A DNA stretch of 59,525 nucleotides. Origin: a virus. Taxonomy: Duplodnaviria; Caudoviricetes. The notes below the pieces were generated by a model. The model did not search any database, had not been told where the DNA came from, and was given only the letters and a program-made list of their open reading frames with translations. Position numbers and translations under genes: made by a program. The DNA is taken from the IMG/VR virus record IMGVR_UViG_3300022214_000006, positions 1 through 59,525 of that record, one strand, 5' to 3'. This document shows positions 1 through 59,525 of the stretch, one piece after another; the stretch's first letter is position 1; the number at the start of each line of letters is the position of its first letter.

Positions 1-3000
1 AATCAGTGTTACAGATTCGTGGGGCATCGCTGGAGTCTATATTAATAAAGTTCGTGAGGACTCTATTAAATACGGTGTGGATATGTCCAAACTTACCGAA
101 GTCAATCGGTCAGTAATGGCACCACTTTTGAGTGCTGGGATAAAATTACCAGAGATTCAAAAGTTCGCAACGGCTGGTGCGGTAGCTGTTAGCGCATTAG
201 GGCTTGGCGCTCAACAGTTTGTTCAGGAGGTGAGGGACCTCGCGACGGCTGGAATAACAGCCGCTAACTCAACACTGGCGACATCTTTGGGTGTTACCAA
301 CACAATGGTTAAGGAGTGGAAGAAGAACGGAACATTCATCGAAGAGATGCTGAAACGCCTTGACGGGTTTAATAAGACTTCCGAAGAGATGTTGCGTAAA
401 ACTTTAACAGGTTCTTGGGAAGTGCTGAAGGCTAAATTAGGTGCAGCATTACAAGACCCCGAAGCGTTTAAAGGTATCATACGCTCAATTAACGCTGTAT
501 CTGATGCCATATCATCACCAGCATTTAAAACTGGTGTAGAGTTTTATTGGGGAGCGATTAAAGGTATTGCTAGTTCGATGATGAACTTCATTGATGTCGT
601 AAAAACTCTAATGCCAGCATTAACTGCTTTGGCTGCTGTATGGACTGCGATGCGTGTTATAGAGGTAGTTAAAACAGCTATGCTTGCCACTACTATCCTG
701 TACGGAAGAGCTGTGACAGTTGTGAATGCTCTTACGGCAAGTACAATAACCTTAGCGGAAGCTGAGATAGTACAAGCTGCTGCGGCTAGAACTAGTGCGG
801 CGGCTATAACTGGAGTTGCTGCATCTGCCGTAGCAGCAAGTAATTCCATGACTAGGGCTGCTGCTGTAGGAGCTTTAGCACGCGGATTAGGATGGGTGGG
901 ATTATTTTTATGGGGTATCTACGAAGTAGCTGACCATTTCGGACTTGTTGATAAATATTTCACATCTATTGAAGATCGCGCAAAGAAAGCACAAGACGCT
1001 ATCAAAATAATGGGTGACGAGAGTTTAAAAGACAAATTAGCTGCTGCTGGGAGAGAAGTCACAAGGGCTGAGTCAGCTAAAGCGATGTGGGCTAAAAACC
1101 CATATTCAACCGCCGCTGATATGGTTAAAGCAGATAAAGTTATAGCTGATGCTAAAACAATATATGATATTTATTGGAATGAATGGGACAAACGCGCAAA
1201 CGAAGAGCAAAAATTTCGTGACATGCTTCCTAAAGTTGAGGGGAAGTTAGGGCTAGGTGATGATGCCGGGAAAGGTGCTTCAGACGCAGCTTTTCAATCC
1301 CGCATGGAGCAAGTAAAATTAGAAATGCAGGCGAAAGTCTCAGCTTCTGATAAAGAACTTTCAAACGTTGAAAGAGTTGAACTTGCTTGGCAAAAACTTT
1401 ACGCTGAGAAATATAAACACCTAACCTATTCGGAAAAACTTAAAGAGTTCAATGAATACACTTTAGGTAGAGAAGCTGCTAGATTAGCCGACATCAAAGA
1501 AGCCCACGAAAAAATCATGGACACTTTGAAAAAAGAAGCCGAGCATTATGAAAAACTTGGGCGCAAAGAACCCTCTCAAATCGAAGCCATCCAAGCCGAT
1601 ATTAAAGTTCGTGAAGAACGTTTGAAATCTTTGCGTGAAGAGATCAGTCTTCGTGAAAAATTGGAGACGGCACCTACTGCCGCCGAGAAGTTTCAAACAT
1701 TAGGTCGTATTGAAGAAGGTAGGATGGCTACAGATGCTTTAGCTGGCTGGCTTCCCGGAGAACAAGGTAAAAAAATAACAGCTCCCGGATCAGTTCGCGG
1801 TCGTAGTGATTTTGGTGTATTTTCTGCTACTGGGGGTTCAGGTATTACTGAAGCTACTCAGACATATGAAGAATTGAGAATGAAGTCAGAAAAGAAAATA
1901 AGTTTCTTCACGACTCAGCAGTTAATTGAACAAGCAGCGGCGGTAGATAAAAGTATAACTGATGGAAGAACAGCGTCGGTTAGAGTGATAGGTCTGGAAA
2001 CCCTAAAAATACAAGAAGAAACAGCTAAGATCGGGCTTGATAGAGAAGAACAAAACCTGTTGGATATAGAGAAAGCCAGAAAAAATATCGAGAAATCTGT
2101 AGGTGATGATAGATTAGCTTATCAAGAACAATTATTGGCTCTTCAAAAAAAGAACGAAGCCGAACTAGCCTTTGAACGTCGTAAAGAATTCGTGGCGATG
2201 TTTGACGGCCTATTGGCACCGGGCACTAATATTATGAATCAACTCGCAGCCAACTTTGGTAAAGCTGTTAATCAGCATATCCAGAGTGCTACCAGCAACA
2301 TAGCGATGAAGGTTTCATCTGGTAAAACATCTGAAATATCTAAAAGCGATTGGGTGATGACTGTAGTTGGTATCGTAGGTTCTCTGGTTTCATCAGGGGG
2401 AGCATCTGCCGCTCAAATAGCTAAAGTTACTGCCGCAGAGGTTCAAAAAACTACTGGAACAGGAACTATTCTAGGTGATATGTTGGCTCAAAGTAAATCG
2501 CTTAACAACTCCATGAATTTGCTGAACAGTACGGCATTTGCAACAAACAAATATACTATTCAGATGGTTGACAGTTTGAAGAATGTCGAGAACTCAATGA
2601 AGTCGTTTATCAACGTTCTAGGAAAGTCTTTGGGTGGAGATATAGCGGCTTCGATGGGGATAGCCAGAAGTTCTGAAGAATCTTCAAGATTTGCCAGATA
2701 CAATATACGGGTGGGTGATATTAGCCATAGCCAAGCCGGTGAGAATGTATTAGGGAGCGCATTTAGAACAAGACTAAATAATCTTGTTTGGGGTACTGTT
2801 ACCGACACTGTTACCGATACAGGCTTGATGATACGTGGAACACTTCAACAAATTGCTCAAGGCTTAGGCGTAACTCAGTATGCTGCCGGAACCAGTAAAA
2901 GTTCAGGCGTACTTGGTATCCTTGGCGGTAAAACATCAACTTGGGAACGTGAGGTAGCGGCACCTGAAAAACTAGCTATGGCTTTAGCTGATGTCTACAC

Positions 3001-4816
3001 TAACATGAAAGATGTGTTTAAGACAGCCAGCGAATCATTAGGTACAAGCGTAACCGATGTTGACCGTGTGTTCTCAACATTCCAAACACGAATTGGTAAA
3101 CTTAGTCTTGAAGGATTAAACGCCGAACAAAAATTAGAGGCTTTGAATACAGCCGTTAGTAAAGATGCGGATTTGATTGCCACTGAATTGTTCCCTGAGA
3201 TGTTAAAGTTTCAAGCTGCTGGTGAAGGTATACTGGAAACTTTATCGCGTGTAGTAGTTGAAATATCCATCATGGATGACTACTTTTCACGGATAGGTGT
3301 TACGTCTAAGACAACCGCCGAAAATGCCGATGCCTTGGTGACGGCTTTGGGTGGAGTTGATTCGGCTTCTCGCAAACTGCAAGATTATTACGCAAACTTT
3401 TTCACCGATGCCGAACGCAGCGCGCATGACATAAAAATACTTGGTGAGCATTTTAAAGAACTCCGGCTGACAATGCCAGCAACCAATGAAGAATTTAGAA
3501 AGCTGGTTGAATCGCAAGATTTGACAACAGCTTCAGGTATTGAAACCTATGCAGCGTTGATTGACATCAGCGATGCGTTTAATATGGTTACAAAGGCTTC
3601 AGAAGCTGCTACAAACGCTGCCAGAGAACAGTTTAGCCTTGTCATGACAGCGATAGATAGCCTGAGAAAGTTCGGGGTCTCTGTACGAGATTTGATGGAC
3701 TCTCTGCGGCGCGGCGATCAAGCACCAACTGCTATGGCTGCATCAACTCTCAGGAATGAGTTCAGAGCCATTAACGCCCTCGCTGCTGGCGGCGACATCG
3801 CAGCTCAGGGTAAGCTGGCTGGAGCCGCTACCGACTTCCTGACGGCTTCTAAAGCTCAGGCTAATAGTGCTCTTGAATACGCAAGAGATTTCGCCTTCGT
3901 TCAGGCTTCGCTTAACACGACTGCCACAACTACTGAAGACATCGTTAGTGCCTCCGATAAGTCTTTACAAGCAGCCGTAGAAGCTAATACATTCTTGGCC
4001 GACATTGCCGACAACACAAAGAATACAAAAAATAATATTACTGCTTTAGCTGTGGCGTTAGGTGAATTACCAAAATCAATTGTTGACGCTGGTGGCACTG
4101 TTCCGCAGGGGATGGTGGATGGTCTTAAAGATTTTAATACTGCTGTTACATCTGCTTATGGTCAGTTAAGTTCTCTGATGCAGCAGGGGTATATGCAGCT
4201 TCTTCAAGTTGTATCTATGAAAACAGGTGGTATGACATCTGAAATGGCTTCAATGACCCCGCCGCAGATAGCCTTGCCACCAGTTACCGTTGCGCCAACT
4301 CCGGCTGAAATAGTTGCTCCCGTTGAAGCAGTGCAAATTGCGGCGATACCTGTAGTAGATGTTTATACTGCTTCGCAAGAAAGAATAGCAGCTAAAGAAG
4401 CTGCTTTGGCGGCTTTTCGTGCGGCTGAAGCCGAATTGAGCTTTTATACGGAAATGGAAGCACTATCTGGTACGGGATACCATAATCCGTATATAGATAA
4501 TGTTCGAGATAAGTATACAACCGCAAAAAACTACTACGACTCCTTACCAGAATTCGCAATAGGTTCTAACTATATCGAACGCGATATGATTGCACAGGTA
4601 CACGCTGGTGAAGAAATAACTCCAAAACCTTACGTTGATATGCAGCGATCTGAACGCAGTGAAACCAATAGACTGCTTGCTGAATTCAGGGATTCTTTTA
4701 TTCAGGAACTCAGAGCAATAGGACTGCCGATTATTCAGAACACTCGTGACACTGCGAAGATATTGACTAGATTCGATGGTGATGGATTGCCCGAGACAAG
4801 AGTAGTTACAGCATAA
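1..4816 (+). CDS. Tail tape measure protein (5' truncated by the window edge)
   Basis: Frame is open from position 2; very long Ala-rich helical/coiled-coil protein with hydrophobic segments; C-terminal 'LPEFAIGSNYIERDMIAQVHAGEEITP' is typical of siphovirus tape measure ends; followed by tail genes. Confidence 0.9.
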   Translation, partial: ISVTDSWGIAGVYINKVREDSIKYGVDMSKLTEVNRSVMAPLLSAGIKLPEIQKFATAGAVAVSALGLGAQQFVQEVRDLATAGITAANSTLATSLGVTNTMVKEWKKNGTFIEEMLKRLDGFNKTSEEMLRKTLTGSWEVLKAKLGAALQDPEAFKGIIRSINAVSDAISSPAFKTGVEFYWGAIKGIASSMMNFIDVVKTLMPALTALAAVWTAMRVIEVVKTAMLATTILYGRAVTVVNALTASTITLAEAEIVQAAAARTSAAAITGVAASAVAASNSMTRAAAVGALARGLGWVGLFLWGIYEVADHFGLVDKYFTSIEDRAKKAQDAIKIMGDESLKDKLAAAGREVTRAESAKAMWAKNPYSTAADMVKADKVIADAKTIYDIYWNEWDKRANEEQKFRDMLPKVEGKLGLGDDAGKGASDAAFQSRMEQVKLEMQAKVSASDKELSNVERVELAWQKLYAEKYKHLTYSEKLKEFNEYTLGREAARLADIKEAHEKIMDTLKKEAEHYEKLGRKEPSQIEAIQADIKVREERLKSLREEISLREKLETAPTAAEKFQTLGRIEEGRMATDALAGWLPGEQGKKITAPGSVRGRSDFGVFSATGGSGITEATQTYEELRMKSEKKISFFTTQQLIEQAAAVDKSITDGRTASVRVIGLETLKIQEETAKIGLDREEQNLLDIEKARKNIEKSVGDDRLAYQEQLLALQKKNEAELAFERRKEFVAMFDGLLAPGTNIMNQLAANFGKAVNQHIQSATSNIAMKVSSGKTSEISKSDWVMTVVGIVGSLVSSGGASAAQIAKVTAAEVQKTTGTGTILGDMLAQSKSLNNSMNLLNSTAFATNKYTIQMVDSLKNVENSMKSFINVLGKSLGGDIAASMGIARSSEESSRFARYNIRVGDISHSQAGENVLGSAFRTRLNNLVWGTVTDTVTDTGLMIRGTLQQIAQGLGVTQYAAGTSKSSGVLGILGGKTSTWEREVAAPEKLAMALADVYTNMKDVFKTASESLGTSVTDVDRVFSTFQTRIGKLSLEGLNAEQKLEALNTAVSKDADLIATELFPEMLKFQAAGEGILETLSRVVVEISIMDDYFSRIGVTSKTTAENADALVTALGGVDSASRKLQDYYANFFTDAERSAHDIKILGEHFKELRLTMPATNEEFRKLVESQDLTTASGIETYAALIDISDAFNMVTKASEAATNAAREQFSLVMTAIDSLRKFGVSVRDLMDSLRRGDQAPTAMAASTLRNEFRAINALAAGGDIAAQGKLAGAATDFLTASKAQANSALEYARDFAFVQASLNTTATTTEDIVSASDKSLQAAVEANTFLADIADNTKNTKNNITALAVALGELPKSIVDAGGTVPQGMVDGLKDFNTAVTSAYGQLSSLMQQGYMQLLQVVSMKTGGMTSEMASMTPPQIALPPVTVAPTPAEIVAPVEAVQIAAIPVVDVYTASQERIAAKEAALAAFRAAEAELSFYTEMEALSGTGYHNPYIDNVRDKYTTAKNYYDSLPEFAIGSNYIERDMIAQVHAGEEITPKPYVDMQRSERSETNRLLAEFRDSFIQELRAIGLPIIQNTRDTAKILTRFDGDGLPETRVVTA

Positions 4817-4826
4817 CGGAGAACGC

Positions 4827-6224
4827 ATGAAAATAATAAGACCATTTATAATAACCGATGCTTCTTTGGTGGCGTGTAACGTCCCCGAAAACGATTACGC
4901 CCGTTGGGATGCTGCGACTACTTATGCAGATGGTGATAAAGTATTAGTCTGCAACCCGGCATCAAATGTAACGATAACTATAGCTACTCCGGGGGTTGTT
5001 ACATGGACGGCGCATGGTCTGGTAGCTAACACTGTTGTAATATTTAAAACAACTTCAGCGTTACCGACAGGTATTACTGCAAACATTGCTTACTATGTTC
5101 GTAATCCAGCAGCAAATACTTTTGAGATAAGTCTAACATCTGGCGGAGCATCAATCAACACCACTGGAACACAATCCGGCACTCACTCATGTCAGGCTAT
5201 GATTTCTCCGGTATCATCAACTGTTACGATGACTACTGCGAACCCTACTGTAATTACATGGGCGGCTCATGGGTTCCTAGACGATCAAAAAGTAATATTT
5301 TATTCTACCGGAACGCTCCCGACAGGAATAACAACTAACATACCATACTATATAACTCGTGCCGCAGTGAACACGTTTCAAATATCCTCATCTGCTGGAG
5401 GTGCAAGTATTGCGGTAACTGGTGCTGGTTCTGGAACACATTTTGCAATTGCTCAATACCATAAAGTTTATGAATCTCTTACCGCTGCGAATCTAGGAAA
5501 CGTTCCTCATAAAGTTGACACATCTTGGCTTGATACTGGTGCCAACAACCGCTGGAATATGTTTGACACGTCGATCACATCGCAGACATCTAACCCTGAT
5601 TCAATCGTGTGTTGGATTAGAACTACTGGTCGTGTAGATGCTGCCGCACTGTTAAATGTCCGTGCTAATAATGTGGTGATAACAGGTTATGATTCTTTAG
5701 GAGCTATTGTGTATGGTCCATCAACTTATTCGCTAGTTGATACTACCGCTGTTGGTGACTGGTGGACTTATTACTTTGAACCAATTACATATACAACCGA
5801 TTGGGTCGATATTGATTTTCCACCCTATGCAAATTTGTTACTTAAAATAGAACTTAACAATACAGGGCAATCAGTATTATGTGGAGGCGAAGTTTTAGGA
5901 CTGTCAAAATTGTTAGGTACAGTTCAGTACGGCGCAAATCTTGGTATCTTAGACTATTCTATAAAGCAGCGAGATACCTTCGGAAATTATAATGTACTTG
6001 AAAGAGCATTTAGCAAGAGAGGTAGATATAATTTATGGATTGACACATCATTGGTTGATTCAGTAGTTAATTCTCTGACTCAATATAGAGCTATTCCATG
6101 CGTTTATGTTGGTGTTGAGTCTTACCAGTCCAGTATTATTTATGGGTTTTATAAAGACTTTAACGTAGATATTAGTTATCCAACAATGTCAATATGTTCA
6201 ATTGATGTAGAAGGCTTGACTTAA
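4827..6224 (+). CDS. Tail (distal tail/hub-like) protein with two inserted beta-rich repeats
   Basis: Directly follows the tape measure gene; 'WDAATTYADGDKV' carbohydrate-binding-like motif; two repeats 'VT.T.A.P.V.TW.AHG....V.F..T..LPTGIT.N..YY'. Confidence 0.7.
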   Translation: MKIIRPFIITDASLVACNVPENDYARWDAATTYADGDKVLVCNPASNVTITIATPGVVTWTAHGLVANTVVIFKTTSALPTGITANIAYYVRNPAANTFEISLTSGGASINTTGTQSGTHSCQAMISPVSSTVTMTTANPTVITWAAHGFLDDQKVIFYSTGTLPTGITTNIPYYITRAAVNTFQISSSAGGASIAVTGAGSGTHFAIAQYHKVYESLTAANLGNVPHKVDTSWLDTGANNRWNMFDTSITSQTSNPDSIVCWIRTTGRVDAAALLNVRANNVVITGYDSLGAIVYGPSTYSLVDTTAVGDWWTYYFEPITYTTDWVDIDFPPYANLLLKIELNNTGQSVLCGGEVLGLSKLLGTVQYGANLGILDYSIKQRDTFGNYNVLERAFSKRGRYNLWIDTSLVDSVVNSLTQYRAIPCVYVGVESYQSSIIYGFYKDFNVDISYPTMSICSIDVEGLT

Positions 6225-6267
6225 CCATTAAAACCTGATATACACCAGACAAATTTAGGAGTCTTTT

Positions 6268-6972
6268 ATGACGATTACAGCTTTACCAACAGCACCAGCG
6301 AGAACAATGAGTAGCGATCAATTCGTAGCTGCCGCCGACGCTTGGGTAGCATCACTGCAAAACCTTGTTAACGAGATAAACGCTTTAGGTATAACCACTC
6401 TTACAGGGTCTATTCAGAGTACACCTATTGGTAATATTACACCGTCTACTGGTGCATTTACTACGTTGAGTTCGACTGGTAATACAACTGTAGGTTCTGC
6501 TGGAAACTATTCTATTGCTGCAAATGGAACTACCCCAAAGTATTTAGCATTACTTGCTGAGAACGCATCATATGCAGGATCATTAATTATCCAAGCTGGC
6601 GGCGGCAGTCTAGGCTTTGGTGGAAGTTTTACAGCATTTGGGCATTCTCACGCATCCAAACCCGGTTGGGTGGTAGCTGGAATATCTGCGACATCTGGAG
6701 GCAAATTCTCGGTGCAACCGCAGGCATTAGGGCTTGGCACTGATGTATTTACCGTAGATACTGTCGGCGCAACGATGGTGGGAGATTCATTAACTGTTAC
6801 AACCACCAGTAAGACTGGTGGTTATTTGGTAGCTACTTTACCGGCTGGGACTACTGGTATGGAATGTTATGTAACCGATGCCTTAGCCCCAGCATGGAAT
6901 ACTGCGTTGGTAGGTGGTGGTGCTGTTGTGGTTGGTGCTAGAAAAAATGCTACTGTATGGGTTGCTTTTTAA
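6268..6972 (+). CDS. Tail fibre / receptor-binding protein
   Basis: Gly/Thr-rich; N-terminus 'MTITALPTAP...FVAAADAWV' and 'IG..TPSTGAFTTL' resemble fibre motifs; RBS AGGAG. Confidence 0.7.
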   Translation: MTITALPTAPARTMSSDQFVAAADAWVASLQNLVNEINALGITTLTGSIQSTPIGNITPSTGAFTTLSSTGNTTVGSAGNYSIAANGTTPKYLALLAENASYAGSLIIQAGGGSLGFGGSFTAFGHSHASKPGWVVAGISATSGGKFSVQPQALGLGTDVFTVDTVGATMVGDSLTVTTTSKTGGYLVATLPAGTTGMECYVTDALAPAWNTALVGGGAVVVGARKNATVWVAF

Positions 6973-6987
6973 TTTAAGGAGATTGGG

Positions 6988-7287
6988 ATGGCATTAGTAA
7001 TGTATGAACGGTTGGAGCGATACAATGAGCAAACTGGTGTGTTAAAGGGAGCGCATGTCAAATTATTTGATACCGTTACCGGCAAAGAAGGTGAAGCAAT
7101 GTCTTATACTTCCGCCGCAGCATTAGGTTTTGCTCAAAGCGATATTCTGACACAAGTTGAGACTGGCGCAATTGCTGCTTTAGACGCTAAGATAGCCGAA
7201 CACTCAGTAATAATTGCTATTAAAGATGAGCAACTAGCTATTAAAGACGCACAGATAGCAGCTCTTAAATCTCAGATTGCTGGGTAA
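6988..7287 (+). CDS. Hypothetical tail-associated protein with C-terminal coiled coil
   Basis: RBS AAGGAG; sits after the fibre gene. Confidence 0.55.
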   Translation: MALVMYERLERYNEQTGVLKGAHVKLFDTVTGKEGEAMSYTSAAALGFAQSDILTQVETGAIAALDAKIAEHSVIIAIKDEQLAIKDAQIAALKSQIAG

Positions 7288-7293
7288 TTTATT

Positions 7294-7740
7294 TTGGAAA
7301 TTCTACAAAAACGTTATCTCTTCGGAGAAGATTTTACACTAAGTAAACTGTACATCAACGGTGAATGGTTTAAAGGTTGCCCATACATTCTTGAAGATAC
7401 TGTGCGAGAAATTAAAGGTTTATCCGTAGAAAAGTGGAAAGTTAAATGTGAAACAGCAATACCTGTAGGACGCTACGAAGTTAAAAAAACTTGGAGTGGT
7501 AGATGGTCTAAATTGATGTGGGAAATAACCGGGATCAATGGGTTTGTGGGAGTAAGACCTCACGCTGGAAATACGTCTTATGATACCGAAGGTTGCCCGT
7601 TAACTGGTAAAGAACGTGATGAAAAGCATGGGGAAGTTTCTGGTAGTCGTATAGCTCGTGACGCACTTTATGCTAAAATGGAACAAGCCGAATCATTTGG
7701 CGAAAAAATTTATTGGGCTGTGGAAGGATTACCAAAATGA
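7294..7740 (+). CDS. Putative endolysin, DUF5675 (L,D-peptidase-like) family
   Basis: Motifs 'LED..RE..G.....K...TAIP.G.Y' and 'F.GVR.HAGN...DTEGC.L.G'; first gene of the lysis cluster. Confidence 0.75.
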   Translation: MEILQKRYLFGEDFTLSKLYINGEWFKGCPYILEDTVREIKGLSVEKWKVKCETAIPVGRYEVKKTWSGRWSKLMWEITGINGFVGVRPHAGNTSYDTEGCPLTGKERDEKHGEVSGSRIARDALYAKMEQAESFGEKIYWAVEGLPK

Positions 7741-7985
7741 AAGAATGGTTAAAAGACAAACTTGGGCTAATCAAAGCTGATCTTAAAAAAGCTTGGCTAT
7801 CAATGACTATTTGGTTTGGTATTATTTGCGAGGGAGTTATAGAGTACCTGCCAGAAATTACCAAAGCTGTTTCAGAATCAGAAGAATATATGCTTCCAGA
7901 GACTTACAAACGGATCATGCAGGGTATCGTACTGATAAATATTATTTTACGATTTAGAACTACAAAAGCACTCCGTCACAAATAA
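7737..7985 (+). CDS. Putative holin
   Basis: ATGA overlap with endolysin stop; two hydrophobic segments and a basic C-terminal tail. Confidence 0.6.
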   Translation: MKEWLKDKLGLIKADLKKAWLSMTIWFGIICEGVIEYLPEITKAVSESEEYMLPETYKRIMQGIVLINIILRFRTTKALRHK

Positions 7986-8263
7986 TGGAAACAGTCTTAA
8001 TCACACTCCTGATTTACGCATCAGGAATCTATACTGGTGTCAGTTACGAACACACTAAACAATTAGAAACAGAAAAGATTGTTGCCGATGTTCGTCAAGC
8101 AAGTCAAGAATCTGCTGCCGCCGAGATAGCCAAGATTGAGATTAAACAGTCTACAATTCTTCAACCTGTTATAGAGACCATTCGTAGCGAAGTGAAATAT
8201 ACAGATTGTCGTCACGACGTTGCAACTGTTAAACGAATTAACGAGGCTTTGACTGGGAAATGA
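7985..8263 (+). CDS. Putative i-spanin (Rz-like)
   Basis: N-terminal TM segment, helical periplasmic part, C-terminal 'Y.DC.H....K.INEAL'; position in lysis cassette. Confidence 0.65.
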   Translation: METVLITLLIYASGIYTGVSYEHTKQLETEKIVADVRQASQESAAAEIAKIEIKQSTILQPVIETIRSEVKYTDCRHDVATVKRINEALTGK

Positions 8264-8499
8264 ATACTAAACTTATCGTAGGTTGCGTAGCATTAGTAGT
8301 CCTCGCTGGCTTGCTGTATGGTGCCTACAGTCTCGGAAAGCGTCAGGTGGTGGTAACGTATCAAACAAACCCTCTGGTGGCTGCTAACTGCCCTGAACCG
8401 ACACCGTTGGTTGGTGATGACTTCGGTTCAACAACTCTAAAGCTAATTAGTGTTGGCGGACAGTATGTAAAATGCCGCACTGCCTGTCTGTCTAAATAA
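8260..8499 (+). CDS. Putative o-spanin-like (Rz1-like) protein
   Basis: ATGA overlap with the Rz-like gene; Pro/Cys core 'CPEPTPL.GDDFG.TT.KL....GQY..CR.AC'. Confidence 0.55.
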   Translation: MNTKLIVGCVALVVLAGLLYGAYSLGKRQVVVTYQTNPLVAANCPEPTPLVGDDFGSTTLKLISVGGQYVKCRTACLSK

Positions 8500-8504
8500 A
8501 ACTC

Positions 8505-8538
8505 AAAAAGAAGCCCTGATGTTTAGTCAGGGCTTTAA
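8505..8538. terminator. Intrinsic terminator where the + and - transcription units converge
   Basis: Stem AAGCCCTGA/TCAGGGCTT flanked by A- and T-tracts. Confidence 0.75.
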
Positions 8539-8568
8539 AGACCTCCATTGCGGAGGTCAGAGGAAACT

Positions 8569-8644
8569 TGGAGCGGACTGTCGGCATCGAACCGACGACA
8601 TTCTGATTGGAAATCAGATGCTCTGCCAACTGAGCTAAATCCGC
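8569..8644 (-). tRNA. tRNA-Gly (UCC)
   Basis: 76-nt cloverleaf starting GCGGATT; anticodon arm TCTGA-TTTCCAA-TCAGA; T-loop TTCGATG; encoded CCA. Confidence 0.95.
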
Positions 8645-8648
8645 GAAG

Positions 8649-8715
8649 CCTCTGTGGTCAGATTGATTACTGACATATTCAGCTTATAAGCTGCGCACTT
8701 TACTGCCACACAGAG
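8649..8715 (-). pseudogene. Degenerate tRNA-like element
   Basis: Acceptor-like stem CTCTGTG/CACAGAG, short D-like arm, palindromic CAGCTTATAAGCTG arm, T-like arm GTCAG/CTGAC; loops non-canonical, no CCA. Confidence 0.45.
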
Positions 8716-8716
8716 T

Positions 8717-8858
8717 TTTGTTGGCGATGCTGACTGACTCTAGAAATCAATCACGTTCGGGTTTCCAAGGTTACGCGCACCATCCGGTACACTCCCGACC
8801 TCGATGTGTGGTTTTTTATACCATCATCCGTTTCGACAACGCTTGCATCACCAACAAA
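8717..8858 (-). ncRNA. Unknown structured ncRNA candidate (~140 nt)
   Basis: 14-bp closing stem with a G-U pair on the minus strand, several internal hairpins, own sigma70 promoter. Confidence 0.55.
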
Positions 8859-8861
8859 CAT

Positions 8862-8890
8862 ATTATACTAAAAAGGCTTACCCGATGCAA
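8862..8890 (-). promoter_or_regulatory. sigma70-type promoter for the ncRNA/tRNA unit
   Basis: TTGCAT-N17-TATAAT. Confidence 0.7.
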
Positions 8891-11819
8891 GCACTTTCTC
8901 ATCTTTTTCGCCATCTTTCATCTTCACCACTTGTAACTGCACGTCGCCACTCATTTCACGGTGATTTAAATCAACCATCCAACAAGGTAATTGGCCGCTT
9001 TTAACTGTTTGTGATCCAATAGACAACACTTTATTTATGTTTTCGTTGATTATAACTTTCTTCTTCATCAGTTCGGCACGCATACCGTTATAGTCGCCGC
9101 CGCCTTCAGTTACCCATTTCCTGATGGCCGATCTCGATATGTAACCAATATTCTTGTCAATCTCTACACGGCACACCAACCCATTAGTAGGTTCTTGTTT
9201 AGCCCACATTGCGTTATCTTTACCGTTAGCGCCTGTACCACCACCCATGACAATCGTAGACCTGATCTGACTATTCATGAAGTCAACCAACAATGACAAG
9301 GCTGACCGGCGATTCTCGGATACAGAGCCACGTGCAGTGATACCTTGCTCCAATGCGAACGCATACATGTTCTCAACATTGAAAGTATTGAGTCCTAATT
9401 TGGCCGACAATTCGGCACCAGCTAATGTTGAGCCAATAATAGCTGCCCAATAGCGTTCTTTATTAGGTACATTGGCTTCAACGTCGTAGCGGTCGCGCCA
9501 GTATTTTACGCGGTCTTTTGCGTAATCTTGATTCTGCATCAACCAAGCTACAAAAATCTCTCCAGCATGTCCGTAGTTATCCCGTAGGGGTTCAAAAATA
9601 TTCTGAGCTTCTGACTTACTGAGTTTATGATTGCTACTGCGCACATGATATTCAAACACGCGCATGGCTTCAGCACTAGCATCTGATTTGAGCATACCGA
9701 GACGCTCATATAGGCTATGGTTAACTGATGTAGCAGCTATTGAACACCAACGAAGTTCTGAACCGCTCATAGCTCCTGTTTGCGTCAACCTACGCTTATC
9801 ACGACCTTGTGAAATAGCATAACAGAAGTCAGACAGTTCTTCCGGCTCAATATTACTGGCTTCATCATAGGTGGGGCAGATGCTGTTCATGGCCGCGATT
9901 TGTTTCATACGAGCATTGACCGTATCATCTTGCTGCAACATCAAATCTTCTGGATGTCCAAACACGCTATTAATAGTTTGCAATACCGTTGACTTACCAG
10001 AGCCTGTGTCACCGAGCAACGATACAATAGCTCCATGAAATCCTGTAAATCTGAACAGTAAACTTCCATATGCTATAGAATGCCCGAAAGCGTAGGGTTC
10101 GTACCCAGATTGGGTATAGGTGTTTATGATCTTAAGCCATTCTTCAAGAGTTCCCTTTTTACGGAAGCCTCTGGTAAACGATACAATATCTGATGACATT
10201 TCAGAGTCTACCACCGTACCGTCTTTCTTTATACACTTATCTTGTAGTACAAAAAACTCACCGTCTTCAGTCCAACCAAGTTGTGCATGACTTTTTGAAG
10301 CCGCCGCTTTGTTAATAATATGTTGCAAAAATGCGCTCATGAATTCTCCCATATACTTCTGTTCTTTACTACCGATTATACATCCTTGTCCGGCCAATTC
10401 ACTACAAACTTTAGCACCTTTTGAATCGCTGATGTCTCGCAGTTTAATTTTAAAATCTCGCCAACCGTCTTTAGGAAACTTGATTTTGAAATAGGCGATG
10501 TCCTCACACAATGCGAAATCACTGATACGCTCTATGAACCGTATCGGATACTGGCAGAATGTTATAGGTATAGTCTTATCTTCACCAATCACAGTGCTAA
10601 TACCGTGACTATTTAGAGTGTATTGAATAGGATATGCTATTTCAAATCCGTCAATGTGGTAGACGTTTTCTGGGATTATTTTACCGTTTTTAGGTTCATC
10701 AACTTGTACTGGCTTTACAGGTGCAACACCAAGTCCCGGACAAATTGTAACTGATGCCGATATTTCAGTATTATTTATTACTTGTGGTGCAGCTGGTCGT
10801 AAGCTTATTGGCGATCCTTGACGGCGTTCGCAGCCCTCACATTGTTTAAAATTACTGCGGAAATTGGCGCATGTGTGTGGTGTAAATTCACTGGCTTTAT
10901 GTACAGCAAATGATTGATTGTAGTCTTCATGATTTTCTGAAACTCTGCGGATACATTCTTCAGGTTCAGAACAGGCGTTAGCTATTGACAGTGCAGCACA
11001 CCATTGCGGATAAACTAGAGATTCATTGTGTTCAACTGCGTACTTCATAGCAGCACAATTATCTAAGATGTACTCAAAATCACCTTCAGGGTAATAATCT
11101 TCGACAATAATACCGTGCTGCTCCAATATCTCAATAGCTTTAGGATCGTACTTAACCCTAGCGACAGCCTCTTCAACTACCACATCATTAGCAGCCATAT
11201 ATGCATCCAACGGCTCAACAAATTCAGCTAAGGTGCAAGGCTCAGACCACTTCTCAACTTTTACAAGTGCTTGCGATTCACGTTTATAATTTATAGTTCC
11301 CGGTACTCTGAGAATACTGGCACGGTCAGATGTGCGCGTACTGTCGGCAATAAGTTTGGCATGAGCTACGACTTGTTTAAACTTCTGAGCAATCGGCAAC
11401 CAGTCGGCGGATGCTACGGGTTCAGTGAGAGTCCAATACACATGATAACCATATCCAGAATTGACTAGGATCGGTTTTGGCAGGTTTACTTTCTTGATGA
11501 ATACCTTGAGTGCTTCCAAGGCTACCGATTGGTTTAAATAGCCCTTACCATCCGTAAATTTATCTTCGCCGCAGTCGATGTCGATGAAGAATGATTTGAA
11601 TTGGAGAATGTTTTCAGTTTTGCGCTTCGCAGGCTTACCTAAGTTGTCTACACTTCCTACGGCGAAGTATGAATCTTTACCTTCTTCTGAATACTTTAAG
11701 GCTTCTTTATATGCTGTTTCAATATCAGCGAAAGATGATTGCGCATACCCGCCATTACTCGGATGCGCTACAAGATAATTTCCAGTGTCAGTCCATGTTT
11801 GTTGTAAGAATTTTAGCAT
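8868..11819 (-). CDS. Primase-helicase (RepB/AEP-like primase + DUF927 P-loop ATPase)
   Basis: 'FIDIDCG', 'NSGYGYHVYW' and 'SILRVPGT.N' primase motifs; Walker A 'GDTGSGKST'. Confidence 0.88.
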   Translation of the reverse strand: MLKFLQQTWTDTGNYLVAHPSNGGYAQSSFADIETAYKEALKYSEEGKDSYFAVGSVDNLGKPAKRKTENILQFKSFFIDIDCGEDKFTDGKGYLNQSVALEALKVFIKKVNLPKPILVNSGYGYHVYWTLTEPVASADWLPIAQKFKQVVAHAKLIADSTRTSDRASILRVPGTINYKRESQALVKVEKWSEPCTLAEFVEPLDAYMAANDVVVEEAVARVKYDPKAIEILEQHGIIVEDYYPEGDFEYILDNCAAMKYAVEHNESLVYPQWCAALSIANACSEPEECIRRVSENHEDYNQSFAVHKASEFTPHTCANFRSNFKQCEGCERRQGSPISLRPAAPQVINNTEISASVTICPGLGVAPVKPVQVDEPKNGKIIPENVYHIDGFEIAYPIQYTLNSHGISTVIGEDKTIPITFCQYPIRFIERISDFALCEDIAYFKIKFPKDGWRDFKIKLRDISDSKGAKVCSELAGQGCIIGSKEQKYMGEFMSAFLQHIINKAAASKSHAQLGWTEDGEFFVLQDKCIKKDGTVVDSEMSSDIVSFTRGFRKKGTLEEWLKIINTYTQSGYEPYAFGHSIAYGSLLFRFTGFHGAIVSLLGDTGSGKSTVLQTINSVFGHPEDLMLQQDDTVNARMKQIAAMNSICPTYDEASNIEPEELSDFCYAISQGRDKRRLTQTGAMSGSELRWCSIAATSVNHSLYERLGMLKSDASAEAMRVFEYHVRSSNHKLSKSEAQNIFEPLRDNYGHAGEIFVAWLMQNQDYAKDRVKYWRDRYDVEANVPNKERYWAAIIGSTLAGAELSAKLGLNTFNVENMYAFALEQGITARGSVSENRRSALSLLVDFMNSQIRSTIVMGGGTGANGKDNAMWAKQEPTNGLVCRVEIDKNIGYISRSAIRKWVTEGGGDYNGMRAELMKKKVIINENINKVLSIGSQTVKSGQLPCWMVDLNHREMSGDVQLQVVKMKDGEKDEKVLASGKPF

Positions 11820-11886
11820 ATTATACTGGTAGACGTTCTTCGTGAGGCGCGGAGATTACCACTAAATCAGCGGTAATGCAAGAGAA

Positions 11887-12387
11887 TTACGATTGCTTTA
11901 AAGCAATTTTTACTACCTCAATGATTTTGCACAGATATTCATAATCTGGATTTGTTTTGGTTGGTAAATATTCATACCAATCATCACCTAGAATATCACG
12001 AATCAAATCTTCTTCAATCAGACGTTCATCAAATTCTGAGCAATCTACTTCATTCCACAATTCTCTAGCATCCTCTTCTGTAAACTCAGAGTTCTTACGA
12101 CGTTCGCAAATTTCTTTAAATAGCACTGTTTTAATTCCGTCATAATCGTTTATTCTTCGTTGTACACGAGTCATCTTAGTAGCCAAATATTCTGTACTGG
12201 CTTGACTGAAGAATTGAGACATTGTACGATCACTCATAGCTCCCCAGTAATTACTCCAAGCCTCTCCGTAACAAGTAATGGTGATTTGACCTTTTCCAAG
12301 TTCATAATCTTCAATGTAGACGTGAAGCGTGTCTAAACCATTTTGAGATATTGTTAGTTTATTTACTGTTGACTTTTCGATGTGCAT
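11887..12387 (-). CDS. Conserved phage hypothetical protein
   Basis: 166-aa ORF co-directional with neighbours; 'GQITI.CYG.AW..YWGAM' motif. Confidence 0.7.
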   Translation of the reverse strand: MHIEKSTVNKLTISQNGLDTLHVYIEDYELGKGQITITCYGEAWSNYWGAMSDRTMSQFFSQASTEYLATKMTRVQRRINDYDGIKTVLFKEICERRKNSEFTEEDARELWNEVDCSEFDERLIEEDLIRDILGDDWYEYLPTKTNPDYEYLCKIIEVVKIALKQS

Positions 12388-12427
12388 GGTTTCTATCTAT
12401 TAGTGGTAATGCAAGTGATGCTTGAGA

Positions 12428-13243
12428 CTATTTTGTAAGTTGTTGATTCGCTTGACGCGCTTCTTCAATTCTTTGTTTTGCAATAGCAAAATACTTGTCG
12501 TCACGCTCTATGCCTATAAAGTTACGGTTAGTATTCATGCAGGCTACTCCGGTTGTACCGCTACCCATCGTGTTGTCTAACACCCACATGCCTTCGTTGG
12601 TGTAGGTCTTAATTAGGTACTCGCAGAGGGCTACGGGTTTTTGGGTGGGGTGGAATCTATTTTCACCTGATGGTATGTCAAATTCCAGAATTGTTGTAGG
12701 ATAGTTTGACCCTTTCACTTCATAATCCCCAGCATTAAGAGAGTTGTATTTGAATGTACCTGACGATTTTATTGCTGTCTTTCTAGTTTTTACATTATTC
12801 TTCCACACAACTCCCTGCGGGTTGTATTTTATAGGATTCAATGATCCTGTGTTACAGCCGCATTGACTAAATACAATAATATCTTCGTGAATCTTTAGGG
12901 GTTGATACTTTATAGCTACATGATTCGCGGCTTTATTCTTTTTCCAAACCCATGAATATTTATACCATTCAAGATTTGAAGAAATTAATGTGGTTGTAAA
13001 TGGTTGCGCCCCAAATAAAACAATAGTACCAAAAGGTTTTAATACTCGTTTGTATTCTAACCATAACATGTCTAAATCTATTATAGACTTTTTTGAAAAT
13101 TTAGACATATTTTTAAGAACTGTCTCAAATTCAGCATAAGTGGTCCCGTAAGGCAAGTCACACAGAATCATGTCAACACACTTGTCCGGCAGCGTAGCCA
13201 TGAGTTCTATGGTGTCACCTTGTTTAAGTTTTGCTATAGTCAT
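12428..13243 (-). CDS. DNA N6-adenine/N4-cytosine methyltransferase (beta class)
   Basis: 'DMILCDLPYG', 'HPTQKPVAL', 'VLDNTMGSGTTG'. Confidence 0.92.
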   Translation of the reverse strand: MTIAKLKQGDTIELMATLPDKCVDMILCDLPYGTTYAEFETVLKNMSKFSKKSIIDLDMLWLEYKRVLKPFGTIVLFGAQPFTTTLISSNLEWYKYSWVWKKNKAANHVAIKYQPLKIHEDIIVFSQCGCNTGSLNPIKYNPQGVVWKNNVKTRKTAIKSSGTFKYNSLNAGDYEVKGSNYPTTILEFDIPSGENRFHPTQKPVALCEYLIKTYTNEGMWVLDNTMGSGTTGVACMNTNRNFIGIERDDKYFAIAKQRIEEARQANQQLTK

Positions 13244-13287
13244 AATAATTCCTTAAAATATTTTCTATAAATTCTAATAAACTTATA

Positions 13288-13318
13288 GAAAATATCAGCG
13301 GAGCCGAAACCCCGCTGA
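13288..13318 (-). terminator. Probable intrinsic terminator
   Basis: TCAGCGG/CCGCTGA stem followed by T-rich tract on the minus strand. Confidence 0.5.
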
Positions 13319-13333
13319 CACATCACTGACTAC

Positions 13334-14338
13334 TTAATCCCAATCAGCCAACTGATCGGCAACTGTTGCAGATGCTTCTTCAACCTTCGTAGAGGGTTGC
13401 GCCGTAGAAGCAACACTTGGCGCAGCTTTTGCAGCGGCTTTAGGCTTCTCTGCTGGTGCTACAGACGCTGGAGCGGTCTGGACTTGTTCGCCCTTGTGTT
13501 CAACTTGTGCTACTGGTGCAGGGGCTTCAATAGCTGGCTGAACAACTTTAGCAACAACTGGCTCACGATCAAGACCGAGAACTTTAATCACTGGCTCAGA
13601 ATGATAAAGTGGAAGAACTTTCTTCAACATTTCCGTAGGCAACACGCGAACCATTTTGAATAAGCATTTTGGCTGGCTGGCTTTCGCATCAAATTTCACC
13701 GTAGTCTCAACCATAATAGTTTTCGGGATACCTTGAGATTTCAGATATTCGACATAGGCATCGTATGCATACCATCCATTTTTCTTGTTCTCGGCTTCAG
13801 CAGCCTTATCTTCCCAAAGAGAGGTGATCGCCAATTGAAGTTTCAACGGTGTGTGTGATTTTTCTTCGTTAATTACTACAGCCAATCGACGATTAACTTT
13901 GCAGGCTTTAGCGTCAGGATTGTCGGCTGTTGCTCCGCTGCCTTTAACTTTCTGTGGGCAACTCTTGCAATCAACGTGTTGTGGTTCACGTACAGACGAA
14001 TCCGGTTTTTGACCATGTGTGCTATAACAATCAGGGGCTTTGTTAGAGCCTTCAACAAAACCTTCTTTGTAATAACTGTTACAACGATCCCACTTGCTCT
14101 CAGGTACTTGACGCAAAATGATTGCATTAATACTTGGAGCCGCCATAGGTTCCCCGTTAAACATCGTCTCAACAGTGGTTGTCTCACCGTCGATAGTGTA
14201 ACGGAACTTGGAACCTTTGATGGAAAGACTATTTACTTTTTCGGCAGAATCTTCTTCCGTTGGAATGTTAAATTGATCCAACATACCCAAAATTTCAGGG
14301 TTAATTTGCTCTACTACTGCTACTTGGTTCTCTGACAT
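13334..14338 (-). CDS. Putative ssDNA-binding/annealing protein
   Basis: 'LSIKGSKFR', 'PDCYS..G..PD', CxxC motif, Ala/Pro-rich linker and acidic aromatic tail '...DQLADWD'; near the exonuclease gene. Confidence 0.6.
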   Translation of the reverse strand: MSENQVAVVEQINPEILGMLDQFNIPTEEDSAEKVNSLSIKGSKFRYTIDGETTTVETMFNGEPMAAPSINAIILRQVPESKWDRCNSYYKEGFVEGSNKAPDCYSTHGQKPDSSVREPQHVDCKSCPQKVKGSGATADNPDAKACKVNRRLAVVINEEKSHTPLKLQLAITSLWEDKAAEAENKKNGWYAYDAYVEYLKSQGIPKTIMVETTVKFDAKASQPKCLFKMVRVLPTEMLKKVLPLYHSEPVIKVLGLDREPVVAKVVQPAIEAPAPVAQVEHKGEQVQTAPASVAPAEKPKAAAKAAPSVASTAQPSTKVEEASATVADQLADWD

Positions 14339-14351
14339 CTTTACTTCTCCT

Positions 14352-14576
14352 TTACTTTTTAGATTTTGCTACTGGTTTACGAACTGATGCTGGCTTCTTT
14401 ACTTCTGATACAAGTTCAAGACGTGACGGGATTTCTCGGACTTCGATTTTAGTGCCTTTGTAGAAGTCGAAGTCGGTAATAGATGGTACATACTCATCTA
14501 TCTGCTCGTGTAGTCCTTTCAAATCTTTACTACTGTAACAATGTGTTTCATCTTCTTTGTGTACTGCGAAAAACAT
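14352..14576 (-). CDS. Hypothetical protein
   Basis: RBS AGGAG, operon context. Confidence 0.65.
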   Translation of the reverse strand: MFFAVHKEDETHCYSSKDLKGLHEQIDEYVPSITDFDFYKGTKIEVREIPSRLELVSEVKKPASVRKPVAKSKK

Positions 14577-14593
14577 TTTACTTCTCCTTTAGG

Positions 14594-14776
14594 TTAATCA
14601 GGTTTTACAGCATTTTCAACATTCTTCATCACGCTTTTCAATGCAGTCGCTGTATAAGGTTCATCTTTATCAGTGATACTACCTCCAAGTGTCAACATAT
14701 CTGCTGCTACTGCGATTGGCGTTTGAACCACCACACCTACAGTGGCTTTTGCTAAGTCTCCAATAAATCCAAACAT
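14594..14776 (-). CDS. Small phage hypothetical protein
   Basis: RBS AGGAG, operon context. Confidence 0.65.
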   Translation of the reverse strand: MFGFIGDLAKATVGVVVQTPIAVAADMLTLGGSITDKDEPYTATALKSVMKNVENAVKPD

Positions 14777-14778
14777 TT

Positions 14779-15480
14779 TTACTTCTCCTTAGTTAAAAAT
14801 TTAATATCTTCTTCAATCTCCGCCAACACCTCAATAACCTCTGCTTCCAACGCCTTAATTAACGCTGTGTCAGGAACATTTTCGACAATCAGCAACTGGT
14901 TCGCTGGTGGCATACGAGGGTCGAAACTGACGAAGATTCGTTTGGTGCGCTTACAACTTGCCAACTGTAACAAAGTCTGTTCTTCATACTCTTCAGGTAT
15001 GCAATTAGCTTTCAAATACTCAATGTGAGTTGCCGAATTCGGGCATTTTATCTCAAGTATGGCATCGTCGTCAACTAGTCCATCTGGTGATGCTCCGCAC
15101 CATTCGATGTCGGGGTGATCTACGAAAGCTACAAGTTGCACTTTCTTGCCAGTAGCTTTTTCAAATGCTGCTACAGCTAGTTTTTCCGTAATTATACCAT
15201 GTTGGACAGCCCTCAAATTTGAGATGTCACCGTCAGCACTTACATTTGTCAGACGTTCGGCTACGATCTTGCCGATAAGTGTTTTAGCAGCCTTGGAGCG
15301 TGAACCATTTTTCAGTTTGCTCAGGGCATCCTTAACTCGGCTTCCAGTAACTTTACCAATCCTTCGCTTAAACCACTCTTCGGTTCGCTGAAGGTCTGGG
15401 TCGTCTTTGATGATACCGTGCTCTCGTAGGAGGGCTAGGGCTTCATCCTGTGATGGATAATCTTCGATTAGTTCAAACAT
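14779..15480 (-). CDS. YqaJ/lambda-exonuclease family nuclease
   Basis: 'QRTEEWF..R.G.VTGS', 'GASPDGLV....ILEIKCP'. Confidence 0.92.
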   Translation of the reverse strand: MFELIEDYPSQDEALALLREHGIIKDDPDLQRTEEWFKRRIGKVTGSRVKDALSKLKNGSRSKAAKTLIGKIVAERLTNVSADGDISNLRAVQHGIITEKLAVAAFEKATGKKVQLVAFVDHPDIEWCGASPDGLVDDDAILEIKCPNSATHIEYLKANCIPEEYEEQTLLQLASCKRTKRIFVSFDPRMPPANQLLIVENVPDTALIKALEAEVIEVLAEIEEDIKFLTKEK

Positions 15481-15482
15481 TA

Positions 15483-15770
15483 TTAATGTGCCTTAACAGC
15501 ATCGAGCGCATGAAGGCTATAGATGTGATACTCATCTCCCCACTTAGATAGGCAACCATCATAAGTTACATTATCTTTTTTAAGAGTATACCAAACACAA
15601 CCGCCCCATCTACCTAAACCAGTATATTCGTACCCTTGATAGCCAATAACTGAAAAACCATTAGCTCCCCAAGTCTCGGAAGCGTGAGCTTTTATAACAT
15701 CTACATTCTCATTAGAACATCCAATGAGAGATACTATTACGAAAACTGACACCATAAGTTTTGCAAACAT
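15483..15770 (-). CDS. Putative lipoprotein
   Basis: Signal peptide with lipobox 'LIGC'. Confidence 0.6.
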   Translation of the reverse strand: MFAKLMVSVFVIVSLIGCSNENVDVIKAHASETWGANGFSVIGYQGYEYTGLGRWGGCVWYTLKKDNVTYDGCLSKWGDEYHIYSLHALDAVKAH

Positions 15771-15798
15771 TCTTCAACCCTCCATCTCGTAAACTCGA

Positions 15799-16008
15799 TT
15801 AAAATTTAATACGGCCGCCACCTGTACGAAATTGTTTCTTATCTTTCTCGGATAGTTTAAAAAAGCCATCCAAATCGTTTAGGAACTTCTTACCACATCT
15901 GGTACGGAGTTCCCCATTTTTCTTAAGCTGCCAAACACTGTAGCCGTACTCGAAGTCCCAACCATTGTAGTGGTAAGTTTTAGCGAAGCAGATGTGTCCG
16001 GAAATCAT
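15799..16008 (-). CDS. Hypothetical protein
   Basis: Overlap-coupled ORF. Confidence 0.55.
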   Translation of the reverse strand: MISGHICFAKTYHYNGWDFEYGYSVWQLKKNGELRTRCGKKFLNDLDGFFKLSEKDKKQFRTGGGRIKF

Positions 16009-16190
16009 TTGGTTGAATCTTCTTTACCGGCAAGATATGCTAGAGTCGCTGCCAGCGCCAACATACCAAACATTAGTATAGGTAGCCACCATGAATACGG
16101 TTCTGGTGGGGTTTTAGGCAGTTGCCCTACTGAGGCAGTTGTCATACCTACAACAAACATGATATACCCGACACATATAATTTTATTCAT
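16005..16190 (-). CDS. Small membrane protein
   Basis: Two hydrophobic segments, RBS GAGG. Confidence 0.55.
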   Translation of the reverse strand: MNKIICVGYIMFVVGMTTASVGQLPKTPPEPYSWWLPILMFGMLALAATLAYLAGKEDSTK

Positions 16191-16258
16191 TTTTCAACCT
16201 CATCTTAAATTATCCAGCGAGACATCATTATCGCAGAAATCAAGGTGGTTGTCAACTG

Positions 16259-17824
16259 TTATTTCACCAGCCCCGCCTTAAACCATTCAGGCAAAATGTG
16301 GTTTACTTTTTGGAAGAAGGCGTGAAAGCGGGTGTCAAGTAGATACACAACGGATGAGTCATCCTTGCTTCTTGTACTTCTACCACACATCTGCATCACA
16401 TCAATTAAAGTCCGCCAATTATACCACACCCAATGCCCTTGTGAAAGTTTTGCATGTACATAAGGATCGGTGATTGCAGGATATGGTGGGCGTATAATAA
16501 TCTGCCATTTTGCCCTTGTTCCATGAGCGTCTATACCTTCACGAATTGATGGGCTAATAAATACTAATGGTTCTTTAGAATCATAAAACATTTGTAATTT
16601 TTTGGCAAATGTCTCAGGTGTATGTGTCACTATCCTACCAGTTTCTGAAAGTGATGCAGTTAATTCTTGCGCCATTTTATAAGAAGCTGCATGTATCAAT
16701 CCTTTCTGTAAATTATGGTGTTGCATAATCCTACGGATTTCATGTATAGCAACTGATGAATTAGTTGCCCACATCTTATGTGAAAGGTCTAGGTTAGAAT
16801 GACGTGGCATAACAACAGGGCGATTCTCTTTCGGAAAATCGCTATCAATATTAATAAACACTGCATCATTAGGAGAAATTCCAAGTCCTGAAAAGAAGGC
16901 ATTTTTATCCAATATCGTACCTGACATGAACACAATAACATCCCCAAAGGCTCCGAAAAATTGGTGGAACGCATTACCCACATAACTTGGAATCATAGTG
17001 ATAACTGTTTTATGTTTTCCTTGGATTACTTCGACAATTGCTAATTTTCCATAAGCGTCAATATTCTTTTCTAATTTCTCAAGTTTTTCCAAGTATGCTT
17101 CACGCGAGTCATTTGGAGTATGGAGGAACTGGTCATCTTGTTTGAGCCATTGTACCCATTGTAATGGTGTTTTTAAAGGTGATATGTCAGACAATGGAAC
17201 GTCTCGGTACACATTAAAAGTTACACTGAGTTGTGACCTCAAGTACGCTTCGATGCCGTGGCTTTCATCAATGATAATTATCCGCCGTTTTTCAAGACGG
17301 TCATACATCCCATTGAAAAAGAATGATGCTGTGTTGCAGCACACTATATCTTCTTTTAATGCTTCCGCTAGAGCAATATCATACGGGCAATCACCCGAAT
17401 TAACTTTGCAATCTTGGATACGCTTTTGCCGTGTCTCAGATTTAACTCCAACACATTCACCTGTAGCGCAGGAATCTTCAAGTTTCGGTTTCGGTACATT
17501 ATCACCAGCTCGAATCAACTTGATAATTTTTTGATTTGATGTTGGGTTTCCGTAAGTGCATTGGTATGCACCTTTACCCTTCAACACTTTCAGTTTATTC
17601 TTGAAATCTGCTCGGTATTGCTCTTGCAATGATTGTGTTGGGCAGGCGATGTATCCTTTACCATAATAATTACACAAAGAAACTGCCACCGCACTTTTAC
17701 CAAGCCCCACGGCGGCCTGTAGTCCGATGAACTTTGCTCCACCATCTATAGCAGCTTTAATTTTCTCAAGCGCGATTCGTTGATTTGGTCTGATTGTTTC
17801 TAGTGGAAAATGGTTTATTGGCAT
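16259..17824 (-). CDS. DinG/XPD-like SF2 helicase
   Basis: Q motif 'RPNQ', 'GLGKS', 'IIDESH', 'MSGT', 'EGID', 'Q.CGR..RS.DD', 'LLD.RF'. Confidence 0.88.
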   Translation of the reverse strand: MPINHFPLETIRPNQRIALEKIKAAIDGGAKFIGLQAAVGLGKSAVAVSLCNYYGKGYIACPTQSLQEQYRADFKNKLKVLKGKGAYQCTYGNPTSNQKIIKLIRAGDNVPKPKLEDSCATGECVGVKSETRQKRIQDCKVNSGDCPYDIALAEALKEDIVCCNTASFFFNGMYDRLEKRRIIIIDESHGIEAYLRSQLSVTFNVYRDVPLSDISPLKTPLQWVQWLKQDDQFLHTPNDSREAYLEKLEKLEKNIDAYGKLAIVEVIQGKHKTVITMIPSYVGNAFHQFFGAFGDVIVFMSGTILDKNAFFSGLGISPNDAVFINIDSDFPKENRPVVMPRHSNLDLSHKMWATNSSVAIHEIRRIMQHHNLQKGLIHAASYKMAQELTASLSETGRIVTHTPETFAKKLQMFYDSKEPLVFISPSIREGIDAHGTRAKWQIIIRPPYPAITDPYVHAKLSQGHWVWYNWRTLIDVMQMCGRSTRSKDDSSVVYLLDTRFHAFFQKVNHILPEWFKAGLVK

Positions 17825-19077
17825 TGTTTTAGTTGATCGTTTATAAAATCTATTACTTTGTTAGCATTGAAAATATTTGTGCATTCACGTTTAAAACTAA
17901 GAATTCCAGAATTTATACTTGGTATCTGTGCCTTCAATAATGACTCTATCCGTGCGGCTTCTGTCCCAGAACATTCAAATTTTGCTAAAACTTCATAATG
18001 TACGCGATGTTTTCTAAATTCTATTTCGTGTTGTGCGATTCTATTATCAAATACGTTACTAATACCATAACCACAATAAATATCACCTATATTTAGCACG
18101 TATATTATCGCAGGCAACGCTGTTTTAAAACCAGTCACGCTACAGGCAGGGCATCCGTGTTTAGCATGTAATATGTTTGTTGGTTCTGCTAACCATTCAT
18201 GACCACAATTTGTAGACAAACATTTAAATGTTATTTTTGTATCTACATTAACAAATTCACCAATTCGTTGTATCGAACTTCCTTCGAGTCTTACATCGAC
18301 TATTTCATTGGATAGTCTCTCAACTTTAGAACATCTAGCACAACCCTTACCTGCGAATAAATTTGATGCTAATATCGACCATTCTCTACCACACCCGTTG
18401 TTTTCGCATCTCACCTTAAACGGAATAGAATGCTTAATATAAGGAGATACCCTAATTATATTTCTTCCTATAAGTCGTGTATCTATAATCTCGTCAGTTA
18501 GTGGAGCACGTTTTGAGCATTTCGGGCATCCTTTACCTGATTGAATGGCTCCATATCTGGTGTACCATTCATATCCGCAAGTGGGGATACTACATTTAAA
18601 TTTTAATGGTTTATCAGACTGGGTATAGCTACCAACCCTGATAATATTTCGTCCTACTAAACGGGCATCTATTACAGTATTAGTTAGCGGTTCACTCCCC
18701 GAACATTTAGGGCATCCACTACCTCTACTAACTACGTTCAATACTTTAGTTTCCCAAACGTTAAGGCAACTATTAATCAAGCATTTAAATCGTAACTTAG
18801 ACTCACCACTAATTACTTCCCCAATACGCTCTATATTTCTACCCTTTAACCGAGAATCAACAATCTCATTAGTCAACCTCTCCTTCTTAGCACATCTAGG
18901 GCAACCATTTCCGCAACACGTAACATTGGGTGGGAACGTAGACCATTCACAATTACAACCATCTTTCAAGCATTTAAATTTTAACGAAGTTTTGCTGGAA
19001 ACATAATCCCCTATACGCTGTATATTGCGCCCAACCAATTTAAAATCTATGTCTGAATTTGTTAATCTCCTACTCAT
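17815..19077 (-). CDS. Free-standing endonuclease-like protein: 5 Zn-ribbon repeats + GIY-YIG-like C-terminal domain
   Basis: Five ~60-aa repeats ending 'GCP.C'; C-terminal 'IYV......YGISN...R..QH'; start at 19077 follows AGGAG. Confidence 0.7.
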   Translation of the reverse strand: MSRRLTNSDIDFKLVGRNIQRIGDYVSSKTSLKFKCLKDGCNCEWSTFPPNVTCCGNGCPRCAKKERLTNEIVDSRLKGRNIERIGEVISGESKLRFKCLINSCLNVWETKVLNVVSRGSGCPKCSGSEPLTNTVIDARLVGRNIIRVGSYTQSDKPLKFKCSIPTCGYEWYTRYGAIQSGKGCPKCSKRAPLTDEIIDTRLIGRNIIRVSPYIKHSIPFKVRCENNGCGREWSILASNLFAGKGCARCSKVERLSNEIVDVRLEGSSIQRIGEFVNVDTKITFKCLSTNCGHEWLAEPTNILHAKHGCPACSVTGFKTALPAIIYVLNIGDIYCGYGISNVFDNRIAQHEIEFRKHRVHYEVLAKFECSGTEAARIESLLKAQIPSINSGILSFKRECTNIFNANKVIDFINDQLKQCQ

Positions 19078-19088
19078 ACACACTCTCC

Positions 19089-19238
19089 TAAAACAAAGAG
19101 GCTTCACCTGAACTCTCAACCTTGCGGAAGTTGGAATAATGGGCTGACACCCACCAGAGTTCATGTAAAGCCTCGCCAGTTTAATTCGGATTCCAAGCCG
19201 ATAGGAGAGTTTATATACTAATTTATATTACTTGTCAA
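19089..19238 (-). promoter_or_regulatory. Promoter + structured leader of the endonuclease gene
   Basis: TTGACA-N17-TATAAA (19210-19238); long stem 19098-19116/19156-19174; TTGGAAT/ATTCCAA cross-pairing. Confidence 0.6.
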
Positions 19239-19290
19239 GCAATTTCTGAATCGCCCAAGGTGTTTGATTTTTGGGGAAGTGAGTAATCAA

Positions 19291-19659
19291 TTAAGAAATC
19301 ACCCAAACACAGCCTACGATCACTCCAACAAGACAAATAAGCGCCATTAAGGTGATTACTGCACCAAACATAAAACTCATGAATTTATCTACAATTCTGT
19401 ACTCACTTTCGCTCCAAGCGAATATTACTCCACCTAGTAAACACAGCACGAAAAGAATCTTAAACACTACGATTGCATCAGTAGGTAGTTCATGCGGATG
19501 CAATCTATTTACACAACTTGAATATTCTTGCATTTGTGTAACGGTAGCTACTTTAGTATCGTAATTAGACACTATTGACTTACAAGCCATATCTTTGGCT
19601 TGCTCTGCTTCAATCAAAGCGATTGTGGAAATTGTTAGTGCTGCTGAAGATACTGGCAT
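19291..19659 (-). CDS. Membrane protein
   Basis: Two C-terminal TM segments, RBS AAGGA. Confidence 0.65.
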   Translation of the reverse strand: MPVSSAALTISTIALIEAEQAKDMACKSIVSNYDTKVATVTQMQEYSSCVNRLHPHELPTDAIVVFKILFVLCLLGGVIFAWSESEYRIVDKFMSFMFGAVITLMALICLVGVIVGCVWVIS

Positions 19660-20365
19660 TTTTGATTTTCCTTAAAATGTAATCGTAGTAGAACTACCCC
19701 CAGTAACCGTAGCCATCACCAGCCGTACCGAATGATCTTTATAAGTAATAAATTTCCACAACCTGACCAACCAACGTGTTTCAGGATAAGTGTAGGACAG
19801 CATATCACCGGCTTGGAGTCCGTGGTTTGAAGAGTATGTAATCACAAACTCATCCCAAGAACTGCCGAACAGATAACGGCATTCATACCAACCATAAATA
19901 GGAAAGACTGTTCGCGGATATTTGGTTTACGTGTCATCAATAAATAAATTGTGGTGCTTACTGTAACACAGGATAATCCAAAACCAATTAGTGATAGTGT
20001 GTAAATCATTTCAACCCCCAAACATCTTTAAAGCTGACTTCATAGCTTTAGCCTGCCTGTCGATCATAGCTGCAATCAACGTACCTTCTTTACTTGTGCA
20101 GATAAGACATTCAATTTCTGCATCTGCTCCGAAGGCAGATTTCTTCTTTTCTAAAGTGTTAATCAAGTCTTGTAATTTCATTTTGAATCCTCTTAAAGTT
20201 TAATCTCGATCTCGCAAACATAATACGTTGGTTGCCCGATACCGTTAATATTCATTAAACTGATGCTCATCTTTCCATGATGGTCAAGCGCAAACTCATT
20301 AACCATCTGCGAAATCTTCAATTCAAGTTCGCGCTTGGCGGCTTTAACTTCTTCGATTGTTTTGG

Positions 20366-20638
20366 TCATTTTTTGTACTCCATATTAGTCGCCCTCAGAG
20401 TGTCGATGATTTCCATCCATAACCTTTGGCCTTCATAATCCATTTGAGTTTTCATATAGGTTCTAACTTTGCGCAGGCAGTCTGCTAGTCTTTCACGATC
20501 CTCGGAGATACACCCAGCACTTAGGTCTGACTCTCCTTTGCCGCAAGTCTTACACAAAGCTAATACCACCTCCCCGTTATGGTCTAGGATTGCTTCAGGG
20601 CAGTTTGCATCTCCTGTCATATATAGTGTATGTGTCAT
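20366..20638 (-). CDS. Hypothetical protein (Cys-rich N-terminus)
   Basis: ORF in a tightly packed run. Confidence 0.6.
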   Translation of the reverse strand: MTHTLYMTGDANCPEAILDHNGEVVLALCKTCGKGESDLSAGCISEDRERLADCLRKVRTYMKTQMDYEGQRLWMEIIDTLRATNMEYKK

Positions 20639-20643
20639 CTCAA

Positions 20644-20979
20644 TTACTCCCCAAATCGTTCATAATAACAGCAGCCGCAATTAAACCAGACCCGCTCAAA
20701 GAACTCCTCAACACGTTCAAGACTGTCGTTTGTCAGGCACTCAACGTTGAAAGTGTTTCCGTGACGGTCTTTGAATTTTACTTCACTGCTGTAACTAAAC
20801 TTAGGTAACTGAGGATATTTCTCACTCCACTCACAGTTATTATACTCATAAAACTGAATGGGATATTTCCTACCTTCAGCATTGTCAAAACATTTCTGAT
20901 ACAGATACGTCGCGTACTGTTTTAACGGCAAGGGGAATTTTCGGTAGCCTGCGCGTTTTAGTTGGGTGGCGGTAATCAT
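20644..20979 (-). CDS. Hypothetical protein
   Basis: TAATG coupling, RBS. Confidence 0.6.
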   Translation of the reverse strand: MITATQLKRAGYRKFPLPLKQYATYLYQKCFDNAEGRKYPIQFYEYNNCEWSEKYPQLPKFSYSSEVKFKDRHGNTFNVECLTNDSLERVEEFFERVWFNCGCCYYERFGE

Positions 20980-21161
20980 TACAGGCTCCTAGCCTCTATA
21001 GCCAAATTATCAAGTTCTCGTGCTACATTACAGAATGCCGCATCGCCATAGGCAAGTGCATAACCATTGCGCTCACGTTCGGTATTCTCAGCCTTCATAC
21101 CTTCAATCTGAGCGTAGAAAGACATCATTTGACATTGAATAGCTACTACTTGTCCGTTCAT
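20979..21161 (-). CDS. Hypothetical protein
   Basis: RBS AGGAG. Confidence 0.6.
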   Translation of the reverse strand: MNGQVVAIQCQMMSFYAQIEGMKAENTERERNGYALAYGDAAFCNVARELDNLAIEARSL

Positions 21162-21176
21162 TATTCTCTCCTAAAT

Positions 21177-21371
21177 TTATTTCTGCAAAACATACCTAAG
21201 ATTAGCGTTACTTTCCATTACAGCAGCACAGAAGATTAGATCAACAACAGCATCTGACAATTCCTCAGAATAGCTTGGGCTACCCCGCAAAAGAGTCCGC
21301 AAGGCAAGTTTAGCATGGTTAAGGCTATCTTCAGCAACTTCTGATATGTAAGTTATATTTGAACTCATCAT
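21177..21371 (-). CDS. Hypothetical protein
   Basis: Overlap-coupled ORF. Confidence 0.55.
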   Translation of the reverse strand: MMSSNITYISEVAEDSLNHAKLALRTLLRGSPSYSEELSDAVVDLIFCAAVMESNANLRYVLQK

Positions 21372-21574
21372 TCCTCCCCAATACTATCAGACCAACCAAT
21401 CATATCATAAATATCCATACCCTCAATCCAGTATTCACCAAAATCATCCCTTACAACTTCACAACGAAATTTCTGACCATCTGTGGTGTAGCCAAGGAAT
21501 TTGTAGCCTTCCGAATTCGGCAAAGACGATCTTGGAAACAGTCGTTTTCCGCGAACCATTATGTTTTTAATCAT
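21368..21574 (-). CDS. Hypothetical protein
   Basis: Overlap-coupled ORF. Confidence 0.5.
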   Translation of the reverse strand: MIKNIMVRGKRLFPRSSLPNSEGYKFLGYTTDGQKFRCEVVRDDFGEYWIEGMDIYDMIGWSDSIGEE

Positions 21575-21971
21575 CGCAGTCATCGCCACGAGTATCAATC
21601 ATAATATCCCCAAAAAAGAATACTCCTTTATAGGAAGATACTGTGAATGGTTTGTCGAACTTTGTGACGCTGATATAATCTTCTGCAAGGTCTGCTGCTG
21701 TTAGATGTTTGGCACTGATTATTCCTATAAGCCCCGCGTCTACGGGGTAGTCGAAACCGTCAGTCCCTGTAAATTCGCCATCGCCATCTGCTGTATCTGC
21801 CGCGAAGAACTCAATACCTGCTACTTCAGAGTGATTTTCTTTGAAAAATTCATGGCAAAAATCATCCCATACAGCAGATAGCGATTCAATGTAACACAGG
21901 TCTCCGATGTAATACTCGCCTTTTGGCAGAGTCAGGGAGCCGTCAGGGTTTGTTTTCCATTTTAGGGTCAT
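21567..21971 (-). CDS. Conserved phage hypothetical protein
   Basis: 'G.YYIGD.CY...T..GDG.F.......YPVDAG.IGI' motif, RBS GAGG. Confidence 0.7.
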   Translation of the reverse strand: MTLKWKTNPDGSLTLPKGEYYIGDLCYIESLSAVWDDFCHEFFKENHSEVAGIEFFAADTADGDGEFTGTDGFDYPVDAGLIGIISAKHLTAADLAEDYISVTKFDKPFTVSSYKGVFFFGDIMIDTRGDDCDD

Positions 21972-22141
21972 TTCTATACCTCTAAATCAGTAACGTCCAA
22001 ACACTCAACCTGAACAACTGCATCCTGTTCAGAACTATCCAACGAATCCCACAACTGTTTACGAGCCTGTTTCTCAGTGCTGGCGGCAATCGTGACTTCT
22101 TTGTCCAAGCCTTCGATATAGAATAGGTAGGCGTATTTCAT

Positions 22142-22453
22142 TTAAAACTCGTAAGTAATACTAAGTTGTCCAGCAACACTTTTCATAGCCGATTCGCTGA
22201 ACAAGCTACGCAATTGAATAATCATTGATCCGTAACTCGATACTATACGCTTCCAGTCAGCATTATCAGAATCGTAAGAACTGATACTTACTTTCATACG
22301 TGCCACAATGTCACTAGCTGCTGTAACAGGTACACCTTGTTTCATCAATTCGCCAATAAGGTCTTCCATAAAACAGAAGTTAGGTTGCTTGCTGAAGTTA
22401 AGTGCTGCCATCTTTTCACACATGTCTGCCAGTTGTTTAAGTTGTTGCGTCAT
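22142..22453 (-). CDS. Hypothetical protein
   Basis: RBS GAGGAG; promoter-like TTGACA..GATAAT at 22489-22518. Confidence 0.65.
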   Translation of the reverse strand: MTQQLKQLADMCEKMAALNFSKQPNFCFMEDLIGELMKQGVPVTAASDIVARMKVSISSYDSDNADWKRIVSSYGSMIIQLRSLFSESAMKSVAGQLSITYEF

Positions 22454-22531
22454 TTTTAATCTCCTCTTTAATTATTCAACGAGGTAATATTATCGCATGA
22501 TTTAGGGGGTGGTGTCAAGGGTCATAAGTGG

Positions 22532-22747
22532 CTATTTCTTCCCAAGCCTATCTTGGATAACTTCTGAACAATTGTAAGCAATACGCGCATTCTGATGACT
22601 CCTGTCACCATAAGCATTACACTCATTAACGGCTTCTGCGATGGCGGCGTACCACGCGGATTCTGCGAGTTCACGCAGAGCCATATCAAACGCGGCTGGT
22701 TGACTAGTTGGTTTAAACTTTTTTGCCCAGTATTCATTGAAAGTCAT
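22532..22747 (-). CDS. Hypothetical protein
   Basis: RBS GAGG before MTFNEYW. Confidence 0.55.
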   Translation of the reverse strand: MTFNEYWAKKFKPTSQPAAFDMALRELAESAWYAAIAEAVNECNAYGDRSHQNARIAYNCSEVIQDRLGKK

Positions 22748-22799
22748 CTTAGTTCCTCTTTTGTCTAGTTGCTCAGTTTCATTACCGAGTTTGATTATT

Positions 22800-22991
22800 T
22801 TACATTGGTTGGGGAGAGTTGTCAATCATCTCAAGAATTTTAATAGCACATTCATACCACTGAAACACCATAAAAAGTTCTCCGGTAGGTGAGTAATTAT
22901 AAATTTCCTCTGCTGTAAGCAAGCTACCATCAGATTTCTCAAGAATTTTAGCCTTTTCGATGGTCTCACACATTTGTCGAATACTCGGCAT
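22800..22991 (-). CDS. Hypothetical protein
   Basis: RBS GGGGAG, downstream of a consensus promoter. Confidence 0.6.
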   Translation of the reverse strand: MPSIRQMCETIEKAKILEKSDGSLLTAEEIYNYSPTGELFMVFQWYECAIKILEMIDNSPQPM

Positions 22992-23025
22992 TTTTTACTC
23001 CCCTATTTATAATTAACGTTCGAGC

Positions 23026-23054
23026 ATTATAGATGTTTTAGATGGGGTTGTCAA
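23026..23054 (-). promoter_or_regulatory. Consensus sigma70 promoter
   Basis: TTGACA-N17-TATAAT. Confidence 0.8.
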
Positions 23055-23913
23055 GGGTGTTGGAGATTAAATTTAAGACTGCCGGGAGGTTGTGTAAATG
23101 GGTGGCTTCTTTTTTGAAACCTTCAATTCCGGTATTAACTATTGGGAATGTCTTTTGGATTAAGCGTTCTATCTGTTGTGCTTGTATGCCGGAGCATTCG
23201 TAGGTGGTGATTAGTTCTGCGTAGGCGTTGTGCTTTTTGAAGGAAGTTTTGTGCCTATCGGCACGTGTTTTAAAATTATTAGTTATTCCAAAACCACAAT
23301 GGGTATCGTTGATTGCATACACATATACTACTGAAGGCTTTTTTGAATTAAATCCAGTTTTAGCACAGTTAGGACAGCCAACACCATCTAAAACGCTCCC
23401 CACTACCGCACTCCATTTATTACCACAACATAAACAGCTATATTTCATTTTATGGCTGTTACGACCTGTGTATTCTGACTCTCGCTTTATTCCTCGTCCA
23501 AGCAATTTAGCATCTATACTGCTATTTGTCAGAGGATTACTCCCAAAACATTTAGGGCATCCGGTACCATTATTAATTACATTGCTATATTTAGCTCTCC
23601 ATGTATGCCCACAGATGCCTGAAAACTCCATTCCACTATCCGCCCCAACATACTCGGATAATCTAGATATGCCCCTCTTAACTAATTCAGCATCCACTTC
23701 TTCTATTGGTCTAGGAATTCTTCCACCGCATTTAGGGCAACCTCTTCCTTTTGACACAACATTATTTGGTAGTGCTGACCAAACCCACCCACAGGACAAT
23801 TTTGTGCATTTGAAACGTATCTTAGTGTGGCACATAACATAGGTATCTAAGAGAATTATATTTCTCCCAGACAATCTAGATTGTATAATCTCGTCAGTTA
23901 GTTTCTTAGCCAT
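23038..23913 (-). CDS. Free-standing endonuclease-like protein: 3 Zn-ribbon repeats + GIY-YIG-like C-terminal domain
   Basis: Paralogue of 17815-19077; repeats ending 'GCP.C'; 'VYVY......GFGITN...R...H'. Confidence 0.7.
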   Translation of the reverse strand: MAKKLTDEIIQSRLSGRNIILLDTYVMCHTKIRFKCTKLSCGWVWSALPNNVVSKGRGCPKCGGRIPRPIEEVDAELVKRGISRLSEYVGADSGMEFSGICGHTWRAKYSNVINNGTGCPKCFGSNPLTNSSIDAKLLGRGIKRESEYTGRNSHKMKYSCLCCGNKWSAVVGSVLDGVGCPNCAKTGFNSKKPSVVYVYAINDTHCGFGITNNFKTRADRHKTSFKKHNAYAELITTYECSGIQAQQIERLIQKTFPIVNTGIEGFKKEATHLHNLPAVLNLISNTLDNPI

Positions 23914-24051
23914 AACAAAACCCTCAAAAATGTACACGAGCCGCCAAGCTGTAGTCCTGTAATAAAACAAGACCCGTGTACATATCTGAGGGTTTTACAG
24001 TTGCTACATCTTGGCTAGGGTTCTTATAGCAAAATAATAGTAACTTGTCAA
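23914..24051 (-). promoter_or_regulatory. Promoter + structured leader of the endonuclease gene
   Basis: TTGACA-N17-TATAAG (24023-24051); stem 23917-23940/23973-23996; cross-pairing 24004-24015 with 23943-23954. Confidence 0.6.
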
Positions 24052-25625
24052 GCCTTATGGTCGATAACCATCTTGTACAAATCCAACAGTGCGTCCTGAT
24101 CGGTTTTTTTAGCAATAAGGCTATCAAACCTCTTCCACTCGATAGGCGTAGCGCCGATATAGTAGATATTCATCGGATGTTTCTGCAATGCTGATGCGAT
24201 ACGCTCATTACTTTGAAGAAAGTGGAGTCCACGTTGGCTAGGAGCTGCCCAAACTATTTTATCAGCAGCAGCCATCTCAAGACCATGGGCGCATACTTGA
24301 GGATGTGCGAGTAACACGCGGGGTTCTTCGCTGTTCTGGAAGTCGGTAAATATTCTATCTCGTTCTTTTTTACCTACTGATCCGTACACCATCTCACAGG
24401 TGAACTCTTTGCTTATTTCCCTATAGTAAAGTCTCAATGCTCCTGTAAAACTCACAAAGACAATGGTTTTTCTAGGTGTACTGCGGATACACCTCATGAT
24501 CGCATCAATACGAGATTGGCAGTCCAATTCCTGATAGGTGTCTAGTCCAGTCTTATAAGCCCCTAACGCAATCTGCAACAGTTTACCAACTTTATCGCTG
24601 GCGTTAATTGCTAAAAGTTTTTCGCCACTTTCATGTTCTAAAAGCATGTCTTTTTTCATACTATCATACATCTTCTTCTGTTCTTTACTGAGATCACATT
24701 CGATTCGTGTATGGGTGAGTTCTGGTAAGTTTAGGACATCTTTCTTCCTTATGCAAATGGCGGGTTGTAGAGCGCGGTGTACATGGATGTTCGCGTCTTT
24801 TTTAGGCTTCCAAATAGGTGGGTTTACGCAAATTTGATTCATCACTAACGAACGCCAAGCGCCAAAATATTTAGGAACGTTGTCAGGTGAAACCAATTTC
24901 ACCATGCTCCATACAGAAAGCGGATTTTCTCCAGTTGGCGTACCTGTCAACTCTATAAAACGCTGACTAGGTTTCAGCGCATCACGTATGGACTTCCACA
25001 TTAAACTTTGAGAATTTCCGAGGTTATCTGCTTCGTCCCAAACGATAATATCAATGTCTTTACTATTCATCAAATACTTTTTGATTGCATCATTCTTAAC
25101 TCCGTCATGGTTGATGATGGTTATGGTATAATTGGATTTCAGTTCTTCTTCAAATCGTGGATTGACAGAGTGGATCACTTCACTGCTGTAATTTGAAAAC
25201 GATTCAAGAGCCAACTGATGCCAGACAGTGCTTGTGGTAGATAGTGTTGTAAAAATAACCATGCGCCTAACATTTCCAAATTTCCGCAGGAAATCAAACG
25301 TGAGCATAGTTGAAAAACTTTTTCCAGTCCTCGGCTCGGAAAGATCGAAACAGCGTTTGTTATCAGCTTTAAACCGAGCTGTGATTAGTTGGTGCGGCAT
25401 CGGAGGATAGATACCTGCCAGCAATGGTGGTTCATACAACTCAAACGGATGCGGACAATCCAAAATCCCCCGTAGTTTTTGGTAAGCCTCCAAATCCCAT
25501 TTAACCGCAACCTTCGGCTGTCCAGATTCGTCTTGGATTATTTTATGTTTAAGATCGGTCAGGAAGGGAAGAAGGACGTGGCTGACGATTATGGACTTGC
25601 TGGGACGATGCACGGTTACGGTCAT
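24048..25625 (-). CDS. SNF2-family helicase
   Basis: 'EPRTGKS', 'WDEAD', 'LTGTP', 'HGLEM..AD', 'QSNERI'. Confidence 0.88.
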   Translation of the reverse strand: MTVTVHRPSKSIIVSHVLLPFLTDLKHKIIQDESGQPKVAVKWDLEAYQKLRGILDCPHPFELYEPPLLAGIYPPMPHQLITARFKADNKRCFDLSEPRTGKSFSTMLTFDFLRKFGNVRRMVIFTTLSTTSTVWHQLALESFSNYSSEVIHSVNPRFEEELKSNYTITIINHDGVKNDAIKKYLMNSKDIDIIVWDEADNLGNSQSLMWKSIRDALKPSQRFIELTGTPTGENPLSVWSMVKLVSPDNVPKYFGAWRSLVMNQICVNPPIWKPKKDANIHVHRALQPAICIRKKDVLNLPELTHTRIECDLSKEQKKMYDSMKKDMLLEHESGEKLLAINASDKVGKLLQIALGAYKTGLDTYQELDCQSRIDAIMRCIRSTPRKTIVFVSFTGALRLYYREISKEFTCEMVYGSVGKKERDRIFTDFQNSEEPRVLLAHPQVCAHGLEMAAADKIVWAAPSQRGLHFLQSNERIASALQKHPMNIYYIGATPIEWKRFDSLIAKKTDQDALLDLYKMVIDHKA

Positions 25626-25945
25626 CTGCTACGATCCGAAAACCATTCAGTTGTTTCAGGAGTTTGTAGCAGTGCAGAGTCCTGATAAAGCTCATATCTA
25701 AGAATACTTAGAAGTTCTAAAGAGGTATTGTAAACTTCAGATTCAACCTTTGGAAATTTAGGATAATTAATAAGCCCAACAACAAAACCTAACTCTTCCC
25801 CACCAGTATAAATGAATGTTGTAGGCTCAATTGTTACACAAAGTCCGCGTGTTTTAACTTCCCTACGAAGAATTTGTTTGGCTACAGCAATGTCTCCAGC
25901 CATGATTATTTTACACCAATAGGTGCTAAGTTTTTCAATGTTCAT
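25622..25945 (-). CDS. Conserved phage hypothetical protein
   Basis: 'GLCVT.EPT.FIYTGGEE.G..VGLINYP.FP'. Confidence 0.7.
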   Translation of the reverse strand: MNIEKLSTYWCKIIMAGDIAVAKQILRREVKTRGLCVTIEPTTFIYTGGEELGFVVGLINYPKFPKVESEVYNTSLELLSILRYELYQDSALLQTPETTEWFSDRSR

Positions 25946-26784
25946 TTAATATTCTCTGTAGTATACAACTCACAAGACTCTCCACACCCACTATTAATGT
26001 CGTCAATAATTACATCGTCGTCCTGTTCTGATAGTCTGAACAAATCCTCTGTAGATCGTCTACCTCTAAAGAATGTCCTAGCAACTGATTTATCTTTATG
26101 TGGTCCGACATGCGGATACATTTTCTCTATATACCTTGGAAAGTCGAAGATTTCAGGCATTTCGTTTACAAGCATCAGATGTTTCTTCAGAGACTTCTTC
26201 CAACACCATGTACAGTTTCCGTGGTGTTCCATAATATTTAGATCGAACGGCTGCTGCGCCCACCAATCTAATACTCCTTGTTTGTCGATTGGGTACATAT
26301 CAACTAATGGGTAAATTATATTTGCTTTCGTAGCGTCTTTACGAACCCTGCGTGTTTCATCAGTTCTGATTCCTATAGCTGTTAGAATATCACGCTTTTT
26401 CCAACCAATAGATTTCACATAACTATTAATTGGAGCTAATTTCAACTCTCGTGTGCAATGCGGGAAGGCTTGATTTGGGATACCGTGTTTACGGATAATT
26501 TCTTCAAATGGTTCGCCTTGCCTTGATGCCGTTTCAAATGTTACAACCTTATGAGTGTTGCCTTTACGCTCGTTGTGGTGAACTATAGCCTCAACCCAAA
26601 CTGTATTAAATCCGAAGTGCTTATCGCAGTTGTTTACGAACTCTAACGTCTTTTTATGCTCTTGCCCAGTATTGGCGAAGATTACAAGGAATTCAAATTC
26701 ATCTGATTTATTATCTAATAACCACTTCGTCATAAACCCAGAAGTGCGCCCACCGCTGAAACTAATTACCATTTTAGGTTTCAT
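25942..26784 (-). CDS. PAPS-reductase-like (PP-loop) protein
   Basis: PP-loop 'SFSGGRTSG', 'FANTG.EH', 'CTRELK..P', 'GNC..CWKKS'. Confidence 0.85.
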   Translation of the reverse strand: MKPKMVISFSGGRTSGFMTKWLLDNKSDEFEFLVIFANTGQEHKKTLEFVNNCDKHFGFNTVWVEAIVHHNERKGNTHKVVTFETASRQGEPFEEIIRKHGIPNQAFPHCTRELKLAPINSYVKSIGWKKRDILTAIGIRTDETRRVRKDATKANIIYPLVDMYPIDKQGVLDWWAQQPFDLNIMEHHGNCTWCWKKSLKKHLMLVNEMPEIFDFPRYIEKMYPHVGPHKDKSVARTFFRGRRSTEDLFRLSEQDDDVIIDDINSGCGESCELYTTENIK

Positions 26785-26865
26785 ATCAAAATCTACCAAC
26801 GCAGAATAATTCCCATAGTTTATCTTTACAATTACGTAATAATATTCGTTTTTTAAAATAATTTA

Positions 26866-27177
26866 TCATTCCCCACAAACTTTCCTGAAGTAAGAGTAAA
26901 ATTGCTCATCAGTAGAAAATGAATGCTCAGTCCCATCAACCTCCACAATCTGTGCATGACCGTCATCGCACAGTTTCATCTCGTACAAGAAATATGCAGC
27001 ATCATCAAACGCATCACCAAACACTTCACGCATAAGACGTTCATTGACTCTAAGTAGGCTGTCAACGTGAGGATTGTCGAAAAATGCTGTAGAGATTTCA
27101 TGTGGGAGTGAATCCAGCCAACGTTCTTGGATTAGTTGTTGTTCTCTAATAAATTTTAAGGTTTCGGTTTTAGTCAT
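26866..27177 (-). CDS. Hypothetical protein
   Basis: RBS GGAG. Confidence 0.6.
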   Translation of the reverse strand: MTKTETLKFIREQQLIQERWLDSLPHEISTAFFDNPHVDSLLRVNERLMREVFGDAFDDAAYFLYEMKLCDDGHAQIVEVDGTEHSFSTDEQFYSYFRKVCGE

Positions 27178-27329
27178 CAATGTCTCCAACCACATAAGAA
27201 ATCTCACGCAACAGTTCTAAATTATTCATTGAATTTATATACTCCTCAAATGCCTCGTCGGAGTTATTTAGTTCGTGCTTAGTCTTGTCACGATACCATT
27301 GCTTAAATAATTGTCCGTAAATATCCATT

Positions 27330-27860
27330 TCATTTCTCCTTAAATTTCAGCGCAACATCACTAGGCGACCACGACAGCACAATACCCGCCACAGCCTTAT
27401 TAAACGCTTCCATAGCCTCTTCAACCGCTGAGGGTACGTCCATATCGTCTGCGAGTTCATCACAGCAATAGTCGCTTTCCAACGGTGTTACATAGTTCGG
27501 TTTGCAAATCAGCAGTCGCAGTTCTGAAAGGTCTTGACCTTCTTCAAGATCATCGTATGCGTCCGCAAGATCGTAGTAATATTTATCTCTAGAATCAGAG
27601 TATATCATGGATTTGCCATCCCATTCGGCAATCGGGAGTGCGCAATAACGTTCAAACTCAGCTTTGGCTCGACAATCTTCACAGAGAGTATAGGGTTTCT
27701 CAGTTGGTTTTCCGCAGGATTTACAAAGTACATGGGTGCATCCAGCATAACGTGCTGAGGCTTCGTCAGTGTAGAAAAAGCCATTACCACTACGCCAACC
27801 GGAAACAGTGCATGGTTGCGCGGCTTCGTCGCTGTCTTGTAGGATTATTTTTGGGGTCAT
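27330..27860 (-). CDS. Conserved phage protein with CxxC..CxxC
   Basis: RBS AGGAG; 'ARYAGCTH..C..CG.......CEDC'. Confidence 0.7.
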   Translation of the reverse strand: MTPKIILQDSDEAAQPCTVSGWRSGNGFFYTDEASARYAGCTHVLCKSCGKPTEKPYTLCEDCRAKAEFERYCALPIAEWDGKSMIYSDSRDKYYYDLADAYDDLEEGQDLSELRLLICKPNYVTPLESDYCCDELADDMDVPSAVEEAMEAFNKAVAGIVLSWSPSDVALKFKEK

Positions 27861-27869
27861 TTCTTCTCC

Positions 27870-28553
27870 TTATCTGCGCCCATTCTTAGGGCACGAAACT
27901 ACATCGCACCATTTTCCACACAAACCTGAAACTCTCATCTTCCACTGGTCAAACATGACACTGTTCTCAATTTGGTCAATCGTCTCAGCCAAATCCGAAG
28001 CCAGTTCTTGAACTCTGCTGCGCTCAACAATCTCGCTTGTTGGCGGATGATCTTTCTTCAACCAGATATACGTGTTCTTGGTCTTTTCAATTTCTGGAAG
28101 ATTACAGAATGTCAGCAAACTGAAGCATCGCAACTCATCAAAATCCTTTGGTTTAGCCTTACCCGACTTCCAGTCCAACACCTGCGCCTTATCTTCCTGA
28201 TGCACCAGCACGTCTAACTTACCTCGTAGCCATGCATTATCATCCCAGAACCCAGTTGGTGTCAAGTCTTTTGTAATTGCAAATTCTTGTTCGGCAGTCA
28301 CGTATTTTGACTTAAATTTTCGGATGCTATCAAGATATGGTTGCAACACTTCAAAACGCTCTACAGGGTTGCGATTCTCTTTGATACACTGTTCGGCTTC
28401 AGCATGGAGTTCAGTACCATAGATAGTGGCTTCGGTTGGCTTGAACTCTACAGACTTGTCGAAATATTTGGCTTTCCATTGGGTTGGGCAGGTTCGGTAC
28501 AGGTTTATCTTACTGAAGCTTAGAGGATACAACTTAAAATTTTCGTAGCTCAT
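27870..28553 (-). CDS. PD-(D/E)XK (RecB/Cas4-like) exonuclease
   Basis: 'SFSKI..Y..CP', 'GT.LH', 'RGKLD.......DWKSGK', C-terminal 'LC.KWC....CP.N'. Confidence 0.85.
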   Translation of the reverse strand: MSYENFKLYPLSFSKINLYRTCPTQWKAKYFDKSVEFKPTEATIYGTELHAEAEQCIKENRNPVERFEVLQPYLDSIRKFKSKYVTAEQEFAITKDLTPTGFWDDNAWLRGKLDVLVHQEDKAQVLDWKSGKAKPKDFDELRCFSLLTFCNLPEIEKTKNTYIWLKKDHPPTSEIVERSRVQELASDLAETIDQIENSVMFDQWKMRVSGLCGKWCDVVSCPKNGRR

Positions 28554-28717
28554 TTAACCTTAACCACTTTCGCTTCAAAGAATTCATTAGTTTTAAACTG
28601 CGGAAAACTACCGCGTCCAAAAGGGCAATTAAATGTTTTAGCTAAGTGTCTGTCCTTAGTCTTACCACAGTGCTTACACTTAGGCTTTGGGGCGTTACTG
28701 AAATCTAAATCAATCAT
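28550..28717 (-). CDS. Small Zn-binding-like protein (55 aa, below the ORF-track cutoff)
   Basis: MIDLDFSNAPKPKCKHCGKTKDRHLAKTFNCP...; ATGA overlaps at both ends. Confidence 0.5.
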   Translation of the reverse strand: MIDLDFSNAPKPKCKHCGKTKDRHLAKTFNCPFGRGSFPQFKTNEFFEAKVVKVK

Positions 28718-28884
28718 CGCTCAATCTCCTCAACAATATCAGTAATCTCTTGCAGCCTATCAGACCATCTATTAAGCATCCGCTGTGCTTCTGCGATGTC
28801 TTCACGACTAAATAGTGTGTCACCAGTGAAAAAGGTGGCGTCTACTTTGTCAAATAAATCGTCTGTGTGTTTGTTGCTAAACAT
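28714..28884 (-). CDS. Hypothetical protein
   Basis: Coupled ORF, RBS GGAG. Confidence 0.55.
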   Translation of the reverse strand: MFSNKHTDDLFDKVDATFFTGDTLFSREDIAEAQRMLNRWSDRLQEITDIVEEIER

Positions 28885-29071
28885 GTTTAACACTCTCCAA
28901 AGCATTCCTAGCCACAAATGCAATATCTAGGGTTACAAAAGCTGTATCCCCACCTTCATCATTTATTTCGTCTATCCATGACTGTTTTTTAGAATACCTG
29001 GAGTAACACGGATGCTCTTCTGCGCTTGACAGAATTTCTTTTAGGGCTTCAATTAGTATTTGGTTACTCAT
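28877..29071 (-). CDS. Hypothetical protein
   Basis: Coupled ORF. Confidence 0.55.
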   Translation of the reverse strand: MSNQILIEALKEILSSAEEHPCYSRYSKKQSWIDEINDEGGDTAFVTLDIAFVARNALESVKHV

Positions 29072-29817
29072 ATCTCAATCACCAGTTCAGGATTAAATTT
29101 CTTATTCTCACTACCACGCGAAGTCACATATCCTCTAGGATTACAAACAACTCTAGTGCCATTTGAGGTATAGTCCATACAGTCATGAGTATGTCCATGA
29201 ATCCACAGGTCACAGAAACCAAACATACCATCAAGATTAGACGCAAAGCAAGCCGATAGCAGGTCATTCTTGAACCTATCTGCAACACTCTGCATTGACG
29301 GGCAGTGATGCGTAACTACTACAGTCTTACCGTCGAACGGTTCAGACAGTTTAAGCTTCAACCATTTCACTGACTCTTCATGCAGTTCTTGTGACATCTT
29401 GGCTGTGAACAGTTTACCGTCTTCACGGATCAATCTGAAGTCGTTAAGCCCTCGCTGGGCGGCTTGGAGTGCGTAAGGCTCCTGATCGTAGCCGAACAGT
29501 CTGAAATCAGTCCACAAGGTCGCTCCGAGGAAGCGGACATTGTTTAGGATTACTTCGGAGCTGTCTAAGAGATGTATTCCTGTTTCAATGGCTGTAATAC
29601 CCATTGCCAGTTTAACATCAGATTTGTCAAAATTATAAAACTCATGATTACCTATCACCATTACGATTTCTTTATCAGGCCAAGTCTTTCGCGCCCAGTC
29701 AACCCCGTTTGAAGATTTTCCAATGTCACCCGCGAGTACGATAACCTCTGCATCCGTTTTAGGTGGGATGAAGTTGGAGAATTCTAGGTGGATGTCGGAT
29801 AGGATTTGGACTTTCAT
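29068..29817 (-). CDS. Calcineurin-like metallophosphoesterase
   Basis: 'SDIHLE', 'LAGDI', 'GNHEFY', 'THH', 'WIHGHTH', 'NPRGY'. Confidence 0.9.
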   Translation of the reverse strand: MKVQILSDIHLEFSNFIPPKTDAEVIVLAGDIGKSSNGVDWARKTWPDKEIVMVIGNHEFYNFDKSDVKLAMGITAIETGIHLLDSSEVILNNVRFLGATLWTDFRLFGYDQEPYALQAAQRGLNDFRLIREDGKLFTAKMSQELHEESVKWLKLKLSEPFDGKTVVVTHHCPSMQSVADRFKNDLLSACFASNLDGMFGFCDLWIHGHTHDCMDYTSNGTRVVCNPRGYVTSRGSENKKFNPELVIEI

Positions 29818-30017
29818 ATCAAACAAAATATCACAAAAATAATTGGGGATATTAAGAAAATCCAAGCTATTGACGCAGCATATATCCCACTGGTGCCTGG
29901 ATGCTCACAAGTCAGACTTTTTATCCATTGCTCACGTTGTGAAGAACATGACCAATATATGCTAAATGCAGCCATAACTATTACAGGCATTATAAATACT
30001 ATTTGCCAAGGTTCCAT
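29814..30017 (-). CDS. Small membrane protein
   Basis: Two TM segments, coupled ORF. Confidence 0.55.
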   Translation of the reverse strand: MEPWQIVFIMPVIVMAAFSIYWSCSSQREQWIKSLTCEHPGTSGIYAASIAWIFLISPIIFVIFCLI

Positions 30018-30283
30018 TATTCCTCCGTCTGCCAGCCATGTAAAGCAATTTTAGGGTGTCCTTCAAATACCATGACAACTTTGTAATCGCGTCGTTTAAT
30101 TTCAACTTCGTCAGTATCGAAAGCTGAAATATCTGCTTGATATACTTCTTCACGTCCAATCTTTATGGCTTCAGTGATGTTTTCGGATTCCACTGCTGCT
30201 ACATACGTGTCCTTACCAAAAGGAGTTTCATTATACTTTGCAACATGTTCTGGTCTTAAAAATATTACGGTGTATGGTTTCAT
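30017..30283 (-). CDS. Hypothetical protein
   Basis: Coupled ORF. Confidence 0.6.
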   Translation of the reverse strand: MKPYTVIFLRPEHVAKYNETPFGKDTYVAAVESENITEAIKIGREEVYQADISAFDTDEVEIKRRDYKVVMVFEGHPKIALHGWQTEE

Positions 30284-30546
30284 TTACTCCACCTTTTATC
30301 ACGTTCACAAATCACATCTGCTGCATCATCCCCTAAAATAGTATACACTGGACATGACGAACAGCATCCATCTTCGTAGCCTTCGTCTGTATTATTCCAA
30401 CATACTGCTTTTTCTTTACGAAGAATTCTTTCAACTAACTTTTTAGCTTTTGTTTTTGTAAGAAACGTATAACATTTACATGGGTTAGATAATTCTTCAT
30501 ATTCGTCACTTGTAAGCAAAACAGAACCTTCTTCAATTTCAATCAT
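30280..30546 (-). CDS. Hypothetical Cys-rich protein
   Basis: Coupled ORF. Confidence 0.6.
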   Translation of the reverse strand: MIEIEEGSVLLTSDEYEELSNPCKCYTFLTKTKAKKLVERILRKEKAVCWNNTDEGYEDGCCSSCPVYTILGDDAADVICERDKRWSK

Positions 30547-30773
30547 TCCGGTCTCTCCAAATTCAAAAATTTATGCAGCTTCAAATTGTCCACGATATGT
30601 CCTTGAGCGTTCTTAACCAAGAAATCACCTGTACGCATGTCTACTCGGACTTCAAGATATTTCAGGTCAATCTGATCTAGCCATGCCGTGTGACGGTCGG
30701 CGGCTGCTTTCAGAGCCTGTGAAAACGTTGTGAAGTCTTTGTGGCTGTACCAGCCGTTTGATTGTGGAGTCAT
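30543..30773 (-). CDS. Hypothetical protein
   Basis: Coupled ORF. Confidence 0.6.
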   Translation of the reverse strand: MTPQSNGWYSHKDFTTFSQALKAAADRHTAWLDQIDLKYLEVRVDMRTGDFLVKNAQGHIVDNLKLHKFLNLERPE

Positions 30774-31274
30774 TCACCGACCGTCTACAACTGCTACAAG
30801 CTCTTTAATATCGCCGTTAAGATCATCAATCTTTTTAGACAGCTTTTTAGGCTTATTTTCTATTGCGTTCATCTCTTTGATTTCCTTTTCCAAACTCTTA
30901 ATATGCTGGAAAATTTCAGTATCCTCAACAAGACGTGAATCTTTACCATAAATCAGTGTAATATTTGCTACAGCTTTGTTCAACATGTCAAACTCCTTTT
31001 GATTATAAATTGTAACTTCTTTTGAATACCTATCTTCCACTTGTATTTCACCATCTGAGAAATGCTTTAGAATAAATACTAGAGCCTCTTTCATTCCATC
31101 AAAACGATCTGTCTTACGGTACATATACCAGTTGTAGGTATTTATCAGTTTGCCGGGGATTGATACTACATCCCACTTATCTAACAACGGGCGGTACTCC
31201 AAACTAATACTATACTTGGAATTTGCTGCGCGCCATTTAGCGTGATTTGTATTTCTAATTGGTTTTAGTAGCAT
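30774..31274 (-). CDS. Hypothetical protein with C-terminal coiled coil
   Basis: Coupled ORF, RBS GGAG. Confidence 0.65.
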   Translation of the reverse strand: MLLKPIRNTNHAKWRAANSKYSISLEYRPLLDKWDVVSIPGKLINTYNWYMYRKTDRFDGMKEALVFILKHFSDGEIQVEDRYSKEVTIYNQKEFDMLNKAVANITLIYGKDSRLVEDTEIFQHIKSLEKEIKEMNAIENKPKKLSKKIDDLNGDIKELVAVVDGR

Positions 31275-31275
31275 T

Positions 31276-31515
31276 TTATCTCCACCCTAACTGATATGCA
31301 AATTTCTCAGAATCCTCTGGCAACGATTTAATGTTCAAGCTTAAGGATTCCCCGTAACAATGAGGTTTACCCTCAATGAACCTCACAACCCCTGCTGAAA
31401 CAATATGTCCTTTATGCCTCAACATCGTATTCGCAAGATCACGATGAGTAACTAAATCTGTCCGACGAAATGCTACGAAACCAAGTTCGGAATGATTAAT
31501 GTATTTGTGTGTCAT
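31276..31515 (-). CDS. Conserved small phage protein
   Basis: 'SAG.V.......CYGES.SL.IKS..EDS' motif. Confidence 0.65.
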   Translation of the reverse strand: MTHKYINHSELGFVAFRRTDLVTHRDLANTMLRHKGHIVSAGVVRFIEGKPHCYGESLSLNIKSLPEDSEKFAYQLGWR

Positions 31516-31715
31516 TTACCTATCTCCATCATAAAATCAACCGTAAAATTCTCAACCCGGTCAAAATACCTTCCACGAGTTTGTTCTTCAATATTAGCAA
31601 CAAACTCGTACCAATTAGTAGTAATATCAACAGATACGACATCATTAAGACCACAACGAGTCAGCGGCTGTTCTGGATTAATCCATGAAACTTTTACGAA
31701 ATAGTCTTTAAGCAT
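31512..31715 (-). CDS. Hypothetical protein
   Basis: Coupled ORF. Confidence 0.55.
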   Translation of the reverse strand: MLKDYFVKVSWINPEQPLTRCGLNDVVSVDITTNWYEFVANIEEQTRGRYFDRVENFTVDFMMEIGK

Positions 31716-32143
31716 TTTTCACGCTCCTCCAAAAGTTCAGCATAAAACTGCCTGTAACGGATTACTCTTTCAAAATCTTTTTGACATACTGACTTCATTC
31801 GGCGGATGTCGGAGTTGTGGGTTAGGTCAGCCATTTTGACTTTTACGGCATCTGGGTTGGACTTTACTATATTCTTATAGGATTCGTAACTTTGACCGCG
31901 TTGTTTAGTCATTGTACAAATACCTGCTACAATCCGTTCATTCATCCCCGCAATAAATAGCTCTGCAATTGTTATCTCCGTGTCTTCCAAAAGATCGTGT
32001 CCTACGGCAATGCATTGCAACTCTTCATCATCAGTATTCAACAGCCGCATGACTTCGAGACAGTGCAGGAAATATGGCTTACCGGCTTTGTCGTATTGAC
32101 CTTGATGGGCTGTAGCGGCGATTGCAAGCATTTTGGAGAGCAT
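31694..32143 (-). CDS. HD-domain hydrolase (SpoT/Mesh1-like small alarmone hydrolase family)
   Basis: 'AH.GQ.DKAG.PY..H...V', 'HD.LEDT', 'VK.AD..HN'. Confidence 0.82.
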   Translation of the reverse strand: MLSKMLAIAATAHQGQYDKAGKPYFLHCLEVMRLLNTDDEELQCIAVGHDLLEDTEITIAELFIAGMNERIVAGICTMTKQRGQSYESYKNIVKSNPDAVKVKMADLTHNSDIRRMKSVCQKDFERVIRYRQFYAELLEEREKCLKTIS

Positions 32144-32152
32144 GGTTAGTCC

Positions 32153-32353
32153 TTAACCGTAGTAATCTTCATACATCTTCTCGGATTCAATCAAGTCCTC
32201 ATGAATGCATTTGTCGCACATTGTTCCCTGACCACGATTAGGCATAACACAAGCTCCGCATTGGCTGCAAATTGGATAGTCCTCAGCATCAACCATTTGA
32301 ATAAATCCAAATTCATTTGTGATTTCTCTGTAATTTCTGGAATCTACGCTCAT
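32153..32353 (-). CDS. Small Zn-finger protein
   Basis: CxxC...CxxC; RBS GAGGAG; consensus promoter upstream. Confidence 0.6.
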   Translation of the reverse strand: MSVDSRNYREITNEFGFIQMVDAEDYPICSQCGACVMPNRGQGTMCDKCIHEDLIESEKMYEDYYG

Positions 32354-32384
32354 ATTCTTCTCCTCTGTGATTTATTGAACGAAC

Positions 32385-32413
32385 ATTATAACCTGTTATG
32401 CACGGGCTGTCAA
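32385..32413 (-). promoter_or_regulatory. Consensus sigma70 promoter
   Basis: TTGACA-N17-TATAAT. Confidence 0.8.
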
Positions 32414-32417
32414 ATTA

Positions 32418-32459
32418 ATAATATGGCTTCAACTCTGCGATTTATTGAAGCCATATTAT
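32418..32459 (-). terminator. Hairpin after denV (probable terminator)
   Basis: 15-bp inverted repeat ATAATATGGCTTCAA/TTGAAGCCATATTAT. Confidence 0.5.
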
Positions 32460-32460
32460 A

Positions 32461-32901
32461 CTAAACTCCCTGCCCCAAGTCAAGCGATTTCCCACAATAC
32501 CTATACCATTCAGGCTTCATAGCAATTTTCTCAGCAATCCTGTTGCGAATAATCGTGATGGCTTCGGCAGTCGGTACATACCCCCCAAACAGTTTAGGAT
32601 TGCCAGCAAACACATCATCACTGTCAAAAGCCGATAACTCGTTGAACTGCACTCCACGGACTCTAAGCTCGGCCTTCAACTGTTCGTAACGGTCGGCAAG
32701 ATATTTACCCTTGTCGTAGAAGAACATAACGTGTCCTGTATTCAGCGTAAACCGGCTTGGGATACTCCGCTGAACGCCAATAAGCCCTCTAGCGCGCAGG
32801 CTACGGTTCAGGGCTTTCGGAACCATTTTGATTTCTCGGAACTCTGCGAATAGGTGTTGATCGGTTAGTTCTGAGGGTGGGAGTAGGTTGATGCGGGTCA
32901 T
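32461..32901 (-). CDS. denV: Pyrimidine-dimer DNA glycosylase / endonuclease V
   Basis: 'MTRINL....L.DQHL.AE.RE', 'F.L..GHV.FFYDK..YL..RY..L..E...RG', 'RI.EKIA.KP.WYRY' as in T4 DenV. Confidence 0.92.
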   Translation of the reverse strand: MTRINLLPPSELTDQHLFAEFREIKMVPKALNRSLRARGLIGVQRSIPSRFTLNTGHVMFFYDKGKYLADRYEQLKAELRVRGVQFNELSAFDSDDVFAGNPKLFGGYVPTAEAITIIRNRIAEKIAMKPEWYRYCGKSLDLGQGV

Positions 32902-33140
32902 GGTTAGTCTTTAACAGCCCTAATAGTTTCATCAGTATCCTTATCTAGCAGGAGGACACTACTCCACTCGTCAGAAGTAATAAGGCTACACCTATACTCC
33001 GTCAGAAGAGCCATAAGTTTTTCTCGGCACTCTTCAATGTCTCTCCTGCTTTCAGGGATTTTACATTTCATTTTTGAACTCCTTAATATTTTAGCGTTCG
33101 AACATTATCGCATTATTTTAGATTTTAGTCAAGGGGAGTT

Positions 33141-33404
33141 TTAATCTTCAAGTCTTTCTGTACTCAATATAGAGTATCCTTGTTCGATACCTTCAAAGTC
33201 ATTACCTGAAAGAATATATGTTATTCTGAGCAATAATGTTCTACCAGTAGTTTCGTATGGTTGACCAAGCCTACCATCAATTTCTACAAGTTTAATCTCA
33301 TCTCCAATTTTGAAGTCTCTATCATGTTTACGGATTTCAAAGTTCTTAATACCTGCCGATTGAGCATCAAAATATTGTGGGAGTATTTTTAAGTTGTGGC
33401 GCAT
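33141..33404 (-). CDS. ASCH/DUF3850 domain protein
   Basis: 'H.LKI.PQYF.A...G.K.FEIRK.DRDF..GD'. Confidence 0.85.
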   Translation of the reverse strand: MRHNLKILPQYFDAQSAGIKNFEIRKHDRDFKIGDEIKLVEIDGRLGQPYETTGRTLLLRITYILSGNDFEGIEQGYSILSTERLED

Positions 33405-33455
33405 TTTTATGACTTTCTAATTAAGGGATTGTTTTTTGGGGGTTTGGGGAGGGTT

Positions 33456-36035
33456 TTAATTCGTCAAATAATTAATCACTAACCCGATTTCTTCCTCAGT
33501 CATCTTCTGTTCCCACCGATCTTTAGGTAGGAATGGTAAACCTTTATTTGCTTCATCCAACTCAATCTGACCATAGGGTGCTTGTTCAGCATTCCACGGT
33601 TGATATGTTCGGCCAATAGCAATTGAGCAGTTCACCAAACACTTCTGAAAGAAATCATGGTCAAGCATGATTGTCCGTAGGTCTTTGATAAACTCCTGTG
33701 CCTGACTCTTGTGGCAACTGAAAACCAATTCATCGTGAACAGGGAACATAAAACGTGCATCATAGTTCTTTGTTTTAATAATTTTATTCATGTTCAAAAT
33801 TGTTCTCTTCGCCATCGTTGCGCAATACCCCTGCACTCTGGCATTCACTGACTGATTTCCTGAACGTGTTTGAATCTTTTTAATACAGAGGTTAGCGAAA
33901 TTTACCGCCCCAACCCCATAAGGTCGAAATTTATTACGGAAGGTGTCCGCCCATTCCTTTGTTGACTCATATCTATACCGTCGATGATGATCTGGGAGTT
34001 CAACAAATCCATTTCTTTTAGCTTCATCAATTGTGCCTATACGCCACGCTTCCATACCACTATAAAGAGTTCTAAATCGGTCAACCTTCTCCCAATGTTC
34101 TTCTGATGACCAGCCCATGACTGTTGCTGTAGAACCTAAAGCACCTGAAAATGCATATGAGAAGTTGGCCGATTTTCCAACATCTCTACGGAGAGCTTTT
34201 TTATCTGGGTGAATTTTGAATTCTTCTGGAGTCATTTCAAGGCAATATCCTGCTGTCAGAGAATGCATGTCATCATAGGGGATTGTAGAGAATGCTCGGC
34301 ACATTTCAATATCTCCAGAATATTCAGCCACAATTACCAATTCTATAGAATTCCAATCGCAAGAAATTACCAAATGATCTTCATTATCTGCCAAGAAAAA
34401 TCCGCGAACATACTCAGAAATTTTACCCTTCGGAAGCTGGCTTACATTCGGGTTAGACAGAGCCATTCGTCGCGTGTCAAGCTGGCTAGACAGCGTTGGA
34501 TACATCCGGCTAGTCTCAGGGTCAACGAGGTTCAAATAGTTCGTCAGGAACAGTTTAATGGTCGTGTCAATAGACCCAAGTTTCTTGAAGCATTCAAGAA
34601 CTCCTTTAATTGCATTGAAACGATCTTCTTCAATCTCGTGCTTACTCCGTACCAAACGTTCAAGCATCTTGTCTCGTGCATCACCATCTGATTGTGTCTT
34701 TCCATTCTCCTGAATATATGAAAGGTGGCAGAGGTCATAGAGCATCGTTCGCTGCGGCATGTAGTGGCTCAGGTTGACACCCTTAGACTCTTTCAAACCC
34801 TGTTCCTCAGCCCAAGCCTTAGACACTGGTGAGCGAACCTGATGGCACTGCTCAAATGAATCATCAGAATCAGGGGATGTTGCCCAATTAGTGATTGAAT
34901 CCCGATACTTCTGATAGCCCTTTGAAAACCATGAATCATACTTCAACAGTTTCTCATGTGGCTCATCATTGAATGGTAGCAGAACTTTTACATGGCTCTT
35001 CATCTCAGCCAGAACTTTTGCGTAATCTTCACGCTCAATGTCACGTTGCTTCAAGATTGCCTTCTGGTCAACTCTAATGCCTTCACACCATACCTGAGAG
35101 TACACCTGAGACATTGGAGCCTCTTGCTTCATAAATGTCTTCAGTACCTCGCTATTACCTTGAGTATTGATAAACTCTACGAGGGCATCCATAATCCATA
35201 CACAACACCAAGCATCATCTGCTCCATAACTAGATACTTCATCACCTGTCAGTTGACCCATGTGGGTCTTACCATTTAACACTTGGTCGAATGTGACTTG
35301 TTCATAGTTCAGGAATCGCTTGGAAAGTTTTTTAAGCCCATAACCGAATGCAAAATTCTTTACATAGCCACCATAACTGAACTCACTATCGGACTCTTTA
35401 GCGCAAACCTTCATCACCAGTTCTTGCTGCTCTGGAGTCATCGGCTTGCCCCACTGATACTCCGCGAACAGTTCTGGTGCTCCATGTCTCGTGGGAGAAG
35501 TCTTGCTGCTCATCAACTTCTTCAATCCAATCAAATCAGCTTCACGGAATTCCTGATGGTCGTAGGTGTCATTGTTGAATGCTGTGACAGCCAGTTGCAT
35601 CGTACATAGGACGCGCTTGCCCAAGTCATAGCCAAGTGAAGCCTGCATCATGGTCAATTCAAACGGGGCATTGTGACTGACAGTTGTGCAGGTGGGTGAA
35701 CGAGCATCTAGGATTTGTTTAGCCATAAACCAAGGCAAACGATTTTCCACATCTGCATGTGTTAGATTGACGTAGTAAGCGGTATCATCACCTTTTACGT
35801 AGATTGAGAATCCAGTTACGGTTGTTCGGCGGGTATCAAATACTAAAGACTTGTTGGATGCTCGTTTACCGTCTTCATTGACTGACATGAAACGATTGAG
35901 ACCTTCGTGGCGGTCAGGGTCGCAGGTTTCTATATCGAAACCACAAAAGGTTGCGGAAGCTATCTTGGAAATAATACTGGGCATAATTTCAGCCCAGTTT
36001 CGTAAATCAATTAATTGTGTTCTTGGAAAATCCAC
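33456..36035 (-). CDS. DNA polymerase, family A, with 3'-5' exonuclease
   Basis: Exo 'FDIET', 'HNAPFE', 'YGADDA'; motif A 'DWNSIELV', motif B 'R...KSANF', motif C 'VHDELVF'. Confidence 0.92.
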   Translation of the reverse strand: MDFPRTQLIDLRNWAEIMPSIISKIASATFCGFDIETCDPDRHEGLNRFMSVNEDGKRASNKSLVFDTRRTTVTGFSIYVKGDDTAYYVNLTHADVENRLPWFMAKQILDARSPTCTTVSHNAPFELTMMQASLGYDLGKRVLCTMQLAVTAFNNDTYDHQEFREADLIGLKKLMSSKTSPTRHGAPELFAEYQWGKPMTPEQQELVMKVCAKESDSEFSYGGYVKNFAFGYGLKKLSKRFLNYEQVTFDQVLNGKTHMGQLTGDEVSSYGADDAWCCVWIMDALVEFINTQGNSEVLKTFMKQEAPMSQVYSQVWCEGIRVDQKAILKQRDIEREDYAKVLAEMKSHVKVLLPFNDEPHEKLLKYDSWFSKGYQKYRDSITNWATSPDSDDSFEQCHQVRSPVSKAWAEEQGLKESKGVNLSHYMPQRTMLYDLCHLSYIQENGKTQSDGDARDKMLERLVRSKHEIEEDRFNAIKGVLECFKKLGSIDTTIKLFLTNYLNLVDPETSRMYPTLSSQLDTRRMALSNPNVSQLPKGKISEYVRGFFLADNEDHLVISCDWNSIELVIVAEYSGDIEMCRAFSTIPYDDMHSLTAGYCLEMTPEEFKIHPDKKALRRDVGKSANFSYAFSGALGSTATVMGWSSEEHWEKVDRFRTLYSGMEAWRIGTIDEAKRNGFVELPDHHRRYRYESTKEWADTFRNKFRPYGVGAVNFANLCIKKIQTRSGNQSVNARVQGYCATMAKRTILNMNKIIKTKNYDARFMFPVHDELVFSCHKSQAQEFIKDLRTIMLDHDFFQKCLVNCSIAIGRTYQPWNAEQAPYGQIELDEANKGLPFLPKDRWEQKMTEEEIGLVINYLTN

Positions 36036-36083
36036 GCTCTCACCAACCTTCTAAATTATTTTTAACTGTAAATCATAATGCGG

Positions 36084-36713
36084 TTATTCACAACGTTTAC
36101 TATTTCGCACGATAACCCAAAAGCAATGTGTGTTCTTTGCGTGATGCGCTGTTTTCCATCTACCACTTTTAAGATTTCCTCCGCACGGATCACGTTTAAT
36201 AATCAGGTCGCATGGTGTCATTCCAGATTCACGCACCGCTGCATTAAAAAGCTCAAGATTCCATTGATAGCGGTGGTTATGCACATAATCCTTGATCTTC
36301 GCAAAAATCAATCCGTCTTGTTTCAGCACTCGCTTTGCCTCTGCCAGAAATGGTGCGTGAAGTTCACCCACATTGTCGGCCTTTACACCTTTCCCAAGCC
36401 CGTAGTCCGTTCCATATCGTGCCAAAGATTTCGGGCTTGCCGCCGCATCAGGAAGGTGCGGGGGGTCATATACCAGCACATCCACGGTATTGTCGTCATC
36501 GGGTAGCGCATTCCACTCTGCAACAACATCAGGGTTCATTGCAGGGTCACGGTCGTAGTACGCGACTTTTGTTCCTGTCATGCAGCCCTTCCACATCCGG
36601 CGAGCGTTACAGCAAACATCAATTATTCTGTTTGCTTTCGGAGCGTAAAAGTCAAACATCGCATCAAGCAGTGCGTTGTCTTTGCCAATCCATACAGATT
36701 CAATTCTTGTCAT
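36084..36713 (-). CDS. Putative DNA methyltransferase
   Basis: 'IIDVCC..RRMW', catalytic-like 'YDPPH', 'EAKRVLK..G...AK'. Confidence 0.7.
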   Translation of the reverse strand: MTRIESVWIGKDNALLDAMFDFYAPKANRIIDVCCNARRMWKGCMTGTKVAYYDRDPAMNPDVVAEWNALPDDDNTVDVLVYDPPHLPDAAASPKSLARYGTDYGLGKGVKADNVGELHAPFLAEAKRVLKQDGLIFAKIKDYVHNHRYQWNLELFNAAVRESGMTPCDLIIKRDPCGGNLKSGRWKTAHHAKNTHCFWVIVRNSKRCE

Positions 36714-36803
36714 GTTATTTAAACCACGTAATTAAAGTTCCAATCAAAAAACATATTGTCCCTACCATATAAAACAATAATGATATTTTAACATTTTAAT
36801 CTC

Positions 36804-37028
36804 CTAAATTATCCTACCAATTTCCTGCCAACAATAATCCGCGAATGCCGTGTCAAACTCAGCAGTCTTGCCGGTGCGTTTTAGTTCGTAGAGGTCGTCC
36901 AGACAAATCTGACCGTTGTTCTGTTTAACACAATCATAGCCAAGATTGTCCATTGCTTCGATAAGTTCTTCTTCGGTGAAATCGTCTAAATTAATTTCTA
37001 CGTCTACTGAGATGTTTTTAGTGACCAT
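36804..37028 (-). CDS. Hypothetical protein
   Basis: Coupled ORF. Confidence 0.6.
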   Translation of the reverse strand: MVTKNISVDVEINLDDFTEEELIEAMDNLGYDCVKQNNGQICLDDLYELKRTGKTAEFDTAFADYCWQEIGRII

Positions 37029-37277
37029 TTAGAGTATCCTCATTCTACGCAACATTTTACGCCACCATTGGTCTTTCCGACACTCAGAAAACGTCTGAGT
37101 AACCATCCTGAATCGGCGCTGATGTTCAACCATATCACCAAATTCATAATCTACACGAATCCCTTCAAAAGTCCTGCGAGGTGTGCTCAGATATTTACCA
37201 CCCGTAGCACATAGGATTTCATGGAACTGTTGCCATTTTTCAATTTGTATCAGATCGTTGTGTGCTGTACTGGTCAT
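37029..37277 (-). CDS. Hypothetical protein
   Basis: Coupled ORF. Confidence 0.6.
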   Translation of the reverse strand: MTSTAHNDLIQIEKWQQFHEILCATGGKYLSTPRRTFEGIRVDYEFGDMVEHQRRFRMVTQTFSECRKDQWWRKMLRRMRIL

Positions 37278-37471
37278 GATATTCCCATTCTTTTGCTTAC
37301 AATATCAAAATACTCAGGTGATAACTCAATACCCAAAAATTCACGCTGGACACATTTAATAGCTTGCTCAAGTGTAAGCCCACGAGATACAAGATGAAAT
37401 ACTTGGTTAATCGAAGCTCCGCTGATACCGGCTGCACGGACTTGTGTGATTTCTGATGGGTGTGGTGTCAT
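37274..37471 (-). CDS. Small protein ending in a methyltransferase C-terminal remnant
   Basis: C-terminus 'FLGIELSPEYFDI..KR' mirrors the end of the MTase at 38739. Confidence 0.5.
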   Translation of the reverse strand: MTPHPSEITQVRAAGISGASINQVFHLVSRGLTLEQAIKCVQREFLGIELSPEYFDIVSKRMGIS

Positions 37472-37473
37472 GA

Positions 37474-37680
37474 TTATTTACCAACCTTATAACGCAAACC
37501 ATCAAATTCCTGTCTACCCTCACTCTTCGCGGAAGCTATTTGCAGTTTACGAAACTCTACATCTTTTTCAATCATGGCAACAGCTTCTTGAATATGTTGC
37601 AGCTCAAGTTTGCGACCGTCCAAATAAGCTTCAACATTTTTAAGATTATTTTCGTGCCATTCGATTTTATTTGTAGACAT
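37474..37680 (-). CDS. Hypothetical coiled-coil protein
   Basis: RBS GAGGAG; repeated promoter upstream. Confidence 0.65.
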   Translation of the reverse strand: MSTNKIEWHENNLKNVEAYLDGRKLELQHIQEAVAMIEKDVEFRKLQIASAKSEGRQEFDGLRYKVGK

Positions 37681-37706
37681 GATTATCTCCTCAATTAGTT
37701 TTCAAT

Positions 37707-37746
37707 TTAAGAACACTCATTATACACTAATTGATGAAATGTGCAA
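37707..37746 (-). promoter_or_regulatory. Repeated phage promoter, copy 1
   Basis: TTGCAC-N16-TATAATGAGTGTTCTTAA. Confidence 0.75.
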
Positions 37747-37752
37747 CTGATT

Positions 37753-37961
37753 AGTAACACATATTGAGAAATGGGCTGGGGACGATCCAGCGGCATCCTG
37801 TAATCCCGGTACTGTTCACATTGACCCAGTTGGCGTACTCGCGTTACAAATTACAAGTCGTCTTAGCCTAGCCCAGCTACTCCCTTTTCGCTCGGTAGAG
37901 GCTGACGACCCCATCTCCGCTATTCTGTTTCGCTTGCTACCATTCCTCAATATGCATTACT
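37753..37961 (-). ncRNA. Unknown structured ncRNA candidate (~210 nt)
   Basis: 22-bp closing stem whose three mismatches are G-U on the minus strand; GC-rich internal helices; starts right after a promoter; no ORF. Confidence 0.6.
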
Positions 37962-37963
37962 GA

Positions 37964-38003
37964 TTAAGAACACTCATTATACACGAACTGTAAAAATGTG
38001 CAA
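37964..38003 (-). promoter_or_regulatory. Repeated phage promoter, copy 2
   Basis: TTGCAC-N16-TATAATGAGTGTTCTTAA. Confidence 0.75.
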
Positions 38004-38008
38004 GCTGT

Positions 38009-38191
38009 TTATGCAGCCTCAGGGGAATCTGAATTCCCGTAGAACGCTTGCGGGTTGGTTCGTAGTAGCTCTACCTCTGCCGCAGTCAGTGCTCGACCAT
38101 TTTCAGTCTGTACGTGATCGGTGCATTGCCCTGACTGGTAGCGGCGATAGTCGTTGGGGTTTGTGGTGATTAAGACTAATGGTGTTGACAT
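38009..38191 (-). CDS. Hypothetical protein
   Basis: RBS AGGAG. Confidence 0.55.
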   Translation of the reverse strand: MSTPLVLITTNPNDYRRYQSGQCTDHVQTENGRALTAAEVELLRTNPQAFYGNSDSPEAA

Positions 38192-38367
38192 TTAACTTCT
38201 CCTTTGGATTTCATTTCAGTGTAAACGTCGAACAACCTATCAGCTACTTCAGGATTCTTGGCCGACACAACACATCCGGCACCTACTCCAAATACCAGAT
38301 TACCTTCTTGTCCGTCTGAGAACAGAATGTTTATACCTTGTGGTATTTGTGAGTAGGTGTAGTTCAC
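38176..38367 (-). CDS. Hypothetical protein
   Basis: GTGA coupling. Confidence 0.5.
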   Translation of the reverse strand: MNYTYSQIPQGINILFSDGQEGNLVFGVGAGCVVSAKNPEVADRLFDVYTEMKSKGEVKCQHH

Positions 38368-38588
38368 GATGCACCAACGAATACTTCATGGCCGCGAATT
38401 CTTTTCATTCGTGCTGCCCAGTCGATTCTACATTCATCATTACAGAAAAGTTTGGCTCCTTCTACGCACTCATCACAGTTGTAGCATCGTTGACGCGGCA
38501 GGAGTTTATGTTCAACGCGCCTGTTCGCTTCTATTGCCCTTTCAACAAAATCTTGACTTAGTTGTTGAGCCTGATCTATTTCATCCAT
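38364..38588 (-). CDS. TraR/DksA-like C4 Zn-finger protein
   Basis: N-terminal 'MDEIDQAQ' (D..D.A tip motif) + 'CYNC.......FC..EC'. Confidence 0.7.
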   Translation of the reverse strand: MDEIDQAQQLSQDFVERAIEANRRVEHKLLPRQRCYNCDECVEGAKLFCNDECRIDWAARMKRIRGHEVFVGAS

Positions 38589-38738
38589 GTGATTCTTTAC
38601 CTTTCTGAAGTCCAAGTTTATATGCCTTTGCTAAAAGTAAGTATAACACAGAACGATCTATAGTCAACACTTTTTCATCGCAGCGGATGTTGAAGCCGAT
38701 TAGTAATAAATCGTCGATTTGTTGGGGGGTTAGGGAGT

Positions 38739-39527
38739 TCATTTTATGTTTTCAATTCGTTTACGTGCAATATCTACATACTCTGGCGACAATTCAATCC
38801 CAATAAACTTTCTATTGTTTAACAGCGCCATCTTACCAGTTGTACCGCTGCCCATGAACGGGTCTAGCACTATCTCACCTTCGTTAGACCATGATAGGAT
38901 GTGATCTTTAGCTAAGGCTTCGGGAAATCTCGCTGGGTGTACTTTTGCTATTTTACATCCCTCTGTGCTCCCTGTTCTGTAAGTAAAGATATTTCCAGTT
39001 ATTTTATTATCAGAGATTACCTTTTTCGATAACTTTGTAAGAACACCTGTATTGTCTTTGTATTGTGATGGTTGCCCCCAAGTCTCCTGCCCGGCATATT
39101 TACAAGGTACTTTGATGGGGTTAAATGATTTTGGCTTACCATTGCTGAATACAAACATGTACTCCCACTCCTGCTCGTATCTGTTATGTGTTAGCGGAGT
39201 ATAATTTTCTTTTCGATAAATCATAGTGTCATGCAGATTAAATCCGCACTCTTTAAAGAATAGTGCTTGCTTAAACGATGTGCCTGTCTCACTACCTTTA
39301 ACGGTAGCGTCACCTACTACCCACACTACAACTCCACCGTCCTTAGTAACTCTGTACAGTTCTTTAGCCAAGGCTTCAAAATCCCATGTAAACCCATTAT
39401 AAGTACGCAGGTTATCATAAGGTGGGCTGGTTACAGTCAGGTCAATCATTCCGTCTGGGAACTGAGCCAGTGCGGAAACATTATCGCTTGTGATTAGTTT
39501 TGCGTTACCTATGCGTTCGATGTTCAT
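38739..39527 (-). CDS. DNA N4-cytosine/N6-adenine methyltransferase (beta class)
   Basis: 'TSPPY', 'HPARFP..L', 'LDPFMGSGTTG'. Confidence 0.92.
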   Translation of the reverse strand: MNIERIGNAKLITSDNVSALAQFPDGMIDLTVTSPPYDNLRTYNGFTWDFEALAKELYRVTKDGGVVVWVVGDATVKGSETGTSFKQALFFKECGFNLHDTMIYRKENYTPLTHNRYEQEWEYMFVFSNGKPKSFNPIKVPCKYAGQETWGQPSQYKDNTGVLTKLSKKVISDNKITGNIFTYRTGSTEGCKIAKVHPARFPEALAKDHILSWSNEGEIVLDPFMGSGTTGKMALLNNRKFIGIELSPEYVDIARKRIENIK

Positions 39528-40279
39528 TTAAAGTTCCAAGTAGCTGCCAAACCTTCTGGCTGGTTTAAAACGGGTTCGGTGAGTTTAATATGTTTTTGAT
39601 GGGTGTCAAGGGGTTTACGTTGCCTGTTCAATAAAAGTGTCATATAGAGTGCAAATGGGTCTAGGGCTAACGCAACCCCCAGAATCATCCAGCCAACAGC
39701 AGTTTCAATGCTTGCCCCAAACGAACCCGCGATACTCACAATCGGCCCAAGTTCCCCAAGACCATCAATGCTGCTAACTTGTGAGATTTCAAGTTTTTCG
39801 TTTACTGATTTCAAACTTTTAGCAATGTCTTTACGTTCTTCATCAAATGCTAAAATCAATTTCAACCTTCCATTGACAAACTCTTTCGGTAAATCTATAA
39901 CTTGTTGGTCTATAGAAGTGATACGAGCCTCTAGGCGGCTCTTCTCTGCTGTCAGGCTAGTCAGGTCTACCTCAATCTTTTGCACGGCTTTATGGTTCAT
40001 TTGGAAGGCGTTGGCGAGGTATCCATAGACACCTATACTTGTAAGCAAACTCACATATACAGCTACAATTACTACTGACAATTTAAACCTGTTGTTAAGG
40101 GTATACCACTGCTGCATGGCATAGGCTACCAACGAATATTTACCGAGTTCAATACCTACTCCAGCACAGACCATGGGCCAATATGCGCCTTTAAAGACTG
40201 CCCCGAGGCCAGTGATGGCACTGATTGCTGAAAATATGGCGATAATTAGGATACTTAATCGTAGTAAATTGACTATCAT
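39524..40279 (-). CDS. Membrane protein with coiled coil
   Basis: 3 N-terminal TMs, coiled coil, C-terminal TM ending 'LDP'. Confidence 0.7.
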   Translation of the reverse strand: MIVNLLRLSILIIAIFSAISAITGLGAVFKGAYWPMVCAGVGIELGKYSLVAYAMQQWYTLNNRFKLSVVIVAVYVSLLTSIGVYGYLANAFQMNHKAVQKIEVDLTSLTAEKSRLEARITSIDQQVIDLPKEFVNGRLKLILAFDEERKDIAKSLKSVNEKLEISQVSSIDGLGELGPIVSIAGSFGASIETAVGWMILGVALALDPFALYMTLLLNRQRKPLDTHQKHIKLTEPVLNQPEGLAATWNFK

Positions 40280-40483
40280 TTACCAATATCCATTACTACT
40301 ATGATAATCCCCCTGACCAAGATACTGCATGTCATCAAAAAGGCAACCGTGATTCATTGTTTCTGAACAGGTTGTATATTTTACCAATTCACCGTTAATG
40401 TTTGCGTAATTAATTTTCTTATGTAACAAGTCGCTGTAAACAGCCTCTTGTTTTTTAGAGTACCAGAAGTGATGGTTTTTCAT
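40280..40483 (-). CDS. Hypothetical protein
   Basis: Coupled ORF. Confidence 0.55.
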   Translation of the reverse strand: MKNHHFWYSKKQEAVYSDLLHKKINYANINGELVKYTTCSETMNHGCLFDDMQYLGQGDYHSSNGYW

Positions 40484-40485
40484 TT

Positions 40486-40722
40486 TCAGAATCCTTTAAT
40501 CAGTACAATAGCATCTTTTAGATTTGATACTTTCTGTACAGTATCTGAACCACAGGCATGTTTAAATGTTCCAGACTCATTAAGAATCTGACAGATTATG
40601 CCATGATTCCAAACAGCATTGTCCGCTGGTACGCGCTTGATGATCACACCGATGTTGTCTTCAATCAAACGGTAGATATATGCGCCGTGACACAGTTCAT
40701 AGGTTGTGGATATGATTTTCAT
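40486..40722 (-). CDS. Hypothetical protein
   Basis: ORF in run. Confidence 0.55.
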   Translation of the reverse strand: MKIISTTYELCHGAYIYRLIEDNIGVIIKRVPADNAVWNHGIICQILNESGTFKHACGSDTVQKVSNLKDAIVLIKGF

Positions 40723-40905
40723 TTTCTGGTACTCAGTTATTTAAAATAAAGAAAATCCGCGGCTGAGAAGTTACTGAAGGCACTCCTATTAAAATTAGAC
40801 CAACCACATATGTATTAGCGTCTCCGCCTCGATAAAATGTTATGGCTCCAAGTGCAAACATTAGGACAGAGCCTATAATCTTTTGTTTATTTTTGATTGT
40901 TGGTA

Positions 40906-41076
40906 TCATTTCCCACCTTTCTTAAATAACTTATCCCAATCTTCTTTTGAAAACGCTCCAACATAACCAAGACCTTCACAAGTCGGACAGTCCTCAACGT
41001 CTGGATGATCCGCTGACTTCTTTGGAAGTTCGGCGTAAACTTTTCCGGTGCCGTTACATTTCGGACACTTAATCAT
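40906..41076 (-). CDS. Small CxxCxGxG Zn-finger protein
   Basis: 'CPKCNGTG...CPTCEGLG'. Confidence 0.6.
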   Translation of the reverse strand: MIKCPKCNGTGKVYAELPKKSADHPDVEDCPTCEGLGYVGAFSKEDWDKLFKKGGK

Positions 41077-41404
41077 TTCTGTATTTCCTAAAAATCGAAG
41101 CGTACCTACCATTCACATCAAGCGTTCTAACCGATGTCTCCTGCTTAGGTTTCTTGATTGATGGAAACGGTCTGCCATTTCGTTGAGTCTCGCTGAAATA
41201 TTTTCCTGCGATAACTTCCCAAGCGGATTTAACATAGTAACGACTGCTACCATCAGAGTGTTCAATATTGACATTCATTGAGATGTTTGAGCCTGTACCA
41301 AGTTTTCGAGCCAAGCGAAAGGCTTTCAGTTTGGTGTCAGTCGAGTGCATCCCGTTGCCGGGCGTGTAATTTGGTTTGTAGACGGTGTAGGTGATGGTTT
41401 TCAT
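41069..41404 (-). CDS. Hypothetical protein
   Basis: Coupled ORF. Confidence 0.6.
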   Translation of the reverse strand: MKTITYTVYKPNYTPGNGMHSTDTKLKAFRLARKLGTGSNISMNVNIEHSDGSSRYYVKSAWEVIAGKYFSETQRNGRPFPSIKKPKQETSVRTLDVNGRYASIFRKYRND

Positions 41405-41922
41405 CTCTTAATATCCTCATACAAAACACCGATTGCAAGATAAGCAATGGCTCCTAGTTGCTCTCGCTTACGAGCCTCCCCAGTCATTCCTTGACTTTCA
41501 GAGAGTTTCTTCGCTGCCTGTCCAAAGGCGAATCCAACACCATAAGTATCACATAAATCTTTCCACGGCTGATTGAGAAAATCTTTACCGTTCCCATGCC
41601 GCTCTTCGCCCTTCCCTTTGGAAACTTGGTTGATAACTTCATCGAAAACTTTTTGGAGTTGATGTGGTTCTGATTCTACCCATTTATCAAAATCAATTGC
41701 TATTTTATCATGATGTTCATCCAACCCTGTTTCTTTCAACATACCGTCAAGAACTTTTTTAGGCAAAGTTGCTTCAGAATAAGGTTTAGTATTTACCAAC
41801 GGTGCATAACCGCCACGATCATCTGCGACTTCCGTAAGCCTGCCAACAGTTTTACCAGCGGCTATAGACTCTTCCATCTGCTGTTCTTCATATAGTGCTG
41901 CGTCTTCGATTCCGCCACCCAT
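41401..41922 (-). CDS. Conserved phage hypothetical protein
   Basis: 'Q...GKG.ERH.....F..QP......G.GF..GQA.KK..E' motif; start after GGAG. Confidence 0.7.
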   Translation of the reverse strand: MGGGIEDAALYEEQQMEESIAAGKTVGRLTEVADDRGGYAPLVNTKPYSEATLPKKVLDGMLKETGLDEHHDKIAIDFDKWVESEPHQLQKVFDEVINQVSKGKGEERHGNGKDFLNQPWKDLCDTYGVGFAFGQAAKKLSESQGMTGEARKREQLGAIAYLAIGVLYEDIKR

Positions 41923-42096
41923 CTCAGTCTCCTTTAATTGCTTCATCAATAGCATCGCGTGGATCACTTTTCCACGACGACATCCACTTACCGTTTATGC
42001 TGACACGAAAGTCATCATGGATTTCATTCACGAGTGCTTTATTTTCAATCAACCAATTCAAACGGTCGGTATCAGATATTTTAGAAATGTTAAACA

Positions 42097-42279
42097 TTAG
42101 TCGCCAGCCATTTCAGAAAAATAGTCGGCGAGATCACGGGCTGTTACTGAGTAGCCACAACCTGTCAAGAATTTTAAATATTCATCAGATAAATCAGTCC
42201 AAGTGTGACGATTCGAGATGATCATCTCTAATTTATCGTCGCCGCAGTATTGGATGAATTTTATGGTGTTTTCGGACAT
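42097..42279 (-). CDS. Hypothetical protein
   Basis: RBS AAGGAG. Confidence 0.6.
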   Translation of the reverse strand: MSENTIKFIQYCGDDKLEMIISNRHTWTDLSDEYLKFLTGCGYSVTARDLADYFSEMAGD

Positions 42280-42299
42280 TTGTTACTCCTTGTTAAATT

Positions 42300-42377
42300 T
42301 GGTGGGTCACGCTGGAATCGAACCAATCCGTCTGACGGTTATGAGCCGCCTGCTTTCACCAAGTAAGCTAGTGACCC
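42300..42377 (-). tRNA. tRNA with CAU anticodon (Met or Ile2)
   Basis: Acceptor GGGTCAC/GTGACCC, arm GGCGG-CTCATAA-CCGTC, T-loop TTCGATT, encoded CCA. Confidence 0.9.
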
Positions 42378-42379
42378 GT

Positions 42380-42455
42380 TGGCAGGCTCTGATGGACTCG
42401 AACCATCGACACTCGGATTAGAAATCCGATGCTCTATCCTCTGAGCTAAGAGGCT
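42380..42455 (-). tRNA. tRNA-Arg (UCU)
   Basis: Arm TCGGA-TTTCTAA-TCCGA, T-loop TTCGAGT, encoded CCA; one C-C mismatch in the acceptor stem. Confidence 0.88.
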
Positions 42456-42708
42456 ATACGTAGCAAACAATTTCTTCGATGAACGCGAACTTTGTAAGCG
42501 GAAATTTCGGCTTCTTAATCTGCTTCCAGTTTTCAGGATCACAACACGGTTCAAAACCTGTCGGCCCACCCATAGCAGGGCTATCTCTACCAAGGCATTT
42601 TCCATTACGCTCGTAAAGCACAATGTCCAATGTGCCGTCATCATACACAAAATTAATTCTACCAATTTGTGTATTACTTGCAACCCACTGTCCTCGATCA
42701 AATTTCAT
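42454..42708 (-). CDS. Hypothetical protein
   Basis: RBS GGGAG. Confidence 0.6.
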   Translation of the reverse strand: MKFDRGQWVASNTQIGRINFVYDDGTLDIVLYERNGKCLGRDSPAMGGPTGFEPCCDPENWKQIKKPKFPLTKFAFIEEIVCYV

Positions 42709-42729
42709 TGTTTACTCCCTGTTAAATTC

Positions 42730-42897
42730 GTTTAAGCTATTGCAGGCATCATGTAATATCATTAAGTCGCACATGTTTACACGTTGACAGCAGGGTTATG
42801 AATGCTAAGGGACTCTGCGGTCGTGCTGCACTGCCTTGTTGCCACCAGCTTATCGGCGGTTGCCCGTAGGCTAGAGGAGCGACCCCTTACTTAAAAC
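42730..42897 (-). ncRNA. Possible structured ncRNA
   Basis: GC-rich ORF-free interval with several complementary segments. Confidence 0.3.
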
Positions 42898-43232
42898 TAA
42901 TGCACCGTATTAACATTATGTGTATTCAGCATCGAATGGTCTTGAATCGTCGAGCACATCTCAAACAGTTCTTTGACGTTCACATCATCAATGCATTCTG
43001 CATATGATAGCAGACTATCGCATACGCTGGCAAGTCGTGCAGCGTTGACGGTGACTGTTAGGTCGTCAAGATTCTGTTCCTTGTCAATGAGTGTATCAAG
43101 CTCGTAGAGGATAGATACACTGAAGTCGATAGCGCGGCTGATGGCTGTCTCGGAGCTTAGCGGCTTGTATTCTCCGCATTCAGCACAGTCGCCGCAGCAA
43201 GCGTCCTTTTGATCGTTGCAAGTCATTATCAC
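42897..43232 (-). CDS. Hypothetical protein
   Basis: RBS AAGGAG. Confidence 0.6.
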   Translation of the reverse strand: MIMTCNDQKDACCGDCAECGEYKPLSSETAISRAIDFSVSILYELDTLIDKEQNLDDLTVTVNAARLASVCDSLLSYAECIDDVNVKELFEMCSTIQDHSMLNTHNVNTVH

Positions 43233-43699
43233 TCCTTAAAAATTTTGAAAAATGTGGCTGTGTTAAAAAGTATAGTTGCTATAACAAATCCATAAATGTC
43301 GTGACTTGCTGCCACGCATATCATTGAAGCTGTCAGGAAGAACGTTGAGTGTTTGATATTCACAGATTACCTCACAACATTCTTACGTTTACGGGCTTGC
43401 TCAAGGTCATAATTGGCAAGATGAGTCAAAATAGTTGTTGGCAGGTAGAACATTTGAATGATGAATGCGAAGAACAAAACCAGCAGCAGAACGGCGAAGG
43501 CTGGGATTAGCATTATTGACATGTAGATGTAGTTTCTCATTGGTTGTAAAAAATTCCGATAAAATCCATAAAGATTGCAACAGGTACTCCCACCACTATA
43601 AACAATAAGAATAGTGGTGTTTTCATTATAGTTAGATATAGACAATCTTTTTTAAATTCTTCAGAAAGCCTCCAAAAACAATAATGCAATGCAGTGTCT

Positions 43700-43987
43700 T
43701 CAAATTTCATTTTTATGTTCCTCCAAAAGTTTTTGTTGCAAGATGTCGTAGCCGTTAGTATGTCGTCCTTCTCGGTCGAAGAATATTTTAATCGCTTCCA
43801 AAAGTTCCTCAGCGTCGGAATCACTATCAGGTTGGCCTTTTATCTCGGCACGAAGTATATCAACTTCTGCTGGATCGGCTGGCTGCCAATGAGTTGCCGG
43901 AACGGATGGAATGTATCGGTAATTTACTACAAATACACAGCCACATATAGTTACTTCTGCTCCCTTTATGGTGATTGATTTGTTCAT
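43700..43987 (-). CDS. Hypothetical protein
   Basis: RBS GAGGAG; 'PAT..QPA.P.EV.I' motif. Confidence 0.6.
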   Translation of the reverse strand: MNKSITIKGAEVTICGCVFVVNYRYIPSVPATHWQPADPAEVDILRAEIKGQPDSDSDAEELLEAIKIFFDREGRHTNGYDILQQKLLEEHKNEI

Positions 43988-44008
43988 CTGCTTCTCCTCT
44001 ATCAGTTA

Positions 44009-44203
44009 CTACAAGATGTACGGAATAGTTACAGTGCCAACAAACTCTATTTTCAGCGAGTCTTTACCGTGGCGTTCACGAAATTCAGGTGGACACTTTT
44101 TATCCATAAACTCCCGAATTTGTTCTTCATTGTTGGCGAGCATTTCTTTAAATTCCCAACCCCAGTCTATTCCGCTAAACCATTCTACAAAATATTTGTT
44201 CAT
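44009..44203 (-). CDS. Hypothetical protein
   Basis: RBS GAGGAG. Confidence 0.6.
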   Translation of the reverse strand: MNKYFVEWFSGIDWGWEFKEMLANNEEQIREFMDKKCPPEFRERHGKDSLKIEFVGTVTIPYIL

Positions 44204-44221
44204 TTCCTTCTCCTCTAACAG

Positions 44222-44566
44222 TTATTTTAAACACACTCAAATCCAAATGCGTTTAAAAGCACCTACTCTTGCGAATGGATTCTTCAAGGTTGCCGACCTT
44301 GGTTACTATGTAGGTATAGCTTCAGATCGGAAGTCTATTAGATACTCTCTCAGTTGACGCAGCAAGTGCGAATTCCCTTTACCAGATTTCTCGCTAATTT
44401 ACCCACCTACATATTCATCTAGCTGGTTTCACTTGAGTTGTTACATCACGTTAAGGTAATGCACGTTACTTGCTACCCGATATACGGACAAGTCCTTAAT
44501 GAAGTGACAACCAACTCATTTTCACTAGACAGGCTATTTTCTTAAAGAGCGATTACTTCTACAACG
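44222..44566 (-). ncRNA. Unknown large structured ncRNA candidate (~340 nt)
   Basis: Follows a perfect promoter; nested helices CTAG/CTAG, TGAGTTG/CAACTCA, TTAAGG/CCTTAA, ACTTG/CAAGT, TATGTAGGT/ACCTACATA, CAAGGT/ACCTTG; 3' hairpin 44225-44258. Confidence 0.6.
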
Positions 44567-44573
44567 TTAAAAT

Positions 44574-44602
44574 ATTATAGCAAAACTGGTTATGGATGTC
44601 AA
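44574..44602 (-). promoter_or_regulatory. Consensus sigma70 promoter
   Basis: TTGACA-N17-TATAAT. Confidence 0.8.
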
Positions 44603-45090
44603 ATGTTATTTAAGGTTTCTACTTTTTGATGTTTCGGTATAACCATCCATTGTTCGTTCGTTACCCAAGTCCTATCACCACAATATCTACATTTTATATA
44701 GGCTATAGGAGACAAAGACATCTGTTTATTATCACGGAATAATGGTTGCCCATAATAGTCATAATTTGATGCTTCCCAATAATGATTACAATCTGTCATT
44801 TTATTTTGTCCTTGCTGTGTATGTGCGGCTTTTAGTAAATCGCGTATTGCTGCGCGAATTGGTTTGGCAAGAGGTTGGTCGAAATCGTCGGAAAAATTAC
44901 CATAATCATAAGCTTCAAATAGTAACTGTGGAACATGCAAACGTTTAATAGCAAATAGGATTTGTTCATTATCAGGTTCACACCCCAATTCATTCGCAGT
45001 TTCCTTTAACACAACCCCTAATGTATTCTCAACCTCTGCTAGTTGTTTTCGCAGTTGTTCGATTTCTTGACTGTCTTTGAGTGTTGTCAT
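44599..45090 (-). CDS. Hypothetical protein
   Basis: Coupled ORF. Confidence 0.55.
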   Translation of the reverse strand: MTTLKDSQEIEQLRKQLAEVENTLGVVLKETANELGCEPDNEQILFAIKRLHVPQLLFEAYDYGNFSDDFDQPLAKPIRAAIRDLLKAAHTQQGQNKMTDCNHYWEASNYDYYGQPLFRDNKQMSLSPIAYIKCRYCGDRTWVTNEQWMVIPKHQKVETLNNI

Positions 45091-45542
45091 TTTTTGACCG
45101 CTGCCTTTTTAGTTGGTAACAAGTAGAGCGGTACTGATGTTTCATCAGGGCATCCAACAGCTACAGAAAATGCTTGAGCAAAGGTTTCTTGTGATTGAAA
45201 CTTTTCAAGATCGCTTGGGTACATATGAGCAACTGGTTCCAATTTCTTCATCCACTCAATATGCGATGCTTCTAACCATTCTGCGGATTGACCAGAATCG
45301 GCAAAATATGCGATAGCGGCTTTGTTGTGTAACTCTCTACCTAGTCCAGACCCAGTGCTGTGATCGGTGTATTCGATATGTTCCCGTAGAGATTCAATCA
45401 GCATTGCGTTCTTCCGTTGCAGGTACTCATTTTTCTGCATAAGTGATAAAATTGTGTCACCAGCACGAATTAGGATGCCGTGCGACTCCCCGCCCTCGTA
45501 TCGTATTGCTGTGTCGTAACACTTTTTAGCTATATCACTCAT
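45087..45542 (-). CDS. Hypothetical protein
   Basis: RBS GAGGAG; 'EPVA......PLY' phage-type motif. Confidence 0.65.
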   Translation of the reverse strand: MSDIAKKCYDTAIRYEGGESHGILIRAGDTILSLMQKNEYLQRKNAMLIESLREHIEYTDHSTGSGLGRELHNKAAIAYFADSGQSAEWLEASHIEWMKKLEPVAHMYPSDLEKFQSQETFAQAFSVAVGCPDETSVPLYLLPTKKAAVKK

Positions 45543-45668
45543 ATCAAATACTCCTCTCTAACTGTTAAAAACTCTTTAGTCTTTTCTTCTGCACTCAGGT
45601 AGAACCAATAGGCGCTTGTGACGTTCCACAAATTAATCGGAGGGAACGTGAAGTCCGGCCAACTGATA

Positions 45669-46037
45669 TCAGTCGTCGCTGTCGTCATTTATATCACCTG
45701 TCAACAGTCTCACCTGTTCAGCGTGTTCGCACGGATAAGGCTTGGCGAATAGGTCGGCAAACACGCCTTCAGTAATCAGTCCAAATTTGAAGGTGTCTTC
45801 TTTAGGGGCTGTGACTTTCTTATAAATATTCATCGGCTGTCCTCCTCTTGGATTGGCTTCGGTGCGGTCGAACATCAGTAACCCTTTTAACGTTAACTTA
45901 CGCAGTGACTTGTTGACAACCGATTTATGATCGCCTACCACATGGTAGAACATCGGTGCGGATATGTCGGCATCGTCTGGTAACGTGTTGACAATATCCA
46001 TTATCTTTTGTTGGGTGGTGGCGTTTAGTTCTAGCAT
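45669..46037 (-). CDS. Putative winged-helix DNA-binding protein
   Basis: 'V...LRKL...GLL......RGG.P..IY' wHTH-like pattern. Confidence 0.5.
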   Translation of the reverse strand: MLELNATTQQKIMDIVNTLPDDADISAPMFYHVVGDHKSVVNKSLRKLTLKGLLMFDRTEANPRGGQPMNIYKKVTAPKEDTFKFGLITEGVFADLFAKPYPCEHAEQVRLLTGDINDDSDD

Positions 46038-46355
46038 TTATTTAGATTTAAAAGTGTTTAGATTGATGAGAACTAGGAGCCCCCATAAACAATGCATTGA
46101 ACCTGTAGTTATCGCTATCGTACCAACACATAATACGGCTACAATTATGGTCAGCATGTTTTCGTAAATTGATAGTTTGTATAGGTCTGGGTTCATTTTA
46201 TTCTACTCCAAATTCTTCAAGTTCTGCGATCATTTGGTCAACTTTATCACGCATGGCTATATGTTCGGCTTCTTCAAGTTCTGTACTTACTTCTTTTAGA
46301 AGTTGCAGGGTGTTGCTCAGTATTAGTACTGTGTTTAATGCGTATTTAGGCATGT

Positions 46356-46586
46356 TTAATCCCCCTTTATCTGTAAAACAACGTCGTCAAGAACACTTAC
46401 TGCAAAAGAGGCAGCACTATTTACGCGCCCCCTGTAAGTGTTTGCTGCTGAGACTTCTTCGGACTTTTTAGATACTATAGCAGCACAGTGAGTAATCGCT
46501 GCGTTCCACGCCATTTCAGCAGAGATAGCGTTACGATCTTGTTCAAATACGTTCTTGTCAAGCCAATCTTTATAGTGCATTTTCAC
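46356..46586 (-). CDS. Hypothetical protein
   Basis: Coupled ORF. Confidence 0.55.
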   Translation of the reverse strand: MKMHYKDWLDKNVFEQDRNAISAEMAWNAAITHCAAIVSKKSEEVSAANTYRGRVNSAASFAVSVLDDVVLQIKGD

Positions 46587-47053
46587 TCTCCAAATTTAAT
46601 TGATTGTGCCGGTTTGTTGTATTTGTCGTAGCTGTCTTGCATCTCATCAAGTCTATGCTGTTGATGCCTTATTTCAGAATCCAAATTCCATATCTCACTT
46701 TGCGTTTGTGCGTTGCCGCGCAGCAATTGTGCATGGGCAATCTCTTGCCTTATTCTTGATTGCGCATTTAAGTTATCGCACTGGTTCATGATATATTCAC
46801 CTTTGGCTGCTTTAAGTATGTCGTTTACTTTTGGGATATTGAACTCTGGAATTGACTCTTTGCAGGCAGCTAAAAGTATCTCGACAGCTTCCAGCAGTGC
46901 ATCATGGCTATTCCAAGTGAGTGCTAGGCGCTTGGCGTTGTCGATATGGTTTACACCGTCAACCGCAGGTGTGTTTGCAACAACAACATCACCAATGCAT
47001 AACTGTACCGTTGCACCCATGTTGTAACCATTCAACTTTCCTTTAGTGTGCAT
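46583..47053 (-). CDS. Hypothetical protein (possible in-frame fusion of two genes)
   Basis: Start after GAGGAG at 47053; similar RBS/ATG context repeated at 46789. Confidence 0.55.
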   Translation of the reverse strand: MHTKGKLNGYNMGATVQLCIGDVVVANTPAVDGVNHIDNAKRLALTWNSHDALLEAVEILLAACKESIPEFNIPKVNDILKAAKGEYIMNQCDNLNAQSRIRQEIAHAQLLRGNAQTQSEIWNLDSEIRHQQHRLDEMQDSYDKYNKPAQSIKFGE

Positions 47054-47076
47054 GATATATTCTCCTCTTGTGTTAG

Positions 47077-47373
47077 TTATGCAATGCAAAACATCCAGCC
47101 ATCTTTCTGCGCGCCAATTATTGCTTCTTCGAGTGTAGTTCCAAATCCAGACCAAAACCTTCCGCTCGGATACCATACTACTATTTGGTTTGGCGCTTCC
47201 TTAGTTCCTTTTCCAAGGTACATAAATGTGTGCCCGGTTGCATTGAAGTTTTGCACCTTGTAAAACTTTGAATATGATTTTACGTATTCCGCATCCTTTG
47301 GCAATTCAGAAGAATCGCAGCTTGAAACAAAAAATGTGTGTCCTGAAAATGTGGAATGTATGGTTTTCTTCAT
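47077..47373 (-). CDS. Hypothetical protein
   Basis: RBS GAGGAG; repeated promoter upstream. Confidence 0.65.
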   Translation of the reverse strand: MKKTIHSTFSGHTFFVSSCDSSELPKDAEYVKSYSKFYKVQNFNATGHTFMYLGKGTKEAPNQIVVWYPSGRFWSGFGTTLEEAIIGAQKDGWMFCIA

Positions 47374-47405
47374 GATCTATTCTCCTCTTGTGTTAGTTAA
47401 TCAAC

Positions 47406-47445
47406 TTAAGAACACTCATTATACATGAACTGGAGAAATTTGCAA
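47406..47445 (-). promoter_or_regulatory. Repeated phage promoter, copy 3
   Basis: TTGCAA-N16-TATAATGAGTGTTCTTAA. Confidence 0.75.
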
Positions 47446-47452
47446 GCACTTT

Positions 47453-47896
47453 TTATTGTCGGAAATGGATTTCTAACTGTTTTCGGTGGTGGAGGAACTT
47501 TTTATAGTATTGATCTGCGCTTATCTTGGCTTTACCTGCTTTAAAAGTGCCAATCCCCACATTATAACTACGAATTGCGTTCTCAGAACTATCAAGTCTT
47601 TTGTAATACTGTCGAAGTAACCCTGTACCGGCTATCATGTTTTTGTCTAGGTCTTTGCTACCCCCTCGAACCTGCATAATACCGACGCTCGGTATCCCTT
47701 TTTCTGGGTTGATAGCATTGGTACGGTATGCACTTTCTACCCTAATCACAGCCAGTATATCTAAGTAGGTCGGAAAATCTGGATAAGCTAACTGTTTTGC
47801 AAGTTTTACGATACGCTTAGGAGGTGTAATAAAATTATCGACTGCACCCGCTTCGCAACTAACCAGTAACATCAAAAAACATGCAAATTTAAACAT
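47453..47896 (-). CDS. Lytic transglycosylase (SLT domain) with N-terminal signal peptide
   Basis: 'AVI.VES.Y...A', 'GIMQV', 'A..SYN.G'; promoter TTGACA-N17-TATCAT at 47925-47953. Confidence 0.85.
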   Translation of the reverse strand: MFKFACFLMLLVSCEAGAVDNFITPPKRIVKLAKQLAYPDFPTYLDILAVIRVESAYRTNAINPEKGIPSVGIMQVRGGSKDLDKNMIAGTGLLRQYYKRLDSSENAIRSYNVGIGTFKAGKAKISADQYYKKFLHHRKQLEIHFRQ

Positions 47897-48062
47897 GTTA
47901 GCCCCTTTTAAAATGAGTTAACGAATGATAACCGAACTTGAAGATTTTGTCAAGCCTGTATTTGTTACAGTTAATGTAAAGCATTAACTTCCATCCGTGA
48001 TTTTTTAGGATGCTATATAAAATTGCAATGTATTAAAATCAACAGCTTACGAATTATTTGCC

Positions 48063-48114
48063 GATATAGGCGACATTAGAAAGAAAATATCTTGTCGCCT
48101 ATATCATGTTCGAC
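48063..48114 (+). other. attI-like left boundary of the cassette array
   Basis: GTTCGAC core (48108-48114) is complementary to R'' of the first attC but is not itself part of an attC; preceded by a 13-bp inverted repeat. Confidence 0.45.
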
Positions 48115-48118
48115 ACCT

Positions 48119-48319
48119 TCATGGTTGAGCAAACGGAGTTGGCGGTATCCAGTTACCATCGCACATCTTTCCAGATATTGCGGCTTCCCATGCTCGCTTA
48201 AAGCCAGCCTGAAACACCACGCGCCTATCTCTGTTGTCGATCTGTGGGCGTGCTGCAAAATACTCGTCCTCGGCAACTATGCAGTTGGCCTCCATTAGTG
48301 CATTGTCTCGTTCGTTCAT
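48119..48319 (-). CDS. Cassette 1: hypothetical protein
   Basis: RBS AAAGGA; 'ED.YFAARPQID...R.VF.AGF.RAWE'. Confidence 0.7.
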   Translation of the reverse strand: MNERDNALMEANCIVAEDEYFAARPQIDNRDRRVVFQAGFKRAWEAAISGKMCDGNWIPPTPFAQP

Positions 48320-48348
48320 TTCAATCCTTTCTTCGTAGAACGGGCGGT

Positions 48349-48413
48349 GTCGAACCCGTCAATCAACCCGGACTCCGCAAAAGCGCGGAGCCGGTTATTT
48401 CTGTTCGTTATGC
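48349..48413 (+). repeat. attC site 1
   Basis: GTCGAAC ccgtc AATCAACC ... GGTTATT tctgttc GTTATGC. Confidence 0.88.
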
Positions 48414-49153
48414 CCCTCAATCCGATTCCGCGCAATCTCAAAGTATTTTTGGTCTTGCTCTATCCCGATAAAGTTGCGCCCTGTATTTAGGCAAGCTACG
48501 CCCGTCGTGCCGCTCCCCATCGTGTTGTCCAGCACAGTCTCACCCTCGTTCGTGTAGGTCTTGATGAGGTACTCGCACAGGGCTACAGGCTTCTGGGTGG
48601 GGTGGAGCTTGGCATTTTCTTTGGCGAATTCCACGATCTGCTTAGGATAGTTTGTGAATTCTTGGAAGTGTTCCGCTGAGTGCGATTTTCGCGCAGGTGC
48701 GTTATCCCTACCTAGATTCTTCGGGCGAGTTGTGTCCACCGTCTTGCCGTAGGGTATCAAACCTTGCGGGAAATAAGGCATGTTATTTTTAGACCCATTC
48801 GCTGTCATGCCATCACTGAAAACACAAATGGTTTCGTAGCTCTTTAGCGGCTTGAGTTTCGCGTTCACGAATCCGCTAGTGTTCTTTTTATCCCACACCC
48901 AATCATACTTAAATCCCGCCAAGTTGGATAAACGCATCACACTAGAAAAAGGTTCTTCACCGAACAACACTATCGCCCCGTTCTTCTTTATCAACCGTTT
49001 ATATTGCTCCCACAGTGGCTCAAACGGAATTACCGTATCCCACTTGCACGCGGTCGTGCCGTATGGCAGGTCGCACAAGATCATATCTACCGATCCATCG
49101 GGTATCTGTGCCATCAAATCGAGGCAATCCCCCTGCCACAGCGTAAGGGGCAT
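48395..49153 (-). CDS. Cassette 2: DNA N6-adenine/N4-cytosine methyltransferase (start 49153, or further upstream within attC2)
   Basis: 'DMILCDLPYG', 'HPTQKPVAL', 'VLDNTMGSGTTG'; stop lies inside attC1. Confidence 0.9.
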   Translation of the reverse strand: MPLTLWQGDCLDLMAQIPDGSVDMILCDLPYGTTACKWDTVIPFEPLWEQYKRLIKKNGAIVLFGEEPFSSVMRLSNLAGFKYDWVWDKKNTSGFVNAKLKPLKSYETICVFSDGMTANGSKNNMPYFPQGLIPYGKTVDTTRPKNLGRDNAPARKSHSAEHFQEFTNYPKQIVEFAKENAKLHPTQKPVALCEYLIKTYTNEGETVLDNTMGSGTTGVACLNTGRNFIGIEQDQKYFEIARNRIEGHNEQK

Positions 49154-49230
49154 AACTTTACGGTCAAGCGGACTTGCCGCCTGCGTCGCTTCGCTCCTAG
49201 TCGTCAATCCGCTTACCTCCATCGTTAGGC
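49150..49230 (+). repeat. attC site 2
   Basis: GCATAAC tttac GGTCAAGC ... GCTTACC tccatc GTTAGGC. Confidence 0.88.
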
Positions 49231-49475
49231 CTACCATACATATAGTTTATGTGGCAGACTCCCTCATTAAATGTCATTGGTCGAGATGTGCTTTTTGTAC
49301 CTTCTCGCAATTTCATCCACCCACCCCATGATTCAACATAAAATTGCCAATACCCATCCATCCATTTATACGGGTTCCTTGGCAGGCTTGTTATTATTTT
49401 TTCTTTATCGCCTAACCCTGCGTTGAACCCAGACCCGCCGATACGTGCTTCGTTTTTAGTTTTTTGGTTTTTCAT
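49197..49475 (-). CDS. Cassette 3: hypothetical protein
   Basis: RBS GGAG and ATG inside the attC3 loop; stop inside attC2. Confidence 0.6.
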   Translation of the reverse strand: MKNQKTKNEARIGGSGFNAGLGDKEKIITSLPRNPYKWMDGYWQFYVESWGGWMKLREGTKSTSRPMTFNEGVCHINYMYGRPNDGGKRIDD

Positions 49476-49534
49476 AGTTCAAATCTCCGTTTCAAGTTTT
49501 CTAATCGGCGGGCTGGTTAACTGGTATGTTGGGC
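49410..49534 (+). repeat. attC site 3 (long, 125 bp)
   Basis: GCCTAAC cctgc GTTGAACC ... GGTTAAC tggtat GTTGGGC. Confidence 0.85.
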
Positions 49535-49535
49535 A

Positions 49536-49745
49536 TCATCCACCCATACCTCCATCACCCATGCACTCACCATTGCATTCGCGGTCAAAGCAAACAGAGC
49601 AGGGCTCGCTATCGACTTCTTCTTCGCTGCTATCGTTTACAACCTCTTGGCAGTTTATTCCTCCGCAGCTTCCACATTGGGTATGGGTAAGCGCGACCAT
49701 CGGGCCTCGCCAAGTTACATGTCCACCACATAAAGAGCAAATCAT
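49536..49745 (-). CDS. Cassette 4: small Zn-ribbon protein
   Basis: 'MIC..CGG.V.W.GP...LTHTQC..CG..NCQ'; RBS AAAGGA. Confidence 0.7.
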   Translation of the reverse strand: MICSLCGGHVTWRGPMVALTHTQCGSCGGINCQEVVNDSSEEEVDSEPCSVCFDRECNGECMGDGGMGG

Positions 49746-49774
49746 AGTACGTTCCTTTCTTCGTTAATCGTTAT

Positions 49775-49839
49775 GCCCAACCCTGCGCTCAAGCGGGATC
49801 GCACAAAATCGTGCGACCCCTTAGCTTGATATGTTCGGC
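49775..49839 (+). repeat. attC site 4
   Basis: GCCCAAC cctgc GCTCAAGC ... CCTTAGC ttgatat GTTCGGC. Confidence 0.88.
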
Positions 49840-50063
49840 GTCTTGAGCATAGCCGCATCAATCGCCTCTTCTGCGGTTGAGAATCGCTTGCCGTCCAAAT
49901 ACCAGCAGCAATTTCCACCTTGATGTGGCATTCCATGTTCAAGAACGTGGCGGTATCGTTCAGAGTCAAGTTCAAGTGCCGCAGCTCGATCCGCATACCC
50001 ATTGAGTGCGCTCCCGAAGTCTCCGCATTCGTGGTCTTGTTTTAATTGCTCGCTAAGTTTCAT
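49821..50063 (-). CDS. Cassette 5: hypothetical protein
   Basis: RBS AGGAG; 'DSERYR...AIDAAM' phage-type motif; stop inside attC4. Confidence 0.7.
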   Translation of the reverse strand: MKLSEQLKQDHECGDFGSALNGYADRAAALELDSERYRHVLEHGMPHQGGNCCWYLDGKRFSTAEEAIDAAMLKTPNISS

Positions 50064-50085
50064 AGTGCTCTCCTGTCAATTAGCC

Positions 50086-50145
50086 GCCGAACCCTTCATT
50101 CAACCCGGACGCGCTGATGCGCGCCGGTTAATTCAAATGTTCGAC
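50086..50145 (+). repeat. attC site 5
   Basis: GCCGAAC ccttc ATTCAACC ... GGTTAAT tcaaat GTTCGAC (classical 59-be-like). Confidence 0.92.
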
Positions 50146-50149
50146 CCCA

Positions 50150-50308
50150 TCAATTTCCAATTGCGCATATTGAAAAATATATCCCTGCAACAAATTCAGC
50201 TACGCCTGTTACGAATATTGCTAAATTACGTTTTCTTATTCCTTGCCCGAAAGAATCACCTGAAAGGATAAGTCCAGCAATACCGATTGAAAAGTTAAAT
50301 ATCATCAT
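50150..50308 (-). CDS. Cassette 6: small two-TM membrane protein
   Basis: RBS GGAG; two hydrophobic segments. Confidence 0.6.
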   Translation of the reverse strand: MMIFNFSIGIAGLILSGDSFGQGIRKRNLAIFVTGVAEFVAGIYFSICAIGN

Positions 50309-50332
50309 CTTGAATCTCCGATTAAAATAGTG

Positions 50333-50393
50333 GTCGAACCCTTCATTCAACACGGACGCGCTGAAGCGCGCCGGTTAATTCAAAATGTTGGGC
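50333..50393 (+). repeat. attC site 6
   Basis: GTCGAAC ccttc ATTCAACA ... GGTTAAT tcaaaat GTTGGGC. Confidence 0.92.
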
Positions 50394-50608
50394 GGCAGCA
50401 ATTGCCCGCATTCTTTACAACGCTTTGGCATCGGTGTGCTGTCGAGGAAAGCAACCCACCCGTGATTGAGGTTTTTCGTTAGGTTTGCGCGCTGCATCCA
50501 CACCCATCCGATGAATTCCATGCTTGATTCTTCCAGCGGCCCGTTATATTTTGTGTGCCTTGCCAATCGCACAGGCCACCAACAAAATTTAGTTTTAAAG
50601 TTGCTCAT
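50375..50608 (-). CDS. Cassette 7: hypothetical protein with C-terminal CxxC
   Basis: RBS AAGGAG; stop inside attC6. Confidence 0.7.
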   Translation of the reverse strand: MSNFKTKFCWWPVRLARHTKYNGPLEESSMEFIGWVWMQRANLTKNLNHGWVAFLDSTPMPKRCKECGQLLPPNILN

Positions 50609-50634
50609 GTGTGGTCTCCTTGTTCAAACGTTAT

Positions 50635-50726
50635 GCCCAACCCGGCGTTGCAGCGAAGCGCGGCCATAAGTCCGGCGGGTGTTATTCTGTTATTTTTTAG
50701 AGCGCTCGCTGAACTCGAGGTTATGC
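50635..50726 (+). repeat. attC site 7
   Basis: GCCCAAC ccggc GTTGCAGC ... GCTGAAC tcgag GTTATGC. Confidence 0.82.
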
Positions 50727-50757
50727 GTCAAGCAGATCATCAATAAATGCTCTCGCG

Positions 50758-51054
50758 TCAGCTCCGGTAAATCCCACGAAATACTCCATCCCGTACTGCA
50801 CCACCATGCACCACCGACGGTGCTCGTAACGTGATGCCGCTCTCCATGATTCCAAGCCAAAACCTCTGTATGTCGTGCTGTAGGCGCTCATATCTCTCTC
50901 CGTGATGCGTATTAAAGGCTTGCCGCGCCCACTTGCCTAAGCACGCATAGGTATTCCCAGTTTCTTTAATCTCTGCTTCAAAGAGTGGTTTAAGATTAAA
51001 TGGCAATGCAATTAATATATCTTTTGCTAGTTTTATTTGCTTTTCGGTAAGCAT
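50758..51054 (-). CDS. Cassette 8 (attC truncated): hypothetical protein
   Basis: RBS GGAGGG before MLTEKQ. Confidence 0.65.
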   Translation of the reverse strand: MLTEKQIKLAKDILIALPFNLKPLFEAEIKETGNTYACLGKWARQAFNTHHGERYERLQHDIQRFWLGIMESGITLRAPSVVHGGAVRDGVFRGIYRS

Positions 51055-51086
51055 GGTCCCTCCAAAATAAAGACGTATAACCCTAC

Positions 51087-51126
51087 TTAAGAACACCCAT
51101 TATACCAGAACTGTAAAAATCTGCAA
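51087..51126 (-). promoter_or_regulatory. Repeated phage promoter, copy 4, reading into the cassette array
   Basis: TTGCAG-N16-TATAATGGGTGTTCTTAA. Confidence 0.75.
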
Positions 51127-51134
51127 GCACTTTC

Positions 51135-53078
51135 TCAACCTTGTGCGATTATGTGCTGCTGCAACTGTTCAATATATTCTTCATCGGTATCTGGGAGGGC
51201 TTCAGAGCCTGTCAGACTGGCTTTGAAGGTCTCCAGTAGATATGATAGTTCATTGAGTCGTGCGGCTTCCGCAGGGTCTCCAATTTCAGGAATTTCGTCG
51301 AGAATACGGGTGATCTCATAGTCTGCACGTGTTTTGGCTGTGTATCTGCCGCTGTTATCTATCCACGGGCGGTCATCTGGCGACTCCTTATAATAGTCTA
51401 GCAGTCCTTGGTAGAACGGCAGGGTCAGCAGGTCTAATGAACCTTGGGCGGCGGCTAACTTCTCTTCGGCGCGGCGGGATTTTTCGGAGGCTATTGCCGA
51501 GATTATAAAATTGCTGATATTTTTTATATCTGTCGTAACATTCTCGAATCTGCTTACAGACCATTTCAACACTTTGTCTTCAGGTTGTTTATACACGGCT
51601 GCAAAGAACGCTTTGATAGTCATCTGCTTATTTTGGTAAATAATTTGATCTGTCGAATAAACGTTCAGCATTTCCATCATGTCAGATACTGTTACGTAGC
51701 TGTTGACATACTCACCGTCTTTAATGTCTTCGCAGGCTTCAAGGAATAGCTGCACGTTTTCGGCACGTCTTGACTCATCTTTAAGTGTATCCTTATCTAT
51801 GTTCTTGCAGTAGTACTCCCACAAGTCGAATCTTTTGTATATTGTCGGCAACACGCGCTCGACTTCACTGTTTAGGTAGTCTTCGGTGAACTGGTCATAG
51901 TCTTCTTCCTTTATATCTGATGGTATCAGTCCTTGCATTGTCACATAATCAATCTTTTTCTGCGCAGATGTTGCGTGTTCGCTTGTTCGACACGAATTAA
52001 TCAGCAGTTCATAATAGTCTTGGTCTACACCGTCTTCCCCAGTCAAGGCTTTATATGTAGCTCGTGCTGCGGCTGTCTCCATATTAAACATTTGTGTTAA
52101 CGTCTTACCATCGTAGTCCCTTGGCTGCGGGCGAGGCGGGAAATACTTGGCGGCAGTATCCTTGAACTTTTGTTTCTTTTCTGCAATGGTTAATGATTTC
52201 GTAGGTTGTGTTGTGGTGGGGGCTAATTGTTGGATGGTTACGCCGGTGTATAATTGCTGCATTGTTGGGAGTTTCGACACCTTCTTAGCTAATACCGCAA
52301 GTGATGCATCACTACCGTCACCCATTAGAAAGTCAATCAGGTGATCTTTATCTGCACAGTTGCACAGTGTCAGGAATTGCTTGAAGTTCTTTTTCTTATA
52401 TATCCTGCGGAGGTCTAGTTTATCATAATCTATGGTTTCATAGGTTAGGGCAGGTTCTTGTGGTGCCGCAACTTTTTCAGGTTCTAATATCTCACAACAT
52501 TGCTGCCGATACAACGCTAAACTACGCTCGACACCCGCCTGCCCATCAGGATGCTTTATGGTTAAACCTTTCGTAAAACGATTCATGACTTCATCTGAAT
52601 GTGAATACTTAGTGTGTGTATGTTTAGCCATATCTGCACTTATCAACTGTTTCAATACAGGTATTAGATGTTTTGCATTATAGTAAGGCTTCGCCGCGAA
52701 TAAACTATCTTTTTGAAACATCATCGGGTGGTGCGCAGGGATTATACCTTGCCTTGCAATTTCAGTATCTATAATACTTACAGGAAAACCAGAGAACTCA
52801 TGAACCATTTGCACTGAGAATAAAATATCTTTAATGATGGTAAGTTTTATAATGTTGTAGGCGTTAATATCTGCAATCCTAGTTGGTGGAGTTCCGCGAT
52901 ACATTAAGTAGCTACGAAAGCCGTCTTTATCCCACGCAAACATAGCTGATTCTGTATAATAACTCCTCAACTTCAAAAAGTTAATATCATCTGAAAATTC
53001 AGAATTTAGTACGTTTTTTTCTTCTAATTTATAGCGCATTGATGCACTAATGTTGTTAAGTTTACAGAAATATTTCAT
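51135..53078 (-). CDS. Large hypothetical protein (~647 aa)
   Basis: Long ORF; likely start MKYF at 53078 after GGAG; no family recognised. Confidence 0.75.
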   Translation of the reverse strand: MKYFCKLNNISASMRYKLEEKNVLNSEFSDDINFLKLRSYYTESAMFAWDKDGFRSYLMYRGTPPTRIADINAYNIIKLTIIKDILFSVQMVHEFSGFPVSIIDTEIARQGIIPAHHPMMFQKDSLFAAKPYYNAKHLIPVLKQLISADMAKHTHTKYSHSDEVMNRFTKGLTIKHPDGQAGVERSLALYRQQCCEILEPEKVAAPQEPALTYETIDYDKLDLRRIYKKKNFKQFLTLCNCADKDHLIDFLMGDGSDASLAVLAKKVSKLPTMQQLYTGVTIQQLAPTTTQPTKSLTIAEKKQKFKDTAAKYFPPRPQPRDYDGKTLTQMFNMETAAARATYKALTGEDGVDQDYYELLINSCRTSEHATSAQKKIDYVTMQGLIPSDIKEEDYDQFTEDYLNSEVERVLPTIYKRFDLWEYYCKNIDKDTLKDESRRAENVQLFLEACEDIKDGEYVNSYVTVSDMMEMLNVYSTDQIIYQNKQMTIKAFFAAVYKQPEDKVLKWSVSRFENVTTDIKNISNFIISAIASEKSRRAEEKLAAAQGSLDLLTLPFYQGLLDYYKESPDDRPWIDNSGRYTAKTRADYEITRILDEIPEIGDPAEAARLNELSYLLETFKASLTGSEALPDTDEEYIEQLQQHIIAQG

Positions 53079-53102
53079 AACTTTTTTACTCCAAAATTGA
53101 AA

Positions 53103-53151
53103 AATCGTGTCCAAGGTACAAGGAATCGTGTCCAAGGTACAAGGAATCGTG
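53103..53151. repeat. 21-bp tandem repeat (2.3 copies)
   Basis: AATCGTGTCCAAGGTACAAGG x2 + AATCGTG. Confidence 0.9.
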
Positions 53152-53682
53152 GCCGTTGTCAAGACATTTTTAGCGGTTAGTAAAGGAATTATGTCCGTCG
53201 AGATGGTAGTAATTCCTAATGTTTCGGACAAAAGTGTCGGTTGAGAGGCGATGAATTTCCATTAGACGGACATAATTTTGAGTGTTTTCATTATACTTTT
53301 GGACTTTTTCGTGTTTTCGGCACTATCCGAAAATGCTGGAAAATCGAAAAAATTTTAGAGGAATGATGCTGGTATTGGGATTGCAGGTTAGTGGTCGCAT
53401 ACTACGATGAAAATAAGTATAGAGCAAGTTTTTAAAATAATTTTCTCAGATTTGCAGAAAAATATTTTCTGGAACGAGGTTGTACTTATTTATGCATATT
53501 ATGTATAATATATATAATAAGTACATAGGTAACACATTGATTTCATTGCAGTTTTATCGTAAGATGCTGCTGAAAATACATAATATGTGGCTACCTGAAT
53601 CGCTGCAAGGTATGTAAATAAAGGCTTGCAGAGGTGCTTGCAGCCACAAAACTGTGTTATGATGTGTTTTTAGGAGGCACAC

Positions 53683-54039
53683 ATGCGTACTGTTTACAAG
53701 CTGAAAATGACACACAAATTTGCTAAAAAGCACTTCACCTATTTTCCGAAAGGTGGGGTTTTGAAACTACGTGCAGATATTTTAGAGACTCGTTTTATAC
53801 AGAAAACTGCTGAGTGGTGGCAGGAGATGCCAGAGCCTGAAAAAGTTACAACGGTTGTAGCGATCAAAGGCTCACCAGTGGCATTTAAAGCTGATGGGAA
53901 GCTATGGGTGCAGCATAATGGTCTACGATGCCTTGCAACCGACTTCATAGGCTTCCTAAAGTATGGTTGCTGGTTCCGGTACGATCCGAAAGATGGTGAT
54001 TATTGCAATTTACGATGGAGTAATCTTAGGAGGTCTTAG
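53683..54039 (+). CDS. Degenerate HNH-like protein
   Basis: RBS AGGAGG; C-terminal 'KDGDYCNLRWSNLR' resembles HNH_3 'DG...N....NL' but the catalytic His is not visible. Confidence 0.5.
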   Translation: MRTVYKLKMTHKFAKKHFTYFPKGGVLKLRADILETRFIQKTAEWWQEMPEPEKVTTVVAIKGSPVAFKADGKLWVQHNGLRCLATDFIGFLKYGCWFRYDPKDGDYCNLRWSNLRRS

Positions 54040-54241
54040 ATTTTGAGTGTTTTCAGATAGTTGCAGCAGCCTTCTACACCAGATTCTACATAATACTTGA
54101 GTGTTTTGTTAAGTTTCGTTTGACATAAAATGTATTATTGTCACTAGAATCTACATACACTTTCCAAAGTAAGTTTATGATTCTTCTATGTTTTCTATAA
54201 ATAATCTTAAAACGTTGACAATTATCAAGAAAATAAATCGC

Positions 54242-54434
54242 TAGACAGATTCAAATAATTTTGGTATAATATAAGGTTTGAAAACTATTTACTTGACAAA
54301 CTAGAAAATTTTTGGTACAACCTAGCTGCCAAATAGTTATTTAGTCACATCCGTTATATGCTCATCGTCTGGTTTTAATACCGGATAACTGTTTGGCGAC
54401 AGGTGAGCATATAACGGATGTTTTTGTTTAGGAG
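54242..54434 (+). promoter_or_regulatory. Tandem promoters + structured leader of the GIY-YIG gene
   Basis: TAGACA-N17-TATAAT and TTGACA-N17-TACAAC; stem 54347-54366/54402-54421; cross-pairing 54328-54340 with 54385-54397. Confidence 0.65.
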
Positions 54435-54440
54435 TAAGAA

Positions 54441-54956
54441 ATGCAATTAGGAATAATTTATAAGTATACGTGTAATGAAACAGGAAAGTCGTACATTGGT
54501 CAAACTATAAACCCTGAAGCTAGAAACCAAAGTCATTACCATGACATTAAAGGTGGTACAACTACATTGTTTGCAAAAGCAGTTACAGAATATGGTTGGC
54601 GGAATTTTGAATATGAGATTTTATGGTGCGGAGATGCATTGAAGTTAGATATGATGGAGTGTGATTACATAGATAAATTTGACACATACCGAAATGGTTA
54701 TAATTCTACACAAGGTAATAGATCAAAACCTAAAACATGTAAGGTTAAATGCAAACCTAGCAATAATATAGTTTTTAAAGATGGACTGCCGGAAAATTTG
54801 GATGATTATATAATGTCAATTGAGGCAGAAATATTAATTAAAGCCCTTAAATTATCTGGGGGAAATCAGACAAAAGCAGCAGATTTGCTAGGTATAACTT
54901 TTAGAGTGATAAGATACAAAATAGAAAAATATTCTTTGAGAGAACAAATAATTTAG
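54441..54956 (+). CDS. GIY-YIG endonuclease fused to a Fis-type HTH
   Basis: 'GIIY.......K.YIGQT.....R...H', 'E..YI.......NGYN'; C-terminal 'E..ILI.AL....GNQTKAA.LLGITFR.IRY.I.KY'. Confidence 0.85.
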   Translation: MQLGIIYKYTCNETGKSYIGQTINPEARNQSHYHDIKGGTTTLFAKAVTEYGWRNFEYEILWCGDALKLDMMECDYIDKFDTYRNGYNSTQGNRSKPKTCKVKCKPSNNIVFKDGLPENLDDYIMSIEAEILIKALKLSGGNQTKAADLLGITFRVIRYKIEKYSLREQII

Positions 54957-55342
54957 GAAAAGAGAAATCATGTTTTCGATGTTTTGCGCCGGTCAGGAGG
55001 ACTAGATCTCGCAATGTTTTCACTTACAGCCAAAAAGGGAATCATATAAACCATGTTTTCGTTTAGAATCAACAAGTTACGTTAAGTAATTACTAAGTTA
55101 CAACAAACTAAACAACTGACAAATATCAATATAATAGTTGAGTATAAAGTGTGGCTTCTTTTGGGAACTAAAAAGCCCAAAATTGTCACATTACAAATAT
55201 AATAAAATCAATGATTTAATAAATTTACGCTATTTCCGACACTTTCCAGCCAGTAAATAACCATACTAAACCAGTCAACAATCATTATACAAACTACTAA
55301 TTATTATACACTTTATAAAATAGTTTCTGGAATTGTATAATG

Positions 55343-55358
55343 TGGCATGACCTTTGCA
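55343..55358 (+). promoter_or_regulatory. sigma54 (-24/-12) promoter candidate
   Basis: TGGCAT-N5-TTGCA; IHF-consensus sites upstream. Confidence 0.5.
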
Positions 55359-55445
55359 TATATCCTTGGCATAAATAAAGTTTGACACAGTTATAAAATA
55401 GGCTTTATTATTCGGGTTCGTTAATTACTTAATAGGAGTTTTAAA

Positions 55446-55718
55446 ATGGCAAAAATTAATTTTGAAGTATGCGGCGCAGATGTAGAGTATGAGCTGCACG
55501 ATTTAGGCAAGCGCGAAGAATTGCGGATCAATGGCGAATCTATAATAGATTGCTGGGGTGATGTAGGTGCATGGGGCGCAGATTATCACATGGCGGTAGC
55601 GGGCTTGCATGGCGCTGCAAAAGAATCAGCAACATATAAATATTTGCGTACCCGCGCGGAACAATTGATTATCCAAGAAATATTTAGTTTGCGTGAGATG
55701 GTGAAGGAGTTACAATGA
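55446..55718 (+). CDS. Early-type hypothetical protein
   Basis: RBS AGGAG; TTGACA-type promoter at 55382. Confidence 0.7.
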   Translation: MAKINFEVCGADVEYELHDLGKREELRINGESIIDCWGDVGAWGADYHMAVAGLHGAAKESATYKYLRTRAEQLIIQEIFSLREMVKELQ

Positions 55719-56038
55719 TACATATAATAGACACCCTCGCCACCGAACACGAAACACTAGCCAAAATCACTGCACATCTAGCCAATGGTGAAGACAATCA
55801 AGCCAAGGCCGAACTATCTGAAATGGTATGGAGACTTGCAGGGATTGCGGATAGTTTACAAACTCAATTTATTTGTACAGTCAGAAGCAAGTCTGGAGCG
55901 CTTTATGATTATTACAAAGGCTATGAGTGGCATAATTTAGTACCTCATGACTCCCCTGCACCGACAAGCGGCTATGTTAAACCGGAATATATTTTTAGTA
56001 TTAAAGGTTGCGAAATCAACAACTTAAAAAATAATTAA
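55715..56038 (+). CDS. Hypothetical protein
   Basis: ATGA coupling, RBS AAGGAG. Confidence 0.65.
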   Translation: MIHIIDTLATEHETLAKITAHLANGEDNQAKAELSEMVWRLAGIADSLQTQFICTVRSKSGALYDYYKGYEWHNLVPHDSPAPTSGYVKPEYIFSIKGCEINNLKNN

Positions 56039-56324
56039 AAATAGTTGAAAAAAGAGTTGACACACTTTCGAAAATAGCCGAAGATGCGGCTTCTAACAAC
56101 AAACAAAGAGGAGTAACAAAATGAAATTCGACTTCGCAGCGTTTAAAAAATTTGCTGAATGTGGTTTGACACTGGCACGCAGCTTGGCTATTGCGAACGG
56201 TATCTCACCGGCACAAGCTGATTTATGGGTGTTGAAAGTGAGCGCAAAATGATTGAGCTTTTTACAATCTGCGCATTTTTCGGCATACTGGCGACAATCG
56301 CCGCTTTGAAAGGAGAGTTATAAA

Positions 56325-56729
56325 ATGCTTAACACCTTACATAAAACATTCAACCGGCAAGCTGAATACATCGGGACCGGGAACGTTTACGGCACTTGTC
56401 AAGTATCAAACTATATCCGCGCTGCGAATACTCTTGACTGTAACGGCATGACAAACAAGCCGGGCAAGTTGCAGGATTTTGACATTTCACTTTTTCGCAG
56501 ATTGCCCCAAAACGTGGAAAGACTGGCGCGCAAAGTTGCAGACGATGCAGGGCAGGCGATATTGTATAAAATCCGGCACTGGCGCGGCAAGGTTGAAATT
56601 GTAGACGGCTGGATTATCACGGAGGGGCATAAAACCGGATATAAACTTCATCATATCGTCAAGGGACACCGGGCAACTTACAAACAGCGCGATATTTTGC
56701 AGGTAGTGGCAAAGGAGCTTACAAAATGA
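56325..56729 (+). CDS. Hypothetical protein
   Basis: RBS AAGGAG. Confidence 0.7.
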   Translation: MLNTLHKTFNRQAEYIGTGNVYGTCQVSNYIRAANTLDCNGMTNKPGKLQDFDISLFRRLPQNVERLARKVADDAGQAILYKIRHWRGKVEIVDGWIITEGHKTGYKLHHIVKGHRATYKQRDILQVVAKELTK

Positions 56730-56977
56730 GCCGCGATAATTTTTATATCTGTACTGACCGCGATAATAAAAGGCTGCACCTAACCCGCAGCAAGCCTTCA
56801 GTTTTGTGCAGCTACTGGATAGAATACCGCGACAATAAGCCATTGCGCGGTCATCTGCACCCCGAAGAGGTGCAGATTTACGATTATTCAGTGCAGGAGT
56901 TTTTCGCAGTACATGACGGCTCCATCAGTTTGACCGGGCACGCAATGCCTAAAATTCAGAATTTTCAATTCATATAA
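56726..56977 (+). CDS. Hypothetical protein
   Basis: ATGA coupling. Confidence 0.65.
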   Translation: MSRDNFYICTDRDNKRLHLTRSKPSVLCSYWIEYRDNKPLRGHLHPEEVQIYDYSVQEFFAVHDGSISLTGHAMPKIQNFQFI

Positions 56978-56997
56978 TTCAAGAGGAGAATAAAACC

Positions 56998-57213
56998 ATG
57001 AAACATGCCATTAGAAACAGCTCAAGAATAAGCCGCAGGGCCGTCCGCAAGGCGCAAAGTGTCTTTTTGCAAGGTATCCTATACCCGGCACTCGAAGAGG
57101 CGCGGCAAGCGTTCGCAAAGGTTGAGCGGGTGCCGTATATGCCGGAGGTTGAGGAGGCCGGGATTAGCTGGTCAATTGATGAAAATTACGCTGAGATGTG
57201 GGAAGGACGCTAA
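56998..57213 (+). CDS. Hypothetical protein
   Basis: RBS GAGGAG. Confidence 0.65.
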   Translation: MKHAIRNSSRISRRAVRKAQSVFLQGILYPALEEARQAFAKVERVPYMPEVEEAGISWSIDENYAEMWEGR

Positions 57214-57214
57214 A

Positions 57215-57400
57215 ATGAGCATACGCTCGGATTATGATGATGCACTAGACAGCTTCGTTAACGGCCAAAAACGGCAATTTGTCAAACAGTTTGACGAATT
57301 AGAGTCAAAATCAGATTTTATTGACTACATTTGCGATTTAGGGCGCGCAGATGAAGTTCTGGAAATGTTGAAGAGTTACTTTAACATTAAAGCCCGTTAA
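57215..57400 (+). CDS. Hypothetical protein
   Basis: Start MSIRSDY after AAGGA. Confidence 0.6.
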   Translation: MSIRSDYDDALDSFVNGQKRQFVKQFDELESKSDFIDYICDLGRADEVLEMLKSYFNIKAR

Positions 57401-57430
57401 TCAATAACTTACAAAAGAGGATAAAATATC

Positions 57431-57859
57431 ATGACTAAACGCGAACAGCAGGAAAAACAATGGATGATCGAAGCATTGCAGCGCATCGGCATAGCCCTTG
57501 AAGATATACAACAATTGCGCCGCATATCAATGACATTGCGCCGCTGGTTCGAGCTTGAATGCGGAACCGGAACCGATACAGTATCGGAAAGCGTAGAGCG
57601 CGACGAAACAACAGACAAGCCATATCGCCGCGTACAGTACATGAGCCGCTCAGGATGGATAGATAAGCGCTACCCTATAGCCGACCGGGAAAAGGGCGCT
57701 ATGAAGCGTTTAGAGGTATTCCGGGCTAAGTATTCAAGCATTATCTTTTATGTACAAGGTGACCCGCGTGGCTGCGCATTGTATGCGCTAACATCCGACA
57801 AGGTGCCAGCTGGCGAGGATGTAGGCGCGGTTTATAATCGTGGCATTGCGATTTATTAA
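57431..57859 (+). CDS. Conserved phage hypothetical protein
   Basis: 'LRRISMTL.RW.ELECG', 'Y.QGDPRG.ALY'. Confidence 0.75.
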   Translation: MTKREQQEKQWMIEALQRIGIALEDIQQLRRISMTLRRWFELECGTGTDTVSESVERDETTDKPYRRVQYMSRSGWIDKRYPIADREKGAMKRLEVFRAKYSSIIFYVQGDPRGCALYALTSDKVPAGEDVGAVYNRGIAIY

Positions 57860-57869
57860 GGGGCATAAC

Positions 57870-58058
57870 ATGCTGATAAATATCAGATTCTTCAAATACG
57901 ATACTGAGTCAGACAATATTGATATTGTAGAGTGCGATGAATCAAACTTTCTGGATCTGGTTGGGCAAGGCTTCAAGATCGAATATGAGCGTAACACAGT
58001 ACGCGAGAATGGTTGCGCTCAGGTATGCTTAACCGTTGATAACTTGGGGGATTGTTAA
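57870..58058 (+). CDS. Hypothetical protein
   Basis: RBS AAGGGG. Confidence 0.6.
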   Translation: MLINIRFFKYDTESDNIDIVECDESNFLDLVGQGFKIEYERNTVRENGCAQVCLTVDNLGDC

Positions 58059-58059
58059 A

Positions 58060-58272
58060 ATGATAATCACACTACCAGCACGATGGTCCAGCGCAATCAT
58101 TAACTTTGACTATTCCGGTTTAGACAAAGAAGAGTGCGCAAAGCTCAACAATACTTTAGCAAACAATGGCTTATCGTTTACCGATTGCCTACACGTTAGC
58201 GAAGAGTTTTACGCACAGTTTGACGGGCTAGGCGACACTGTGGCCGATTATACTTTTGCGAGAGGTTGTTAA
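58060..58272 (+). CDS. Conserved small phage protein
   Basis: 'LP..W.SA.IN.DYSGL..EE' motif. Confidence 0.65.
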   Translation: MIITLPARWSSAIINFDYSGLDKEECAKLNNTLANNGLSFTDCLHVSEEFYAQFDGLGDTVADYTFARGC

Positions 58273-58274
58273 TT

Positions 58275-58571
58275 ATGAAAATATCAGAACGTTACGGCAC
58301 AGTCTTACGCCTTTACGATAACGGCGGCAAGTCTTTTGACCGCTACACAATCATACCGCCACGATGGGCAAAGCAATATAGAGAACGTAGCAGGTTATTT
58401 GAGGCTATCGGGGCCAGTAAGTATCCATATAGTCCGCAAGGCTTCGGAATGCACGTATCAGCAATGCCGGGCGCGCACCTTGGCAAGCGTATCAAGTGGC
58501 AAGACTTGCCCGAAGATGTGCAACGGTTTGCAAGCCAATCATTCCCGGAGTATTCACCATGTCAATTGTGA
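58275..58571 (+). CDS. Conserved phage hypothetical protein
   Basis: 'YDNGG.S.DRYT', 'P.SPQGFG.H', 'HLGKRI.W.DLP.DVQ'. Confidence 0.7.
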   Translation: MKISERYGTVLRLYDNGGKSFDRYTIIPPRWAKQYRERSRLFEAIGASKYPYSPQGFGMHVSAMPGAHLGKRIKWQDLPEDVQRFASQSFPEYSPCQL

Positions 58572-58752
58572 TAGCCATATTGCTGATTCTTTTACGTCGT
58601 CGTATCGGTTTTAAATAATTTTGGAGGGATCAAAAAATGCGGCCATTTTTCAATATGCAATTTTTAGCTGGTGTACTTTTTGGTATCGGTTTATTTTTAA
58701 TAGTTTTAAGCATTATTTTGTAGAGACACATTAACTTTTGGAGGATCGAAAA

Positions 58753-58974
58753 ATGTATAAGAATAAGAAAGAAGAATTTATTGTCAATTTTTGTAATGCG
58801 ATGCGCGATGAGGCTCTTAAAAAAGTAGATTTAATGCCTGATAATTGGGACGGGCACGAACTACGGACATATCTCGCTGATAAGTTTGCGTTTGAGACAT
58901 CATCACAGATGCAAAGCGGAAAGTCCTCACGCATGAGGGAATACAGGAGAGTTATTGCAAATACCCCGTTATAA
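58753..58974 (+). CDS. Hypothetical protein
   Basis: RBS GGAGG; 'P.NWDGHELR..LA.KF'. Confidence 0.65.
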   Translation: MYKNKKEEFIVNFCNAMRDEALKKVDLMPDNWDGHELRTYLADKFAFETSSQMQSGKSSRMREYRRVIANTPL

Positions 58975-58998
58975 CCCCTAACCTTCCCCAACCCTCCG

Positions 58999-59019
58999 CC
59001 GCCCTTCGGGGCGGTTTTT
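58999..59019 (+). terminator. Intrinsic terminator
   Basis: CCGCCC-TTCG-GGGCGG-TTTTT. Confidence 0.85.
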
Positions 59020-59151
59020 ATTGTCCGCTAGTTATTCATAACTCATTGATTAATAAGGGGTATATAGCCCCCTTATTATACAGATTCACCCGTGGATACT
59101 AGCACGGAAATCTCGAAGACTTGGATAACAGTATCTTTTTTAAGACACTCC

Positions 59152-59180
59152 TTGACTCTCCACCACAACTCAAGTATAAT
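59152..59180 (+). promoter_or_regulatory. sigma70 promoter
   Basis: TTGACT-N17-TATAAT. Confidence 0.75.
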
Positions 59181-59204
59181 AGTCAGACTTAAAGGAGAAT
59201 TAAC

Positions 59205-59453
59205 ATGCGTGGAAAATACAGCCCGACAGTTTCAGGATGGTACTCCGATGACCAGAAATGGTGGCGAAACAATTGCGTCAAAGCTGAACACTATCAGGAA
59301 TTTGATAAAGACGGTTATGATTCTTATGGATACGATAAAAACAATATAGATCGTGCGGGGGTTCACGAAAACGATTATGCGTTAAATGAAGAACTGTTTG
59401 AGAATGTTTGGAGTGAGTGGTGGAGCAAGCCTATGCCGAAAATAAATTATTAA
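59205..59453 (+). CDS. Hypothetical protein
   Basis: RBS AAGGAG; 'FD.DGYD.YGY......DRAG..E' motif. Confidence 0.7.
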   Translation: MRGKYSPTVSGWYSDDQKWWRNNCVKAEHYQEFDKDGYDSYGYDKNNIDRAGVHENDYALNEELFENVWSEWWSKPMPKINY

Positions 59454-59460
59454 ACAACCC

Positions 59461-59490
59461 TTGACACTATCCCATTTGTGAGAGTATAAT
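59461..59490 (+). promoter_or_regulatory. sigma70 promoter
   Basis: TTGACA-N18-TATAAT; next gene starts at 59515 (truncated). Confidence 0.7.
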
Positions 59491-59525
59491 GTGTTAAATT
59501 TTGAAAGGAGTAAAATGTCTAATAC

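Follow-up and report, generated by a model that had tools for sequence, protein, structure and literature searches.

Integrons are usually regarded as bacterial devices, and in recent work anti-phage defence has emerged as a frequent function of their cassettes. Circular cassettes inserted by the tyrosine recombinase IntI at G|TT leave a signature, the chaining of the R'' and R' boxes, and the strand polarity of an attC site is set by an extrahelical base on its R''-L'' arm.

Clusters of attC sites without intI (CALINs) have already been published from phages, including virulent ones (Qi et al. 2023, PMC9892861), and the passages of that paper on phage attC clusters describe five DNA methyltransferases among the cargo, including an N6_N4_Mtase, as well as the recombination of phage attC sites by IntI1. 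Loot et al. (bioRxiv 10.1101/2022.09.11.507474) have described SALINs and small CALINs, in which cassettes sit at non-classical attG sites of the genome.

Here we describe a cassette array in a phage genome. The DNA analysed (the window) is the whole 59.5-kb virus record IMGVR_UViG_3300022214_000006 (59,525 nt), which is 72% complete, with 28% of the genome missing. Like the phage CALINs in those passages of Qi et al. 2023 (PMC9892861), the locus is an attC cluster without intI that carries a methyltransferase and has a boundary adjoining a hairpin/terminator. It differs from them in having an attI-type head with an intI stub, apparently homologous to a bacterial intI-attI region, in the recurrence of this head in two unrelated phages, in the 7–9 sites per array and in the inversion of all cassette ORFs relative to attC; none of these features is described in the main-text passages on phage attC clusters, and the figures and tables S1–S4 of the same paper may bear on orientation and boundaries. 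With SALINs as presented in the relevant parts of Loot et al. (bioRxiv 10.1101/2022.09.11.507474), the locus shares cassettes outside a complete integron, a G|TT-like insertion point and expression reliant on neighbouring promoters. The locus does not match secondary-site insertion of the attG/SALIN type: it is headed by a conserved module of attI type, not an arbitrary GWT, and its distal unit ends in an R''-L'' half only, where insertion by IntI would leave a complete attC.

Results

Genomic setting of the array

The contig encodes a tape measure protein, a DNA polymerase, a primase/helicase and helicases, which identifies it as a phage. Judged by its sequence, the source is an uncultured siphovirus distantly like Achromobacter phage JWF, and the two DNA polymerases share 46.5% identity. 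The array is internal on this single contig and flanked on both sides by phage genes. It occupies a leftward gene block, downstream of the first genes of the block, and is closely followed by a hairpin and the next unit's promoter. That promoter, a sigma-70-like TTGACA-17-TATCAT on the minus strand at 47925..47953, just outside the head module, has 11 of 12 consensus matches and the top score within 47400-53800, and would serve the next leftward unit, with an SLT-domain gene at 47453-47896. The GC content of the array (48.4%) exceeds that of the phage backbone (41%), indicating a foreign origin of the array. A search for a close relative of the window phage, in which cassette turnover on a shared backbone could be followed, found none.

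attC sites and their chaining

The first-pass annotation had reported seven attC sites with an R''-5 nt-L''-stem-L'-R' layout, and all seven were confirmed on the + strand between 48349 and 50726. They are s1 (48349-48413); s2 (49150-49230), s3 (49410-49534, 125 nt), s4 (49775-49839) and s5 (50086-50145); s6 (50333-50393), which is 90% identical to s5; and s7 (50635-50726). As the criterion for attC core boxes, we used an RYYYAAC-like R'' and a GTTRRRY-like R' at the two ends. In every site, R'' (NNNNAAC) is followed by a spacer of 5 nt and an L'' of 8 nt; beyond the stem come L', a second spacer of 4–7 nt and R' (GTTNNNN). The NNNNAAC start and GTTNNNN end are present in 7/7, with some variable positions off strict R/Y (e.g. 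GTCGAAC). In all seven, L'' also has one base more than L', at its position 4 (C in five, G in two). Their polarity matches that of arrays adjoining intI, and the + strand corresponds to the top strand of a canonical attC. Beginning with GTTCGAC at 48108, the R'' of each site is the reverse complement of the preceding R' at all seven junctions, as had been claimed; only 4 of 5040 orderings of the observed box multiset yield seven matches by chance.

The sites also withstood a covariance-model check of the whole contig. We used two custom-built models, distinct from those of IntegronFinder: R1, built from the seven window sites, and R2, built from two complete bacterial integrons, whose 51 attC sites adjoin bona fide intI and were chosen for training via R1. 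R1 scored the seven sites at 49–72 bits and found no additional site, the next best score being 13.5 bits. R2 found 7/7 sites (28.3–62.3 bits, + strand only) and none else at E<=1; s1 scored 64.4 bits with R1 and 62.3 bits with R2, and s7 49.3 and 28.3 bits, respectively. In three bacterial genomes with IntI above the TIGR02249 cut-off, R1 found 19, 3 and 33 sites; every one of them lies on the strand that leads away from intI, and this fixes the attC polarity. None of five cultured relatives contained an R1 match.

With seven attC sites within 2.4 kb and no intI nearby, the locus is an attC cluster, or CALIN. The absence of an integrase from the window, also part of the initial description, held across the 59.5-kb record, where neither PF00589 nor TIGR02249 had a match at E<=1. 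We thus confirm the observation of a genuine integron-type attC array in a phage.

The head module is shared with a second phage and resembles an intI-attI region

The array is preceded by a head module of ~142 nt (47969..48110, + strand), a candidate attI-type site that ends at the crossover, G 48108 / TT 48109-48110. The same module occurs twice in G008, a 40-kb phage that is 99% complete, unrelated to the window phage and from a different sample, and that has a terminase, a portal and a major head protein. The two G008 copies are 84% and 80% identical to the window copy, and similarity stops exactly at ...TATATCATGTT; conservation among all three phage copies extends as far as G|TT (...CATGTT) and gives way to divergence beyond it.

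A profile of the three phage copies matched a region abutting an intact intI (locus L272; E=2.1e-5 in 1.08 Mb) in G608:C96, which is a complete integron from a Gallionella-family genome. The region matched by this phage-only profile is the stretch between the intact 326-aa intI and its first cassette, and its junction chains with the attC there (GTTATGT/ACATAAC). Pairwise similarity is weak (90% over 21 nt in one block and 83% over 18 nt in another); the profile match, the collinearity of the blocks and their position together suggest homology of the module to the G608 intI-attI region. The profile also matched orphan copies upstream of bacterial attC arrays. The bacterial copies are mostly such orphans, and the complete integrons in the same genomes carry a different attI type.

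A vestigial intI start lies on the minus strand at 47971..47994, where an ATG (47994-47992) and six codons are followed by a stop. This 7-codon stub aligns with the start and first codons of the intact G608:C96 intI (MEAQAV...), and similar stubs occur in bacterial orphan copies. Homology of the head to an intI-attI region, together with the stub, would make the locus a delta-intI/attI/cassette platform rather than a bare attC cluster.

Within the module, an inverted repeat at 48063..48105 (GATATAGGCGACA / TGTCGCCTATATC) has perfect 13-bp arms and a 17-nt loop, ends 2 nt before G|TT and has a predicted fold of -13.5 kcal/mol as DNA. Its arms are invariant and its loop variable across the three phage copies, whereas the bacterial homologues contain only part of the repeat. 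No sigma-70-like match (no Pc-type promoter) was found on the + strand inside the module. A complete integron was ruled out, since intI is the stub only, the module has no + strand promoter match and the ORFs point the opposite way.

Complete betaproteobacterial chromosomal integrons (G608:C96; L133, L134 and L135) share with the phage array the same attC family, cross-detection by R1 and R2 both ways and G|TT chaining, and G608:C96 appears to have the same type of attI module. The phage array differs from them in having no integrase, in ORFs that are inverted instead of co-oriented and in residing in a virus.

Cassettes and their genes

Cassette 1 (48109..48407) consists of gene c1 (48119-48319, 66 aa, SD AAAGGA and ATG) and s1, with the chaining pair GTTCGAC/GTCGAAC; like this one, all cassettes are given on the + strand, and all their genes lie on the minus strand. 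Cassette 2 (48408..49224) joins s2 to an N6/N4 DNA methyltransferase gene (48395-49153, 252 aa; PF01555 2.7e-30, phrog_67 6.4e-75), which bears out the methyltransferase named in the first-pass annotation. The ATG of this gene sits within R'' (GTTATGC on the minus strand) and its stop TAA in L' of s1, so that the ORF crosses G|TT. A methyltransferase 59% identical to it is encoded in another viral contig (L203), where an attC with the same R'' (GCATAAC) lies at its 5' side and the 3' neighbour is not an attC, indicating that gene and attC travel together.

Cassette 3 (49225..49528) carries c3 (49197-49475, 92 aa) and s3; c3 has its SD (GGAG) and ATG in the loop of s3 and its final 9 codons within s2. 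G008 has a counterpart to s3, a 124-nt attC in which a homologous embedded start (MQNQKPK...) is fused to an unrelated body. Cassette 4 (49529..49833) contains c4 (49536-49745, 69 aa) and s4. The Cys-rich c4, which had been read as a Zn-ribbon protein, has the Cys pattern behind that reading and no Pfam or PHROG match, and is a putative Zn-ribbon protein at most. Cassette 5 (49834..50139) comprises s5 and c5 (49821-50063, 80 aa), which stops at a TAA in L' of s4 (C-terminus NISS*) and has 37 metagenomic homologues, all unnamed or hypothetical. Cassette 6 (50140..50387) carries c6 (50150-50308, 52 aa, hydrophobic, SD GGAG and ATG) and s6, and cassette 7 (50388..50720) carries c7 (50375-50608, 77 aa, SD AAGGAG, stop TAA in L' of s6) and s7. 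The methyltransferase alone has Pfam or PHROG matches, and the label 'Ead/Nin-type' given to other cargo is without support.

The eighth unit (50721..51094) contains g8 (50758-51054, 98 aa) and a truncated attC, of which an R''-like GTATAAC (51075-51081), a consensus-like spacer CCTAC and an L''-like TTAAGAAC (51087-51094) are present and the 3' half is absent. GTATAAC can pair with the R' of s7, GTTATGC, via one G.T wobble, a pairing also present in the bacterial array L133; the truncated site has no fold (-1.2 kcal/mol) and no R1 or R2 match. The array had been called intact and ended at 51081, which is the end of GTATAAC; intactness holds for seven of the eight units and fails for the last.

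The window cassette genes are all inverted relative to attC polarity, as are those of G008 with an unambiguous orientation, whereas bacterial arrays are mostly co-oriented. In a crude control, in which the longest ORF stood for each cassette, the 13 cassettes of the two phages comprised 0 co-oriented, 9 inverted and 4 ambiguous, compared with 78, 10 and 22, respectively, among 110 cassettes at 21 bacterial loci (Fisher p=6.5e-8 for unambiguous cassettes); one bacterial locus (L013) had 0 co-oriented and 6 inverted. An SD and ATG are present on the minus strand for seven of eight window genes, the methyltransferase being without a clear SD. The ORFs are punctuated by attC: three end at TAA in the neighbouring L', one starts in R'' and one starts in an attC loop. 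The cassette genes would be read by phage transcription toward the attI end. This inversion, the attI-type head with its vestigial intI start and the truncated last attC were absent from the first-pass annotation.

Cassette exchange and candidate integrases

G008 carries nine attC sites with 9/9 chaining, several of whose cores are near-identical to window ones, among them matches to s1 (58/58) and s2 (97%). Its cargo is different: blastp of nine window proteins (c1–c7, g8 and a backbone methyltransferase) against the G008 array ORFs gave no significant match (all E >= 0.2). This comparison of the same module and near-identical cores with other, independently chained cargo backs the earlier proposal of cassette exchange at G|TT. 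IntI is encoded in 4 of 5 bacterial genomes with s1-like cores and in 7/7 with module-like matches (6 above the cut-off). Because genomes with near-identical cores or the same module encode IntI, and two near-complete array phages have no tyrosine recombinase, action of a host IntI in trans on the phage array is plausible.

Discussion

We consider it probable that the locus is an integron platform that has lost its integrase and in which a host IntI acting in trans swaps cassettes. Its parts would be the remnant of an intI start, an attI-type site and eight cassettes, seven of them complete and the last with a truncated attC. During infection of a host that expresses IntI, probably a Gallionella-like or Nitrosomonadales-like betaproteobacterium, this integrase would recombine the folded bottom strands of attC sites either with the attI of the phage or with further attC sites. 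Cassettes would thereby be gained, lost or replaced at G|TT, and those with an ORF along phage transcription alone would be expressed and kept, which would explain the uniform inversion. The truncated attC at the right end implies at least one non-IntI event, by capture or deletion, and also fits a passively acquired fragment.

The array could instead be a frozen relic: host integron DNA, with its delta-intI, attI and cassettes, would have been captured once by illegitimate recombination and have undergone no IntI exchange since. The truncated distal attC and the cut of intI after ~7 codons both look like non-site-specific breakpoints, the orphan delta-intI/attI arrays of bacterial genomes are possible donors, and no excised or rearranged forms of the array were seen in one public run (contigs only, 5% word share). 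However, two unrelated phages carry the same module with wholly different cargo and perfect chaining in each, module similarity stops at G|TT, and structure and extra base are intact in 7/7 attC sites. A random bacterial chunk would moreover be mostly co-oriented (78/88 unambiguous cassettes), whereas both phage arrays are inverted and tightly fitted to phage transcription. We therefore regard a relic as unlikely.

A recombinase of the phage's own, IntI or another enzyme, might be encoded in the missing part of the record; a protein identical to c5 is recorded from a 96-kb contig, and the sections of Qi et al. 2023 (PMC9892861) on phages report some with complete integrons. This is improbable given that the intI adjoining the attI module is a stub and that G008 and a further phage, G006 (100% complete, with terminal repeats), carry attC arrays and have no PF00589 match at E<=1. 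An assembly chimera, or non-integron repeats such as phage terminator hairpins, would agree with the higher GC of the array and with attC sites being hairpins, but is scarcely credible with phage genes on both sides of one contig, recurrence of the platform in G008, a phage contig of a different sample, 7/7 sites found by the bacteria-trained R2, 7/7 chaining and a terminator-like match within only one attC site (s1), a second beginning in R' of s6 and extending into cassette 7.

The cargo, one DNA methyltransferase and small proteins of unknown function, would fit early, host-interaction or anti-restriction accessory genes. An extension of the platform reading, which we offer tentatively, is that phages infecting Betaproteobacteria with integrons maintain a dedicated platform without integrase (intI stub, functional attI and array) in an early block and exploit the host IntI. 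They would draw on a phage-specific pool of 'inverted' cassettes, silent in bacterial integrons and expressed in phages, and so shuffle anti-restriction and other counter-defence genes; the attI inverted repeat may double as an operon-end hairpin. Such a dedicated platform would mirror the stocking of anti-phage defence cassettes by bacterial integrons.

The locus offers reagents in the candidate attI and the seven attC sites, for which a bacterial genome supplies a candidate cognate IntI. Uniform ORF inversion gives a simple and testable mark by which cassettes selected in phages could be recognised, and it prompts one to ask where cassettes of this kind arise. An integrase-less platform common to unrelated phages suggests that phages borrow the host integrase to swap early genes; if so, phages would diversify these genes through host-supplied integron recombination machinery.

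The integron array of the window

All seven attC sites that the first-pass annotation had claimed proved to be real, each with the full R''-L''-L'-R' anatomy on the + strand: s1 (48349-48413), s2 (49150-49230), s3 (49410-49534, 125 nt), s4 (49775-49839), s5 (50086-50145), s6 (50333-50393), and s7 (50635-50726). Every site is laid out as R'' (NNNNAAC), a 5-nt spacer, an 8-nt L'', the stem, L', a spacer of 4-7 nt, and R' (GTTNNNN), and its L'' has one base more than L', at position 4. As single-stranded DNA the sites fold at -11 to -18 kcal/mol, with the bottom strand more stable in six of the seven (calculated with slightly loose coordinates for some sites). The chaining described in the same annotation was exact: at 7/7 junctions R'' is the reverse complement of the preceding R', beginning with GTTCGAC at 48108, and 4 of the 5040 orderings of the observed boxes give full chaining.

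Because Rfam has no attC family, we built our own covariance models; a regular-expression finder, which overlooked most known sites, was set aside. The first model, R1, was trained on the seven window sites and two from another viral contig, so that the seven are found by construction; it revealed no further attC in the window (runner-up, 13.5 bits). A degenerate word derived from the window sites matched at least 120 stretches in a genome collection, many with record titles naming Betaproteobacteria (Gallionella, Sideroxydans, Nitrosomonadales, Rhodocyclaceae, and Thiobacillus) or Holophagaceae. R1 gave 159 matches (E ≤ 0.001) in 80 of the 120 word-matched loci, typically as same-strand arrays. 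IntI scored over the curated cut-off in three of the five genomes tested, and the R1 sites beside these three intI genes (19, 3, and 33 sites) were all on the strand heading away from intI, which establishes the + strand of the window as the canonical top strand. The bacterial integron L133 was the clearest case: the longest ORF was co-oriented with attC in 18/18 cassettes, and 13 of the 18 junctions showed perfect chaining. The second model, R2, was trained on 51 sites beside intI from the bacterial integrons L133 and L135 only. It recovered 7/7 window sites on the + strand with 28.3-62.3 bits and nothing else at E ≤ 1, a test that is not fully independent because R1 chose the training sites. 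The integron reading of the array is correct.

Inverted cassette genes

With cassette bounds set by the crossovers at G|TT, the array comprises cassettes 1 (48109-48407), 2 (48408-49224), 3 (49225-49528), 4 (49529-49833), 5 (49834-50139), 6 (50140-50387), and 7 (50388-50720), each with its gene on the minus strand. A Shine-Dalgarno motif lies 3-9 nt ahead of the ATG in seven of the eight array genes (c1, c3, c4, c5, c6, c7, and g8, the gene of an eighth unit). The remaining gene, the methyltransferase of cassette 2, has no clear motif of this kind, and its ATG is contained in R'' of s2. The stop codons of the methyltransferase, c5, and c7 are a TAA in L' of the neighboring attC, and these genes therefore cross the recombination point. 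The c3 gene has its start and Shine-Dalgarno motif within the 125-nt s3 and ends within s2.

The methyltransferase matches PF01555 and phrog_67; c1, c3-c7, and g8 had no match in Pfam or PHROGs. c4 is Cys-rich, and c6 is a hydrophobic peptide of 52 aa. For c5 (49821-50063) we found 37 metagenomic homologues, all unnamed; this family consists of short metagenomic proteins with a common core of ∼31 residues (74-90% identity). A protein identical to c5 stands on the record of a 96-kb contig, which is probably a fuller copy of the window phage. A tblastn search with the cassette proteins against the bacterial arrays examined returned nothing but distant methyltransferases. The GC content is 48.4% in the array versus 41% in the backbone.

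Beyond s7 the eighth unit continues with g8 (50758-51054) and GTATAAC-CCTAC-TTAAGAAC (51075-51094), the 5' half of an attC that can pair with the R' of s7 via one G.T wobble and whose 3' half is absent. Because the 15 nt beyond the R' of s7 resemble the 15 nt beyond the second head module of another phage (G008, below), we considered whether g8 may belong to the backbone, with s7 closing the array. We tentatively set this idea aside, as the half-site occupies the expected place of an eighth attC.

The phage genome and its relatives

The window is an entire IMG/VR virus record, linear, 59,525 bases long, and estimated to be 72% complete. Besides a tape measure protein and a tail-fibre-like protein, it encodes a family-A DNA polymerase, a primase/helicase and two helicases, as well as two HNH endonucleases; HNH-endonuclease-like ORFs at 17815-19164 and 23038-23970 (-) lie amid replication genes and adjoin helicase genes. 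Three tRNA genes (8572-8644 and 42303-42455 (-)) are its sole Rfam matches. Neither the tyrosine recombinase family PF00589 nor the integron integrase family TIGR02249 matched the window at E ≤ 1.

The polymerase shares 46.5% identity with its counterpart in Achromobacter phage JWF (siphovirus, 81.5 kb); a 42.7-kb stretch of JWF had nothing in common with the window beyond the polymerase and one small ORF. No close relatives were found among viral contigs with the DNA polymerase or a 698-aa neighbor protein as queries. In blastn of the region against cultured phages, the methyltransferase alone gave matches (96 records), with query coverage of at most 11% in the best 30 of the 96. None of five cultured polymerase relatives had an attC match, which says little because these relatives are distant.

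A second N6/N4 DNA methyltransferase (271 aa, 37.7% GC) is encoded in the backbone at 12428-13243 (-), with no attC nearby. It has a 175-nt stretch of 78% identity to the cassette enzyme (48395-49153 (-), 49.4% GC), spanning the near-identical motif HPTQKPVALCEYLIKTYTNEG...GSGTTGVAC. This likeness could reflect strong family conservation or partial exchange.

A conserved head module common to two unrelated phages

The array is headed by a module of ∼142 nt (47969-48110) that ends at G|TT. To the left of the crossover (48108|48109), an AT-rich stretch contains a perfect 13-bp inverted repeat (48063-48105). At 47994-47971 the module holds an intI stub, an ATG and six codons.

A 16-mer from this stretch led us to G008, a viral contig of 40,021 bases (99% complete) with genes for a terminase, a portal, a major head protein, and a DnaC-like loader; no tyrosine recombinase was found in it. 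Outside short local matches to a tail-fibre-like domain, to 44 aa of one small ORF, and over a piece of 232 nt, the G008 backbone bears no relation to the window. The 232-nt piece (window 46570-46801, G008 10523-10753; 89% identity) encodes the C-terminal portion of an uncharacterized 197-aa protein and may point to a shared host or gene pool.

The module occurs twice in G008, with 84% and 80% identity to the window copy. In a three-way alignment the likeness stops exactly at ...TATATCATGTT, and all three copies differ beyond. One of the two copies stands at the head of a nine-attC array with perfect chaining (9/9). The attC cores are close to those of the window (58/58 for s1, 97% for s2, 84% for s4, and 81-83% for s5/s6), s3 has a 124-nt counterpart, and the variable R''/R' bases differ between the phages. 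None of the window proteins compared had a significant match to the G008 array cargo, which includes a Dam-like methyltransferase (phrog_111). The array ORFs of G008 are all inverted relative to attC and have Shine-Dalgarno motifs. Unrelated proteins of both phages share the C-terminal tails NEQK* and NISS* because the neighboring attC encodes these tails, and an attC-embedded start, M-x-NQK-x-K..., is fused to unrelated bodies in the two phages.

The G008 modules (L165/L166/L160; 3397-3541 and 39777-39916) are mutually inverted near both contig ends. The second is followed by 105 nt, which hold the end of an ORF reading towards the module, and then by the contig end. Given this position, the G008 genome may contain a pair of convergent-headed arrays within which the assembly breaks off.

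All three phage copies have the inverted repeat in perfect form, with invariant arms and a variable loop; in bacterial copies it is only partial. In the phages it may have a second role as a hairpin ending a leftward operon. No T-run follows it, and the best sigma-70-like promoter of the region (47953-47925, minus strand) lies just past it.

Bacterial copies of the module

In the family that includes a Gallionella MAG (317 genomes), we found seven partial matches to the module, and an order-level sample of 401 genomes yielded one weak 33-nt match. A blastn search of an initial set of bacterial loci gave nothing convincing. A module 20-mer in metagenomes detected the G008 contig itself and one chance match inside coding sequence. 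Two scans of viral contigs with module words identified G008 only, as the other 18 16-mer matches had no further similarity, and the module is absent from the viral contigs G006, G007, and L203.

The aligned loci share three collinear blocks, ...CTTCCATCCG...TTTTAGG.TGCCCTAAA, ...CGATATAGGCGACATT..., and ...TTCTAT.TT..GTT followed by RRRY, with the likeness stopping at GTT. As an independent check, we examined the upstream regions of eight bona fide intI genes, picked regardless of module similarity. One of the eight (G608:C96) carried the module, between an intact 326-aa intI (476.7 bits) and the first cassette. There the intI start codon is the CAT of the first block, GTTATGT at the junction is chained to R'' ACATAAC of the attC, and the first cassette gene is co-oriented. 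A profile of the three phage copies only matched this place with E=2.1e-5 in 1.08 Mb and the other bacterial copies with E values from 4.3e-9 to 7.6e-4; only the G608:C96 match is an independent test, because the other loci were fetched as module matches. The intI stub and the intI-attI homology of the head indicate, at the level of sequence, that the window locus is a delta-intI/attI/cassette platform.

The remaining bacterial copies are orphans, with intI elsewhere in the genome or reduced to a stub. Such orphans include L266 (G623:C24), L265 (G709:C6), L260 (G538:C30), L023, and L263 (G626:C1). They come from the Gallionella family and one Nitrosomonadales MAG, and G623 has two copies. At least two are followed by small attC arrays, with co-oriented genes where ORFs were examined (the G623 copy). 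In the four of these genomes for which the region upstream of intI was read (G623, G419, G709, and the Thiobacillus MAG G411), the complete integrons have a different attI, with TATACACC repeats. In the complete integron L133 (1640-1735), two direct TATACACC repeats are accompanied by an inverted copy that lies 6 nt ahead of G|TTAGGT; with an inverted repeat immediately preceding the crossover, this attI is like the phage module in layout, in an unrelated sequence.

Orientation of phage and bacterial cassettes

We compared orientations by a crude rule (longest ORF, 1.3-fold margin, ≥40 aa). Among 110 bacterial cassettes from 21 loci, 78 were co-oriented with attC, 10 were inverted, and 22 were ambiguous, whereas the 13 cassettes of the two phage arrays included 0 co-oriented, 9 inverted, and 4 ambiguous (Fisher p=6.5e-8, unambiguous cassettes only). 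A GC-rich array of nine cassettes in a Propionivibrio MAG (L013, G004:C15) was unlike other bacterial arrays, with the longest ORF inverted in six and co-oriented in none; it may be a high-GC artefact or real. The viral contig G006, complete with terminal repeats, has two attC, one inverted and one co-oriented gene, and no tyrosine recombinase.

In 80 viral loci whose methyltransferases share 53-66% identity with the cassette enzyme, attC sites occurred in L203 only. These lie 5' of the methyltransferase gene, again inverted, with the same R'' GCATAAC as in the window, and the 3' neighbor of the gene is not an attC. This layout supports a canonical cassette unit (TTRRRY...gene...attC) with the gene reversed. 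An alternative takes the minus strand as the true top strand, which would make the units canonical gene-then-attC cassettes. We rejected it on three grounds: the extra L'' base, the polarity of attC relative to bacterial intI, and the fact that the methyltransferase is inherited together with the attC on its 5' side.

Relation to known arrays and a proposed host integrase

Cassette arrays in phages are already a known category. For phages, Qi et al. 2023 (PMC9892861) reported 17 CALINs along with a few complete integrons, five methyltransferase cassettes among them, and one CALIN adjoining a terminator-like hairpin. The study also demonstrated that IntI1 recombines attC of other virulent phages. 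Insertion of cassettes at attG sites, as presented by Loot et al. (bioRxiv 10.1101/2022.09.11.507474), does not match the conserved head and truncated distal attC of the window. In a literature survey consisting mostly of search listings, outside most subscription journals and the Qi et al. supplements, we found no description of an attI-headed integrase-less platform common to phages, nor of uniform ORF inversion. What is new is the attI-type head and its intI vestige, the recurrence of this head in an unrelated phage with different cargo, and the uniform inversion of the cargo.

Cores of the s1 type (94-98% identity) occurred in MAGs labelled Gallionella, Sideroxydans, Thiobacillus, and Rhodocyclaceae, and four of five genomes with such cores had an IntI over the cut-off. 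One public run (contigs only, 5% word share) contained a portion of c5 and attC cores whose flanks varied; the likeness of these cores begins at AAC of R'' or ends at GTT of R', and no recombination joints were seen in its contigs at that word share. We infer that host IntI acts on the phage DNA. The best-supported reading, drawn from comparative sequence analysis, is that host IntI would act in trans on the phage cassettes and that selection would keep the orientation in which the phage expresses them.

What the first reader, a model, noticed from the sequence alone, without database searches (positions are those of the whole stretch)
48349..50726. Reversed cassettes: all ORFs are antisense to the attC top strand and use attC for stop/start signals
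Seen: the 8-nt L'' box (e.g. ATTCAACC) lies on the + strand, so canonical cassette genes would be +, yet all eight ORFs are on -. Three ORFs (48395, 49821, 50375) have no stop in their own cassette. They read AAC (Asn) through R' and end on the TAA given by the TTA of the neighbour's L' box. Those three attC sites (1, 4, 6) are exactly the ones with a 7-nt L'-R' spacer, which puts that TAA in frame; the others have 5-6 nt. Cassette 3 has its GGAG and ATG (49475) inside the attC3 loop and stops inside attC2. Inference: a phage-adapted inverted cassette design in which protein termini and translational coupling depend on cassette order.
Basis: partly seen in the sequence, partly recalled or inferred. 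Interest (0 to 1): 0.82.

Follow-up and report, generated by a model that had tools for sequence, protein, structure and literature searches.

The report
Mirror-image integron cassettes in a phage
A phage contig carries seven genuine integron recombination sites whose genes all run backwards relative to the bacterial layout, and the same reversed layout recurs in dozens of other phage contigs.

Summary
A covariance model built only from bacterial attC sites finds exactly seven sites in the 59.5-kb contig. All are on the + strand, between 48349 and 50726. That strand is the canonical top strand by three tests: position of the extrahelical bases, ORF direction in bacterial arrays, and direction away from intI in 5 of 5 bacterial genomes. 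All cassette ORFs, including an N6/N4 DNA methylase, lie on the - strand behind Shine-Dalgarno sites. Four of the six inter-attC ORFs, not three, have no stop of their own. They read AAC through R' and end in the neighbour's attC. The 7-nt spacer link is not significant.

The layout is general for this attC family. In IMG/VR contigs 152 of 173 inter-attC intervals are reversed and 5 are canonical. In bacterial loci 128 of 197 are canonical and 29 reversed. Cargo is phage-type and rich in DNA-modification and anti-restriction genes. No integrase was found in the contig, so this is a CALIN. Exchange by a host IntI is inferred, not shown. Phage CALINs are published; I found no description of this reversed polarity.

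The parts
48349..48413 (+). attC a; R'' GTCGAAC, 7-nt spacer, R' GTTATGC. Its L' TTA (48395-48397) is the stop of the methylase.
   Evidence: R1 62.7 bits, E 1e-14. The stem is identical to the commonest bacterial attC of the family.
49150..49230 (+). attC b; 6-nt spacer. Its R'' holds the methylase ATG (49153) on the - strand, and its loop holds the stop of o92.
   Evidence: R1 30.4 bits, E 8.8e-6. 87% identical to metagenome locus L130.
49410..49534 (+). attC c, a long form of about 125 nt. Its loop holds the GGAG and the ATG (49475) of o92.
   Evidence: R1 31.0 bits and 44 bits. Sequence read.
49775..49839 (+). attC d; 7-nt spacer. Its L' gives the TAA stop of o80.
   Evidence: R1 36.2 bits. 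84% identical to L297.
50086..50145 (+). attC e; 6-nt spacer.
   Evidence: R1 68 bits, E 3.5e-16. 87% identical to sites in the unrelated phage contigs L001/L002.
50333..50393 (+). attC f; 7-nt spacer. Its L' gives the TAA stop of o77.
   Evidence: R1 60.5 bits. 84% identical to L301 4174-4253.
50635..50726 (+). attC g, the last site; long loop, 5-nt spacer, R' GTTATGC.
   Evidence: R1 14.1 bits, E 0.28, weak on its own. Window 50615-50730 is 94% identical to L301 3645-3760, which shows the same box layout.
48119..48319 (-). o66, 66 aa, left of site a. It has its own TGA stop just after an R'-like half-site GTTCGAC (48108-48114).
   Evidence: AAAGGA precedes the ATG. 73% aa identity to an attC-flanked ORF in L301. 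No Pfam or PHROG match.
48395..49153 (-). Orphan N6/N4 DNA methyltransferase. Likely start is M29 (ATG 49153); the longest ORF runs to 49237. The last 3 codons and the stop lie in attC a.
   Evidence: Pfam PF01555 at 2.7e-30. phrog_67 at 3.8e-75, matched from residue 29.
49197..49475 (-). o92. It starts in the loop of its own attC c, reads AAC through the R' of b, and ends on TAG inside b.
   Evidence: Codon score 19.7 against 0.5 for the other strand. No family match.
49536..49745 (-). o69, a Cys-rich small protein. Its own TGA stop lies 1 nt beyond R' of c.
   Evidence: Codon score 8.4 against -9.1.
49821..50063 (-). o80. No stop of its own; it ends ...TPNISS on the TAA in attC d.
   Evidence: AGGAGA precedes the ATG. 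Codon score 14.4 against 0.9.
50150..50308 (-). o52, a small hydrophobic protein with its own TGA stop. The longest ORF, from a GTG, runs to 50353.
   Evidence: GGAG lies 7 nt before the ATG at 50308.
50375..50608 (-). o77, a CxxC small protein. No stop of its own; it ends ...PPNILN on the TAA in attC f.
   Evidence: 41 homologues with a conserved core and variable tails. 71% aa identity to L306, where a different attC follows it.
50758..51054 (-). o98, the first gene to the right of the last attC. It lies outside the array.
   Evidence: GGAGG precedes the ATG at 51054. No family match for the 112-aa form.
47969..48114 (.). Border element 'z' at the top-strand 5' edge of the array. It has a 13-bp perfect inverted repeat (48063-75 / 48093-105) and ends ...ATCAT|GTTCGAC.
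   Evidence: 84% identical to L297 3541-3397, which sits at the same edge of that phage's array. Inverted repeat I9.

Best explanation
This is a cluster of seven genuine integron attC sites with no integrase nearby (a CALIN). The sites belong to an attC family common in chromosomal integrons, mostly of Betaproteobacteria. The cluster sits near the start of the leftward replication gene block of a tailed phage.

Its cassettes have the reverse polarity of bacterial ones. In the direction of transcription each unit reads attC (bottom strand), then Shine-Dalgarno site, then ORF. Bacterial cassettes read ORF, then attC (top strand).

Because the cassette boundary (G|TT in R') then falls at the 3' end of each gene, a gene without its own stop runs through it. 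It reads AAC as Asn and stops inside the next cassette's attC, so its C-terminal tail depends on its neighbour.

Shown: site identity, strand, ORF polarity, stop usage, recurrence of this layout in many phage contigs, phage-type cargo with many DNA-modification genes, and homology breaks concentrated at R'.

Inferred: the cassettes are moved between phages by a host integron integrase acting in trans, and the array is a phage store of accessory and anti-restriction genes expressed by read-through from phage promoters.
For: Site identity. R1, built only from bacterial sites, finds 7 sites, all on +, and nothing else in the contig below E 1.1. Across 97 phage-borne sites 90.1% of pair cells are paired, against 71.0% in shuffles (0 of 500 reach it). 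16 of 21 pairs show compensatory changes.

Strand. In 5 of 5 bacterial genomes carrying this family an intI scores above the NCBIfam cut-off, and R1-forward sites point away from it.

Polarity by codon caller. Bacterial intervals are 128 same, 29 opposite and 40 unclear of 197. Viral intervals are 5 same, 152 opposite and 16 unclear of 173. The window is 6 of 6 opposite.

Polarity by start signals. An SD plus start plus at least 35 codons lies within 80 nt after the attC on the bottom strand at 154 of 212 viral sites, against 6 of 212 on the top strand. For bacterial sites the counts are 14 and 23 of 123.

Polarity by homology. My tally puts MTase-like hits opposite to the attC strand in 16 of 17 viral loci, and on the same strand in 4 of 5 bacterial loci.

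Mobility. Unrelated phage contigs share only the attC sites. o66, o77 and site g recur in L301 and L306 with different neighbours. Of 55 homology ends near an attC, 30 fall in the 13-nt R' window.

Stop usage. 83 of 136 unique reversed viral ORFs stop in R' or in the neighbour's attC.

Cargo. Of 133 reversed-cassette proteins, 8 match N6_N4_Mtase, 2 Dam, 1 C5 methylase, 2 Mom, 2 Lar, 2 PAPS_reduct, and 1 each QueC, NinX and N4 gp49.

Phage nature. The window encodes tape measure, primase/helicase, PolA and helicase. 10 of 10 flank proteins from other loci hit PHROGs.
Against: No recombination or expression was observed; no sequencing run could be listed.

No integrase is present. PF00589 gives 0 matches in this contig, which is about 72% complete. 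TIGR02249 gives 0 of 5 in other viral records, two of them at least 99% complete.

The viral and bacterial sets were drawn with one sequence pattern taken from this window, so 'general' means general for this attC family. Contigs are related to one another, some are near-duplicates, and the Fisher p of 1.4e-51 ignores that.

Gene calls are my own heuristics, not a standard gene finder. MAG contigs may contain phage DNA; L008 is 8 of 9 reversed.

The published TJE1 CALIN is canonical. Site g is weak by the model alone.
Confidence: 0.8

Rival explanations
1. In phages the hairpins work mainly as RNA or DNA punctuation between small early genes, for example transcript stabilisers, processing sites or translational couplers. 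Modules are shuffled by ordinary homologous recombination between the repeats, as described for repeat-flanked early genes of T4-type phages (recalled, not read here). Integrase plays no part.
For: No integrase in the window or in 5 other viral records. In this polarity the more stable bottom-strand hairpin is in the mRNA; the - strand fold is lower in energy in 6 of 7 regions. SD sites follow the hairpin closely: in 58 of 136 ORFs the start is within 30 nt of the attC, and in 50 of 136 it lies inside it. The SD-plus-attC unit of site g is conserved in L301 in front of a different ORF.
Against: The phage copies keep every integrase-specific feature of the bacterial family, including invariant AAC/GTT, three unpaired bases on one arm and compensatory stems. 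Homology ends pile up at the 13-nt R' window, with 30 of 55 there against about 5 expected if they were spread evenly. They do not spread over the roughly 60-nt repeat. The outer R''/R' pairs are broken in about a third of sites, as expected after exchange at G|TT.
Confidence: 0.13
2. A piece of a bacterial cassette array was picked up once by illegitimate recombination and sits backwards in the phage. The - strand ORFs are chance frames or decaying passengers.
For: CALINs are thought to arise from array fragments (Cury 2016, PMC4889954, passages read). Qi 2023 suggests illegitimate recombination as a route into phages (PMC9892861, section 3.4 read).
Against: The - strand methylase is intact and of phage type. 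Six of the seven small - strand ORFs examined have an SD site, and o77 has 41 homologues. Codon scores favour the - strand in 6 of 6 intervals. The same polarity occurs in 48 of 52 viral loci with different backbones. Only 12 places in 120 bacterial loci match phage cassette proteins.
Confidence: 0.03
3. The strand is mis-assigned: the - strand is really the top strand and the cassettes are ordinary.
For: The R''/R' consensus is palindromic, so orientation rests on asymmetric details. In site c the extra base on the + strand is a G.
Against: Three independent tests agree: the arm that carries the unpaired bases, ORF direction in bacterial arrays (74 of 80; 128 against 29), and direction relative to intI in 5 of 5 genomes. 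R1 reports no - strand match at any of the seven places.
Confidence: 0.02

Closest known systems
Integron cassette arrays of sedentary chromosomal integrons, mostly betaproteobacterial
   Same: Same attC family, down to identical stems. Same box layout, same unpaired bases, and same crossover point in R'.
   Different: Bacterial cassettes read ORF then attC on the top strand, downstream of intI, attI and Pc. Here every ORF is on the bottom strand, there is no intI or recognisable attI, and the array lies inside a phage operon.
CALINs in phage genomes (Qi et al. 2023, PMC9892861; abstract, section 3.4 and passages read)
   Same: Clusters of attC sites without an integrase in virulent and uncharacterised phages. 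DNA methyltransferase cassettes occur there too. Five of six tested phage attC sites were recombined by IntI1.
   Different: That paper describes TJE1 and PH101 as having the typical bacterial structure. My check of TJE1 agrees, with a + strand site directly after a + strand methylase. In my term search of that paper, 'opposite', 'reverse' and 'antisense' had no occurrence and the two uses of 'orientation' concerned other matters. Its figures and supplements were not visible to me.
Reverse-oriented cassettes with their own promoters in chromosomal integrons, for example toxin-antitoxin cassettes (recalled; Qi 2023's Figure 1 legend mentions a TA cassette with its own promoter)
   Same: The ORF is antisense to the attC top strand within a cassette. 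About 18% of decisive bacterial intervals here are of this kind (29 of 157).
   Different: Those are scattered exceptions that need their own promoter. Here whole arrays are reversed, are co-directional with the flanking phage genes (208 against 65 flank ORFs), and carry an SD but no obvious promoter for each cassette.
Repeat-flanked mobile early-gene modules of T4-type phages
   Same: Small accessory early genes, each preceded by a conserved hairpin-containing repeat, shuffled between related phages.
   Different: Those repeats are phage promoters and terminators exchanged by homologous recombination. These are sequence-level members of a bacterial integrase-site family.

Membership tests
Integron attC recombination site | R'' (RYYYAAC) and R' (GTTRRRY) boxes with invariant AAC/GTT | tested here: met
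   All 7 window sites. AAC/GTT pairs are invariant or nearly so in 97 phage-borne sites.
Integron attC recombination site | L''/L' boxes with extrahelical bases on one arm only, plus an unpaired central spacer | tested here: met
   Three unpaired columns on the 5' arm of the top strand in A2 and in the window sites. Spacers are 5 nt on the R''-L'' side against 5-7 nt on the L'-R' side.
Integron attC recombination site | Imperfect hairpin kept by structure rather than sequence (compensatory changes) | tested here: met
   16 of 21 pairs change on both sides. 384 such cells against 138 +/- 11 in shuffles. Slid controls are 23-43% paired. The alignment is fitted to the model, which flatters the structure.
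Integron attC recombination site | Homology to sites in arrays next to an integron integrase | tested here: met
   A model from bacterial sites scores window sites up to 68 bits. 5 of 5 bacterial genomes with the family have intI over the cut-off, with sites beside it.
Integron attC recombination site | Recombined by IntI as a folded bottom strand | not testable with these tools
   There is only indirect support: homology breaks are concentrated at R', and the outer R''/R' pairs are broken in about a third of sites.
[quoted passage not shown] | At least 2 attC sites on one strand less than 4 kb apart, with no integron integrase nearby | tested here: met
   7 sites within 2.4 kb, all on +. 0 matches to PF00589 in the contig. 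The contig is about 72% complete, so an integrase elsewhere in the genome is not excluded.
Canonical integron gene cassette | Promoterless ORF on the attC top strand, upstream of its attC | tested here: not met
   6 of 6 window intervals have the ORF on the bottom strand. The methylase domain is on the - strand.
Complete integron | intI, attI and Pc at the top-strand 5' end of the array | tested here: not met
   No tyrosine recombinase. The 5' edge holds a conserved hairpin element 'z' of unknown role.

The most novel reading that the evidence does not exclude
Phages of integron-bearing bacteria keep their own mirror-image cassette pool. It uses the host's attC/IntI system in trans but with the opposite gene polarity. 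The reversal would be adaptive in three ways. It lets cassettes be read through inside phage operons. It puts the recombinogenic bottom strand on the non-template strand, and on the lagging-strand template if genes run with replication. It also insulates the two pools: phage anti-defence cassettes landing in a bacterial array would face Pc and stay silent, and bacterial defence cassettes landing in a phage array would be antisense. The array would then be the phage counterpart of the chromosomal integron as a store of defence genes.
Probability: 0.35. Interest if true: 0.9.

Novelty: new variant of a known kind. Interest (0 to 1): 0.8.

Why it matters
Integrons are viewed as bacterial devices whose function depends on cassettes facing one way. 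Chromosomal integrons have recently been described as stores of anti-phage defence genes (bioRxiv 10.1101/2024.07.02.601686, abstract and passages read). A large, consistently reversed set of attC-flanked genes in phages, rich in DNA-modification and anti-restriction functions, would mean that phages exploit the same recombination sites for their own accessory genes.

It would also explain small variable C-terminal tails in these proteins. It would give annotators a rule for calling genes in such regions. And it would offer a direct test of how strand and orientation control attC recombination.

Tried and rejected
Rfam scan of 47800-51300 at E<=10 gave 0 matches; from this scan alone I cannot tell whether Rfam holds an attC family.

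Close relatives of the flanking phage proteins were sought in IMG/VR and none was found.

The strict attC pattern gave 0 hits in genome contigs, so I loosened it.

GenBank phages (INPHARED): attC e gave no match. o92, o80, o77 and o66 gave no match. The 5-kb region matched only through the methylase.

My first gene caller, based on the longest ORF, mis-called small genes in the window itself. I replaced it with a codon-usage caller and an SD test.

Terminator idea: I asked whether the top strand acts as an intrinsic terminator and the bottom strand does not. The simple scan flags only site a on +, and 6 terminator-like sites were found against 6.9 expected. There is no support, so I dropped it as the main rationale.

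I expected all three frames to be closed in every attC. That is wrong: one frame is open in a, b and d.

Sequencing runs: none was listed, and no RNA holder was listed.

Literature: five searches and reading of PMC9892861, PMC5027507, PMC4889954, PMC11724313 and 10.1101/2024.07.02.601686 (abstracts, named sections or term passages only) turned up no description of reversed phage arrays. Supplements and figures were not visible. Supplementary Tables S1 and S2 of Qi 2023 list 17 phage CALINs and may bear on this.

Rows dropped: 8 of the 41 o77 homologues (P0034-P0041, short or low coverage) were left out of alignment A5. Only the best 150 of 184 hits and the best 150 of 186 hits in bacterial loci went into the interval counts. 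Metagenome loci L123-L242 were not used in the orientation comparison, because their origin (phage or cell) is unknown. Viral cassette ORFs under 45 aa were left out of the Pfam profile (133 used). In one search the region folded for site g was cut short at 50700.
Full report
WHAT THE WINDOW IS. The window is a whole IMG/VR virus record: 59,525 bases, linear, about 72% complete by CheckV. PHROG matches show a tailed phage. They include tape measure (77-4816), a tail-fibre-like protein, primase/helicase (8868-11819), DNA helicase (24048-25625), a PolA-type polymerase (33456-36035), two HNH endonucleases and a second DNA methylase at 38739-39527. Genes from about 8.9 to 53.2 kb are all on the - strand. 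The finding lies 0.4-3 kb downstream of the first large gene of that block, a 698-aa ORF at 51135-53231. On the other side it is followed by an SLT-domain lysozyme gene at 47453-47896. The phage has no close relative in GenBank phages or IMG/VR by the searches I ran.

ARE THE REPEATS attC SITES? I scanned public collections with a pattern taken from the window's sites a and e. Most bacterial hits are Betaproteobacteria MAGs (Gallionellaceae, Sulfuritalea, Nitrosomonadales, Rhodocyclales) or Methylobacter, often several per contig. The stem of window site a is identical to the commonest bacterial version.

From 39 diverse bacterial sites, with no phage sequence, I built covariance model R1 with a hand-given structure. 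Run on the whole window with filters off, R1 returns seven sites. All are on +, all lie within 48349-50726, and they score 68, 62.7, 60.5, 36.2, 31.0, 30.4 and 14.1 bits. Every other match has E>=1.1 (E-values from this model are rough). The weakest site, g, is 94% identical over 116 nt to a site in viral locus L301 with the same box layout.

Five of five bacterial genomes carrying the family encode an integron integrase above the NCBIfam cut-off (472-497 bits). These are therefore members of a real integron attC family, not look-alikes.

WHICH STRAND IS THE TOP STRAND? Three independent tests agree that it is +.

(i) Structure. Nivina et al. 2016 (PMC5027507, passages read) define the bottom strand as the one with 5'-AAC in R' and the extrahelical bases on the opposite arm near L''. 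In the family alignment and in the window sites, the three unpaired bases lie on the 5' arm of the + strand, next to its AAC. So + is the top strand. The - strand also folds more stably in 6 of 7 regions, as that paper reports for bottom strands.

(ii) Bacterial usage. In bacterial and metagenome loci oriented by the same pattern, the longest ORF is on the pattern strand in 74 of 80 inter-site intervals. With R1 sites and a codon-usage caller, bacterial genome loci give 128 same, 29 opposite and 40 unclear of 197.

(iii) Platform. Next to intI in 5 of 5 genomes, R1-forward sites point away from the divergently transcribed integrase, which is the textbook layout.

THE GENES. The methylase on the - strand is certain (Pfam 2.7e-30; phrog_67 at 3.8e-75). 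Its homology starts at residue 29, so the likely start is the ATG at 49153, which lies inside the R'' box of site b. I read seven small - strand ORFs. Six of them (o66, o92, o69, o80, o52, o77) have GGAG, AGGAG or AAAGGA 5-10 nt before the ATG, as does o98 to the right. The methylase start does not. The codon caller puts the best ORF on - in 6 of 6 intervals. o77 scores weakly by codon usage, but it has 41 homologues with a conserved Cys-containing core.

STOPS AND STARTS. MTase, o80 and o77 read AAC across R' and stop on the TAA given by the TTA of the L' box of sites a, d and f. o92 also reads AAC across the R' of site b and stops on a TAG 31 nt in. It starts, with its GGAG, inside the long loop of its own site c. 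o69 and o52 have their own TGA stops 1-4 nt beyond R'.

The 7-nt spacers are real in a, d and f. They only decide which stop is met. The AAC frame is closed within 34 nt in all seven sites, and site e with a 6-nt spacer would stop that frame even earlier, at a TGA. With o92 counted, 3 of the 4 stop-less ORFs abut 7-nt sites, which is not significant (p = 0.2).

That protein ends depend on the neighbour is shown directly by the o77 family. In 15 of 33 aligned homologues the core ends ...LP[P/A/S]N and is followed by 1-31 unrelated residues. Several tails are literal translations of an attC bottom strand, for example ...NAEITGSALLRSPG. In L306 the homologue ends ...TPNV after a different attC.

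IS THIS ONE ODD PHAGE OR A RULE? The same pattern hit 66 stretches of IMG/VR contigs, and R1 finds 245 sites in them. With the same pipeline as for bacteria, 152 of 173 intervals have the ORF opposite to the attC top strand, 5 are on the same strand and 16 are unclear. Counting unique intervals gives 136, 4 and 15. By locus, 48 of 52 viral loci are mostly reversed, against 5 of 55 bacterial loci.

An independent test uses only start signals. An SD plus a start plus at least 35 open codons begins within 80 nt after the site on the bottom strand at 154 of 212 viral sites, against 6 of 212 on the top strand. For bacterial sites the figures are 14 and 23 of 123.

A third, homology-based tally agrees. 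Methylase-like hits lie opposite to the attC strand in 16 of 17 viral loci; the exception is 7 kb from its array. They lie on the same strand in 4 of 5 bacterial loci (tallied by eye).

The arrays are embedded co-directionally in phage gene blocks: 208 flanking long ORFs are opposite to the attC top strand against 65 the same. Ten of ten flank proteins tested hit PHROGs, including helicase, DnaC-like loader, polymerases, primase, RecE-like exonuclease, a head-tail adaptor and methylases. GC content of these loci ranges from 0.44 to 0.63, so several phage types are involved.

The one bacterial locus that is almost wholly reversed is L008, a MAG contig with 8 of 9 intervals reversed. It may be phage DNA.

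CAVEATS. Both sets were ascertained with one attC-family pattern. Contigs are related, and some are near-duplicates. My gene calls are heuristic. The phage-or-cell label is that of the collection. One published phage CALIN is not reversed: in Tetrasphaera phage TJE1, R1 finds a + strand site (E 1.4e-4) directly after the + strand methylase orf2. Two weak + strand hits follow orf1 and orf3. This matches Qi et al.'s description of a typical structure.

MOBILITY. The unrelated phage contigs L001/L002 share nothing with the window except attC sites at 87-88% identity. In them a canonical + strand membrane-protein cassette sits between two sites, antisense to the phage genes. o66, o77, site g with its SD, site d and the border element z recur in L301, L306 and L297 with other neighbours.

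Among 160 ends of 150-2500-bp homology blocks between different viral loci, 55 fall within 40 nt of an attC. Of these, 30 fall in the 13-nt window around R', against about 5 expected if they were spread evenly (duplicates not removed). The window's own o77 block starts at 50387, the G of the R' box of site f. In 97 phage-borne sites the AAC/GTT pairs never vary, while the outer four R''/R' pairs are unpaired in about a third of sites, as expected if the distal part of R' is swapped at each exchange. This points to site-specific exchange at G|TT.

No integrase is encoded in the window or in five other viral records, two of them at least 99% complete. Any such exchange would therefore need a host IntI. 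That step is inferred.

CARGO. Of 133 reversed viral cassette proteins of at least 45 aa, 8 match N6_N4_Mtase, 2 Dam, 1 C5 methylase, 2 Mom, 2 Lar restriction alleviation and 2 PAPS_reduct. One each matches QueC, dATP/dGTP diphosphohydrolase, NinX, N4 gp49 and GIY-YIG. Only 22 families matched any member, so most of the 133 have no Pfam match. Phage cassette proteins match only 12 places in 120 bacterial loci, and 7 of those places are also reversed. The cargo is thus phage-type, with a clear DNA-modification and anti-restriction component, and is largely distinct from the bacterial cargo sampled.

MECHANISM AND WHY REVERSED. What is shown is the anatomy: in the direction of transcription each unit is attC bottom strand, then SD, then ORF. 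Why phages hold this polarity is open. The terminator explanation found no support. Three readings remain: read-through inside operons combined with exposure of the bottom strand on the non-template or lagging strand; insulation of the phage and bacterial pools; or a founder effect within one exchanging pool. None was testable here.

COMPARISON WITH THE LITERATURE. Phage CALINs, methylase cassettes in them, and IntI1 recombination of phage attC sites are published (Qi 2023; abstract, section 3.4 and passages read). I found no description of whole phage arrays with reversed gene polarity, or of attC-encoded protein tails, in five full-text searches or in the papers read. Figures and supplements were not visible.

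VERDICT. This is a new variant of a known kind, of high interest.

Noticed in passing
window 47969-48114: Conserved border element at the top-strand 5' edge of the array, the position attI holds in an integron. It has a 13-bp perfect inverted repeat and ends ...ATCAT|GTTCGAC. It is 84% identical to L297 3541-3397 at the same edge of that array, while the neighbouring genes differ. The arms are conserved and the loop is not.
   Followed up: partly
window 47953-47925 (- strand): Strong sigma-70-like promoter match (TTGACA, 17 nt, TATCAT; 11 of 12) just downstream of the array and upstream of the SLT lysozyme gene.
   Followed up: no
window 38739-39527 (-): A second N6/N4-type DNA methylase (phrog_67, 3e-58) lies outside the array and is not flanked by attC sites.
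   Followed up: no
window 49771-49782 and 50631-50642: The 12-mer GTTATGCCCAAC, an R'-like box abutting the R'' box, precedes sites d and g. GTTATGCCCC also forms the R' of site a and, reversed, the R'' of site b. This may be a trace of fused or empty cassettes.
   Followed up: no
L001 329-812 (same as L002 3399-3882): In an unrelated phage contig, two attC sites of the same family flank a 118-aa membrane protein in the canonical orientation, antisense to the surrounding phage genes.
   Followed up: partly
L008 (Propionivibrio MAG contig, 29.7 kb): The only 'bacterial' locus with an almost wholly reversed array (8 of 9 intervals). It also carries a methylase-like hit on the reversed strand and is probably phage or prophage DNA binned with the MAG.
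   Followed up: no
window 49410-49534; L301 3020-3142; L265 4272-4397; L297 1421-1544 and others: A recurrent long attC form of about 121-126 nt. In the window and in L301 its loop holds the SD and start codon of the cassette's own gene.
   Followed up: partly
L312 (Tetrasphaera phage TJE1) 244-293, 1016-1075, 1462-1519: The published TJE1 CALIN is in the canonical orientation by model R1 (one hit at E 1.4e-4 and two weak hits). Reversal is therefore not universal among phages.
   Followed up: partly
window 17815-19164 and 23038-23970 (-): Two HNH endonuclease genes (phrog_681/559) lie within the replication module. An HNH-like gene also borders the array in L297.
   Followed up: no
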